From Selaginella moellendorffii (Eukaryota; Plantae; Lycopodiophyta), in the NCBI RefSeq assembly GCF_000143415.4, contig NW_003314353.1:1-64000 (forward strand): a DNA stretch of 64,000 nt, written 5' to 3'. Position 1 is the first letter of the stretch, and every line of letters begins with the position of its first letter. The notes under the pieces were generated by a model, which was not told the origin of the DNA, searched no databases, and saw only the letters and a list, made by a program, of their open reading frames with translations. Positions 1 to 64,000 of this stretch are shown one piece after another. The position numbers and the translations under genes were made by a program.

Positions 1-777
1 ACAAAATTATACCATACTTAACATAATATATTTAATACTTTTGCTAACATTTATTCCATATTCATTTTAATCAAAAGCTGCTGTAACTATTATTTACATT
101 TTAAACCATGTTTCCATATCTTATTTGGGATATCATTATACTCCTTATAAAGTTTGGACGCACTCTAAAGCTTTTGGTTGTAAAAGTATATTTAGGGTTT
201 TAATGTTTTACTCTTTTTGCCAAAATTAAATCTCCAAAACAACTTATGGTTTACATTGGATCATCACTCTTTTTTCTTCTTCTTTTCCCATCATTTCATG
301 TTGTTTTTTAGGGTGTTATTAGCTGGGCTAGGTACTAGGGTGTATCCATGGATCTATAGCACGTATGTGATCCATGCTCATGTAATGACATCCTAGGTCA
401 GATTTGCCAATGTAAAATATGCTTAAATTCTGGCTTTAGGGTGGCACTCTGTGCAATGACATCTTCCAGACACAATGTGGGATCCAACATGGGATCCAGG
501 GCAATTGAACAATAGTGATGAACTCATGCAATAACATATGAATTTATTTGCATTGATATAATATACTCCTTACTTTCCATTAAATCTTTGGATCCTTTTC
601 CCAGACTCTCTTATGAAGAGGAGAACATGATAGGAGTGGCTGGTCATCATGTTTTGGTGACTTTAAACTCCAACTTTAAATCTGTTTTATACATATATTT
701 CTTTTATTTTAAATTAGCTTGGAAATTTAAATTTTTTCCAAAGAAAACATTTGGGTAGTGAAGAACCCTAAAATACA

Positions 778-3210
778 ATGCTGCATTGCGCAGGATGTGG
801 AAGCTCCTGCTTCTTCCAATCCCAGCGACGCCCTCCAGGTATGCTGCAGGGCAGAGATTACAGGAGAATGCAGGCCAGAAAGATTGGCCGGGCAGGGTCT
901 AGCGCCATTGTTTTGGCATCCAAGAACAAATCCAGGAAGAAGAATGTGGAGGACGATGTCGCTGCATATACGACGGCTGCGTTGCCTCTGCTAGAGGAGT
1001 ATGCTGCCGGATACAGCGTGGCTGTGCTAGAGAAGAAGAAAGATTTGTCATCCAATCTGGGAGCAAAGGAAACTTTGCAGCGTGAGAAATCTTCTTCCAA
1101 GAAATCCTCGCTGGAAGAGTTTCTCAAAGGGAAAGTTCGACCATTGGACGAGGACGAAGAGAAAGAAGAGAAGGAAGACGAGAGAGTCGAAGTTTGGGAA
1201 GGCGACTTGGGAAGCCCAATGACCGCCGAGGAGGAGCGCAAGCTACTGGCTGAAGCTGAGAAGGAGCTCTCGGAGCTCAGGAAGATGCATGGAGAGCGTT
1301 CCATTTTTGAGAATCGCTCGAAGCTTGGGATCGAAGAGGACGACGATGACGACCGCGTGGAAGTTTGGAAGGGAGATAAGATGGAAGTCTGGAACGAAGA
1401 GGAGGACTCTTCCACAGATGTTTCTACGAGTGACAAGGAAGATCGAGCAGGAAACAAGAAAGGCGTGCCTGCTGTGATGAGGTGCTTCGATCGAGCAAAG
1501 ATTTACGTGAAAGCTGGGGATGGTGGCAATGGCGAGGTGGCCTTTCGAAGAGAAAAATACATCCCTCACGGTGGTCCATCGGGTGGTAATGGCGGACGAG
1601 GTGGAAACATATACATCGAGGTTGATCCATCGCTCAACTCGCTGCTGTGCTTCCGGAAGAGCGTGCATTTTCGTGCCGGACGCGGCAGCCACGGCCTTGG
1701 CAAGTCCCAGGATGGAGCTTTTGGAGACGACTGCGTCGTGAAAGTCCCGCCTGGAACAGTGGTGAGAGACGCGAAGAATTCAGAGACGCTACTCCTGGAG
1801 ATGACAAAAGCTGGACACAGGGAATTGCTGCTTCCGGGAGGCCGTGGTGGCCGTGGAAATGCTGCGTTCAAGTCGGCGAAGAACAAGACTCCTCAGCTGG
1901 CGGAGCGAGGCGAGCAAGGAGCCGAAATGTTGGTTCTCAATCCCCTCCCTTCAAGCGTGATGGTTTGTTCTTCAGTTTTTTTTTTTTTTTTGTTCTTCCT
2001 GTCTTGATTTGTTTCTCTCGACTTTCTCTGATCTTTTGAGTTGTGATCTTTCCAGGTGGGTCGATCTGGAGCTTAAACTTGTGGCAGACGTGGGAATTAT
2101 AGGTGTTCCAAACGCTGGAAAGAGCACGCTACTAAGTGCTATCAGTGCTGCTCGTCCCGCCATTGCTGCATATCCATTCACGACACTACTACCCAACCTT
2201 GGAGTGGTGTCGCTGGACTTCGATGCAACGATGGTTATAGCGGACTTGCCCGGGCTTCTCGAAGGTGCTCACGCTGGATACGGCCTCGGTCACGAGTTTT
2301 TACGCCACACTGAGCGCTGTCGAGTCCTGGTAAGCTTTTTCTTTTAAACTTTCCTGCGTGCTAAAAGTTTCTTTGGAAAACCAGATTCATGTTATAGACG
2401 GTACGAGTCCACAGCCAGAATTCGAGTACGATGCAGTACGACTGGAGCTGGAACTGTTTGATCCTCGCCTTTGCTCCAAACCATCCATTGTTGCTTTCAA
2501 CAAGATGGATGTCCCAGAGGCTGCTGAACGCTGGGAAAGTTTCCGGAAAGCTATGGAGTCTCGTGGAGTGGAGGTTCGTTCCATGAGCGCCGCAACCATG
2601 GAGGGCACGTCGCAAGTTGTACGTCATGCGTATAAGCTTCTACAGACAGTTCCAGTTGGTAAGTATGAAATACTACTTTTAACTGGACTGTGAAACTCTT
2701 TCTCTACTATCCTTGCAGAAGAACCCGTGTCGATCTCGAACGACGTAGCTTCGATGGTGAAAAAGGAGCGAAGTAGTCCCATTGGAGAATTTAAGGTGGA
2801 CGTCGATCCAGAATCAGACCTGTGGCACATTTACGGTGCTGGTGTGGAGCGTTTCACGCAAATGACTAACTGGGAGTAAGCTTACATCTTTTTTATTCCC
2901 ATTCTTTCGAGCATTACAGTTCTTACACGACTCGCAGGTATTTCGAGTCCTTGCAACGATTCGAGCGGGTCTTGGAATGCAGCGGCATAAATGCCGAGCT
3001 AAAGAGTAGAGGAATTCACGAAGGAGACAAAGTTGCGATCGGAGATGTACGTTAAATTCACACTCTTTGTTCTGTGCTATGAGCTCACTGTTTGTTTTTC
3101 TTTTTTCTTCGAACTTACAGATAGTTTTCACTTGGCACGATTCCAATGATATTTCAAATGTGGGGACTTGGAGACGCGGCCAGAGAGGCTCAAAAAGTTG
3201 GCCACACTGA
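778..3210 (+). CDS. OBGC: Plastid Obg/CgtA family GTPase (ObgC), ~6 exons (approx. 778-1928, 2056-2329, 2385-2658, 2719-2875, 2938-3046, 3121-3210)
   Basis: Obg fold '[16 protein letters not shown]...[14 protein letters not shown]', G1 '[11 protein letters not shown]', 'YPFTTL', 'IADLPGL', G4 'NKMD'. GT-AG introns of ~55-130 bp. Long N-terminal extension consistent with a transit peptide plus acidic region. TGA at 3208-3210. Confidence 0.93.
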
Positions 3211-3318
3211 TGCCTCGTTTGTAAAAAAGGTGATATTTTTATCTACAATCTTTCGCTTCTCATCTGTGCGTTCCAGAGAGACATAAAAGGCCTGGTGGTT
3301 TAGGTTTTTGCAGCGAGA

Positions 3319-5765
3319 ATGGCTACCAAAGCGGTGTTAACATTTGGAAGATACAAAGGCCAGCCTCTCGGTTCTCTTCCAGCGAACTATCTGCAATGGA
3401 TGACACAGGAGCTAGACAACCACTGGAATGGCTTGGCCAGGCAAGTCCTATCAGAAAGAAAAGAAGGAGAAAGCTCGAGCACGCAAGAAGGTGGCAGCAA
3501 CGTTTCTCCTCCGCAGAGCTCTCGCAAAGTCGGATCCATGGTTCTCACTTTCGGGAAGTACAAAGGCCAAGCGCTGGGCTCTCTCCCGGACGTGTACCTG
3601 GAATGGATGGCGAACAACATGCACACACACTGGGGGAGACACGCGAGAGAGTTTCTGGATAGCAAGCACGGTGGTGCTCGAGAAGTTCTCATCGCCCAAG
3701 AACAGGATGGATCGATCGCGCTGAAGAAGCAGATCCTGACTTGTCAAGAGAGGAGAGACCTCGAGGAAGCCAAGCGGATCCACGCACGGGTGAAAGCCAG
3801 CGCCTATCGCAACGACCGATACATCGCCAATCTTCTCATGGACATGTTTGGAGCTTGCGGGAGCGCGGACACGGCGCTAGAGATCTTTGACAAGATCCAG
3901 GCGCCCAACATCTTCTCCTGGAACATCATCCTCAAGGTTGTCACGCAGAAGAATGGATGCGATCCAGAGGCGTGGAAGATTTTCGAGAGGATCCCGGAGA
4001 AGGAGAAGAATGCCGTGTCGTGGAACATCATGCTCGCCGCGCTCGCGGCCGAGAAGGGGAATTTGCGCAAAGTGGAGGAGTTTTTCTACGAGAGGATGCC
4101 CGTCAAGGATGTGTTCTCCTGGACTACGCTGCTCAATGCCTACATAACAAATGGGCGGTTTGACAAGGCCAGGGAGATCTTTGCGAGCCTTGATGACGAG
4201 AATGTAAACGCCGCTACGTGGAACACGATAATAGAAGGATATGCCCAGACAGGGGATATGCTGCAAGCCAGAAAGATGTTCGATAGCATGCCCGAAAGAG
4301 CGTTGTGTCGTGGAATTTGATGATAGCAGCCTATGGAAAGATACATAATGTGGGAGAAGCAAGAAACCTGTTTGAAAAAGTGAAGGAGAAAAACCAGGTG
4401 ACTTGGAATGCGATGCTTGCTGTATATGCCCAGAACGGGCATCTGGAGGAAGAAAAAACCTTGTTTGCTGAGATGCCAAAGAAAGATGGCGCTTCGTGGA
4501 CGTGTTTGCTGCAAGCACACTGCCATGCAGGGACAACCCATGATTCGGAGGAGATCCTGCAGAAGATGCCGTTCGCAAAGACTATTGTGCACTGGACGAT
4601 GCTGCTGGATGCCCATGCAAAGGCCGGGAATCTCGATCGAGCGAGGGAAGTTTACGACCAAATGCCGGATCCGGATGCGATCGCGGCGAACGCCATGCTC
4701 GCCGCGTATGCACACAGAGGATACATGCACGAGGCAAATGCGCTGTTCGAGCAAGTTGGAGACAAAGTTGACGCCGCGACGAAGAACATCATGATCCTGG
4801 CGCATGGATCGGCCGGGAACTTGGAGGCATCCAAGCGACTATTCGACGAGATTATCGAGAGAGACCTCTACTCGTGGTCGTCGCTCATGCGGGCGTTCTC
4901 CTTGAGCAGCATGAACGAGGACGCGATTCATCTCTTTCGTTGCATGCTCGTCGAGGGCTTTGCTCCAAACGAAGTGGTTCTCCTCGTCTACGCGACCGCT
5001 GCGTGTGGGCGTGCGAGCTCGCTGGACGATTCCCGGAGCTTCTTTGCAAACATGCTTCCGGACTATGGAGTGTCTCCCGGCCTAGATCACTATGACTGCA
5101 TGGTTGGAGCTTTCGGAGCCGCGAAGAAGATGGAAGAAGCAAGAGAGCTCATTGATAGCATGCCTTTCGAAGCTGATGCTCGAGTGTGGATGACTCTACT
5201 CGCTTGCTGCCGGAGGCACTTGGACGCGGAGAATGGCAAGCTTTGCGCGGAGAGATTGTTTGTCTTGGATCCAGAGAACGTTTCACCGTACAAGATCCTT
5301 GCGGAGATCTACAGCCAAACCGGGAGAGAGAAAGACATTCCTGGATTGAAGAAGATGGTGAGAGACAAAGGTCTCCACAAGCTCGAGGCTGAGAGCCTGA
5401 TCCAGATCGATGGCATCACGCACAAGTTTCGAGTGGGAGACACTGCTCATCCGAGCATCAAGAAAGTTCGCAAGGAAGTCGCGAGGTTGGCGAAGCTGAT
5501 GGAGAAAGATCATGGGTATAAACACGAGAACTTGGGATGGAGTGAGTGTGGCGGTGGTGTTCACAGCGAGAAGCTTGCGATCGCGTACGCGCTGTGCGAG
5601 AAGAGCCGTGAGATCTCGCTCGTGAATAACTTGAGGATGTGCGGTGACTGCCATACTTCTGCGAAGATGATTTCCAGCGTGGTGAAGAGGAAGATCACGG
5701 TACGTGACACGCAGAGGCTGCATGGTTTTGAGAATGGTGTTTGCTCTTGCGCGGATACCTGGTAA
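3319..5765 (+). CDS. PLS-class PPR-E-DYW protein (ends ...CADTW) with two N-terminal DUF3820/ExoX-C-like repeats; single-base frameshift at ~4300 (pseudogene or sequence error)
   Basis: PPR motifs (NIFSWN, DVFSWT, AREIF), E domain 'MPFEADARVWMTLLACCRRH', DYW zinc ligands HSEKLA and CGDCH. ORFs 3319-4320 and 4305-5765 join as ERDVVSWN if one base is restored at 4300/4301. Confidence 0.88.
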
Positions 5766-5768
5766 GTT

Positions 5769-6848
5769 TTAGTCTATTGCGGTTCCAGAGGTGGGAAGAT
5801 CGCGATGGATCCATTCGTTAAATCCACCCTGGAGGTGGAAAACGTTTGTGAATCCTGCTTCCTGGAGTTCATATGCCGCTTTCAATGATCTGTAAGGAGA
5901 GTTTCTTTGTGAGAGTTTTTGACGCGAGATCGACGAGAGTACCTCGACTGACGTCCAAAGAAGCGCTCGGGATCCTTGAACTTCTTTGCTTTAGGCCCCG
6001 TTCTCTCGACGTACGTGAGGAGAGTTCCTCCAATGCTGCACAGGACGATTACTTTCTTGTTCTTGTCGCCGTTGACAGCGTCGAGAGCTTTCTCCACGAA
6101 TTCTGGGTTGCGCTCTGCCATGCAAGCTCTTTCAGTATTCCCTAGTTAGAAACGAGGGGAAAATTTAACCTGTGCCGGAGAAGTTCGTAAGCAAGGCAAA
6201 TCCCAGTCGCCTGCTCAACCAGACCAAAGCATCAGCAAAAAATCTTTGAGAAAAAAGGAAGTAGTAGGAAACCTGGCATTTGCTTTGAGATCGTTTCCTT
6301 GAATTTGTCGGAACAAGGGAGCGGACTTTGTTCCCTCGCCGTGCACCTGAGAAAGAAGAAAAAATGGATCTTGTGCCGAGAAATACGATGAATGATCCAA
6401 AAGAACCTTTTCGAAGGGTTGACACTCACGAACGTCAATAAGAACTGCGTCACCGCTCTTCATCATCTTGTATGCTTCATCGCAATCGAGGCTCACCAGA
6501 TTTCTCTCTGTTAGCTTTCGATGAATTTCTACAAAAGAAAGATATAGAACAAGAGAATCAGTCGGTCGAAATTTCATAGCACTCACCAATCCAAGCAGTG
6601 TACTTGAATGCGTCGTCAAACAGGGATCCAACGTAGCCATTCCGGGCGGCGACATCGGCCTTGAGCTTGTTGAGCTTGGCCTCCATCGTGTTTTGCGACA
6701 CGAATTTGTCGTAGAACCATCCCCGGCTGCTACTGACCTTGTCCGCCGCGGGAGCGCCATCGCGATCGCTTGCCCTAGCGCGCGTCGCAAAACCCTGATT
6801 GCGAGAAGGAAGAACTAGCGCTCGACTAGCAGAAAGCAATGGAGCCAT
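5769..6848 (-). CDS. Chloroplast rhodanese-like (STR14-like) protein, ~6 exons
   Basis: Spliced product includes 'DAVLIDVRE', 'LLTNFSGT-ERNPEFV', active-loop 'VIVLCSIGGT', 'GRQSRSLKAAYELQEAGFTNVFHLQGGFNEWIHRDLP'. TAA at 5771-5769. N-terminus is transit-peptide-like. Confidence 0.88.
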
Positions 6849-7067
6849 TCATTTCACTCACTGGCAGAATATGCTCATTTTGAAAAATCTTCCAACAGAA
6901 TATACTATCGTGAATACTGACAGAATATGCTGCAGACTTGACGGAATGTGTGTTAAGCTTATAGGGGTAGAACCCTAAACCATTCTCTTCGGGAAAAATG
7001 GCGGGATAGAGGAGCTGCGCAGCGACGCGCCTTGGATCGGCCGAAATATCCAAGATCATCCGCGGCG
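6849..7067. promoter_or_regulatory. 219-bp divergent promoter (rhodanese/GDSL) with telo-box-like AACCCTAAA; similar motifs at ~765, ~15366 and ~22058
   Basis: AACCCTA motifs lie near the starts of several housekeeping genes. Confidence 0.4.
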
Positions 7068-8479
7068 ATGAGGTTTCCATCGCTTGTCTTGCTCGTGTTG
7101 TGCGGCATTTTGGCGCAGGGGCAACGCGACGACAACGGCGGCCACAGGTGCTTCCCAGCGATCTTCGGCTTTGGCGACGATTGGGGCGATGTCGGGAACC
7201 TCCAGGCGCTGTATCCGGCGGATCTTGAGAAGCTGGAGGACGAGGCGCCCTACGGGATGTCCTACTTCAAGAAGCCTGCGCGGCGGCTCTCGGACGGGCG
7301 CTTGATGCTGGATTTCGTCGGTAATATCGCTCTCCTTGCCCATTCTTGCTCGAATCTCATCTTCTTTTGGGCGATCCGCAGCTCAGGCGCTGGGAATGCC
7401 CCTTCTTTCGTCCTACGCTGTGGGGGTTGTCTCGAATTTGCAGCACGGCATCAGCTTTGCCGTTGCCGGGAGCACTGCGAGCTCGATTGGTTTGCAGCAG
7501 AACCCGTATCATCTCATGATTCAGATCCAGTGGCTCCAGAAGCTCGAGTCGGACGTGAGAGACGCTCTTGGGAATCAATCTCTTGGTAACTTGGCTCTTC
7601 CTTGTTTTTTCTACTTGGTTTTTCACTCCCGATTTTTTCCAGCTAAGACCACCGAGACTTTGCCTAACGAGCATTCGTTCCAGGAGGGTCTCTACATGAT
7701 TTCTACCGGGCAGAACGACTACAGATACGCATTCTTCCGCGATAACAGAACGGTTCGTGAAGTGGAGCGCACTGTAATCCCCTACGTCGTGGAGAACATC
7801 ACCGCCACTGTTTTGGTAAGTTTTCCTCTAGACTGGCGTGTTTAACTTCACCAATTTTCCTCGTGTAGTTCCTCTCGACGACTTTTAGAGCTGCCAACTT
7901 CATGGTCTTCAATCTTCCACCTCTGGGATGCTCGCCCGAGTTCCTGACCAGCTTTGCCAGCACGGATCCCAATGACTACGACACCATGGGCTGCCTCATC
8001 GACTACAACCGGATCACAGTTCTTCACAACGAGCGTCTCAGGGTCACCATAGACGTGCTGCGAGCCAGCTTTCGGGACTCCGTCCGGAGGCTCATCTACG
8101 TCGACATGGCCGCAATGGTGACTGGCATCGTATACGATCCTGAATCCAGAGGTATGTCCTTCCAAGCTTGTTTGTTTCTCTTCTCTAATTACGAATCGTT
8201 CTTGCTTTGCTTCCAGGCTTTCAGAACGGACTAGAAGCTTGTTGCGGGACTGGAAAGCCATACAACTACGATCCGCGAGTTCCCTGTGGGACGCAGCGAG
8301 TGATCCGCGGCAGGAACTTGACCGCTCGTGCCTGTTCTAATCCGAAGCACTACGTGAGCTGGGACGGCATCCATACCACCGAGGCGTTCAACAAGGCCGC
8401 AATCCACTCGGTTCTTTCCGGACACTACATCGAGCCCCAAACGCAGCTTGGGTGCCGCGTCAACTTTAGCGAGTTTTGA
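7068..8479 (+). CDS. Secreted GDSL/SGNH esterase-lipase family protein, block I Ser replaced (FGDDW)
   Basis: Signal peptide MRFPSLVLLVLCGILAQG; 'FPAIFGFGDDWGDVGN', 'RLSDGRLMLDF', 'GISFAVAGS', 'GQNDY', 'NLPPLGCSP', 'ACCGTG', 'YVSWDGIHTTE'; short introns. Confidence 0.92.
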
Positions 8480-9149
8480 AGCGTTACCTGATTACCTTTT
8501 TGTAGAGTTTGTGCTGTTCGTGAATAAGGAAGAATAATTTTCTTGACAAAATAATTGTAACAATGAGCTTTTACAAACAAATCCACACTGCACACTCTAA
8601 TTCACACACTAATCTAAACTTACACAATGTTTCTTCTTCGCCATCTTTCCATAAAGATATGTTGCGGCCTTGCTTCTCTCGACTCTGTGTGGTTCTTTCT
8701 GTTGAGATATATGTTGCGGCTTTGCTTCTCTCGTCTCTGTGTAGTAGTCCCTTCGGGAGACATATAGAGGCCTTGCTTCTCACTTTTCTGTGTAGTCCTT
8801 TCTCATTAATCCATTGCAAATTCCTTGCTTCTCCCTTCCTTTCCTAAGTTGCAGTGGTGTTGTAGATGAATACTTCGTCCCTGTTCCTCTCCCGGTGGCA
8901 GCAGCAGCAGCGGAGGCAAGACCGAACAACCAGGAGCAGCAGGGCAAGATTAACCAACACGAAAGGAGTCCACCTGACCGCTGCCAGGGGGTAGTAGCAA
9001 CCATGAAGAGGAGGTGGCACCGCACTAGGACGTGCTTGTCGTAGCGCTTGTGGTGACACTCGTGGCGTTTTTGTAAGAGGATGGACCGCAAAATCTTCTT
9101 AATCACACTAAAACAAACTCAACTTCTTACTTAAGAACCCTAACACTTT

Positions 9150-9730
9150 TTTAAAATGTAGAATCCCACTTACATGAGGGCAAGATATAGAGGTTCCAGA
9201 AACAAGTTTGTATGGTACTTTAGAGTTATTGAATTGTGTATATGCTGCTAAAATGTGTACTCCTGGAGCTGTAATATCAGGCTGAAAGAACAAAAGTCTC
9301 AAAACAACTAACAAAATAACAATTAAAATATACCTTGAGTATGTCTGGATCAACCGACCAGAGGATGAAAATGCTGCCATTAGAGGAGAAGGCTTTTGAT
9401 TTGTCAATGAAATCTGATGTTGTATCTGCGCTACAGGAAACCTAGCACGCACAAAAGGTTAAATAAAATACAAAACACAAACATTTTTACCTTGTAGAAT
9501 TTATATATGAAAAGATGGCTTCTCCAGCTTTTTCATCAACATAAACTGAAGGAAGAAACTTATTTCCAGTATCTTGATCAACTTGAGTTGAGTTGCAAAA
9601 GATAATCCCAGCTCCACCGGCACTAAAAACTGCTAAAGATTGGAAAGGTGGATGCATCCACCCCCTCAAACATGCCACAATCTTTCCTTGGACTTTCTTG
9701 GGATCCAAAGACCCATTCAAGCACAATTGC
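9150..9730 (-). pseudogene. Subtilisin-like (S8) protease fragment: PA domain to catalytic-Ser region
   Basis: 'CLNGSLDPKKVQGKIVACLRG', 'PSPLMAAFSSSG', 'PDITAPGVHILAAY', 'SGTSISCPHVSGI'. Truncated at both ends. Paralogous to 25083-27506. Confidence 0.85.
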
Positions 9731-10299
9731 CTAATAATATCATCTTAATTCGTAACATTAAGAATGATTGTTTTACTGACATTGTTTTTTAACAACTTCG
9801 TCATAACTTAAACTTATTATATACATATTTTTGTTTTATAACTGTTATAAATGACTTAAAATCTTCAAAAAAAATATAATTTTTACTTTAAATCTAGTTA
9901 CTAATAATAATAACAACTGAACATTTTAAGTTAAATTTATAAAACTATTGTGTCTTAAATTTTAGCTTAATGACAAAATTTTAAGTTGTATAATGCAATA
10001 AGTCAAACTCGTGTTGCACACCATGTAAAATAACACAGCTAGGGATCAGATCACACTTAAAAGGATTAGAGAAAGTCTAAAAATGAAACAAATAACATTT
10101 CGACTCTTGAGCACAGCCACACTGAATACTCCTGTTGCAGAAGCGTCATATATGCTCAACTAGATTTAGATCGGCAATCTTTTAATCTGTCTTGCAGGTT
10201 AGGGTTCTTCAGTACGATACAAGAGATTAAGGTGCCTTTTCTCTTCTTTTCTTCAATTTTCATATATTTTGAGAATATCTTCAATGACTAATTAGCTAA

Positions 10300-12240
10300 T
10301 CACTCCATTTTCACTGTCAACTTTTTAAGTTTGCACCATGTAATGACCAGTGTGATTATCACGACCAGCACAGTAAGAACAGAAATGACATAGAAACTGG
10401 CCCATAAGGGTTTTACCTCGTAGGTAGCCGTGGTAGTGAGCAACACCACGCTACCATCACTGAGGACCTGAGGTACAGTTTGCGCCTGCAAGATGTCCCG
10501 GTCCTTCTTTATGCTTTCCACGCTGCTATATGCTGTATATGCTAGTAAAACTGCATGGAATGTGAAGTTAGTGAATCAACTTGGCAAGAATAGGTTCACC
10601 ATACCTGCAAAACCGAGCACCAGGAGTGTTCTATAAAGAAACTTAAACCAAAAGCTGGGTTCCTGGCTTGAAAAAACTGATTTACTGCTCGACTGAGCAG
10701 CCTGGTCGTCAGTGTTGGAGTCCCCTACGGCGCCATCCCTGTTCCAGAAATTCTGAAACGACTCTTCGATATCTTGCAACTTGTGACTCGTTGCCAGGAA
10801 ACATGTTCCCAGGAAGGACACAATCGCTGACAAAATTCCGGTGTAGACTTGGTTTCTGTTGTTTGATCCGTCTTTCCACAGCTTGTTCTGCTTGAACTTG
10901 ACGTCTCTGAGCTGTAACATGGACTCAATCATCAGCTTGATCTCTGTGCTGATTGCAGTGTCCAGCTTGCTCACACATAGCTTGTCCTTAAACTCGAGCT
11001 GTCCCATAGGCAGATCTTCTAAACAGGGGGTACTGATCTTGTTCTCCCGGGGAGTGGGAGCCCAGAGGAATTGTCGCATCTTGTTCAGGTAGTACTCACC
11101 ATCTTCAATGCTCAGTACCAGCTGATTAGTACTGCACCTGTTCTGAACCTCCACACTCGATGGCACCGGTGACTGCTGCATCAATGCTTCGACACAGGAT
11201 GTTGTGTTCGCCATGGCTTGCAAGTTATCCGCTGTGACGGTGGTGAGGGCGTACCCGAAAGAGACATTCCCCTTAAAGGTTGCAATAAATGGTGCAGGCT
11301 TGTCAGATGAGATGTTGTGTGTGTTAAGAACAAGCCAATTGGTTCCACCGGCGTTCCAAGCCCAGTAAGACTTTGGCAAATTGCAAGGGGAACGATAGTC
11401 GAATGATCCCCAACTACTAGTGTCCATGTTCTTGGTGACCACGATACATACCTTGGTTGAGGAATTGGAACAGCCGCATTGGAGGGTAGGAAACCCAAGG
11501 TATACTGCGGCGTCGTTGCTGTAGTAAGATGGTGCAAACCCACACTTTGGCACATCCTTAGTGTTCGTAACATAGTAGTGGCTCGAGGTGTTGAGCTTCT
11601 GGTACTTGGTGAAGTCCGTCCTTGCATTGCTAGCGTAGTTGGAAAGGTAGAATCCTGCTGTGCTATGCTGCATGTTGTTCAGATCTGGCTCAATGCTGGG
11701 TGCAGTAGCAGCCCTGTAAGGGACACCAACAAGGAGCAGGCTGAGATCCACCTCGTTTTCCATCGAAAGGATGGGAGTAGTCCAGAGGCATGACCGATTG
11801 CTCTGGCTACCACCGATGGATAGGCACATGCGGATGCTGATACCCCAGTCCACTTGCATCCTCCATTGCCAGTTGCGCCGGTGCTGCTTCATGTGACCGC
11901 CTGCTATGTGGGGTTCGGCTGAGGCGTACAGCTTGTTGGCTCCCCCATCACTCGTCGAGTTGCTGATCACTCTCCATGCACTAGCTTGCTGGTAGGCAGA
12001 ATTGGCGAGCTCGATGTCGATGCCAGTTGTCGTGGAGAGGACGCTGGCGAGGGAAGAACGCAGAGACCATCTGTAGAACGGATCGAATTCGTTGACAAAG
12101 CTGTTCACTTCGGGGCATGCAAAACCCTCCCTGGACGGGAGGTCGAGGTAGAAATGATCGTCATCGGACCCATGACAGGAATGCGGGAGAAGTAGTAGTG
12201 CTGTTGCAGGCAGAAGCACTGAGAAGAGCATACTTGACAA
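10300..12240 (-). CDS. Orphan intronless protein: signal peptide, Cys-containing N-glycosylated ectodomain, ~3 TM helices; one in-frame TGA at 10578-10576
   Basis: The 554-aa ORF and the 73-aa ORF (10300-10521) are in the same frame, with 18 sense codons between them after the TGA. Hydrophobic segments: N-terminus, 'YTGILSAIVSFLGTCFLA', 'FLYRTLLVLGFAGMVNLFL', 'FYVISVLTVLVVIITLVITW'. Confidence 0.7.
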
Positions 12241-13249
12241 GAAGGAGGATTCTCAAAGCTAATTGCAGAAGCGCATACAAATTCAAGAAAACATATGAAC
12301 TCAAGAGGATCAGTGTGTGAGATGGAACAATGCATTTACTTTGTCACATAAACTATATAGACATCTTTTCGCTTTCATAGCAGATTAGTCAAGCTTCTTG
12401 TTCCTTTAGACAAATCCTCATTAACAAATGAGCTTAAGAGGTCTTCCATCAGGTTCAGGGTACTTACCAGTCCAAGACAGCTGTAAATATCTAATCTTTC
12501 TTGTTCACATGGCAAAAATTATTTTCTCGAAAGTCTTATTTGAGATGAAGTCAGTCTGCACAAGTTGACAAATATAAAACAACTTCACGTATTTAACAAT
12601 GTCTTAAAAATAATAATAATAATAATAAACAGGTTATTCTTCGTTGATGGAGTCAGAGGCACAAAGAAACTATACCCTTTTAACACACTAATAACATATG
12701 TCATAGCTACGACATAAAAGTCTTAGTGGTCATGTGGACAGAAATAGTGAGTACTCTTCTTATAATAAGCTACTGGTACCAATTACAGAAACATGCACCT
12801 TGAATCTGCAAGAAGATTACACTTATGTGGGACAAGATAAGCATAATACCTATTCAAGCTTTTAAAGCTGTCGAAAGGGTCATGCATGACATAAAAAAAT
12901 TGTGAAATAGATTTTAGGGGCATCACATTAGTAGAGTTTAGATAGACATTATTTGTTCTAAAAAAGGTTTGTTGCACATAAATTGTCTAAAACAATATAA
13001 AATCCTCACTAATATGGTAGAAACTTGTAAAGTTCTCATTACACACAAACATAAGGGATGAACTCTAAAGAAAAAGAATGGTATAGATGGCTTGTGAAGC
13101 TTAAAGATGGTAACTTACTTGGCTTACAAAGTTATAAAATTACTTCTAACAGATAATGTGTTTGGAAAACATGTACAGTCTAATGACCTAAACCTATCAC
13201 AAAATGTTATTCTCACAACTTTAAATGATCTCTCTGTAAAAGTGAATGA

Positions 13250-13700
13250 TTAAGTCCTTTCAAATGACTGGCAGAAGAATAATATATAGAAGTAGACATT
13301 GTAGAAATATATTTGGATGAAGAGATGTTAGAGCACCTTATTGAGTTCTTAAACTTAGTAACATCATACAATATCAACACCAAAAAAAGCCTTTGTGAAC
13401 TAATTATAACTAAAGCACTACCAAATATTATAAAATTTGAAATTCTACATAATACTATGCAAGGAAAAATAAGTCCTTCTACCAAGAATCTCTGTAAAAC
13501 CAACTACATAGACATACCATTCATCCTTAAACACCAACAATTCTCTATAAGGTTTGTCTTCTCTATAAAAAGTTGCAAATCAAACACTACAAAATGTAGG
13601 TATCTAGCACCCACAGTTGCACTTTCTAAAGGAACATCAAAGAAAAAAATGATAATATCTATCAAACAGTGTGCAAGGTGTGCTTTAGAACCATAATGTT
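13250..13700 (+). mobile_element. Degenerate Helitron RepHel (PIF1-type helicase) C-terminal remnant
   Basis: 'EFLN...NINTKKSLC...LIITKALPNIIKFEI', 'IPFILKHQQFSIRFVFSI' and 'VALSKGTS' resemble the Helitron helicase consensus 'EFLNS..NIDP..GLCNGTRL', 'LPF.L.RRQFPIR..FAMTI', 'YVALSR.TS'. Confidence 0.7.
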
Positions 13701-13854
13701 TACATAAAAAATATTGTACACAAGGAAATTCTCTGGGATTCATGTCACCAATGCAAAAGAATTCCTATTTATTTGGATTTAGTATGCTAGAATATCTAAA
13801 ATGATATCTAAGAATATTCTAAATATATCCACTATCTAGGCCGATATTTATGGG

Positions 13855-14070
13855 ATATTTTAGCATCTATTCATTTGCATTTATAGTTTATAAACTTTGT
13901 TAAACACATTTATATTCCATCAAACTTAATTTGTTTAACTCTAGTACAAATCTCTTGCCAAAGATCAAGTGAGCCTAAGCAGGAATCCAAGAATCGGGAA
14001 GGGGAGAAGAATGAAATTAATGTGCTTCATCTTAGCCACCTCTAGATAGATTTGGAACTCACTATTACTT
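13855..14070. repeat. Dispersed non-coding repeat, inverted homolog of 29960-30245
   Basis: 'tctcttgccaaagatcaa', 'gcaggaatccaagaatc' and 'gccacctctagatagat' match the reverse complement of 29975-30070. Confidence 0.8.
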
Positions 14071-14144
14071 GCCCTAGGTCCTTGTATGGGTATTCAAGTA
14101 ATTTAAAGTATCTCTCCTGGCACATTTATTTATTTCAAATTTAG

Positions 14145-14148
<4 letters not shown>

Positions 14149-14229
<81 letters not shown>
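14149..14229. repeat. (CT)n microsatellite, ~40 units
   Basis: Perfect TC dinucleotide run. Confidence 0.98.
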
Positions 14230-14231
<2 letters not shown>

Positions 14232-14759
14232 TATAATATACAAAACTATACATAATAGTAAGTACTATTCAAATTGTAATGGCTTTCTTCTAAAATTAAA
14301 TTATATTTATGGTTTCAAGGTTCCTTGATACAAGGATTAATGCAAGCACTTGGAAGATGATAGTGCTGCTACAAAAGATACTCATCGAGCCTTAAAAACT
14401 CAAATCTCAAAATATAAAGATTTAACTTATAATAATATAAAATAGAATAACAACAAAAGAATAATATGCCAATATAAATAATTTGCTGCATGCATTCTAG
14501 AAATCAAATCATGTGCTATCTACAGTAAAAATTAAATTGATTTATACTTGCATAATAACCTTCATAAAATCTTATGTTATGTATATTAATAACTAGCTTC
14601 TGTTCTGGTTTCACTACTATGCTTTAAAAGAATCATGTTGGAACATGAATGTGCAAACTATACGTATAACCATTGTTGAAAAACCATTATATTTTATTAG
14701 AACCATATGTTTTTGTGAGAGTTACAAGAAAAACCATATAGAAAGTAAAATGAAAACAA

Positions 14760-15240
14760 TATTCACGGGAGCATGAGCACTCACGCCCATCAATCACTAG
14801 GAGCATCAACTCCTCAAGGAATTGAACTTATAATATGGCAACTATCATCCACACAGAGCCTTCAACAAAGCTCTTCCTTCTCCTCCTCACTGCTTCTGGC
14901 TTTTCTCTTCCTCCTCAAGCGTGTTGCCAAGTTTACAACCCCACCAAGTGGAAGTTGGATCCTCTCCGACTACTTCAATCACTGACAGTCTCACACCTCA
15001 GATGAGAAGTATGGTGTGGTGAGAGAAGTTCTCCCAGATATGGTGATAGGACTTCTTTTTCTTTCTTTCAATTTTGACAAACCAACTGTGTAACTGCTAT
15101 TGTAAACAACCTCTTGTGAGTTAGATTTGTAGAGTTTAAGTTTTGTAAATGATGTGCAACTAAAAATAATTATGAGAAAAGCTATAATTCTTTGATAGAA
15201 TGAAAACAAGATTTTAAGGGTATTGTCAGCACCCAGCGTG
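14760..15240 (+). pseudogene. Inverted degenerate copy of the RIN2-like gene 3' end (CUE exons and 3' UTR)
   Basis: 'cacctcagatgagaag', 'accaactgtgtaactgctattgtaaacaacctcttgtgag' and 'caacaaagctcttcc' match the reverse complement of 18000-18550. Confidence 0.85.
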
Positions 15241-15424
15241 ATCTCTATCACCAGCACAGCATGAACGTATGGAAAGGAATTGTCTCAATGCAAATGCGGG
15301 AAATCTTAAATCAAACTGTCCTCCACGACATGCCGTGCGAAGAGAGAGAATTGTTGTCCTAGGGATTAGGGTTTGTGGGAAAATGGCGCTGCTAGTGGCG
15401 AAGAGGACGAGCGCGGATGTAGAG

Positions 15425-16434
15425 ATGGCGCGCGGCTTCAAGGAGCATGCGACATGGAGCCCCTACGAGAACAATGGCGGGTGAGTGATCTTGGATCGCG
15501 CTTTGCTTCCTGTGGACGGATTTTCGCAGGACTTGCGTCGCGATTGCTGGATTGGATTATTGCATCGTCGCAGCTGACACGAGATTGTCGCTTGGCTACA
15601 GCATACTGACCAGAGGCCATTCTAAGCTGTTTAAGCTGTAAGTTTTTCTTGAGTTTGGAAAAAATGTGATTTTTCTTTCCTATCTTTCGCAGCTCAGACA
15701 CTGCGGTCATGGCTTCCTCTGGCTTCCAGGCCGATGTGAGAACTCTGCAAAAGAATCTAGAAGCCCGGCAAAAGGTTTGTTCCTCTTTGTTTCCAGATTT
15801 TCGCCTTAGACCGCTGCTTTTTTGTTTCTCTCGAAACAGGGTTACTACCATCAGCACGGGAAACCAATGTCTTGCCCAGGGATGGCGCAGCTCCTGTCGA
15901 ACACCCTCTATTACAAACGCTTCTTTCCATACTACAGTTTCAACGTTCTTGGTGGTCTAGACACCGAAGGTACGTTTGGAAGAGAGAATCAAAGTCTAAA
16001 TCTTTGTGGAGGCTTGTAGGCAAGGGATGTGTCTACACTTATGACGCTGTTGGTTCTTACGAGCGGACAGGATATAGTACCCAGGGAAGCGGTGCAGAGT
16101 TGATAATGCCGATTCTGGATAACCAGCTCAAGTCTGCCAGTCCTCTCCTTTATCCTCCAAGGGTGAGAAATCGTTCTTCTCTGTTGCTGACTGCGGGGAG
16201 TTTACAGGAAACAGCAACGCCCCTCACGGAACAAGAGGCTTTGGAAATTGTCAAGGACACTTTCGCTTCGGCTACGGAGCGCCAGATATACACCGTTCGT
16301 ATTGCGTTTTCTGGGTCTCGCGAGCTTGAAACTCAACGCAAACTTGTGTGGTGTTGCAGGGAGATGGACTTGAGATTGTTGTCATCAACAAGGATGGAAT
16401 ACACAAGGAGTATTTAGACCTCAAGAAAGATTAG
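15425..16434 (+). CDS. PBF1: 20S proteasome subunit beta type-1 (beta-6), 7 exons
   Basis: 'WSPYENNGG', 'IVAADTRLS', 'SGFQADV', '[18 protein letters not shown]', '[12 protein letters not shown]', '[19 protein letters not shown]', ending 'LKKD*' (TAG 16432-16434). Confidence 0.95.
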
Positions 16435-18095
16435 GCACTCTCTTTCCACGCTGTGTTGAGTCTTACGATATATTTCATGCCCTGACTGCCGGGTGTGACT
16501 TTTTCATTTGTGTTATATTCTTAAACTAATCCTTCTTGGTTTAGGGTTGACAAAAAAACGTTACAAAAACTGCAAAAGGTAGATTTATTTTGTTTCCGTT
16601 AATTAATTCTAACTTAATCATCTGTAAATTTTATTTTATTTTAAAACAACCTAAAGAAAAGCAGCAAATTATTTCTATTGGCATCCTATTCTTTTTTATA
16701 TTATTACAAGGTAAAAAAAATTGAATTTGTAATATTAATTTTCTTATAATTGGAAGAAAAAAGGCTATTAGTATCTCTAGTATTGGCATTATCATCTTCA
16801 TATGTTTGCATTAATCTTCATAGCAAGGGACGCCAAAATTATATTATACAACCAAGAAAGACCTTGCGAGAGATTTCTTCTTGGATGGGCTACACTACAC
16901 CCTTTTGGAGTGAATTGGGGTGGTTGGAGTGATTGTTCCATAGAACTTTCTGGCTTATCTCAACAAAGTCAAGTCTGCATTAACTTGTGAAAACATAATA
17001 GTTGTTAACAGACACCTTTGACAAGACTAGTCTTTCTCAAGAGGCACAGGGGAAAGTTTGAACAAAGAAGATGTTGAGAAGACGGATGCAAAAGGCTGTT
17101 TATGTTCCAAAAGAGGAAACTTTCAGCATCCAGGCTTGGAAAGGCCTAGGAACTCTTCATCTAGATGCAAGAGCAAGGCTATAGTCATACAGCCTTTGTT
17201 CTTCACTGCCTTGGGAACGAAGTCTTATAATGGCATTTTTTCTTCAGGGCTGCTGACTTGCAACACCTTTCTCCAAATATCAATCCCTCCAACGGTGCAG
17301 TTCTACATACACGTAATCCTAGGCAAACGATTGGCCAAAGAAATATGTGAATTTCTATGAGAAATGGAGATCAAGTGTTAATCCTCAGTCATAGACACCA
17401 TACTTGCAATTACACCATAGGGATATAACACTTCTCACCACAAACACCAACAACCCAGAGAGGATTGCATTTAGGTTCTAACCCAGGATGTGACAAGGAA
17501 GTGTAGGAGGTGGATAGGTGAAGCCCAGGCTAGGAACTGAAGGCTTGACCTGGAAAAGTTCACCAAATCACGTAATAATATAAAGTAGACTAATAACAAA
17601 ACATTATTATGCTAATATAAATCATTTGTAGTGGATATTTCTAGAATATTCGTACAATCAACCTAAAATATTCTAGCATATTTTATCGGTGAAGATTAAA
17701 TAAACAAGAAGATTTACATGGTCAGTTTATCGTCTCTCATTAACTAGCTTCCCAAGCCAATAATCAATGGGTTGTTTGCTTTGAATGCTATTCATCTTTG
17801 TTCTGTTTTCTTGTGTGATCCGTCGGCACACAGGTGGTTCATTCGGTGTACAGGGCGTTGAGCAGCATGGGATTTCTGCTGGCTGTTCTTCAGGTAAACA
17901 GACGCACATTTAGTATGGTGCTGATGCAGCGGACGTTTAGGCTAGGACACTATCAAAAGGAAGAAAAGGGATTCCCTCCTAAGCATTTAAAATTGTTCCT
18001 GTTCTTCATCCTATCGAGAAAAACTAGAGCTTTTCTACCAAAACTATTTTCAGCTGTGTGTCATTTACAAAAAACTTACACTCTACGCATCTCAC

Positions 18096-20462
18096 TCACA
18101 AGAGGTTGTTTACAGTAGCAGTTACACAGTTGGTTCGTCTCAACTCCTGCAAAATCGAAAGAATGGAAAAGAAGTCAGTGATGGAACAAACTAATCACGC
18201 AAAGAACTATCATACCTGGACGATACGATCGTCCGAGACATGCGGAAGGACTTCTCTCACCATGCCCACCATGCTTCTCATCTGAGGTGTCAGACCATCA
18301 GTAATGGAAGTAGCCGGAGTGGATCCAGCTTCCACCTGGTGAGGTTGTAAACTTGGCGACGCGCCAGAGGAGGAAGAGAAAGGCCAGAAGCCCCAAGTGG
18401 TAGAAGACGGTGGCGAGGAGGAAGAGGAAGAGCTTTGTTGATGGTTTCGTGTGGACGATAGCTGCCGCATTATAAGCTCGATCCGGCTGAGGCCCCGTGG
18501 AGCTGATGATGCCGAGCCTTCTCCTGGCGATTGACGGGCGTGAGAGCTCCCGGAACCGGAGAAGTGTCGCACCATCAACTCTAGCCTTCCGAGGCCTCGA
18601 GAGTTTGAAGCGGCGTTGTCAGAGGAGGACTGCCCGGCTGCCACCGTCGTCCACTCCGAATCAGATCCAGAACCTCTACATCGACGCATTAACAGTGTCA
18701 AGCTTCGATGACGAGCAAAGGTGCCTACCTCCACAAACTCGCCGCATTGTGTTGGCTCGTTCTCGTGAAGCTCTGGTGGGAACGTCCCAGAGTTCTTAGA
18801 TTTCCCATGAAAAGGGGCCTTCGACAAGTTGGACATGAGTATGTGTCTGCGAGGCCTTGATCTAGCCTGCACAGGGCCAAGTTCACACACATGAGAAAAT
18901 TCTTAAACATGAAAGTTTACCATGAACGCAGGCAAGAGAGGTGGAACAGATGAGCGCATGGAAGTCTCTTCGCTTTCACCATTGGCTCCTGAAAAAGACG
19001 GTTCGCTTTCGTCAGTGAAGTGGAATGCTGCTGTTAGACACTAACTTTACAAATAGCGCAGTCGTCGTCATACGCCAGGAGTTCCTCTTGCGTGGCGTCC
19101 GGCAACGCACCTTGCAACGTGCTCATGGCCGTGCGCATCCTCATAAATCCCTTAATTCGTTTGAGGATTGCACTTAGAAGTGCCTGGAAAAAATGGAAGT
19201 GAGTGTACGTGGAACCAACGAGGTCGTTCTTACCCGGAGGTTGAGAAACAAAATGGCATCGACAACTTGAAAGGCAAGGCCCCTCAGCCACCAGATATGA
19301 AGGCAGTGTCCCAAAGCCAAGAACAAGCTCAAAAGGTCCATGCCAAAGCTGAAGTTACGAACTATCATTCCCTTCCACTCCCACGACGCACCTGGTCATA
19401 ATATCTTTCAGCCAAACAAAGTGTAGCAAAGCCAAACAGAGCACCTGCGACTGATCGATCTGGCTGCAAACCATTCGTTGCAGCGGGAGAAGTGTCTAAA
19501 GACTGACGCTGCCATGTATCCAATAGTTGCACCCCATGAACTAAAACAGCCTGGAATCACAACAAATGAGAACCAACGTTTACAAAGAAACACTACTAAG
19601 ACCTGCAACGTCTCAAACGCAATGCTCAGCGGTTCGAACAAAAGTAGCATGAAAGTGCTTATTCCCGTGTCCTTGAAAACCACGAGACACAATTGAATCC
19701 TGCGACACCAGAGAATCACAGCTGGTTAGCATGAAGTCGAAACGTGCGAAAACCGTGAAGCTCACCAGAACAAGTCCGAAAGTAAAACCAGGACAAGCAC
19801 CGAGAAAACACGCAGATGAGCATAGACTGTCGCAGTTGGAGAAGCATTTAAACGGTCCAAGCGATCCCTCGCAAGACCTTGGAACATCTAGAAGAACCAG
19901 GTTACGTTACGGCGGTAAAGATCCATAGTCCCCATACCTTAAGGAAACCAAGCACGGCGAACCACGCGAGCCAGAGAGCTATTTGCATCATCTCGGGCTG
20001 GACAACCCAGGTGAGAAAGAGTCCCTGTACATCAATGAATCGCTTTAACTTTAAAAAGCCTTTGCAAGGAATCTCGCCTACCTTGAAGAGGACGTAGTTG
20101 ATCATCCGTTCCACGACTTTCTGAGTCTCCAGGAGCGTAAGAGTACCAAAGAAAATAGTCTGCACAAAGAAGTAGAAGGGATAAGCAACGAAGACAATGG
20201 AAAAAAAAAAAAGTGTTCAAACCTTCATACAAAGAGCTAGAACAACGAAGAAGTTGACGAGGAGATTGGCCAGCAGCACGATTGTGAGAGACGACTGAAG
20301 CAGCGATTGGAGCAATTGAGCTGTGTCGACAGGATCAAATGCCTTCTTGTCCACGGAAATCCCTGGCAAGACCTTCTGGAGCACCGAATTTATCCTCCAC
20401 ACAATCCCGCCCAAGCTAATCGCCGTGTACATGGCCACAAACGATCCATAGCCTCCAGCCAT
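18096..20462 (-). CDS. RIN2: Membrane RING-H2/CUE E3 ubiquitin ligase (RIN2/RIN3, gp78-like), multi-exon
   Basis: N-terminal TM exons 'TIFFGTLTLLETQKVVERMINYVLFK', 'LPDATQEELLAYDDDCAICK..AKRLPCAHLFHLSCLRSWLDQGL..YSCPTCRRPLF', CUE 'MVREVLPHVSDDRIVQELRRTNCVTATVNNLL*'. Confidence 0.9.
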
Positions 20463-21114
20463 GGTCTCGAAATCCCTCTCAAACAAGAAAGGAGGAGGAG
20501 AAAGAAGAAGCTCTACATTCGGATGAACCCTATAAACCCAGGGAGCTGAGCTAGCTCCTGCGATGCCGCGATTCTACAGCGATTCTAGCAAATCTTTCTC
20601 GCGGCAATGGCGACCGCGATGCGAAATTTACCCGCGACGATCGATCGCTGCGCGCCAGGCCGCGGAATCTTTCCTCCTCCGCCCTGGAAACAAGAGAGGG
20701 GAGAAAAACCCTTCGACCTAACAGTCCACTCGAGACTATTTCACTTCTTCCAATTTCTATATGGTGACAAACACACACATTGATTGGATCCTTTTAAATC
20801 CTCTCTGGATAAACTTTGCCTCTATTTGTGTGTCACAAGTGAGCGCTTTAAGTTATAAAGAAGAAAAAGAGACAATGCAAAGCTTGTGAGCTCTGGGTTT
20901 TTCTTCTTCTTCTTCTTCGTGCTTATTTGGATTGTCGCGAGGTAAAAAAAAAAAATTTCATCTTTCACGCTTTGCGTTGAAGGATCGCTGAAAAAATCAT
21001 CGCTGAGCCGGGTGAAAAACTTGGAACCAAAAAATCTCTCATGCTTTCCTGTCTCGAGTGGAAAGTTTGCCTCTTCTGTGTGTGTGTCTTTGTTGTTTTT
21101 TTCATCGCTAGCTA

Positions 21115-22044
21115 TCACCACCATGAGACGAGCCCGAGTCCGTCGGAGTTTATATCTCCCTGGAATGATCTAGATTAGAGAACAAAAAGAATTCAAGCTT
21201 GGAAGTTTTCTTGCTTACGATGACTTCCATTGGAGCGAAAGGTTGAGCGTCTCTTTCTTGCTCCAGAGGAATTGGGGGATATCTTACTTTTAAAACTCTA
21301 AACCGGACCTAGAAGAACGAAACAGTGAGTCCATGGATTAGAAAACAGTGATTCCGCTCACCTCTTCTTCAAGGTCCATGAACATCTCGTTTTCTTGGTA
21401 GTTCCACACCCATAGTTTCTCGTTCTCGTCACTGTTTGATATTGGATCGGATCAGCCGAAGAAACGAAAGCAAAAACTGGATTTTTTTGCTATGACTTAC
21501 AATTTAGAGGGCTGCTGGAGTTGATGGTGAGGCACGATTATGTCTTCGAAAAAACCCATCGACACTGGAAACACGAAAAAATCCCTCGATCAAACCAAGA
21601 AAAATAAGTTCTTTCGAAGGGAAACTTACAAACCAGCCCATTCTTGTCGCATTTCTTGAGCTTCGCGACCAAAATCTCTCCTGGAAATGGACGAAACATG
21701 ACCAGCTGAAACTCCACCTGGAAATCCCCTTAAAAATTCGCTATCTTTCGAGTAAAGGAGATTGCTTACAGTGTAAGTCGGAGCTCCATCGCCAGGGAAA
21801 ACAAATCCCCCTTCGATCGATTGGATATCGTACAGCGACACGCACAGCCCCAGATCCTTGACGACCTGGAAATATATAAAAACCAACAATGTAGCTCCAA
21901 TGGGGGAGATTATCACCGGCGATCGACACGCACCTTGTCCAGGAACAATCTGTGGATCTCGAGCGTGATGGCGTCGAGCAGCGGCAGCACGAGATTGGCG
22001 GGCGGGATTCGCAGCGTGTCCCGCAGCTTGGACAGGACGAACAT
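21115..22044 (-). CDS. RPC8: RNA polymerase III subunit RPC8/C25 (RPB7 family), 7 exons
   Basis: 'MFVLSKLRDTLRIPP', 'DLGLCVSLYDI..IEGGFVFPGDGA', 'FRPFPGEIL', 'SMGFFEDI', 'LWVWNY', C-terminal 'DGLGLVSWW*'. Confidence 0.93.
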
Positions 22045-22229
22045 CCTTAAAACCATAAACCCTAAAAACCTATCCACTGGCCTTTGCCTAGTATAGCGGC
22101 CTTTGGATAGGTTTAGCGCGTGCGAGCACGAATGGAGTTCCTACCGTAGTGGTAGGAACTTCATTTTTTAAAATGCACGTCGGGATTTCGAATCTCTCTA
22201 GATTGTTTTTTTTTTTGGCTTTTTCTCTT

Positions 22230-24471
22230 TTATCGCGTGATACGAAGAATCCCATTGCACTGAGACAATAGGATTTTCATATAGTACTTGGAGCCTCGCG
22301 AGAGATTGACTTTGGAGCGTTTAGCAGCCGGAAGGTCGTCGATTGTACACTCTGAAAATCCGCGATGCACAAACCTGCGAGCATTCTCTCGTTAGTTTCA
22401 TGCGTTTCCCATTGTTTTGCGAACTTACCAGTCGGCAGTGCGCGTTGTTAGGAGAAAGAGTTTCTCCAGTCCGGTCCTTGCAGCTTTTCTTTCGATGTAA
22501 TCTAAAAGAACAAAATGAAAAAAGTCGTTTTTGACGAAGAAAACTTGAAGCTTACCGAGAAGGCTGTCACCTTGGCCGTGGCCACGGCACTCCGGAGCTA
22601 CTGCAAAAGCGGCAATTCTCCTGATTTCTCAGCAGGATATGGGAAGAGCGCAGCGCATGCGATCAAGCATCCATCTCTTTCCACCACTATGAAATCGTCA
22701 ATTTCTTGAATCAGCTGAAACAGAAAGTTACATGAATACCAAGAAGAGAATAGAGGAAGAACTTGCCTGCTGTTTGCTCCTGTGGACGAGGATGCCATGC
22801 TCTTCCAAAGGACGAAGAAGTTGCTGGATGCCCAAGATATCAGAGCTTGTTGCCGAGCGAGTCCCTTCATACATATCACTGCAGCACAACAGTTGGATCG
22901 GGAAAACGAAATCAAGAAAAATGTCATACTTGGAAATCATAGTTCCAATTCCATCTCGCGTGTAAAACTCGAGAAGGATTGCACCTTCGACAGTACAATC
23001 CAGAAGATGAACACGCGTAACACCGCCCTGTTGGAAAGTTAATAGTAAACCAGATGCACGAAAAAAAGAGAGGATAGAAAGCATACCCGACAAGCGAATA
23101 CAGCCGCAGCCAGTTCCGAAAGATGTGTTCTACTTTGTCTTTCCCGGCCACCAATTGCAAAACCCGAGTTTTGATCCGTATGTGAACTTGCCATGGGACT
23201 TCCATTTGAGAAAGAATCAAGTCCCAAGCTTATGGAGTATTTTGCTCCAGCGACAGCCTTGACATAATCAGCAGCAGTGTAACTTTGGCTCGTTTGAGTT
23301 CTGATCGCTTGATCTGCTTGCTCGAGCGTCATGAACTTAAGAACACTGTTCTTCTCGTCCACAATCGGACCGTCGACCAGACAGAGCAACTTATCGGCCG
23401 TGAGGGCTGTTGCGCAAGAGGTCGCTACTTCATATGTACTGCAACAACGCTACCAAAGTATGAGATCAAGCTCCAAAAGACTACTTATTCGATGAACCTT
23501 TACCATCGTGGACATACTTGCAATTCAAAACGTCTCCAGAGCTCGAGTAGCCAAGGTTGCTAAGGATCACGATGCAGTTGCAATCCAACCTCTCTTTGAT
23601 GCGGACGATATCGAGCTTCTTCACTTCTCCTGTAGCTCCAAAGTCGACTCCATTAACAACACCTCTCCTCTGAAAGTTTATAGAAAGTCTATAGGAGGAG
23701 CAAAGGTCTAGAAAAATACACACGTACCTTAGCCGAGAGAAAGTTTCCTCCTGCAACGCTCAATCCAGCCCGTGCAGCTCCACCATGCCGTCGCAACACA
23801 GGGACCATTGGACCTCTTGAAAGCTTCGCTTCTATATCCACGAGGATTTTCCCTGCCGCTTCCATCGAGGCTTCAAGAGCGTTAGAGTCTGTGACTCTGT
23901 AGGCTCCAATGTAGCAAGGCTCCTGACCTGGAAGAAACTCCCATTTCTTAGTAGACACGATTATAACGCGATGACTACAAGAAAAACTTGTTTTTCTCAA
24001 GATCCTAGACAAGAAAGAGCAAGAAGAAACCTTACCCCTTTCTCGGAGAAGAGCATCGATCTGGATATGAGTTCCAGGAACGATCACCAGCTTGATGCCG
24101 AGTCCATGTAGAAGAGAGATATCCTATAGAAAAGATAAAATGCCATGCTATGGTTTCTACAAACATACCTGAAGAACATTGTCTAGAACAAGACGATTGG
24201 CGATAACTTCACCAGGGATGACGATCACGAAAGTACTGCCCCGATGGCCTTGAATGTATGGCCAGGCTTCGCGAAACCAGCTCACATACTGCCTCTGCTT
24301 GTCCATTGTCATGGCAATCCCCTCGCCGCTGGCGCTCATCGCAATGCAGCGAGCTGTGAGCTTGAGATTGGTGGCAGCGCGCAACCATCCTGCGCCAGTA
24401 CCGCCAAACGAGCTCTCGTTCTTTGCTCCGGCGTGCACAGCGCCCCCGCACAGCGGCATGGTAGCCATCAT
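22230..24471 (-). CDS. NAGS: Plastid N-acetylglutamate synthase (amino-acid acetyltransferase, kinase-like + GNAT domains)
   Basis: '[21 protein letters not shown]', '[11 protein letters not shown]', '[15 protein letters not shown]', '[25 protein letters not shown]', 'IACAALFPY', '[10 protein letters not shown]', 'RGSKYYMK'; TAA at 22232-22230. Confidence 0.93.
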
Positions 24472-25082
24472 CCGCCCTAGCTTGAATTAACTGGTTTAAA
24501 ATACATTACTTTGATTAAAATCATTAGCTTGACTTAAAGCAATCGATGGCGATGGCGGAGCCCCTTGAAATGCTGAATTTCTTCTCCATCAATGCTGGTA
24601 AATTTTCTTTTGGTGATCTATAGGAGAACTTTCTCCTAGGTCAATTCATCTCTTCTTCTTTGACAATAGCAGATGAGGAAGAAGAACTAATGAAAAACAC
24701 TAATTAGCTCATTTAGTTGTTTTCTGTCACTTTAGAATTAGAGTTTTCTATTTTTCCAGAGGCTTTTGGTTATCGATTTGTAAATCATAGGTACTGTTGA
24801 CATAGCAGACAGTTCTGCAATTCGTTCCATCCCCGGCAATTATCGCAATGTGGAGAACCGCGGCTTGGCGATCCAAGGCAGCCAATTGTCCTCTTTCTTT
24901 ATGCTGCACGCTGAAAATCTCTTGGATCAAAAAGTCCTCTCGGAGAACCAGCTTTGCAGCAGTCCCAAGGACTTCCTGTAGAAAAGTCTACCGAGGAAAA
25001 ACAAAGGGATTATACTGCTTTCCTTTTCTGGTATTCTCAGCATTTCCAGACTAAGTTTGTGTAATATAGAATTTTGAAATCC

Positions 25083-27506
25083 TCATTCCATCAGAATATC
25101 TGATCTACTGGGATGGACTGCAATGAGGCTAGCGACTGTATACTCTCCATTGCTCCATATCAGCTTCCCGAAAACATCATTATCAATGTTTGAGTCGCCC
25201 TCCACTCTAAATATCACCTGGAATGCTTTTGTCTCGCCCTTGTGCTTGAACCGCAGCACTGATGGATGAACCGACACCGACACACTGTCCGGTGCCTCGA
25301 TAGATGCCGTGTAGTTCGTCGCATCATCTCGGAGATGGCAATGGATGGATAGTTGAGGTCTGTGGGATTGTCGGGACACGTAGCAGAAGTTTCCGTGAGG
25401 CATTGAAGTTCAGTTTGGTTGTATCCCAGACCGCAGAGATATCCAATGTAGTCTTGCTCGTCGGCGTCGTATACTAGGCCAGGGTGTGCAGCAGCATTTG
25501 GATTTACGTGCCCTCCACCAAAATGAAGGGGTGTTGCAGGAGTTCCTGATGAATTCTTGATTGGTTCTCCAAGATTATCGAATGAGTAACCTGTTTTGTT
25601 TTGAAGTGTCATGAACCATGGAGGTTCCATGGTCCGTCGGAGTTATTGAATTGTGCGTGTGCTGTTAGAATGTTTACTCCTGGAGCTGTAATATTGGGCT
25701 GAGAGAACAAAAGTCTTTAAAAACTACCAAAAAATTAGCCTGGATCAATATGGTTGGGTGCTATGAAGGGAGCAGGCTTTTGATTTCTCAATGTTATTTG
25801 ATGCTGTATATCCGCTATAGGATCTCTGCCAGGCACACAAAGGTAAGAAACAGAAAGAAGAACGAAGATTTTACCTTTGTAGATTTGATATATGAATAGA
25901 TGGCTTGTCCAACTTCTTCATCGACATGAATTCAGGGAAGAAATTTATTATCAGGATTTTGATCGACTAGAGTGGAGTTGCAAAAGATAATTCCAGCTCC
26001 GCCAGCTCGATCAACTTCGCGTGATTGGAACCCTGGCTGCATCGGCCCTCTCAACCATGCCCGGACTTTCTCGGGATCCAAAGACCGGCTCATACACAAT
26101 TGCCTGCAGCATTAATAGTGTTCTCAAATCTATACATTAAGAAGATATTTTACCTGGCTGTAAAGTTGGAAGTTGGCAAGCCACCATCGGCTCCCGCAGC
26201 AAGATGATACCACTACTTTTTTAATCTTTGCTCCGTCATACTAAAACCCCGAAATGATTTATTGTTGCCAAGGTAAAGGTCTCCAAAATAGGATCGATCA
26301 AGAGTGCTCGATCCAACAGTGATGACCCAAGGAGCTCCATTTTGCACAGAACCAGGACCCAGAGTCTGCTGCGCGTTTCCAGCAGAAGCTACCACCACAA
26401 TGCCTTTCTGCACGGCATGGAATGAACCCGATCGACAGTGCGTGCTGGAAGTAATCGCCGAATACGCAGAAAGCGTGAGTCTGGAGCGCCACCTTTTGCA
26501 GTGCCTTTTGCGTAGCCAAGCCAGTTTGCGTTTCTCACGAATCGGCCTCCGGCAGTGGAAGCCGTGTGAGTTCCATGGCTGTGAACATCTCTTGGAGAAA
26601 GAAGTTCTTGGTGTGCTTTTGCATATGCCTCGGGACCATCTTGCAGGCCGTTGGCACCTATCAGTTTCCTGAAAGATCAAAGTTGAAAAAATTAAAATTC
26701 ACGTGAGTGTTCTTTTTACTCGTTGCAGTGAGAAGCGTTGAATTGCGCCCCAGTTTTGCAAGTTCCTTTCCATCTTTCGGGAATTGGTCCCATGCCATGT
26801 TCGGAAAAGCTTTTCGATTCTGGCCATACTCCTGGAGAAGACCAGTAAAAAGAAGAAGAATACGAAAAAGTGAAATACAAACACCGATGATGATGTCTTT
26901 GCCAAATTTTGCTCTCCTCCATAGCCACGATGATTCGGTAGCTCCGCTAGCACCGTACAAGGATTTCCCTCCATTTCCATAGAGGCCGAGAAACTCCCAT
27001 GAGTTTGTGGTGTGGACCGTATGAATTTTGTTGGGAAAGACGGACAACACGTTGGGAGACCTGCAGTGTGAGAAGAGGTTGACTTACATTTATAAACTTC
27101 AAGTTTTTCATGAGCCTTACCAGAGAGTTTAGCCGCTTGTTCTTCTGTTAGACGAGCCGAGAAGCCACTAAATCCATGCATGTAGCTAAAACCCAGTGAT
27201 TCTCTGGCAGCCTCGGCACTGGCATAAACGAATTTGGATGAAGTCATACTCTTTTCTTTTGTGATTAAAGTTTTACCTTCCTAGAACGTCGTGAAGGAGT
27301 GCGTGATGGGAGCCAGTAACAGCATCTGGATGGAGCGATTTATCGACATTCCCCAAATAGACAATGTGAGTGTCTCCTTGATCTCGTCCCTGGAAATAGA
27401 ATATAACGCAAGGGCTTATAAATTATACGTTATGCTACTTAAGAACCTGAGCGATGGAGATCGCACTTGAACTTAGAAGGATGAATAGATAGATTGAGAG
27501 CGCCAT
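25083..27506 (-). pseudogene. Full-length-derived subtilase pseudogene (signal peptide, I9, S8, PA, Fn3) with frameshifts and deletions
   Basis: 'MALSIYLFILL', I9 'FSYMHGFSGFSARLTEEQA', 'HTTNSWEFLGL', 'HGTHTASTAGG', 'GGGHVNPNAAAHPGLVYDA', 'LNYPSIAI'. Catalytic-Asp codons after 'DIIIGV' and the 'CPHV' after GTSM appear deleted. Confidence 0.88.
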
Positions 27507-28279
27507 GAACTTGGAAGACTTCTGTTGAAGATTTGTAGGTAAGAAGATATGATAATTTATATTGGAGGTGTCCGTGTGTAACGCGGTCACCTTTTTTGAC
27601 GACTAATTCAAGAGAGTCCGTCCATGACTCGTGATGCTAAATTTAAGAAGCAAGAAACATTCATACAACGATCTGTTGCTGTATGTTCGCTGCAGGGAAG
27701 CTGCAACATTGAGCTGAAAACATATAAACTTAACGATTTTCTTCTTTTACCTCGTTGGCCTCGCCAGCTTTGTCCACAAACTTTTCTATGAGATAGCCAG
27801 GGCTCTAGCTTTCCTCTTGCCAGTCTTCACCTCTTGAATGCGTTGCTGAAGGAGCCCTAGCTCCGTCAGTCCTCATCTCAGCATACGCATTCCGAGTCTT
27901 CGAGTGTGGAGTGTTCGGCCATGGATTACTCGCATTTAAGCGTAACACAGATGGAATATTAAAATAGATTCTTAATAGATAACATTTTTATTCTTAGAGT
28001 AAGCCCTATTCGTCCAAGTAAAGAGTAGCAAGTAAGTTTGGCAAAACCTTGGAGGCCAGTGGGAGCTGGAGCTGCAAAGATGCCGCGAGTTCCTCCTCCA
28101 CGAGCGGTACGACGAGCAGGTCCTGGTGCAGTGCCACCTCCTCCTCGACAAGCAGGCCTCCACGAGCAGTTTCTCCTCGGTCACCACACACTGGCACCAC
28201 CGAGCTCGCCACGATCTCCTCAAGCGGCTCCTCGTCCTCCTCAGGCCGTGTCACCACCACAAGCGGCTCCTCATCCTCT

Positions 28280-28492
28280 TGGGGCAGTGTCACCACCATG
28301 AGCACTGCCACAAGAGACTCCTCCTCCTCCTCTGGCAGTGTCTCATCGTCCGCTAGCACCACCATCTGAGGGCAAAGCTCCTCCTCCTCCTCCACGGGCA
28401 GTGTCTCATCGTCCGCTAGCACCACCACCTGAGCTGAGGCTCCTCCTCCTCCTCCTCGGGCAGGGTTTCATCGTCCGCTAGCACCACCACCA
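28280..28492. repeat. ~60 bp imperfect tandem repeat with (CCT)n tracts, 3-4 copies
   Basis: 'ggcagtgtctcatcgtccgctagcaccacc' recurs at ~28333 and ~28397, with a variant at ~28459. Confidence 0.8.
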
Positions 28493-29450
28493 TCCACAGG
28501 GAACTCGCGGATCATAGTTGTATGGCTTTCCAGTCCCGCAGCAAGATTCTGGTCCGTTCTGAGAGCCTGGAACGATTCGTAACTAGAGAAGAGATATAGG
28601 ATGCCGGTTACCATTGGACGGAGTCCCGAAAGCTGGCTCGCAGCATGTCTAAGGTGATCCTGAGACGCTCGTTGTGAAGAACTGTGATCCGGTTGTAGTC
28701 GATGGGGCAGCCCATGGTGTCATGGTCATTGGGATCCGTGCTGGCGAAGCAGGAACTCGGGCACCATGAAGTTGGCCGCTCTGAAAGTCGTCGAGAGGAA
28801 CTATACGAGGAAAAGTATTGGTGAGGTTAAAACACACCAGTCTAGAGGAAAAGTTACCAGAACAGTCGCTGTGATGTTCTCCACGACGTGGGGGATTACA
28901 GTGCGCTCCGCTTCACGAACCGTCCTGTTATCGCGGAAGAATGCATCTGTTGTTGGCAAAGGCCGGTGATCTTAGCTGGAAAAAATCGCGGGTGAATAAC
29001 CAAGTAGAAATGGAAGAGATGAAATAACCAACTTACCAAGAGATTGATTCCCAAGAGCATCTCTCACGAGCCACTGGATCTGAGGCATGAGAGGGTATGG
29101 GTCTGCCGAGATCCAATCGAGTTGGCAGCCCTCCCTCCTGCAAATTCGAGACAACAATTCCCAGCGCCTGAGCTGCGGATCGCCCAACAGAAGATGAGAT
29201 TCGAGCAAGGAGAATGATATCCAGCATCAGGCGCCCATCCGAGAGCCGCCGCTTGCAGTAGGGCTCCTCGTCCGGAGGTTCCCGACATCACCCCAATCGT
29301 CGCCAAAGCCGAAGAGCACCTGTGGCCGCCGCCGCCGCCTTCGCGCTGCCCCTGCGCCAAAATGCCGCACAACACAAGCAAGACAAGCGATGGAAACCTC
29401 ATCGATCTTACAACCCGCCATTTTTCCCGATGAAAATAGTTTAGGGTTCT
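28492..29450 (-). pseudogene. Deleted, frameshifted inverted copy of the GDSL gene at 7068-8479 including introns and promoter
   Basis: 'MRFPSLVLLVLCGILAQGQR', 'FGFGDDWGDVGN', 'VRDALGNQSLG'; intron and upstream 'aaccctaaac' sequences are co-linear with 6970-8290. Confidence 0.92.
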
Positions 29451-30254
29451 AAGTTTTAGCCCGGCAAGATAAGAAATGAGTTAAAAGAGTAAAGTTTAAA
29501 ATAACAAATATAATATTATATTTAATATATTTAAGAATATTTTAGGTATATTCATTATCTCTTGGTACTTTATATTATTACAAGATAATTTTATGTTTTT
29601 AATTTTAATATTATTTTTGTTTTTAATTGCAGAAAAATCTCTAGGAACATATTTAGTAGTAGCATTATCAGCTTCCAAATGTTCACATTAGTCCTTGTAG
29701 CAAGGGACACTCAGACCATGTTGCAAAACCATCTGTGTAAATATAATTTGTTTTTATAAGAAAGCCATAAAACTTTGTTGAAAATGGCTAGTTTTCTTGT
29801 TTATTTCTCAATATTATTTACTGTCACATATAGCTATTTTAAATTTTATTTTATTTTATTTTTATATATACCAGAAGAAGAGATATGTTTGAAAAAATGA
29901 AAAAGCTAAAGTAAAAAAGATGAGAGCTCATACAAGGAGAAAGGTTTGATGTGTAAGCTAGTAATGGTGAATTCGGATCTATCTAGAGGTGGCCAAAATG
30001 AAGCACATTATTTTCATTTTTCTCCCTCCCTGATTCTTGGATTCCTGCTCGTTTGATCTTTGGCAAGAGATGGAGTACTAGAGTAGGAATTAGGTGTAGC
30101 GTGGAATGCAGGGGGTGGTGTGGCTCCAAGAGTATACCAAACCAAACCACTCTCATGTACAAAACGTTAAACCAATTAATTTTGATGGTAGAACATATAA
30201 ATATTTAACAAAGTTTATAAATTATGAATAGATGGTAAAATGTTCCAAACATAT

Positions 30255-31747
30255 TTGAGCTTCCACCAGAGCTTCCTCGAGCTGCTTTGCTCGTCCCAGC
30301 ATGCCGATCATGCAGTGGTAGTGCTCAATGCCCGGATCTAATCCACACCTAGACATCATCTCCTGGAAAAACTTTTTGCCTTGCTCGATCATCCCAGCCC
30401 GGGTGCAAGTCGTGAGCACCGAGACATAAGTTACACCGTCCGGCTTGACACCCCCCTCACATCACTTGATCGCTGTCTCCCTGGCGGCTGTAGCCCGCGA
30501 TAAGTGAGCTCCAACTCACAGCATCCTTCCTCGAGACCGAGCTAAAAACCAGCTCCGCTTCGTCCATGCTCCCACAGCTGCTGTAGAAATCGACCAATGA
30601 AGAGATCACGGCTCCCTGGAACTGGAACCCCAAGCTCGTGATCTCTTCGTGAAGTATCCGGCCAAGCCTCAAGGCTACCGAGCTTCAACCAGCTTTGAGC
30701 GCGCAAACGAGCGTCCACACGTCTGGAGAACATCCCTCAAGTTGCATTAGGAAGAAAAAATGTAAAGCAGTTTCAGCCTGGCTGTTTTCAACGTACCCGA
30801 GCACCAATGCCGTCCAGAAGACTTGATTTGGCTGGAAAATGGTGCTAAACACTCCAAGAGCATCGCCCATGCTGCCATAAGCCGCGTACATTTGGATCAA
30901 GAAGCTGTGAAGAAAGATATCCAAGCGATGCATATGGTTAGTAATTTGCAAGGGCTGCGCGTGAAAAGCCATATCTCTTTCCAGAGACTTCAACTTGAGT
31001 ATCCTTCCATGATCTACTCCTCCCTCCCTCTTTGCTAGAGAAGTGATGGCCTGGAACACCGCAACAAAGGTTCTGGCATTTGCTCCACTGCTTTCTCACT
31101 GAAGCACCACCTCCCTCTGCCCATTCTCAACAAATCCCTGCATCAAAGAAGTCCATAGAACTACGTCACGCTTTGGAGCTCCATGAAAAACCTTCCACGC
31201 ATCCACCACGGTTCCACACCGAGCATACATTTCCACCAGGCTGCTAGCTACCAAAGCGTTTGTGTCGATTCCCCGAAGAGCCATTCCTCTCTCGACGGAA
31301 GAAAACTTCACGACGAGCTCTAGATCTTGTAAAACCTTCCCATTTTCCTTCTCTGCGAGGCCTTGAGCAATCCAATAAACGTGACAGAGCTCCCTTGCAA
31401 GCCTCGCGATTCCATGTCCAGGAAGAGCTGGAGCGTGCCATGCCCATTCTCGGCATAGCCCAGAATGAGAGAATTCCACGGGACGGGGTCGGGGCAATCC
31501 ATCCGGTCGAAAGCCCTGCATGCCTCGCCCATGCTGCCGCACTTGAGATTCACTAGGTCGCTCGTCACGAACGCATTGGAATCGAGGCCGCAGCTCTCCG
31601 CCTCGGCGTGGATTTGCTTACCCCGGGACCGAGAGCATTCCTTGAGCGACGCAAGGAATCTCCTCACCTCGCAATCGCTGGAGCGGGCGCGGCCAAGCTT
31701 GGAACGGAAAGCTCGAGGTCACGAAGAGGAAGAACGAAGGTTTCATT
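30255..31747 (-). pseudogene. PLS-class PPR-E pseudogene A, copy 1
   Basis: 'LKCGSMGEACRAFDRM', 'SLVEMYARCGTVVDAWKVF', 'DAVSWSSLIAGY', 'IEHYHCMIGMLGRA' in shifting frames. Confidence 0.88.
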
Positions 31748-31764
31748 TGATTCTTTGTTTCAAA

Positions 31765-31850
31765 GACAACCTTGACCGTTTATAAGACTATCTTGACCCC
31801 GTACTAACATAACTATTTAATTACATTTTTTATTGCCATATAAAAAGGCC
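31765..31850. promoter_or_regulatory. Bidirectional promoter between PPR-A and orphan ORF: two W-box-like TTGACC, TATA-like elements
   Basis: 'cTTGACCgtttataagactatcTTGACCc' and 'ccatataaaaagg' ~35 bp upstream of the ORF ATG. The TATA element is present in all four units. Confidence 0.45.
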
Positions 31851-31877
31851 TTTTAAGATTCACACAATCAGGGTTCA

Positions 31878-32570
31878 ATGGCAGCGGAGATCGAGAGTGT
31901 GGACAAGAAGGCTAACGCTGTGGCAGCGATGACTGTGATCAAAAAGGGAAGGAAGAGGCAGCGAGACAAAGAGGGACAAACTCATACAAAGGCTAGTGCT
32001 CCAAAGAGAAGGCATGAGCTCGAGGAGGAACCCCCTATGGTCCCAAAGAAAAATTTGAGCAGCAAGGTAGTATACAAGATTGATGGGTTAGTTATCACTT
32101 CCCACAGCGATTTTCATGACTTTTGGCCGCGATCAGCATCCAAGCTACCGGCACCGGACTACCTCCACTGCGCTGGAGCTCAAGAGCTTCACAGCCTCCT
32201 CACCCAAGAGCTCTGCAGGAGAGACCGTGATGATTGCGGCCCAAGGAACGCCCAGCTCTTGGTGGTGATTGGCGGGACGAGATGCTACATGATGAGGCGA
32301 CTCGAGGACTTGTGCCACTCGACTAGATGCGCTGGAGACAAGATCTGGTATGGAGTCCAGATTAAAGAGGGTGGAAGCTTGTGCACGCTGTTCAAGTATA
32401 TGTTTGATGGGAGGAGCACGAGCATGAGCCGGGACATGTCCAAGGAAATCCATGCCAAGGATTGCACAAACAAGACAAACAACATGATTCAAGAGATCCT
32501 CTCCCATGTCTCTGGGAACAAGAGCAACAATTACTTCTCTCCAATCCGTGTGGAGAGTGTCCACCATTGA
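31878..32570 (+). CDS. Orphan 230-aa protein, copy 1 (basic NLS-like N-terminus, Cys/His-rich core)
   Basis: Intact intronless ORF with ATG in 'caATGG' context and upstream TATA; KKGRKRQR and PKRR motifs. Confidence 0.6.
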   Translation: MAAEIESVDKKANAVAAMTVIKKGRKRQRDKEGQTHTKASAPKRRHELEEEPPMVPKKNLSSKVVYKIDGLVITSHSDFHDFWPRSASKLPAPDYLHCAGAQELHSLLTQELCRRDRDDCGPRNAQLLVVIGGTRCYMMRRLEDLCHSTRCAGDKIWYGVQIKEGGSLCTLFKYMFDGRSTSMSRDMSKEIHAKDCTNKTNNMIQEILSHVSGNKSNNYFSPIRVESVHH

Positions 32571-32888
32571 AATCACCCATGAGCTTTCACCCATGGTGAG
32601 CTTTCACTGTAAGAGAGTACATCAAAATAGAGAACAATTAAAAGTAGTGTGTTATTTCTCCCGATCGACATTGGCTTCGCTTCTTAAATTCCTGATGCAT
32701 TGCTTCACCAATATGGGCTGGTGATTCTATAACCGTGACTTCCACAAATTTCAGTCAGCAAAACAGCAAAACAAAAAGCTATCAGAACGATGGACGATCA
32801 AGGCAGAAAGAGATGTATGTATACATACCACTTGATTTTGTCCTGGGCCGTGCCGACTGAAATATTTAGTGGGCCATGTTAATGTAAT

Positions 32889-32938
32889 GGGCATTTGGTC
32901 TAGTGGCATGGTTCTCGCTTTGCAAGAGGTCCCGAGTG
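32889..32938 (+). pseudogene. tRNA-Pro-derived pseudogene, copy 1 (anticodon-arm deletion, truncated at the T-loop)
   Basis: GGGCATTTGGTCTAGTGGCATGGTTCTCGCTTTG-CAAGAGGTCCCGAGT matches plant tRNA-Pro GGGCATTTGGTCTAGTGGTATGATTCTCGCTT(N)GGGTGCGAGAGGTCCCGAGTTC. Confidence 0.85.
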
Positions 32939-32939
32939 T

Positions 32940-33850
32940 ATTTTCAACAAATGAGAAATTGCTCCGCGCTCGTCTCTCCATTTTTCTTCGGCATGGAAGC
33001 TTCGAAGAAGCCTTTTGCCTCGTGCAAGAGCATCACTGGGACGTGCTAAACAAGCTCTTTGCTTTCGCCATTTGCCCGTTTATGGCATACCCGTGAATTG
33101 TGACGCTTCGAGTGATGGTCTTATCGAACAGCTCTTGAACATATGTTGCCATGAGGGTGCTCCATGTCGGCATCTTGTAGCGGCATAGAATAAAAAATTT
33201 GTTTAGCCATTTTCAGATGCCCGGCCATGGGTTCCACATCACTATATCCTTGCTGCTGGCTTTGTTGGGTTAAGCTCCTTGCAGCGCTATATGCTTCAAT
33301 CATCACTTTCCAGGAGATGTCATCATGTCGCGGTGCGGCAATCCATCAAAGACTTGTTGGGCTTTATCTGTTCTGCATAAGATTTGAGCGTTGTGGTGGG
33401 GGAGACAAGATCAACTTCAGTCATGCGATGGAAGATTTGTTCTGTGCTGTGAGAATCCCCAGATCGGGCGTATGTTGACAGGAGACAATATCAGATTTCG
33501 TCCATATTGTCACCGTGTGTATAGGCAGCGAGCATTGCGCTCCAGGTGATGAGATCATGTTCCTCCATCGAATGAAAACCTAGCTTGGCTTTCTCCAAAT
33601 GCCCAGAACAAGCAAGTGCAGTAAGAATTGTGGTAGAAGAAATGAGTTTCCATTCTGGGATTGATTCATAAAGTGACTGTGCCTTGAGAAGAGTGTTGTT
33701 TGTGATATAAACAGCTATCATTGCATAAGTTGTTTTGCGGGATTTTGAACAAGAGATGTTCTGCTTCATGGAGATGAGCATTTGTGGCAAATGCTTACAA
33801 TATCATCACCCAGGAGAAGCAGTCCTTGGTGACAATTCTGCAAAAGATTT
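32940..33850 (-). pseudogene. PPR pseudogene B, copy 1 (SS-type motifs)
   Basis: 'SGHLEKAKLGFHSMEEHDLITWSAMLAAY', 'GHLKMAKQIFYSMP', 'GYAINGQMAKAKSLF'. Confidence 0.82.
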
Positions 33851-35029
33851 GGTAAGAATGAATCTGGTTAGATCATTATAAATAACTCCAACCAGAAGAA
33901 ATTTTGCTTCCTTTTGTGGTTAACATTCAGTTGCAATTCTTTTATGATTGAGTTTGATAGCTAAGTGAAAGATGGTTGTTTTATATTAGAAAAAACTATA
34001 TTAATAAAATTATTTTCCAGCACAATTGAAGTCTTTTCAGATTTTTTAGGTTTACAGTTTTTATAAAATAATTTGAACAAAAAATTATATCAATTTTAAT
34101 TTTTAAAATGATAAATTAAAATAAGTGTTCAAAATGTTTTTTAGGAAAAACATTATGATACATATGCATAATTGAACTGAAAAATGATTTTACTCTTTAA
34201 TTTTTTAAGTCATTTTTTTATCCAATTGGATAATTTTAATTTTTAATCTTCTAAATATCAAAAAAATTAAATATTTATTTAATTGATTATTATTTAGTGG
34301 TAGTTAGAGTTTATATAATATGAACATATAACTTCCAAATGCTAATTTAGAAATAAAAAGATTATTTTGAAGTTGTTCTTTTTTAATCTATTGCAACAAT
34401 TTTACTTTATAATCTCCTAAAATATCAAATGCAAATAAACTTTAATTTTTATTTAGTGGTTTTATAGTATTTATATAATATAAACATATAATTTTGTAAA
34501 CCCAAGCACTAATTTAGAAGGAAAAACATGATTTTAAACTTAGAATTGTAAAGTGTTTTAACTATATTTTTTTGTAAATTGTTTGCATTTGAAGTTTCTA
34601 ATTAAATTAACATTTTTTGTAAATTGAATTTAATAGGTAAGAAATGTCAATTTAACCATTCTATTTATTTTAGTTGATCAAAATAAATAATAAACCTTAA
34701 TTACAATAAGACATTATAATACAATTTGGCCAAGCATGAAAAGTATCTATGGATAATGCAGGCAGTGATTGTTCCTCCAAAGTACGAAGGGAATCAATCA
34801 AATCTTGCTGACCATGAGCCGTAACCATGTTTTGGCAATATTCCATGAAATACAGATTGAGCAATGGCTACTGCAGGCAATCTCAGCATGCCATCTGAGA
34901 AATGTAGCTCCAGGGATCACTTTAGAGACTTCTTGATTCAATGTAGCTTGCGGATGTCCATATATCAACCTTCCATATCATTGAGATCAATGTGAAGCCC
35001 GTGTAACGAGCTATGGAGAAATCTTTCAC

Positions 35030-37264
35030 AGGAGAGAGAGGATGTTGTCACAAGCAATCTTCTCCACTCTCTCATCCTTCCACTTGGAGCAAGCACCCAG
35101 CAAACTCGTCCAAGTGACCATTGTGGCTTCAAATGGCATAGCTTCCACCATCTCCACAGCTTCCTCGAGCTGCTGTGCCTGCATGCCAATCATTCTGTGG
35201 TAGTGCTCAATGCCTGGATCTAATCCTCACCTAGACATCATCTCCTGGAAAAACTTTTTGCCCTAGTCGATCATCCCAGCCTGGCTGCAAGTCGTGAGCA
35301 CTGAGACATAAGTTACACTGTCTGGCTTGACACCCTCGTCACATCACTTGATTGCTGTCTCCTTGGTGGCTGTAGCCTGCGATAAGTGAGCTCCAACTCA
35401 CAGAAAAGCACGTTAACAAACTGGTGTCCAATGAAACAGAATATTACTCTTCGTTAACATTAACGGAAGAGCAATTCTTACAAAATTGCAGACAAACTTG
35501 TAATAGTATTCCGCCAAACTGATAAAGGAATAAACATCTGATATAGACGAAGGCATATTCCCGGCAAATGTACTCTTCGTATGCTTCTCAAGACTTCATC
35601 AGTACTACTTTCTTTGGATTTACCTCAATTACGCCACCACTAACTATGTGTCTGAGAAAATTTATGCGCAATTGTCCAAAAGCACATTTACTTTCCTACA
35701 GAGATGTCAATGACTTCACCAGTTTTACTTTTTCTAAATTTACCTCAATTACACCACCACCAACTATATGTCCAAGAAACTTTACGTGCAATTGTCCAAA
35801 AGCACATTTACTTTCCTACAGAGATGTCAATGTCCTCAAATAAATAAACTCGTGTCATTTGCTCTGATACCAATTATAGCACACTTTATCTTTCTCCCCT
35901 TAAATCAACTGAAAAAAGGGCAATTGCTTAATGAGAGAGCCTTTAATGACTATTTTATCCCCATTTATCCCCCAAAGTTCTAAGGATCCATGGTGACAGT
36001 ATATCCAAATTTCATCCCATGATCATATGCGCTACAAAACACCAGCTCCACTTTCCATAGCTGCTATAGAAATCAACCAACCAACGAAGAGATCACAGCT
36101 CCCTGGAACTTGGAACTGGAACCCCAAGCTCGTGATCTCTTCATGAAGTATCCGGCCAAGCCTCAAGGCTACCGAGCTTTGAGAGCCCAAACGAGCGTCC
36201 ACACGTCTGGAGAACACCCCTCAAGTTGCATTAGCAAGAAAAAATGTAAAGCAGTTTCGGCCTGGCTGTTTTCAACATACCCGAGCACCAATGCCGTCCA
36301 GCAGACTTGATTTGGCTGGAAAATGGTGCTAAACACTCCAAGAGCATCGCCCAACAAGCCGCGTACATTTGAATCAAGAAGCTGTGAAGAAAGATATCCA
36401 AGAGATGCATATGGTTAGTAATTTGCAAGGGTTGTGCGTGAAAAGCCATATCTCTTTCCAGAGACTTCAGCTTGAGTATCCTTCCATGGATTGTATCTTC
36501 TCCTCATTCCGTCTTTGCTAGAGAAGTGATGGCCTGGAACACCGCAACAAAGGTTCTGGCATTTGCTCCACTGCTTTCTCGTTGAAGCACCACCTCGCTC
36601 TGCCCATTCTCTACAAATCCCTGCATCAAAGATGTCCATAGAACTACGTCATGCTTTGGAGCTCCATGAAAAACCTTCCACGCATCCACCACGCTTCCAC
36701 ACCGAGCATACATTCCACCAGGCTGCTAGCTACCAAAACGTTTGTGTCGATTCCCCTTGCAGCGGCCAGGGAGTGAAGAGCCATTCCTCTCTCGACAGAA
36801 GAAAACTTCACGACGAGCTCTAGATCTTGAAAAACCTTCCCATGTTCCTTCCCTGCGAGGCTCGCGCAGGCCTTGAGCAATCCAATAAACGTGACAGAAC
36901 TCCCTTGCAAGCCTCGCGATTCCATGTCCAGGAAGAGCTGGAGCGCAACCCCGCCATGCCCATTCTCGGCATAGCCCAGAATGAGAGAATTCCACGCGAC
37001 GGGGTCGGGGCAATCCATCCGGTCGAAAGCCCTGCGCACCTCGTCCATGCTGCCGCACTTGCCATAGAGATTCACCAGGTTGCTCGTCACGAACGCATTG
37101 GAATCGAGGCCGCAGCGCTCCGCCTCGGCGTGGATTTTCTTACCCCGGGATCGAGAGCATTCCTTGAGCGACGCAAGGAATCTCCTCACCTCGCAATCGC
37201 TGGAGCGAGGCCAAGCTTGGAACGGAAAGCTCGAGGTCGCGAAGAGGAAGAACGAAGGTTTCAT
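35030..37264 (-). pseudogene. PPR pseudogene A, copy 2, interrupted by an RT fragment
   Basis: Start 'MKPSFFLF', 'NLVNLYGKCGSMDEVRRAFDRM'; E domain 'MPFEATMVTWTSLLGAC' at 35040-35190. Confidence 0.88.
35404..36030 (-). mobile_element. Ty3/gypsy reverse-transcriptase fragment with an internal ~120 bp tandem duplication (35591-35832)
   Basis: Minus strand encodes 'KCAFGQLHVKFLGHIVGGGVIEVNLEKV' and 'LAEYYYKFVCNFVRIALPL...FHWTPVC', typical of the gypsy RT C-terminus and connection. Absent at the equivalent sites 30520 and 60620. Confidence 0.8.
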
Positions 37265-37395
37265 TTGATTCTTTGTTTCAAAGGGTCAAGATAGTCTTAT
37301 AAACGGTCAAGGTTGTCCGTACTAAAATAACTATTTAATTACATTTTTTATTGCCATATAAAAAGGCCTTTTAAGATTCACACAATCAGGGTTCA

Positions 37396-38088
37396 ATGGC
37401 AGCGGAGATCGAGAGTGTGGACAAGAAGGCTAACGCTGTGGCAGCGATGACTGTGATCAAAAAGGGAAGGAAGAGGCAGCGAGACAAAGAGGGACAAACT
37501 CATACAAAGGCTAGTGCTCCAAAGAGAAGGCATGAGCTCGAGGAGGAACCCCCTATGGTCCCAAAGAAAAATTTGAGCAGCAAGGCAGTATACAAGATTG
37601 ATGGGTTAGTTATCACTTCCCACAGCGATTTTCATGACTTTTGGCCGCGATCAGCATCCAAGCTACCGGCACCGGACTACCTCCACTGCGCTGGAGCTCA
37701 AGAGCTTCACAGCCTCCTCACCCAAGAGCTCTGCAGGAGAGACCGTGATGATTGCGGCCCGAGGAACGCCCAGCTCTTGGTGGTGATTGGCGGGACGAGA
37801 TGCCACATGATGAGGCGACTCGAGGACTTGTGCCACTCGACTAGATGCGCTGGAGACAAGATCTGGTATGGAGTCCAGATTAAAGAGGGTGGAAGCTTGT
37901 GCACGCTGTTCAAGTATATGTTTGATGGGAGGAGCACGAGCATGAGCCGGGACATGTCCAAGGAAATCCATGCCAAGGATTGCACAAACAAGACAAACAA
38001 CATGATTCAAGAGATCCTCTCCCATGTCTCTGGGAACAAGAGCAACAGTTACTTCTCTCCAATCCGTGTGGAGAGCGTCCACCATTGA
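37396..38088 (+). CDS. Orphan 230-aa protein, copy 2
   Basis: Intact; 3 amino-acid differences from copy 1, no indels. Confidence 0.6.
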   Translation: MAAEIESVDKKANAVAAMTVIKKGRKRQRDKEGQTHTKASAPKRRHELEEEPPMVPKKNLSSKAVYKIDGLVITSHSDFHDFWPRSASKLPAPDYLHCAGAQELHSLLTQELCRRDRDDCGPRNAQLLVVIGGTRCHMMRRLEDLCHSTRCAGDKIWYGVQIKEGGSLCTLFKYMFDGRSTSMSRDMSKEIHAKDCTNKTNNMIQEILSHVSGNKSNSYFSPIRVESVHH

Positions 38089-38329
38089 TTGTAAGAATCA
38101 CCCATGATTAAAAGCTTTCACTTTAAGAGAGTACATCAAAATGGAGAACAATTAAAAGTAGCTTGTTATTCCTCCCGATCGACATTGGTTTCGCTTCTTA
38201 AATTCCTGGTGCATTGCTTCACCAATATGGGCTGGCGATTCTATAACCGTGACTTCCACAAATTTCAGTCTCTTGATTTTGTCCTGGGCCGTGCCAACTG
38301 AAATATTTAGTGGGCCATGTTAATGTAAT

Positions 38330-38379
38330 GGGCATTTGGTCTAGTGGCATGGTTCTCGCTTTGCAAGAGGTCCCGAGTG
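38330..38379 (+). pseudogene. tRNA-Pro-derived pseudogene, copy 2
   Basis: Same sequence as 32889-32938. Confidence 0.85.
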
Positions 38380-39300
38380 TATTTTCAACAAATGAGAAAT
38401 TGCTCCGCGCTCGTCTCTCCATCTTTCTTCGGTATGGAAACTTCGAAGAAGCCTTTTGCCTCGTGCAAGAGCATCACTCGCGCGACCTGGAATCGAATCA
38501 GGGACGTTCTAAACAAGCTCTTTGCTTTCGCCATTTGCCCGTTTATGGCATACCCGTGAATTGTGACGCTTCGAGTGATGGTCTTATCGAACAGCTCTTG
38601 AACATATGTTGCCATGAGGGTGCTCCACGTCGGCATCTTGTAGCGGCATAGAATAAAAAATTTGTTTAGCCATTTTCAGATGCCCGGCCTTGGGTTCCAC
38701 ATCACTATATCTTTGCTGCTGGCTTTGTTGGGTTAAGCTCCTTGCAGCGCTATATGCTTCAATCATCACTTTCCAGGAGATGTCATCATGTCGCGGCGCG
38801 GCAATCCATCAAAGACTTGTTGGGCTTGATCTGTTCTGCATAAGATTTGAGCATTGTGGTGGGGGAGACAAGATCAACTTCAGTCATGCTATGGAAGATT
38901 TGTTCTGTGCTGTGAGAATCCCCAGATCGGGCGAGGAGACAATATCAGAGTTCGTCCATATTGTCACTATGTGTATAGGCAGCGAGCATTGCGTTCCAGG
39001 TGATGAGATCACGTTCCTCCATCGAATGAAAACCTAGCTTGGCTTTCTTCAAATGCCCAGAACAAGCAAGTGCAGTAAGAATTGTGGTAGAAGAAATGAG
39101 TTTCCATTCTGGGATTGATTCATAAAGTGACTGTGCCTTGAGAAGAGCGTTGTTTGTGATATAACCAGCTATCATTGCATAAGTTGTTTTGCGGGATTTT
39201 GAACAAGAGATGTTCTGCTTCATGGAGATGAGCATTTGTGGCAAATGCTTACAATATCATCACCCAGGAGAAGCAGTCCTTGGTGACAATTCTGCAAAAG
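38380..39300 (-). pseudogene. PPR pseudogene B, copy 2
   Basis: 'FHSMEERDLITWNAMLAAY'; co-linear with 32940-33850. Confidence 0.82.
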
Positions 39301-40479
39301 ATTTGGTAAGAATGAATCTGGTTAGATCATTATAAATAACTCCAACCAGAAGAAATTTTGCTTCCTTTTGTGGTTAACATTCAGTTGCAATTCTTTTATG
39401 ATTGATTTTGATAGCTAAGTGAAAGATGGTTGTTTTATATTAGAAAAAAATATATTAATAAAATTATTTTCCAGCACAATTGAAGTCTTTTCAGATTTTT
39501 TAGGTTTACAGTTTTTATAAAATAATTTGAACAAAAACTTATATCAATTTTAATTTTTAAAATGATAAATTAAAATAAGTGTTCAAAATTTTTTTTAGGA
39601 AAAACATTATGATACATATGCATAATTGAACTGAAAAATGATTTTACTCTTTAATTTTTTAAGTCATTTTTTTATCCAATTGGATAATTTTACTTTTTAA
39701 TCTTCTAAAATATCAAACAAATTAAATATTTATTTATTTGATTATTATTTAGTGGTAGTTAGAGTTTATATAATATGAACATATAACTTCCAAATGCTAA
39801 TTTAGAAATAAATTTTTTTTTAAGTTGATCTTTTTTTATCTATTGCAACAATTTTACTTTATAATCTCCTAAAATATCATATGCAAATAAACTTTAATTT
39901 TTATTTAGTGGTTTTATAGTATTTATATAATATAAACATATAATTTTGTAAACCTAAGCACTAATTTAGAAGGAAAAACATGATTTTAAACTTAGAATTG
40001 TAAAGTGTTTTAACTATATTTTTTTGTAAATTGTTTGCATTTGAAGTTTCTAATTAAATTAACATTTTTTGTAAATTGAATTTAATAAGTAAGAAATGTC
40101 AATTTAACCATTCTTTTTATTTTAGTTGATCAAAATAAATAATAAACCTTAATTACAATAAGTCATTATAATACAATTTGGCCAAGCATGAAAAGTATCC
40201 ATGGATAATGCAGGCAGTGATTGTTCCTCCAAAGTACGAAGGGAATCAGTCGAATCTTGCTGACCATGAGCCGTGACCATGTTTTGGCGATATTCCATGA
40301 AATACAGATTGAGCAATGGCTACTGCAGGCAATCTCAGCATGCCATCTGAGAAATGCAGCTCCAGGGATCGCTTTAGAGACTTCTTGATTCAATGTAGCT
40401 TGCAGATGTCCATATATCAACCTTCCATATCATTGAGATCAACATGAAGCCCGTGTAACGAGCTATGGAGAAATCTTTC

Positions 40480-40920
40480 ACAGGAGAGAGAGAGGATGTT
40501 GTCACAAGCAATCTTCTCCACTCTCTCATCCTTCCACTTGGAGCAAGCACCCAGCAAACTCGTCCAAGTGACCATTGTGGCTTCAAACGGCATAGCTTCC
40601 ACCATCTCCACAGCTTCCTCGAGCTGCTGTGCCTGCATGCCAATCATTTTGTGGTAGTGCTCAATACCTGGATCTAATCCACACCTAGACGTCATCTCCT
40701 GGAAAACTTTTTGCCTTGGTCGATCATCCCAGCCTGGCTGCAAGTCGTGAGCACTGAGACATAAGTTATACTGTCCGGCTTGACACCCTCATCACATCAC
40801 TCGATCGCTGTCTCTTTGGTGGCTGTAGCCTGCGATAAGTGAGCTCCAACTCACAGAAAAGCACGTTGACAAACTGGTGTCCAATGAAACAGAATATTAC
40901 TCTTCGTTACATTAATGGAA
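40480..40920 (-). pseudogene. 3' part of PPR-A copy 3 plus start of the RT fragment (continues at 55151)
   Basis: 'MPFEATMVTWTSLLGACSKW'; co-linear with 35030-35468. Confidence 0.82.
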
Positions 40921-41139
40921 TGTGAGACACAAATCCCTAAGCCCCAAAGTGGAGCCGAAAGGGTGCCACGTGGTAGTGGCCGAAGCGAAAGCCAAACAAG
41001 CGTAACACTACTAAAAGGCTCTAACTTGAAAGGTTGAGAGTGGGAGTGGAACTCCCAACGGAGTGCTCAAGGAACGAGCATGAAGTGAGCAATAAGCGAG
41101 GCTCCAAAAAGGGACCCAAAAGGACCAACACATGAGACA

Positions 41140-41685
41140 TGGAAAAGTCTGAGGTGGACCCGAGATGGACCCGAGATGGATTCGAGATTGAGTCTGAGAC
41201 GAACCTGAGATGGAGTCCGAGATGGACCCAAGATGAAGTCCGAGGTGGACCGAGACGGAGTCCGAGATGGAGTCCGAGGTGGACCGAGACGAAGTCTGAG
41301 GTGGACCGAGACAGAGTCCGAGATGGACCCGAGATGGAGTCCGAGGTGGACCGAGACGGAGTCCGAGATGGAGTCCGAGATGGAGTCCGAGGTGGACCAA
41401 GACGGAGTCCGAGATGGAGTCCAAGATGGACCCGAGATGGAGTCCGAGGTGGACCGAGACGAAGTCCAAGATGGACTCGAGATGGAGTCTGAGGTCGAGA
41501 CCGAGACCGGGACCGAAACCGAGACCAAGACTGAGACCGAGACCGAGATTGGGACTGAGACCGAGACCGAGATCGGGACTGAGACCGAGACCAAGGCCGA
41601 GGCCGAGACCAAGCCCGAGTCCGAGTTCGAGTCCGAGTCCGAGTCTGAGTTCGAGTTCGAGTTCGAGTTCGAGTTCGAGTCTGAG
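41140..41685 (+). repeat. Satellite-like array in LTR: 10-12 bp CCGAG-core units grading into 6-bp GAGACC/GAGTCC/GAGTTC units; also at 45917-46370, 47183-47648, 48235-48622 (-), 53882-54310 (-)
   Basis: ATGGAGTCCGAG / ATGGACCCGAG / GTGGACCGAGAC units are directly visible. Confidence 0.95.
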
Positions 41686-42386
41686 AGGGTGAAAGCTCAA
41701 AGCGTTCATCTCCAAGAGCCTGGGGGGTTTGGTGAGCTCCAAAAGTATAGGTCACGGTGTTCCGAAATGTTATCCCAAAGGTCACAGTGTTCCGAAATGT
41801 TATCCCAAAGGCCTAGACTGTGGAAAGGAAGAGGAGTAGTCCTCTAGTGTAGTGACCAAGGATACAGTCGTGCGGTGAGGAAATCCCAGAGGACCGTGGG
41901 ACTTAGTGGTTGGGCCTGTGGGCCTTGATCCAGTGGCAGTGTTGGCGAACACGGCCAAGGATAGAAAGGGACTTAGTGGGGACCGGAAAGGGGATATTGG
42001 GGAAGGTTATTCCCCATGTCCATGGGCATCCTAAGGATGTAAAGGAGTGGATATAAGGTGATCACTCATGGATGGATGGCCTAGTCTTTGAGAGACGGGA
42101 CTGTGATGTAGGTGGTGTTAGACCACCGATGTGACCAAGATGAATGGGCATGGCCTTAGCGTAACGGGCTGATATGTTGGTGGTACCTTGGGGTGTCGAT
42201 CATGGGATCGGACATGTGGAGCACTTGGACCAAGTGCAAAGGTTGAGTGGCGGAGATGCCATTCTCGGGGCTAGCAAGCCTAAGTCTGAAATAGGACTTA
42301 TGGAGGTTGTGAGTGAGACTCCTCCAAGTGGTCGAAGGTGTGGTTAAGTGACTAAAGTAGAATGGAAAAATTAGTCGCTTACAATT

Positions 42387-42398
42387 TGGTATCGGAGC
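42387..42398 (+). promoter_or_regulatory. Primer-binding site complementary to the 3' end of initiator tRNA-Met
   Basis: TGGTATCGGAGC, 3 nt after the LTR-terminal ACA. Confidence 0.85.
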
Positions 42399-44854
42399 TG
42401 TTCCTTAGTCCGACTCTTATTGGTGGCGAAGTATATCACCACTTGTATTGGAATTGGAAGGTCCTAGGTATGGACCTATCCTTAAGGAGGAGTATGTCGA
42501 GAGGATATGGCTCTCCACTCAAGTTCATATGTGAACTTGGGCGTGATATGGTGGATAGAAAAGGGCCAATAATGGAATGAGTTTGGGATTTTGGGAACAG
42601 TATAAAGGTTTCCTCAGCGAGATGAGGATGTGATCCAAATGAGCATTTGACTTAGCAAATTGGCTAATGTAGTTGTGGTAAACTACAGTTGGGATCACGG
42701 GAAAGATAGAGACTCCAAAGCAATAAAGGAGTCACAAGATTATCCTCATATAGTTGAGGTTGGTGCTCATGAATGTGAGACCAGAAGTAATGATTGCGGG
42801 ATGTCAAATATAGAAAAGGACACAAGTTCTTGAAATGGTAGCTGGAGCTATTTGTAATAAATGCTGAAACAACCCAAGGAATTGGGGGTGTACTCAAAGG
42901 ATGAGTTGGTATTCTCATCACATGGACAAGTGGTCCTAAGAGGCAAAAGGTTTCCCCAAGAGAACAAATCAAGTGTCGAAGTAACACTTGCAGATATAGT
43001 CCTTGTGAGTAGGACTTGAATACAAGAAGTTGTATTCTAGTGAGCTGGCACCTCAAAGATAGGACCTCATGGGTCATCAGATGACAAAGTCCAAAAAGTT
43101 GAATGACTCAAATAGAGTCAAGGAATAATCCTAAAGGGATTGGTTGAAACATTTGGACTAAGGTGTATGGTGCCTTATGAGGTATGGAGAGGATCATAAG
43201 ATTCAAGTATGAGAACAGTAGGTATCTTATTGATAGCAAAATGTGCTATACTAAAGTTGTGGGAAAGATGTTCCCAAAAGAAAACAACTTTGGCATAGAG
43301 TTGTGTGTGAACACTATAGTGCAGTGCTAACTGATAGTTGGCATGAAAAACGATTGCTTTGGTCTTGGCAAAGACCTAGACACAAGTAAAAAGTGTTATA
43401 GAAGTAGGCTCATGGAGCCGTTAGTGTGAAGACACTAAATGTGCCAAAGTGAGATACCTTGAGGTTATGTTCATGGGAACCCCTTGCCAAGGGAATGGCA
43501 TAGCCTAAGCTGGAAGGCATGTGGTTGGAGTATGGTGACCCAAATAATGATGGAAGTGTGAAAACACCAAACAATGAGTTGTAGGACTTGACAACTATGG
43601 GACAACTAAGCAAAAGGTGCAAAATAATTAGTTAAATGGGTAGAAGGTAGCTACTCAAGACTTCTTAAAGGCATGAGGAAGTTAGATATACCCTTACGGA
43701 GGATAAATTGTTTATGTTGCGATATAGTAAATCAATATCGAAAAAGGAAATGCTCATTGTCAAGGAAACCATCATTGGGACACCAAAACACTCTGGAATA
43801 CCAGGAGGTGGTGTTTTGTGTCGCGAGGGCAATAAATAAGGCCCAAGGGACTAAATCTCTAGCGAATGATGGATGGAAGATGCCATCCAAACGTCCAAGG
43901 TTGTGGAGACGGGAGGAATCCGTCTACCTGATTTGGACAAAGCCAAAAATGGGATTTTGGCAAGGCTAGTGATGGGCATATGGAGGCCCATAAGTAGCAA
44001 CGGTAATCCCGGTGTGTGGGATTATAAGGTGAGCATGCCCAATTGAGGAACCACTCCCTAAGCTATCGGGTAAGTTCATCCCTATGAATACTTGCTAAGG
44101 CATGGTAAAATGTGCAAAGCTATCCTCCTAGTTTGGAGGAGAATAACCAAAGGAAACATATAGGGCCAAAAGGCAAGTAGTATTGGGATGGAACTGAACT
44201 ATAGAAATCGAAGGGCATAATCAATGGTGGTTATGCAAGTTAGGAGTGGAGAATCAAAAGGATGCTCAAGGAGTTGTTATTAGCAACCGCAGTGCCATGG
44301 AGAGTCTAAAATGTGGAATTATTCATGTTGAACCATATGGTGAGCAAGGAGCTTGCAAAGGAGTGGCCTTAGCAAGTTAAGGAACAGAGTTCTTTGAAGG
44401 TTCCCGAAGACAATTCTAGGTAAATAAGTACTTAGAAAGCCAAGTGTAAATGGTTCTTAGAGTGCGCGAAATCAGAGTGGCGCAACAGAAGCGTGGTCTT
44501 GAAGCTGGCTATGAGGCAAGGCTATCAAGGTTGGGGAAGTAGTTCCCGAGTGTTCAAAGAGAGGGCTTTGAACGAAAGTCGATGGTTAAAGACTTTCATG
44601 TTTATGCATGAACCATGTTACGGTGGCTGGATGATTTGCTAGATGAGATTAGCAAGTCGGGGGAACAAATACTCTAGTCAAAGGTGCTGCCTTCAAAAGG
44701 GGTGGCCAATGGGGCCGAGCATGGAAGAGTCCATGCACGATCACCGACTTGTCAAGTGAGAGGACTTGGCAGTGCGGAGGAACTAGGTTCCTAAGTTGTG
44801 ATCTATAGCACGCTTTAAGTACATGTTGGTGCACCCACGTGGGGAGTCACGCTA

Positions 44855-44948
44855 GGCATCTGGTGTGATGCCATCCGTAGATGCATATACGGAGGTTGGG
44901 TTCAAGTCCCAACCCTCTAGTGCTTGGGTTCGAGTCCCAAATCACTAG
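44855..44948 (+). ncRNA. Conserved four-hairpin RNA element in the LARD internal region (second copy 50313-50406, - strand)
   Basis: Stems GGCATC/GATGCC, TCCGTA/TACGGA, GGTTGGG/CCCAACC and CTAGTG..TTGGG/CCCAA..CACTAG; two TTCRAGT T-loops. Confidence 0.55.
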
Positions 44949-45686
44949 GGCGTGGTGATGGTTTGGAATATGAGGACACTCATTTTTCGGTGGTCATGGA
45001 CTTTTAGTAAAGAGACTAGCTTGGGCACACCGCCAAGCGGGGGATGCCCAAGAGTCATGATGCATGGTTAGATTGCTTAGAGTGAAAGCTCGGCATATCT
45101 AACTTGAACACTTTGGTGCAAAAGGCACCAAGGACGTGGTGAATGAGATGGGGACACCCAGTCTCAGTTGCTATGGATCCTTGGCCGGAAGGGCTGGCTT
45201 GGGCGCACCGCCAAGTGTGAGGGATGCCCCCGGGGTCATAGTCAATAATTTAAAAAGGTCTGGAAGACCTAGTTCTTATTGGTACACTTGTTAAGGGGTC
45301 AAGATGAGATCACCAGGTGATCTTGTGGCTAAACAAAGACAAGGTATTTGTTTGGGTTAAAGAATATGATTTTCAGTTCAAAGTGTTGATTTGAACTATT
45401 GATAATGGTGTGACTTGGTCGAGGTGACCAAGTGAGAAGGACACCTAAAGGGAAATCAATTGTGCCAATACGATGGTATAGTAAGTCCAAGAAAGTAATC
45501 TCGGGGAAAGACCCATGGAAGGGTTGCAAAGTTAGGCCATGAACGAAGCCTGTAGCAGAAATTGCTACAGAGACCTACTAAGGGTGAGCACCCGCTAGAC
45601 ATAGCAAAGTAGAGCCTTTGCCATGGAACCAAAAGGATACCTCGAGAATGGAGGTAGTGATCCTATGTTGCTCAGTGCAACAATCA

Positions 45687-46400
45687 TGTGAGACATAAAT
45701 CCTTAAGTCCCAAAGTGGAGCTGAAAGGGTGCCACGTGGTAGTGGCGGAAGCAAAAAGCCAAACGAGCGTAACACGTTTGGACTAAAAGGCTCTGACTTG
45801 AGAGGTTGAGAGCGGGAGTGGAACTCCCAACGGAGTGCTCAAGGAACGAGCATGAAGTGAGCAATAAGCGAAGCTCCAAAAAGGGACCCAAAAGGACCAA
45901 CACATGACACGTGGAAGAGTCCGAGATGGACCCGAGATGGAGTTCGAGATGGAGTCCGAGATGGACCTGAGAAAAAATCCGAGATGGAGTCCGAGATGGA
46001 CTCGAGATGGAGTCCGAGATGGAGTCCGAGATGGACCCAAGAAGGAGTCCGAGATGGAGTCCGAGATGGACCCGAGATGGAGTCCGAGATGGAGTCCGAG
46101 ATGGACCCGAGAAGGAGTCCGAGATGGAGTCTGAGATGGAGTCCGAGATAAAGTCCGAGATGGACCCGAGATGGAGTACGAGATGGAGTCCGAGATGGAG
46201 TCCGAGATGGACCCAAGATGGAGTCCGAGATGGACCCGAGATGGAGTCCGAGATGGACTCGAGATGGAGTCCGAGATGGAACCTGAGATGGAATCGAGAC
46301 CGAGACCGAGACCGAGATCGAGTCCGAGTCTGAAACCGGGACCGAGACCGAGTCCGAGTCCGAGTCCGAATACTAATACAGGCAGTTGGGTGAAAGCCCA
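45687..46400 (+). mobile_element. Partial extra LTR copy (5' half) inside the host element's internal region
   Basis: Begins TGTGAGACA like both LTRs and includes the satellite array. The nested element has different sequence (~49390-49760) at the equivalent position. Confidence 0.8.
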
Positions 46401-47802
46401 AAGCGGAGGGAGCGGCGAAGTAGCCAAAGGATAGGGCTGTGGATAGCTCTAGCACAACTTACGATGGCTGGAACTTGGTGCCAAAAGTGGCATAAAATAG
46501 AAAGGAGGACGATGGCACCCTCAAGTGGGGAGCTTCCTAGGATGGGAAGTGAAGTTGCATAATATGTGTAGTGAAAGGTGTCAAAGACACCAAAGAAATT
46601 GACTTCGAGAAGTGAAAATTAAAAGTTCCAAGATGAATTGGTTATGTCAATAGAAGTTGGGATTACTCAAGAATGAGTAGTGGAATTGAGTTAGAGAAGG
46701 TGTCTCTAACGGGTTTAGCGAGAACTGAACCAATAAAAAGGAACAAATCACCCTAGGTGGCCGAATTAGTCTCTATGTTGGAGAGACTATACCCCTTAGA
46801 GGATGGACAAGGCATGGTGAGCCTTCGGGGTCAAACCATAGACAAATATTGGCTGGGTGCCAAGGATGGAAATGGTAATACCTGCGGGTGTTACTTTATA
46901 AAAGGGTTTACCGTTCGATGAGGACATTGAACTTTGTCTATGGGTGGTTGAGTTGTGAGACACAAATCCCTAAGCCCTAAAGTGGAGCCGAAAGGGTGCC
47001 ACGTGGTAGTGGCCGAAGCGAAAGCCAAACGAGTGTAACACATTTGGACTAAAAGGCTCCAACTTGAAAGGTTGAGAGCGGGAGTGGAACTCCCAACAGA
47101 GTGCTCAAAGAACGAGCATGAAGCGAGCAATAAGCGAGGCTCCAAAAAGGGACCCAAAAGGACCAACACATGAGACATAGAAGAGTCCGAGGTGGACCTG
47201 AGATGGACCTGAGATGGACCCGAGATGGATCCGAGATTAAGTCCGAGATGGACCCGAGATGGAGTCCGAGGTGGACCGAGACGGAGTCCAAGATGGAGTC
47301 CAAGATGGAGTCCGAGGTGGACTGAGACGAAGTCTGAGATGGACTCGAGAAGGAGTGCGAGGTGGACCGAGACGGAGTCCGAGATGGAGTCCGAGATGGT
47401 GTCTGAGGTGGACCAAGATGGAGTCCGAGATGGAGTCCGAGATGGACCCGAGATGGACCCGAGATGGACCCGAGATGGAGTCCGAGGTAGAGACTGAGAC
47501 CGGGACCAAGACTGAGACCGAGACCGAGAACGAGACCGAGACCGAGATCGGGACCGAGACCGAGACCAAGGCCGAGGCCGAGACCAAGCCTGAGCCTGAG
47601 TCCGAGTCCGAGTCCGAGACCGAGTCTGAGTCCGAGTTCGAGTCTGAGAGGGTGAAAGCCCAAAGCGTTCGTCTCCCAGACCCTGGGGGGTTTGGTGAAC
47701 TCNNNNNNNNNNNNNNNNNNNNNNNNNNNNNNNNNNNNNNNNNNNNNNNNNNNNNNNNNNNNNNNNNNNNNNNNNNNNNNNNNNNNNNNNNNNNNNNNNN
47801 NN

Positions 47803-50800
47803 AGTCTGGGACTTCGGGGCAACATTTCGGAACACCGTGGCCTTACGCAAGCCTCGTGGGTACTCTCCCCACCTTCTGCCTTTAGGTGCTCTAGTCATGG
47901 GCTTAGAGCGAGGTTCCGTTGAGCCACACCAGGTATCCAAATAGGTAGTGCCACCCACATTTGGACTGGGAGCATCGGCCAGTCGATCTCCCGGGGGAAC
48001 TAGAGCCAGCTCTTGAACACTTCACCAAGCTACCCCGCTTGTCGGTCCATATTCACTCTAGTCTTGGACTTCCCAGTGGTCAGTTCATCACCCAACACTG
48101 GGTCTGGCCTTCCTGGGCCAAACTAGCCTTTCCTGACTAAACTAGCTCCACTGCAATCCTCCCCCTTACTATACTTTTGGAGCTCACCAAACCCCCCAGG
48201 GTCTGGGAGACGAACGCTTTGGGCTTTCACCCTCTCGGACTCGAAGTCGGACTCGGACTCGGACTCGGACTCGGACTCAGACTCGGCCTTGGCCTCGGTC
48301 TCAGTCCAGATCTCAGTCTCGGTCTCGGTCTCGGTCTCGACCTTGGACTCCATCTCGGGTCCTTCTCGGACTCCATCTCGGATTCCATCTCGAGTCCATC
48401 TCGGACTCCATCTCAGACTCCGTCTCGGTCCACCTCGGACTCCATCTCGGACTCCGTCTCAGTCCATCTCGGACTCCGTCTCGAACTCCATCTTGGACTC
48501 TGTCTCGGTCCAGCTCGGACTCCATCTCGGACTCCGTCTCGGTCCACCTCAGACTCCATCTCGAACTCCATCTCGGACTCCATATCAGACTCCGTCTTGG
48601 TCCATCTCGGAGTCCATCTCGGACACTTCCACGTGTCATGTGTTGGTCCTTTTTGGGTCTCTTTTTGGAGCCTTGCTTATTGGTTGCCTCGTGCTCGCTC
48701 CTCGAGCACTTTGTTGGGAGTTCCACTCCCGCTCTCGACCTTCCAAGTTAGAGCTTTTAGTCCAAACGTGTTACGCTTGTTTGGCTTTTGCTTCGGCCAC
48801 TACCACGTGGCACCCTTCCGGCTCCACTTTGGGGCCTAGGGATTTTGTGTCTCACAACTCCACCACCCATAGACGAAGTTCGATGTCCTCATCAAACGGT
48901 AAACCCTTTTATAAAGTAACACCCGCATGTATTACCAGTTCTATCCTTAGCACCCAGCCAATATTTGTCTATGGTTTGCGCACCATGCCTTGTCCATCCT
49001 CTAAGGAGCATAGTCTCTCCAACATAGAGACTCATTCAACNNNNNNNNNNNNNNNNNNNNNNNNNNNNNNNNNNNNNNNNNNNNNNNNNNNNNNNNNNNN
49101 NNNNNNNNNNNNNNNNNNNNNNNNNNNNNNNNNNNNNNNNNNNNNNNNNNNNNNNNNNNNNNNNNNNNNNNNNNNNNNNNNNNNNNNNNNNNNNNNNNNN
49201 NNNNNNNNNNNNNNNNNNNNNNNNNNNNNNNNNNNNNNNNNNNNNNNNNNNNNNNNNNNNNNNNNNNNNNNNNNNNNNNNNNNNNNNNNNNNNNNNNNNN
49301 NNNNNNNNNNNNNNNNNNNNNNNNNNNNNNTATCATAATTGGTGCTAAGGCTGCCCACGGCCCTATTATTTGGCTACCTTACCGCTCCCCCCTTTGGAGC
49401 ATCCACCTCGCCAAATCGGAGCGGTTGGGAATCCACCATTGGGGAAACATTGTCTTTTCCACAATCCATTAGTAGCCAATACATTAGTGTTCTTGGCCTA
49501 ACTTTGCCATTTGGATTCTTTCCCAGGATTCCCATGGCTCTTTTTTTAGCCACTAGTGTTTTGCTCCTATCCTTGATTGTTGCACCCAACAACATAGGAT
49601 CGCTAACTCCATTTTCGGGGTTTCCTTTCAGTTCCATAGTAAACACTTTGCTTTGCCAAGTCCAGAGGGTGTTCACCCCTAGTACGTCTCTTTAACATTT
49701 TCTATTGTGGGCTCTATCCACGGCCCAAGTTTTGAGATCCTCCCTTGGATCTTTTATAGAGACTACCTTCTTCGGACTTACTATGCCACATCATTGACAT
49801 AGCTCATTTCCCTTAGGTGTTCTTTCCACTTGGTCACTTTGACCAAGCCACACCATTATCAATAGTTTAAATCAACACTTTGAACTAGGAATCATATTCC
49901 TTAACCCAAATAAAGACCTTGTCCTTGTTTAGCCACAAGATCACCTAGTGATCTCATCTTAACCCTTTAATAGGTCTATCAATAGGAACTAGGTCTTCCA
50001 GACTCTTTTAAATTGTTGACTATGACCCCAGGGGCATCCCCCACACTTGGTGGTGCCCCCAAGCCAACCCTTCTGGCCAAGGATCCATAGCAACTGAGAC
50101 TGGGTGTCCCCATCTCATTCACCACGTCCTTGGTGCCTTTTGCACCAAAGTGTTCAAGTTAGATATGCCGAACTTTCACTCTAAGCAATCTAACCGTGCA
50201 TCATGACTCCGAGGCATCCCTCACTTGGCGGTGTGCCCAAATCAATCTCCCCACTGAGAGTCCATGACCACCGAAATATGAGTGTCCTCATATTCCAAAC
50301 CATCACCACGCCCTAGTGAGTTGGGACTCGAACCCAAGCACTAGAGGGTCGGGACTCGAACCCAACCTCCGTATATGCATCTACAGACGGCATCACATAG
50401 GATGCCTGGCGTGACTCCCCACGCCGGTGCACCAACTTATATTTAAAGCGCGCTATAGATCACAGCTTAGGAACCTAGTTCCTCCGCACTGCCAAGTCCT
50501 CTCACTTGACATGTCTATGATCACGCATGGACTCCTCCATGCTCAGCCCCCTAGGCCAACCCTTTGAAGTTGGCTCCTTCCACTAGGGTATTCGTTCCCC
50601 CCGACTTGCCAATCTCACTTAGCAAGTCATTCGGCCACCGTAACATGGTTCATGCATAAGCGTGAAAGTCCTTAACCATCGACTTTCGTTCAAAGCCTTC
50701 TCTTTGAACACTCGGGAACTACTTCCCCAATCTTGATAGCCTCACCTCATGGCAAGCTTCAAGACGACGCTCCTGCTGCGCCACTCTGATTTCGCGCATT

Positions 50801-53800
50801 CTATGAACCATTTACACTTGGCTGACTAGGTACTTATCTACCTAGGGGAACGTTCAAGGAACTCTGTTCCTTGGCTTACTAAGCCCTCTCCTTTCGCAAG
50901 CTTTTCAATTACCATATAGTCTAACATGGACAATCCCATGCTTTAGACTCTCCATGGCATCCCAGTCGCTAGTAACAACATGCTTGAGCACCCACTTGAT
51001 TCTCCACTCCCAACTTGCATAACCACCTGTCAATTCCTATGGTTCAGTTCTATCCCTTTACTACTTGCCTTTTGGCCTCATATGTTTTCTTCGGTCATTC
51101 TCCTCCAGACTAAGAAGATAGCTTTGCACTTTCTACCATGCTTTGGCAAGTATTCATAGGGATGAACTTACCCGACAACCTAGGAGTGGTTCCTCAATCC
51201 GGGTTTGCTCACCTTGTAATCCCATACCCTAGGATTACCATTGCTACTTATGGGCCTTTATATGCCCATCCCTAGCCTTGCCAAAATCCCCTTTGGGCTT
51301 TGTCCAATTGCGGTAGACGGACTTCTCTCGTCTCCGCAACCTTGGACATTTGGATAGCACTTCCTATCCATCATTTGCTAGGGACTTTATCCCTTGGGCA
51401 TTATCCATTGCCCTCACGACACCAAACACCACCTTCTGGTGTTCTAGAGTGTTTGGGTGTTCTAATGATGGTTTCTCTGACAATGAGCATTCCCTTTTCA
51501 ACATTGACTTACTATATCGCAACATAAACAATTTATCCCCCATAAGGGTATATCCAACTTCTTTATCCCCATAAGAAGTCTTAGGTAGTTGCCTTCTACC
51601 AGTTTAACGAATTATTTTGCACCTTTTACTTAGTTGTCTCATAGTTGTCAAGTCCTACAACTCATTGCTAGTGCTTCCACACCTCCATCATTATCTAGGT
51701 CATCACACTCTAACCACATGCCTTTCAGCTTAGGCTATGCCATTCCTATTTCCATTGGGATTCCTTTGGAAGGGGTTCTCATAAACCTGCCAACTTGACC
51801 TCAAGGCAGCACGCCTTGGCATATTCAGTGTTTCCACACTATTGGCTCCAGGATCCTACCTTTATGACACTTCTTACTTGTGTCTAGGTCTTTTGCCAAG
51901 ACCAATATGGTTGTCTCTGATGCCAATTATCCACTAGCACTGCACTATAGAGTTCACGCACAACTTTGTGTCAAAGTTGTTTTCTTCCGGGAAACTCTTT
52001 CCCACAACTTTAGCATGGCACCTTCTGCTATCAATGAGATACACATTGTTCTCATGCTTGGATCTCAAGATCCTCCCCATCTTTCATGGGGCACCACACA
52101 CCTCAGTCCAAATGCTTCCATCAATCCCTTAGGATTATTCTTTGACTCTATTAGAGTTATCAAACTTTTTGGACTTTGCTAATCCAACGACCCATGAGGT
52201 TCTACTTTTGAGGTGCTAGCTCACTTGAATACAATTCCTTGTATTCATGTCCTACTCACAAGGACCATCTTTGCAAGTGTTACTCCGACACTTGATTTGT
52301 TCTCTAGGGGCAACCTCTCACCCCTTATGACCACTTGTCCATGTGATGAAAATACCAACTCATCCTCTAAATACACCCCTAACTCCTTGGGTTGTTCCAG
52401 CATTTATTAGAGGTAGCCCCGGCTACCATTTCAAGGACTTGTGTCCTCTTCCGTATTTGACCTCCCACGGTCATCAATTCCAATCCCAAATTTATGAGCA
52501 CTTGCCTCAACTATGTGAGGATAATCTTATGACTCCTTTATTGTTTTGGAGTCTCTATCTTTCTTGTGATCCCAACTATAGTTATTTACCACAACTACCT
52601 TAGTCAATTTGATAAATCAAATGCTCATCCGGATCACATCCTCAACTCAATGAGGAAAACATTGCACTGTTCCCAAGATCCCAAAGTCGTTCCATTATTG
52701 GCCTTTTTCTATCCACCACCTCGTTTACAAATTCACACGTGAACTGTAATGGAGAGCCATGTCTTCCCGACTTGCTACTCCGCAAGGATAGGCCCACTCC
52801 TCAGACCTTTCGATGCCAACACAAGTGATGATATACTTGAGCACCAATAAAAGTCGGACTAAGGAACAGTTCCGATACCAAGTTGTAAGTGACTAATTTT
52901 TCCATTCTACTTTAGTCACTTAACCACACCTCCGACCACTTGGAGGAGTCTCACTCACAACCTCCATAGGTCCTATTTTGGACTTAGGGACTTGCTAACC
53001 CCCAAGAATGGCATTCATGCCACTTAACCATTGCACTTGGTCCAAGTGCTCCACGTGTCCGATCCCATGATCAACACCCCAAAGTACCACCACATATCAG
53101 TTTGTTACGCTAAGGCCATGCCCATTCACCTTGGTCACATTGGTGGTTTGACACCACCTACATTACAGTCCCGTCTCTCAAAGACTGGGCCATCCATCCA
53201 TGAGTGATCATCCCAGATCCACTCCTTAGCATCCTTAGGATGCCTACAAACCTGGGGAATAGCCTTCCCCCATATCCCTTTTCCGGTCCCCACCAAGTCC
53301 CTTTCTGCCCTTGGCCGTGTTCGCCAACACTGCCACTAGATCAAGGCCCATAGGCTTGACCACTAAGTCCCATGGTCCTTTGGGACTTCCTCACTACCCG
53401 ACTGCATCCTTGGTCACTACACTAGAGGACTACTCCTCTTCATTTCCACAGTCTGGGACTTCGGGGCAACATTTCGGAACACCGTGGCCTTACGCAAGCC
53501 TCGTGGGTAATCTCCCCACCTTCCGCCTTTAGGTGCTCTAGCCATGGGCTTAGAGCGAGGTTCCGTTGAGCCACACCAGGTATCCAAGTAGGTAGTGCCA
53601 CTCACACTTGGACTGGGAGCATCGGCCAGTCGATCTCCCGGGGGAACTAGAGCCGGCTCTTGAACACTTCACCAAGCTACCCCGCTTATCGGTCCATATT
53701 CACTGTAGTCTTGGACTTCCCGGTGGTCAGTTCATCACCCAACACTGGGTCTGGCCTTCCTGGGCCAAACTGGCCTTTCCTGACTAAACTGGCTCCACTG

Positions 53801-54543
53801 TAGTCCTCCCCCTTATTATACTTTTGGAGCTCACCAAACCCCCCAGGGTCTAGGAGACAAATGCTTTGGGCTTTCACCCTCTCAGACTCGAAGTCGGACT
53901 CGGACTCGGACTCGGACTCGGACTCGGACTCGGCCTCGGTCTCGGTCCCGATCTCAGTCTCGGTCTCGGTCCCGGTCTCGGTCTCGGTCTCGACCTTGGA
54001 CTCCATCTCGGGTCCTTCTCGGACTCCATCTCGGATTCCATCTCGGGTCCATCTCGGACTCCGTCTCAGTCCACCTCGGACTCTATCTCGGACTCCATCT
54101 TGGTCCATCTCGGACTCCATCTCGGACTCCGTCTCGGTCCATATCGGACTCCGTCTCAAACTCCATCTCGGACTCTGTCTCGGTCCAGCTCGGACTCCAT
54201 CTCGGACTCCATCTCAGACTCCGTCTCGGTCCACCTCGGACTCCATCTCGGACTCCATCTCAGACTCCATATCGGACTCCGTCTTGGTCCATCTCGGAGT
54301 CCATCTCGGACACTTCCATGTGTCATGTGTTAGTCCTTTTTGGGTCCCTTTTTGGAGCCTTGCTTATTGGTTGCCTCGTGCTCGCTCCTCGAGCACTTTG
54401 TTGGGAGTTCCACTCCCACTCTCGACCTTCGAAGTCGGAGCTTTTAGTCCAAACGTGTTACGCTTGTTTGGCTTTCGCTTCGGCCACTACCACGTGGCGC
54501 CCTTCCGGCTCCACTTTGGGGCCTAGGGATTTTGTGTCTCACA
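47803..54543 (-). mobile_element. Second element of the same family nested in inverted orientation: 5' LTR 54543-52884, PBS 52880-52869, internal region to 48857, 3' LTR 48856 into the N gap
   Basis: LTR ends tgtaagtgac (52884) and gtctcaca (54543, 48856). PBS TGGTATCGGAAC on the minus strand. Internal region co-linear with 42384-46953. Confidence 0.88.
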
Positions 54544-55150
54544 TAAGGCCACAGTGTTCCGAAATGTTGCCCCAAAGTCCCAAACTGTGGAAAGGAAGAG
54601 GAGCCATCCTATAGTGTAGAGATCAAGGATACAGTCATGTGAGGAGGAAGTCCCAGAGGACTGTGGTATTTAGTGGTCGGGCCTGTGAGCCTTGATCCAG
54701 TGGCAGTGTTGGCGAACACAGCCAAGGACAGAAAGGGACTTAGTGGGGACCAGAAAGGGGATATTGGGGAAGGTTATTCCCCATGTCCATGGGCATCCTA
54801 AGGATGTAAAAGAGTGGATATAAGGTGATCACTCATGGATGGATGGCCCAGTCTTTGAGAGACGGGACTGTGATGTAGGTGGTTTTAGACCACCGATGTG
54901 ACCAAGGTGAATGGGCATGGCCTTAGCGTAACGGGCTAATATGTTGGTGGTACCTTGGGGTGTTAATCATGGGATCAGACACGTGGAGCACTTGGACCAA
55001 GTGCAAAGGTTGAGTGGCGGAGATGCCATTCTTGGGGCTAGCAAGCCTAAGTTCAAAACAGGACTTATGGAGGTTGTGAGTGAGACTCCTCCAAGTGGTC
55101 GAAGGTGTGGTTAAGTGACTAAAGTAAAATAGAAAAATTAGTCACTTACA

Positions 55151-56806
55151 CGGAAGAGCAATTTTTACAAAATTGCAGACAAATTTGTAATAATATTTCG
55201 CCAAACCGAGAAAGGAATAAACATTTGATATAGTGGTTAGGACTTCTCAAGACTTCACTAGTTCTACTTTCTTTGAATTTACCTCAATTATGCCACCACC
55301 AACTATATGTTCAAGAAACTTTATGCGCAATTGTCCAAAAGCACATTTACTTTCCTACAGAGATGTCAATGTCCTTAAATAAACAAACCCGTGTCATTTA
55401 CTCTGATACCAACTATAGCACACTTTATCTCTCCCTTTAAACTAACTGGAAAAATGGTAATTGCTTAATGAGAGAGCTTTTAATGACTATTTTATCCTTA
55501 TTTATCCCCTAAAGTTCCAAGGATCCATGGTAACAGTATATTCAAATTTCATCCCATGATCATATGCGCTATAAAACACCAATTTCACTTTCCACAGCTG
55601 CTATAGAAATCAACCAACAAAGAGATCATAGCTCCCTGGAACTGGAACCCCAAGCTCGTGATCTCTTCATCAAGTATCCGGCCAAGCCTCAAGGCTACCG
55701 AGCTTCCGCCAGCTTTGAGAGCCCAAACGAGTGTCCACACGTCTGGAGAACACCCCTCAAGTTGCATTAGCAAGAACAAATGTAAAGCAGTTTCGGCCTG
55801 GCTGTTTTCAACATACCCGAGCACCAATGCCGTCCAGCAGACTTGATTTGGTTGGAAAATGGTGCTAAACACTCCAAGAGCATCGCCCAACAAGCCGCGT
55901 ACATTTGAATCAAGAAGCTGTGAAGAAAGATATCCAAGAGATGCATATGGTTAGTAACTTGCAAGGGTTGTGCATGAAAAGCCATATCTCTTTCCAGAGA
56001 CTTCAGCTTGAGTATCCTTCCATGGATTGTATCTTCTCCTCATTCCGTCTTTGCTAGAGAAGTGATGGCCTGGAACACCGCAACAAAGGTTCTGGCATTT
56101 GCTCCACTGCTTTCTCGTTGAAGCACCACCTCGCTCTGCCCATTCTCTACAAATCCCTGCATCAAAGATGTCCATAGAACTACGTCATGCTTTGGAGCTC
56201 CATGAAAAACCTTCCACGCATCCACCACGCTTCCACACCGAGCATACATTCCACCAGGCTGCTAGCTACCAAAACGTTTGTGTCGATTCCCCTTGCAGCG
56301 GCCAGGGAGTGAAGAGCCATTCCTCTCTCGACAGAAGAAAACTTCACGACGAGCTCTAGATCTTGAAAAACCTTCCCATGTTCCTTCCCTGCGAGGCTCG
56401 CGCAGGCCTTGAGCAATCCAATAAACGTGACAGAACTCCCTTGCAAGCCCCGCGATTCCATGTCCAGGAAGAGCTGGAGCGCAACCCCGCCATGCCCATT
56501 CTCGGCATAGCCCAGAATGAGAGAATTCCACGCGACGGGGTCGGGGCAATCCATCCGGTCGAAAGCCCTGCGCACCTCGTCCATGCTGCCGCACTTGCCA
56601 TAGAGATTCACCAGGTTGCTCGTCACGAACGCATTGGAATCGAGGCCGCAGCGCTCCGCCTCGGCGTGGATTTTCTTACCCCGGGATCGAGAGCATTCCT
56701 TGAGCGACGCAAGGAATCTCCTCACCTCGCAATCGCTGGAGCGGGCGAGGCCAAGCTTGGAACGGAAAGCTCGAGGTCGCGAAGAGGAAGAACGAAGGTT
56801 TCATTT
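55151..56806 (-). pseudogene. Remainder of the RT fragment (55151-55565) and 5' part of PPR-A copy 3
   Basis: Co-linear with 35464-37264. Confidence 0.85.
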
Positions 56807-56935
56807 GATTCTTTGTTTCAAAGGGTCAAGATAGTCTTATAAACGGTCAAGGTTGTCCGTACTAAAATAACTATTTAATTACATTTTTTATTGCCATATA
56901 AAAAGGCCTTTTAAGATTCACACAATCAGGGTTCA

Positions 56936-57628
56936 ATGGCGGCGGAGATCGAGAGTGTGGACAAGAAGGCTAACGCTGTGGCAGCGATGACTGTGATCAA
57001 AAAGGGAAGGAAGAGGCAGCGAGACAAAGAGGGACAAACTCATACAAAGGCTAGTGCTCCAAAGAGAAGGCATGAGCTCGAGGAGGAACCCCCTATGGTC
57101 CCAAAGAAAAATTTGAGCAGCAAGGTAGTATACAAGATTGATGGGTTAGTTATCACTTCCCACAGCGATTTTCATGACTTTTGGCCGCGATCAGCATCCA
57201 AGCTACCGGCACCGGACTACCTCCACTGCGCTGGAGCTCAAGAGCTTCACAGCCTCCTCACCCAAGAGCTCTGCAGGAGAGACCGTGATGATTGCGGCCC
57301 GAGGAACGCCCAGCTCTTGGTGGTGATTGGCGGGACGAGATGCCACATGATGAGGCGACTCGAGGACTTGTGCCACTCGACTAGATGCGCTGGAGACAAG
57401 ATCTGGTATGGAGTCCAGATTAAAGAGGGTGGAAGCTTGTGCACGCTGTTCAAGTATATGTTTGATGGGAGGAGCACGAGCATGAGCCGGGACATGTCCA
57501 AGGAAATCCATGCCAAGGATTGCACAAACAAGACAAACAGCATGATTCAAGAGATTCTCTCCCATGTCTCTGGGAACAAGAGCAACAGTTACTTCTCTCC
57601 AATCCGTGTGGAGAGCGTGCACCATTGA
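56936..57628 (+). CDS. Orphan 230-aa protein, copy 3
   Basis: Intact; 2-3 amino-acid differences from the other copies, no indels. Confidence 0.6.
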   Translation: MAAEIESVDKKANAVAAMTVIKKGRKRQRDKEGQTHTKASAPKRRHELEEEPPMVPKKNLSSKVVYKIDGLVITSHSDFHDFWPRSASKLPAPDYLHCAGAQELHSLLTQELCRRDRDDCGPRNAQLLVVIGGTRCHMMRRLEDLCHSTRCAGDKIWYGVQIKEGGSLCTLFKYMFDGRSTSMSRDMSKEIHAKDCTNKTNSMIQEILSHVSGNKSNSYFSPIRVESVHH

Positions 57629-57855
57629 AATCACCAATGTGATTAAAAGCTTTCACTGTAAGAGAGTACATCAAAATGGAGAACAATTAAAAGTAGCGTG
57701 TTATTCCTCCCGATCGACATTGGTTTCGCTTCTTAAATTCCTGGTGCATTGCTTCACCGATATGGGCTGGCGATTCTATAACCGTGACTTCCACAAATTT
57801 CAGTCTCTTGATTTTGTCCGGGGCCGTGCCGACTGAAATATTTAGTGGGCCTAAT

Positions 57856-57905
57856 GGGCATTTGGTCTAGTGGCATGGTTCTCGCTTTGCAAGAGGTCCC
57901 GAGTG
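57856..57905 (+). pseudogene. tRNA-Pro-derived pseudogene, copy 3
   Basis: Same sequence as copies 1 and 2. Confidence 0.85.
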
Positions 57906-58840
57906 TATTTTCAACAAATGAGAAATTGCTCCGCGCTCGTCTCTCCATCTTTCTTCGGCATGGAAGCTTCGAAGAAGCCTTTTGCCTCGTGCAAGAGCAT
58001 CACTCGCGCGACCTGGAATCGAATCAGGGACGTGCTAAACAAGCTCTTTTCTTTCGCCATTTGCCCGTTTATGGCATACCCGTGAATTGTGACGCTTCGA
58101 GTGATGGTCTTATCGAACAGCTCTTGAACATATGTTGCCATGAGGGTGCTCCTTGTCGGCATCTTGTAGCGGCATAGAATAAAAAATTTGTTTAGCCATT
58201 TTCAGATGCCCGGCCTTGGGTTCCACATCACTATATCCTTGCTGCTGGCTTTGTTGGGTTAAGCTCCTTGAAGCGCTATATGCTTCAATCATCACTTTCC
58301 AGGAGATGTCATCATGTCGCGGTGCGGCAAATCCATCAAAGACTTGTTGGGCTTGATCTGTTCTGCATAAGATTTGAGCATTGTGGTGGGGGAGACAAGA
58401 TTAACTTCAGTCATGCGATGGAAGATTTGGTCTGTGCTGTGAGAATCCCCAGATCGGGCGTATGTTGACAGGAGACAATATCAGAGTTCGTCCATATTGT
58501 CACTGTGTGTATAGGCAGCGAGCATTGCGTTCCAGGTGATGAGATCACGTTCCTCCATTGAATGAAAACCTAGCTTGGCTTTCTCCAAATGCCCAGAACA
58601 AGCAAGTGCAGTAAGAATTGTGGTAGAAGAAATGAGTTTTCATTCTGGGATTGATTCATAAAGTGACTGTGCCTTGAGAAGAGCGTTGTTTGTGATATAA
58701 CCAGCTATCATTGCATAAGTTGTTTTGATGGATATTGAACAAGAGCTGTTCTGCTTCATGGAGATGACCATTTGTGGCAAATGCTTACAATATCATCACC
58801 CAGGAGAAGCAGTCCTTGGTGACAATTCTGCAAAAAATTT
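57906..58840 (-). pseudogene. PPR pseudogene B, copy 3
   Basis: Co-linear with copies 1 and 2. Confidence 0.8.
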
Positions 58841-60244
58841 GGTAAGAATGAATCTGGTTAGATCATTATAAATAACACCAACCAAAAGAAATTTTGCTTC
58901 CTTTAAGTCAAATGTGGTTCACATTCAGTTGCAATTCTTTTATGATTGATTTTGATAGTTAAGTGAAAGATGGTTGTTTTATATTAGAAAAAACTATATT
59001 AATAAAATTATTTTCCAGAGTCTTTTCAGATTTTTTAGGTTTACAGTTTTTATAAAACAATTTGAACAAAAAATTATATCAAATTTTAATTTTTAAAATG
59101 ATAAATTAAAATAAGTGTTCAAAATTTTTTTTAGGAAAAACATTATGATACATATGCATAATTGAACTGAAAAAATGATTTTACTCTTTAATTTTTTAAG
59201 TAATTTTTTATCCAATTGGATAATTTTACATTTTAATCCTTTACAATATCAAATAAAATAATAATTCATTTATTTAATTATTATTTAGTTGTAGTTTAGA
59301 GTTTGTATAACATGAATATATAACTTTGGAAGCATTTAAAGTCCAAGTGCTAATTTAGAAATAAAAAAATTATTTTAAAATTGTTCTTTTTTTAATATAT
59401 TGCAACAATTTTACTTTATAATCTCCAAATGTAAATAAACTTTAATTTTTATTTAATGTTTTTATAGTATTTTTATAATATAAATATATAATTTTGTAAA
59501 CCCAAACACTAATTTAGAAGGAAAAACATGGTTTTAAACTTACAATTGTAAAATGTTTTAACTATATTTTTTTTCATAAATTTTTTGCATTTGAAGTTTC
59601 TAATTAAACTAACATTTTTTGTAAATTGAATTTATAGGTAAGAAATGTCAATTTAACCATTTTATTTATTTTAGTTGATCAAAATAAATAATAAACCTTA
59701 AGACATTATAATACAATTTGGCCAAGCATGAAAAGTATCCATGGATAATGCAGGCAGTGATTGTTCCTAATCCTCTCTTTTTTCTTTCACATGTGATCCA
59801 TTCCAGTTCGCATTTCTATTTTTGTAATGATCCTAAATAAGGGAGAGGTATGTGCGATCAGTGCATGCACATCCATGACCGGATCAAATAGATCGTCTCA
59901 TCAACATGTATGGTTGGTCCCAGGCCTCCTCCTGCAGCTCTTGGTTTGACATCCTTTGCAGGAAAAGATATGGACGCGATTGCCATTGATTTTGATGGAC
60001 ACAAGAAGGGAATCAGTCGAATCGTGCAGACCATGAGCCGTGACCATGTTTTGGCGATATTCCAGGAAATACAGATTGAGCAATGACTACTGCAGGCAAT
60101 CCCAGCATGCCATCTGAGAAATGCAGCTCCAGGGATCGCTTTAGAGACTTCTTGATTCAATGTAGCTTGCGGACGTCCATATATCAACCTTCCATATCAT
60201 TGAGATCAACGTGAAGCCCGTGTAACGAGCTATGGAGAAATCTT

Positions 60245-61030
60245 TCACAGGAGAGAGAGGATGTTGTCACAAGCAATCTTCTCCACTCTCTCATCCTTCC
60301 ACTTGGAGCAAGCACCCAGCAAACTCGTCCAAGTGACCATTGTGGCTTCAAACGGCATAGCTTCCACCATCTCCACAGCTTCCTCGAGCTGCTGTGCCTG
60401 CATGCCGATCATTCTGTGGTAGTGCTCAATGCCCGGATCTAATCCACACCTAGACGTCATCTCCTGGAAAAACTTTTTGCCTTGCTCGATCATCCCAGCC
60501 CGGCTGCAAGTCGCGATCACCAAGACATAAGTTACACCGTCCGGCTTGACACCCTCGTCACATCACTCGATCGCTGTCTCCCTGGCGGCTGTAGCCCGCG
60601 ATAAGTGAGCTCCAACTCACAGCATCCTTCCTCGAGACCGAGTTGAAAACCAGCTCCGCTTCGTCCATGTTCCCACAGCTGCTGTAGAAATCGACCAATG
60701 AAGAGATCACGGCTCCCTGGAACTGGAACCCCAAGCTCGTGATCTCTTCGTGAAGTATCCGGCCAAGCCTTAAGGCTACCGAGCTTCCACCAGCTTTGAG
60801 CTCGCAAACGAGCGTCCACACGTCTGGAGAACATCCCTCGAGCTGCATTAGCAAGAAAAAATGTAGCACTGTTTCAGCCTGGCTGTTTTCAACGTACCCG
60901 AGCATCAATGCCGTCCAGATCCCGCGATCGCGAGCAGTCCTTGAGCACCGCAAGAAATCTCCTCACCTCGCAATCGGTCAAGTTTGGAGCGGAAATATCG
61001 AGGTCGCGAAGAGGAAGAACTAAGGCTCAT
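60245..61030 (-). pseudogene. PPR pseudogene A, copy 4 (large internal deletion, no RT insertion)
   Basis: 'SLVDFYSSCGNMDEAELVFNSVSRKDAVSWSSLIAGY'; E domain intact at 60245-60523. Confidence 0.85.
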
Positions 61031-61159
61031 TTGATTCTTTATATTACTTATAAACGGTCATTAGAACATTCGCTGTCACTTACTCTTAAACAGTGTGTCT
61101 AATTACATTTTTTGTTGCCATATAAAAAGGCCTTTTAAGATTCAGACAATCAGGGTTCA

Positions 61160-61680
61160 ATGGCAGCGGCGAACAAGAAAGCTAACGCTGTGGTAGTGAT
61201 GGACGCGATCAAGAAGGGAAAGAGGAGGCAGTGAGACAAGGAGGGACAAGCTGTGCTCCAAAGAGAAGGCGCAAGCTCCAGGAAAAGCCTTTTTTAGTTC
61301 CCAAAAAAAATCTGAGTAACAAGGTAGCATACAAAATTGATGGGTGAATTATCACTTCCCATAACAATTTCCATGACTTCTGGCCGCAATCCACGTCCAA
61401 GTTACTGGGACTGAACTACTTCCACTATGCTGGAGCTCAAGAGCTTCACAGCCTCCTCACCCAAGAGCTCTGCAGGAGAGACCGTGATGATTGCACCCCA
61501 AGGAACGCCCAGCTCTTGGTGGTGATTGGCGGGACGAGATGCCACCTGATGAGGCGACTCGAGAACTCAACTTGCACAAACAAGACAAACAACATGATTC
61601 AAGAGATCCTCTCCCATGTCTCTGGGAACAAGAGCAACAGTTACTTCTCTCCAATCCGTGTGGAGAGCGTCCACCATTGA
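61160..61680 (+). pseudogene. Decayed 4th copy of the orphan 230-aa ORF
   Basis: 'atggcagcgg', 'caagagctctgcaggagagaccg' and the terminal 'gtccaccattga' are retained; deletions and stop codons are present. Confidence 0.88.
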
Positions 61681-61962
61681 TTGTAAGAATCACTCATGTG
61701 ATTAAAACCTTTCACTGTAATAGAGTACATCAAAATGGAGAACAATTAAAAGTAGTGTGCTATTTTTTTGTCTATCCCTCTTGATCGACATTGGTTTCGC
61801 AGACTTGGCTGGCAATTGACTCCCACCCACAAGTTTCAGTCTCTTGATTTTGTCCTGGGCCGTGCTTTTACTTAAACACACAGATTATTTATGTTATTCG
61901 ATATTTCAATCTTACCAGAATGCAACCGTTTAGTGGGCGTTAATGCTTCTTATTAATGTAAT

Positions 61963-62025
61963 GGGCATTTGGTCTAGTGGTATGATTCTCGCTTTGAGGT
62001 CGTGAGTTCGCGTCTCCCAATGCCA
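61963..62025 (+). pseudogene. tRNA-Pro pseudogene, copy 4 (retains T-arm and acceptor 3' strand; ~8 nt deleted from the anticodon arm)
   Basis: GGGCATTTGGTCTAGTGGTATGATTCTCGCTTTG---AGGTCGTGAGTTCGCGTCTCCCAATGCC. Confidence 0.85.
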
Positions 62026-62139
62026 TCTTCCTTTAAGTTGATCGTTGTTCCAAATCAGGTTCAGATTAAGAAAGTTCAGAAATGCGTAATTGATTATTGA
62101 ATTTTACAATCAGAAAGGAAACAAACAAGAGAAAAACTG

Positions 62140-62585
62140 TTACGCTTGCACTGCCCGTGACGATGAAACGGCACACTTCCGGGTGGAGCTTGGATCTGTG
62201 AACGAGGCCTTCTTTCCGTCCGGGTCGAGCATCATCGGCCCCGAAAACCTCTCGTTCTTCCTGGGAGCGTTGCTGGATCCTCCTCCTCCTGCTTCTGTAG
62301 AGATCGAGAAAGCCCTCGAGGTAGTAGCAGTAGCAGCCGTGGCGGAGCTGCGCGGATATGGTGGAAGAATGCCGTCGGCTACGTGGGATTCCGGGACGAC
62401 CTGGCCGTTTCTCACGTTGAAAGAGCCGTGCCTCCTTGACTGGTCATCAAGTTCTCGTAGTATGACTGGTAGATGGAGCGCATCATCGAGCGCGGAATGC
62501 AAGCCTCGAGAGTGCTCCTCGGAAGATAACTTGAAAGATCACAGAGCTGGTTCAGGAATATCAGCTTTGCTACGAGGCCGTCCCT
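62140..62585 (-). pseudogene. NAP1 (NCKAP1, SCAR/WAVE complex) terminal-exon fragment, frameshifted
   Basis: 'DGLVAKLIFLNQLCDLSSYLPRSTLEACIPRSMMRSIYQSYY' resembles the plant NAP1 C-terminus; tail 'RFSGP..' is in another frame; no upstream NAP1 exons were recognised. Confidence 0.7.
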
Positions 62586-62821
62586 GAAAGGAGTACAAAA
62601 CAAAACAGTGAGATTGCCAGAGGAACAAAGAAGAAAAACCTGGCTCCATCAGACGACAAATCCAATGCGGTCACCACAATGCCTTGCAGGAATGTTTTCA
62701 TCATCGCCTTGATTGACATCTCGATATAATATTTACTATATATATAGTGGTTTAATTCTGGGTTTGGAGTGCTGTTGCTCCACAGACTATGGAGAATAAA
62801 ACACCAAGGCAAAAGATAATG

Positions 62822-63010
62822 CAGATATGGTGATAGGACTCTTTTTTCTTTCTTTCAAATTTGCAGGAGTCGAAATGAACCGTGTAACAAACAACCAGAT
62901 TTGTAGAGTTTATGTTTTGTAAATGATGTACAGCTGAACATTAATTATGAGAAAAGCTATAAGAATGAAAAACAAGACTGGATCTTTATAGGGGTATTGT
63001 CAGCACCCGC
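62822..63010 (+). pseudogene. Third, more decayed copy of the RIN2-like 3' end
   Basis: 'cagatatggtgataggact', 'gatttgtagagttt' and 'gggtattgtcagcaccc' are shared with 15035-15236. Confidence 0.75.
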
Positions 63011-64000
63011 GGCAATGCAACACCCCTTGATAGACCTTGGTGTCAATCCTCTGCCATATCGCTGTTAACTCACAGGTAAAAAACGTAGCCATCCTTCCTC
63101 CAAAGTACCAACACCTTTAGAGGTGGCTTTGGGAGAAGCTCTGTTTTGTGCTTGATAGTAAAGCCGATCATCGTCTGATTTTTTAAAAAAACTTTTATAA
63201 ATAATAATAATAATAATAATAGTAAGAAAATGAAAGAAACGAGAGCTGCAACAATCGTTCTACGCACATTTTGTTGTCAGAGGAAGGACAAGCTTCCTCT
63301 CTATAAGTATAAAACTTTTTTTTCGTTCTTTCTTCGCACCTCTTTTTGACGAAGATCTTCCGCGTTGTTGGTGAGCGACAAAGCTCACGAAATCTGCTTC
63401 TAGTGTGTGCCCAGGCTGCAGGCCAGCCACCACGCACAAGTACCACTCCCCAAGAACACCAAACCATCACTGCGACTAGAAACAATTAAACAACGAGAGA
63501 CAAGACAAGGAAGAAACGAGGAGGGGAATTGAAACCTCTTACAATCTTACAAGATTTGTGCTGAGCTTCTTCGCTTTGTTGCCTGCGTCCCGGACCCGCC
63601 CCCGCTGGGGCAGTGAGACGCTTGTCGAGCACTGTGCACATTAAAAACTTTGGTTTCCCATCCACCTTCCTTCTCGCCTAGCTTGTCTTCCTCTTTTTTT
63701 AACAGCGCGGCCTGTGTAAGAGCGCGAGCAATATACTAGTTAATATATAATTCCCCTGGGAAGCCCAGACTTACATGTATCCAGCAGTGTGTCTCTCGAA
63801 CTTGCAACGCAGAATTCCGCGGTCCGGTGGAAGTGCTCTCAGCAGAAGCAACAGCGTCTTGATTCTCCTCCTCTGGAGAGATGGTGATGACGATCATCAG
63901 TGGCAGGGCCAGGCGAGGAGCGAGGATGCAGCAAAGTCTCCTCGCCTGGTTGGTTCAGGGGATCATGATGAACTTACTCCTCTCTGCAGCTTCTGCCAGG

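Follow-up and report, generated by a model that had tools for sequence, protein, structure and literature searches.

Background

PPR-DYW proteins are the C-to-U editing enzymes of plant organelles, and programmable RNA base editors are built on them. Those of early land plants are thought to need no helpers such as the MORF proteins of seed plants. Among the PLS-class PPR-E-DYW editing factors, Physcomitrium PPR56 and PPR65 are characterised examples. Other PPR proteins, such as PPR-SMR and PRORP, have acquired an added enzymatic or nucleic-acid domain.

The DUF3820 (QSregVF_b) and ExoX-like_C module belongs to quite another set of proteins. It bears the signature F-G-K-x-K-G...P..YL.W and is found in bacteria, phages and giant viruses, where its partners include RNase_T, Helicase_C/ResIII, Sak, Rad52, HD and RNase H domains. 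The module has neither a solved structure nor a known biochemical role; the crystallised form of ExoX left out its module of this type, and ExoX 1-167 is still active (PMC3753628).

Here we describe a gene of the lycophyte Selaginella moellendorffii in which two copies of this module head a PPR-E-DYW protein. Literature searches on DUF3820/QSregVF_b/ExoX-like_C and on Selaginella DYW architectures returned no paper on such a fusion.

Results and discussion

Organization of the locus and its two haplotypes

The window, by which we mean the whole 64,000-nucleotide stretch that was analysed, carries at 3319-5765 a PPR-E-DYW gene, nuclear and without introns, in the copy belonging to one haplotype. 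Its features are as follows:

3211..3318, + strand: 108-bp spacer from the Obg stop codon (Obg coding sequence ends at 3210) to the PPR ATG
3334..3450, + strand: DUF3820/QSregVF_b copy 1, aa 6-44, FGRYKG...YLQW (Pfam, internal repeat, AF2)
3451..3540, + strand: Ser/Glu/Gly/Pro-rich linker, aa 45-74 (AF2)
3541..3657, + strand: DUF3820/QSregVF_b copy 2, aa 75-113, FGKYKG...YLEW (Pfam, ExoX-like_C, internal repeat, AF2)
3715..5171, + strand: PPR array of about 15 repeats, with the frameshift inside it (Pfam PPR, PPR_2, PPR_1)
4295..4297, + strand: frameshift site, AAA against AAAA in the other haplotype (global alignment)
4318..4320, + strand: premature TGA ending the 333-aa ORF1 (ORF reading)
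5172..5372, + strand: E1/E2 motifs (Pfam E_motif, 35.5 bits; cut-off 27.3)
5373..5765, + strand: DYW deaminase domain and stop codon (Pfam DYW_deaminase, alignment)

The other haplotype lies on scaffold GL377600.1, which is colinear with the window over 6.8 kb at 97.9% identity with 9 gap openings; both share the gene order Obg, PPR, rhodanese (minus strand) and GDSL lipase. There the gene is intact, with one continuous ORF for a protein of 815 aa (XP_024538554.1), to which RefSeq gives the name 'At4g02750'. The annotated products of the window's copy (333 aa and 430 aa) cluster with the 815-aa S. moellendorffii proteins XP_024538554.1 and XP_024538555.1; they are 97-98% identical to the intact allele, and the first 120 aa are the same. 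A global alignment of 3319-5765 with the corresponding stretch of the other haplotype (L001, 6001-8448) contains a single gap, AAA for AAAA. This one-base deletion, situated where two S repeats meet (codons 326/327), splits the copy into ORFs of 333 and 486 aa. As the original prediction had it, the sequence is frameshifted: the first ORF stops at 4318-4320, and the second runs in another frame from about 4296. Thus, the uninterrupted frame is lost in the window's allele and kept by that on GL377600.1.

The N-terminal didomain

Comparing the two halves of the product of 3319-3678 by BLASTP recovered two repeats of about 45 aa, with 24 of 45 residues identical in an ungapped alignment (E 6e-18), which bears out the tandem duplicate of about 40 aa read by eye at aa 6-44 and 75-113. 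The assignment of the repeats to DUF3820/QSregVF_b (PF12843) was likewise upheld by profile searches: residues 1-120 score 54.5 bits (E 1.1e-14) in two stretches, and the 333-aa ORF scores 50.8 bits, both beyond the gathering cut-off of 22. ExoX-like_C (PF20600), a related model that overlaps QSregVF_b, gives 29.8 bits on the 120-aa piece and 23.7 on the 333-aa ORF against a gathering cut-off of 26.5. Among the NCBIfam models, the didomain matches the C-terminal ends of those for DNA polymerase III epsilon and ExoX. The domain identities of the repeats are near certain. A loose regular expression for the motif, applied to the six-frame translation of the 64-kb window, recovered no sites beyond the two copies.

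Each copy is predicted by AF2 to fold as a beta-hairpin followed by two helices (pLDDT above 90 for each copy, mean 87), with a basic G-K-x-K-G loop borne by the hairpin. The predicted helix of copy 1 extends to about residue 52, and beyond it the linker appears flexible (pLDDT about 60 at residues 51-70). Searches of the PDB by sequence, with the single protein and with a profile, and by structure with Foldseek gave no informative fold match for the didomain; the best hit of a wide structural search (Z 5.8) was to a helical piece of myosin VI and is uninformative.

The best matches of both copies, taken per domain, are plant single-domain DUF3820 proteins (43-48% identity, BLOSUM62 scores 96-119), and copy 1 has a W-x-x-L-A-x-x-V-L helix in common with these. 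The description of the repeats as bacterial-type mini-domains was hence right as to family, and needs qualifying as to kinship, since the closest per-domain relatives come from plants. The likely source of the module is the single-domain family of the plant itself, and not a recent transfer from a bacterium, with the caveat that plant relatives outscore metagenomic ones by a small margin.

The PPR tract and the deaminase domain

Downstream of the didomain, the order expected of a PPR-E-DYW editing factor is present, with tandem PPRs (Pfam matches of 147 and 73 bits) followed by the E motifs and the DYW domain. Repeat boundaries, set by eye on the intact allele, show a long run of 31-33-aa S-type repeats and then P2-L2-S2. 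The PLS-PPR array and DYW domain of the original prediction are thus present, the latter with its HSE and CGDCH, but the array is mostly of consecutive S-type repeats instead of P-L-S triplets. The DYW_deaminase profile scores 85.2 bits (cut-off 24, E 2.7e-24), covering profile positions 25-93 only. HSE (5562-5570), CGDCH (5640-5654) and H-x5-CSCADTW fall in invariant columns of an alignment, so that the zinc and catalytic signature HxE...CxxCH is kept. The PG box, normally conserved in DYW domains, is degenerate (EA for PG, SLIQ for SWIE), and a 7-aa deletion precedes HSE. We infer that the C-terminal part edits C to U at specific sites, although its editing competence is not assured, given the degenerate PG box and the limited span of the Pfam match.

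Recurrence of the fusion

An exhaustive phmmer search with residues 1-120 collected 146 proteins, of which the best has an identity of only 35%; three of the 20 longer matches scanned with Pfam were PPR fusions. The same combination of DUF3820, PPR and DYW, for which a search of lycophyte genomes and transcriptomes had been proposed, was found in S. moellendorffii paralogues and in one other organism. In S. moellendorffii it occurs in a second gene pair (P0015/P0147, 751 aa), intact in both haplotypes, and in a decayed paralogue on a further sequence (L005). The protein from the other organism (P0055, 783 aa; Logan runs SRR32617110, SRR32617137 and SRR32617138) is extended at its N-terminus, where about 50 additional residues precede the DUF3820 domains. 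An origin of the fusion as an artefact of ORF calling was considered and ruled out, as the fusion is continuous in three intact genes.

A word-indexed protein search with the didomain only gave no match for region 1-120 of the intact allele, and for region 1-110 of P0015 only P0015 itself; little can be read into these negative results, since such queries hold few words and no cluster is represented by the intact allele. As to whether the fusion arose once or several times, two comparisons point neither way: the PPR-DYW part of the gene shows the same identity (about 30-32%) to Selaginella proteins with and without the fusion, and in a per-copy score matrix the first copies of the different paralogues do not pair with one another.

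Alternative explanations for the broken allele and the N-terminus

The weight of the evidence leads us to propose that the gene encodes a didomain-headed PPR-E-DYW C-to-U editor with a retained accessory module, and that the window's allele has been broken by a deletion, a reading to which we assign a probability of roughly 0.6. If the deletion is real, this allele would yield at most a truncated protein of the didomain and six PPRs, without the deaminase. There is a real if lesser chance that AAA reflects a miscalled consensus at a short run of A in the Sanger draft, both alleles then encoding the 815-aa protein. It would fit this that the gap is the sole indel across 2.4 kb, and that constraint has not visibly relaxed, pN/pS being as low downstream of the frameshift (0.18) as upstream (0.27). 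However, the same pattern would follow from a very recent real deletion, the window's scaffold has two separate products in the public annotation, and the 9 gap openings in the 6.8-kb alignment indicate that the haplotypes do differ by indels. That the gene as a whole is instead in decay, one of the very many PPR genes of Selaginella, with a didomain that is a functionless evolutionary accident, is in our view unlikely. The frameshift in the window, the degenerate PG box and the state of the paralogue on L005, now in at least four ORFs with the FGxYKG part of copy 1 gone, could be read in this way; indeed, the frameshift together with that decayed paralogue implies that part of the fusion family is being lost. 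Yet the alleles differ by 15 non-synonymous and 20 synonymous changes (pN/pS 0.20, binomial P 4e-6), of which 2 and 9, respectively, fall in the DYW domain and 0 and 3 in the didomain, so that the whole gene, didomain included, is under purifying selection. This result and the intact 815-aa allele also counter the earlier proviso that the fusion might exist only in a frameshifted allele evolving neutrally. Against the same explanation stand the second intact gene pair and the keeping of both didomain copies with high predicted foldedness; the pN/pS of that second pair, only 0.58, counts against our own reading.

The second set of alternatives concerns the start of the protein. The ATG (3319-3321) does lie 108 bp from the end of the Obg coding sequence, as had been stated; the nearest in-frame TAG upstream of it is at 3301-3303, and after this TAG comes a splice-acceptor-like TTTTTGCAG (3305-3313) that ends about 5-6 nt before the ATG. 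The haplotypes are identical over the 94 nt from their last difference at 3225 to the ATG, TTTTTGCAG included. An upstream exon is hence conceivable, and it, or read-through from the neighbouring gene, could supply a conventional targeting peptide with the didomain internal to the precursor, an arrangement that we regard as rather improbable. Its other attractions are that each of the three fusion loci has a same-strand gene about 100-165 bp upstream, that RefSeq models at two loci merge this upstream gene with the fusion gene (at P0024, and at P0147, whose gene range starts 984 bp upstream), and that P0055 has residues preceding its domains. Conversely, the upstream space is filled by the Obg coding sequence, the P0015 locus has no AG within the last 30 nt before its ATG, and the annotated products of two independent gene pairs begin 5-10 residues before the first domain. 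Less probable still, in our estimate, is the suggestion of the original prediction that the protein is not organellar at all but a cytosolic or nuclear deaminase, or one imported piggy-back on a partner. Such a protein might be suspected from the predicted folded domain beginning at residue 5 (pLDDT 93) and from the 4 acidic residues among the first 30 of the paralogue P0015. In the present gene, however, the first 30 residues are presequence-like in composition: their 0 acidic and 3 basic residues fall inside the interquartile range found for 114 canonical PPR-DYW N-termini. Equally short heads occur in two non-fusion S. moellendorffii PPR-DYW models, whose first PPR-like repeat lies about 15-25 residues after the Met, so that short N-termini are nothing unusual in this genome. 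No characterised plant PPR-DYW editing factor is known to act outside the organelles. Nor do these observations support the earlier view that the repeats take the place of a transit peptide.

Proposed role of the didomain

For a didomain-headed editor, we posit that the PPR tract would bind an organellar transcript and the DYW domain would deaminate a cytidine to uridine, with the didomain as a retained accessory module, its probable task being to tether the enzyme to a nucleic acid or a partner protein. The tether role is suggested by the same role presumed for the module on DnaQ-type exonucleases, helicases, single-strand-annealing proteins and RNase H of bacteria, phages and giant viruses. 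The anatomy of the gene is near certain, but our confidence in this role is much lower. A more specific version, to which we give little credence, would have the didomain as a functional recruitment module that docks the editor on the organellar nucleoid, a single-strand-binding platform or the partner of the plant's own DUF3820 protein, or else directs it to a non-organellar substrate. Docking would make sense insofar as the partner enzymes are of the kinds that assemble on single-stranded nucleic acid and on SSB-type hubs; were it true, lycophytes would have a helper system in the place held by the MORF proteins in seed plants.

A conserved replication- or recombination-type module on some PPR-DYW proteins would suggest that they are recruited or regulated at a level so far overlooked, and the uncharacterised DUF3820/ExoX C-terminal module would gain a tractable eukaryotic context. 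The value of the window itself is smaller, as its allele is broken and the intact copy is already in RefSeq.

Comparison with known systems

The uncharacterised plant single-domain DUF3820 proteins, such as KAK3219072.1 of Dipteronia, KAF5739209.1 of Tripterygium and XP_047333883.1 of Impatiens, are the closest relatives per domain; they have one domain, placed after a Ser-rich N-terminal stretch and followed by a charged tail, and lack PPR or DYW. The modules of bacteria, phages and giant viruses display the same signature, and tandem copies also occur in metagenomic relatives. There, however, the module usually follows its partner enzyme, whereas in this land-plant protein it comes before RNA-binding repeats and a cytidine deaminase.

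With PLS-class PPR-E-DYW editing factors, the gene shares an S-rich PPR tract, P2-L2-S2, E1/E2 and DYW, encoded by an intronless nuclear gene, as well as HxE, CxDCH and the C-terminal CSC..W. Its nearest full-length matches are At4g02750-, At1g56690- and At1g09410-like proteins (30-35% identity). It differs from these factors in its two N-terminal DUF3820 modules, in EA for PG and in ending in DTW instead of DYW; the FGxxKG...YLxW motif occurs in none of the 120 nearest PPR-DYW matches. PPR-SMR and PRORP (PPR with an NYN nuclease) likewise join a PPR tract to a module from DNA or RNA metabolism, but their added module is C-terminal and catalytic, whereas that of the present gene is N-terminal, small and duplicated.

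Architecture of the fusion gene

The plus-strand pentatricopeptide repeat (PPR) gene of the window is split between two frames, as seen in the ORF listing and translation:

3319-4320, plus strand: 333-aa frame, from the ATG at 3319 to the TGA at 4318-4320
about 4296-5765, plus strand: second open frame, 486 aa counted from the first GTG

Residues 6-44 and 75-113 of the 333-aa frame form a direct protein repeat (24/45 identical, gap-free, E 6e-18), and a loose regular expression run on the six-frame translation recovered no third copy of its motif in the 64-kb window. In Pfam, residues 1-120 match QSregVF_b (PF12843, formerly DUF3820) in two stretches with E 1.1e-14 and 54.5 bits (cut-off 22 bits) and ExoX-like_C (PF20600) with 29.8 bits (cut-off 26.5 bits), while in NCBIfam both copies hit two models, DNA polymerase III epsilon and exonuclease X, at their C-terminal ends. 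The remainder of both frames comprises PPR repeats, an E motif and a DYW deaminase domain (PF14432, 85.2 bits; Pfam). Hence, the repeat alignment and both profile libraries bear out the original prediction of DUF3820-type repeats fused upstream of a PPR-DYW protein, and the profile check it proposed for residues 1-120 clears the QSregVF_b cut-off; the overlapping ExoX-like_C model drops below its own, to 23.7 bits, once the whole 333-aa frame is scanned. In the intact allele the array has about 15 PPR repeats, mostly consecutive S-type units of 31-33 residues, followed by P2-L2-S2, E1/E2 and DYW.

The DYW domain retains the HSE, CGDCH and C-terminal H...CSC..W motifs; its departures from the norm are a PG box reading EA and the lack of seven residues before HSE (both within window 5391-5570), and a DTW terminus. 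As the same seven-residue deletion, VHSE context and absence of the PG pair (GA in the paralogue) recur in a decayed paralogue at another locus (L005 8299-8685), these are features of the lineage and not fresh damage. The domain is a lineage-specific variant, and the editing competence of the deaminase is plausible, albeit not assured.

Two haplotypes, a frameshift and purifying selection

In clustering at 90%, the annotated products of the window (333 aa and 430 aa) group with XP_024538554.1/XP_024538555.1, the S. moellendorffii "pentatricopeptide repeat-containing protein At4g02750" (815 aa, scaffold GL377600.1). It shares 97-98% identity with each window frame and shows no difference in the first 120 residues. 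Along 6.8 kb the two DNA sequences are colinear (97.9% identity), with a common gene order of Obg GTPase, PPR gene, rhodanese (minus strand) and GDSL lipase; they represent the two haplotypes in the draft assembly. The sole length difference within the gene is AAAA in GL377600.1 versus AAA at 4295-4297 in the window, which falls where one S repeat meets the next (codons 326/327); hence, the fusion is one uninterrupted 815-codon frame. Either the window copy is broken by a real one-base deletion, or the short A run was miscalled in the consensus.

Codon changes between the two alleles (Nei-Gojobori counts; a gap character stands for the deletion)
Whole gene: 15 non-synonymous, 20 synonymous, pN/pS 0.20
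Didomain: 0 non-synonymous, 3 synonymous, pN/pS 0
DYW domain: 2 non-synonymous, 9 synonymous, pN/pS 0.06
Upstream of the frameshift: 6 non-synonymous, 6 synonymous, pN/pS 0.27
Downstream of the frameshift: 9 non-synonymous, 14 synonymous, pN/pS 0.18

Under neutrality, 15 or fewer non-synonymous changes among 35 have P = 4e-6. Purifying selection has acted on the gene, including the didomain, through most of the period since the two haplotypes diverged; the one-base deletion, if real, is recent. The concern that the fusion might exist only in a frameshifted, neutrally evolving allele is answered on both counts, by the single frame in GL377600.1 and by a whole-gene pN/pS of 0.20 with 0 against 3 changes in the didomain.

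Recurrence of the fusion

Residues 1-120 were compared exhaustively with 1.84 billion representatives by phmmer, which yielded 146 matches, with a top identity of only 35%, from metagenomic two-copy DUF3820 proteins. Among the 20 longer matches scanned with Pfam, three were PPR fusions:

P0015/P0147, 751 aa (XP_024516766.1 and XP_024536929.1): second S. moellendorffii gene, two haplotypes, both intact
P0055, 783 aa (from another organism, in three Logan runs): a degenerate copy 1 preceded by about 50 N-terminal residues, then a good copy 2 and a canonical PLS-DYW
P0024, 314 aa (S. moellendorffii RefSeq model): chimaera in which copy 2 of a paralogue of the window gene is spliced onto the end of a DYW gene

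The P0015/P0147 pair carries two FGKHKG copies from residue 8-10, followed by PPR-E-DYW; its pN/pS is 0.58 for the gene as a whole and 0.37 for the didomain. The locus of P0024 (L005 6446-8688) is the decayed paralogue, in at least four frames and with a remnant of copy 1. The same fusion thus exists elsewhere, in the intact second gene pair and in P0055, and the DUF3820-PPR-DYW architecture is genuine, under selection and recurrent; it already sits in the databases as unremarked entries.

The N-terminus and the genomic neighborhood

That the didomain stands in place of a transit peptide, as the original prediction held, is not established. In its favor, the folded domain predicted by AlphaFold2 begins at residue 5, and the gap between the ATG and the stop of the same-strand Obg gene is indeed just 108 bp. 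However, the first 30 residues, with no acidic and three basic ones, fall inside the interquartile range seen for the N-termini of 114 canonical PPR-DYW proteins; in two Selaginella PPR-DYW models that lack the fusion (P0238 and P0267), the first PPR-like repeat starts about 15-25 residues past the Met; and additional residues precede the DUF3820 domains of P0055. Moreover, a splice-acceptor-like TTTTTGCAG lies at 3305-3313, between an in-frame TAG (3301-3303) and the ATG, with no difference between the haplotypes. Judging by their annotation, many PPR-DYW models of S. moellendorffii seem to have a very short N-terminal head. The non-organellar location or piggy-back import envisaged in the original prediction would be speculative.

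In both haplotypes the intronless PPR gene has close neighbors on either side (window 3208-3321 and 5763-5775; L001, from GL377600.1, 5892-6001 and 8448-8452). The annotated coding sequence of the opposite-strand rhodanese ends 4 bp past the PPR stop, so the untranslated regions of these two genes must overlap. At each of the three fusion loci, a gene on the same strand ends about 100-165 bp upstream; at the two loci other than the window's, it is another PPR-DYW gene (L006 3894-4001; L007 about 3880-3985; L005 6282-6446). Two RefSeq models, P0024 and P0147 (the latter with a gene range starting 984 bp upstream of the ATG), merge the fusion gene with its upstream neighbor. This arrangement may be a sign of tandem insertion or of read-through transcription, and transcripts may be shared between the neighbors.

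Elsewhere in the window, a repeat unit of ~5 kb occurs three times (30572-35468, 35707-40920 and 55247-59768; two adjacent; 92-96% identity), each holding a 230-aa ORF about 99% identical between copies and without a Pfam match, and a further pair in inverted orientation (41778-45686 and 49574-53491) shares 85% identity. Three further ORFs lack Pfam matches and probably belong to repeat elements:

10579-12240, minus strand: 554 aa
46894-47958, minus strand: 355 aa
48289-49335, plus strand: 349 aa

Provenance and possible role of the DUF3820 module

A full-text literature search, with most subscription journals outside its coverage, returned no paper on a DUF3820-PPR-DYW fusion, and the fusion is absent from the main text of both the 2011 deaminase survey (PMC3239186) and the 2026 kingdom-wide editing-factor survey (PMC13386178). 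AlphaFold2, with a 49-sequence alignment (A1), predicts each copy at pLDDT above 90 as a short beta-hairpin, which bears the G-K-x-K-G loop, and two helices after it, with a flexible linker joining the copies; no informative PDB match to the module was found by sequence or by fold.

The top per-domain matches to both window copies are other fusions and plant single-domain proteins (from Dipteronia, Tripterygium, Impatiens and Ananas; one domain lies behind a Ser-rich head), and a streptophyte cluster carrying the module has 82 members. Since metagenomic proteins score somewhat lower per domain, the module was more likely drawn from the plant's own family than acquired by recent bacterial transfer, though by a small margin.

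E. coli ExoX was crystallised only once this C-terminal module had been cut off, and residues 1-167 "retained activity" (PMC3753628); hence, the module is dispensable for ExoX catalysis. Its partners elsewhere are RNase_T/DnaQ exonucleases, SF2 helicases, AAA_30/ResIII, Sak and Rad52-type annealing proteins, along with HD proteins and giant-virus RNase H. This consistent partner set argues, by inference, for the module being an accessory that would bind nucleic acid or a common partner.
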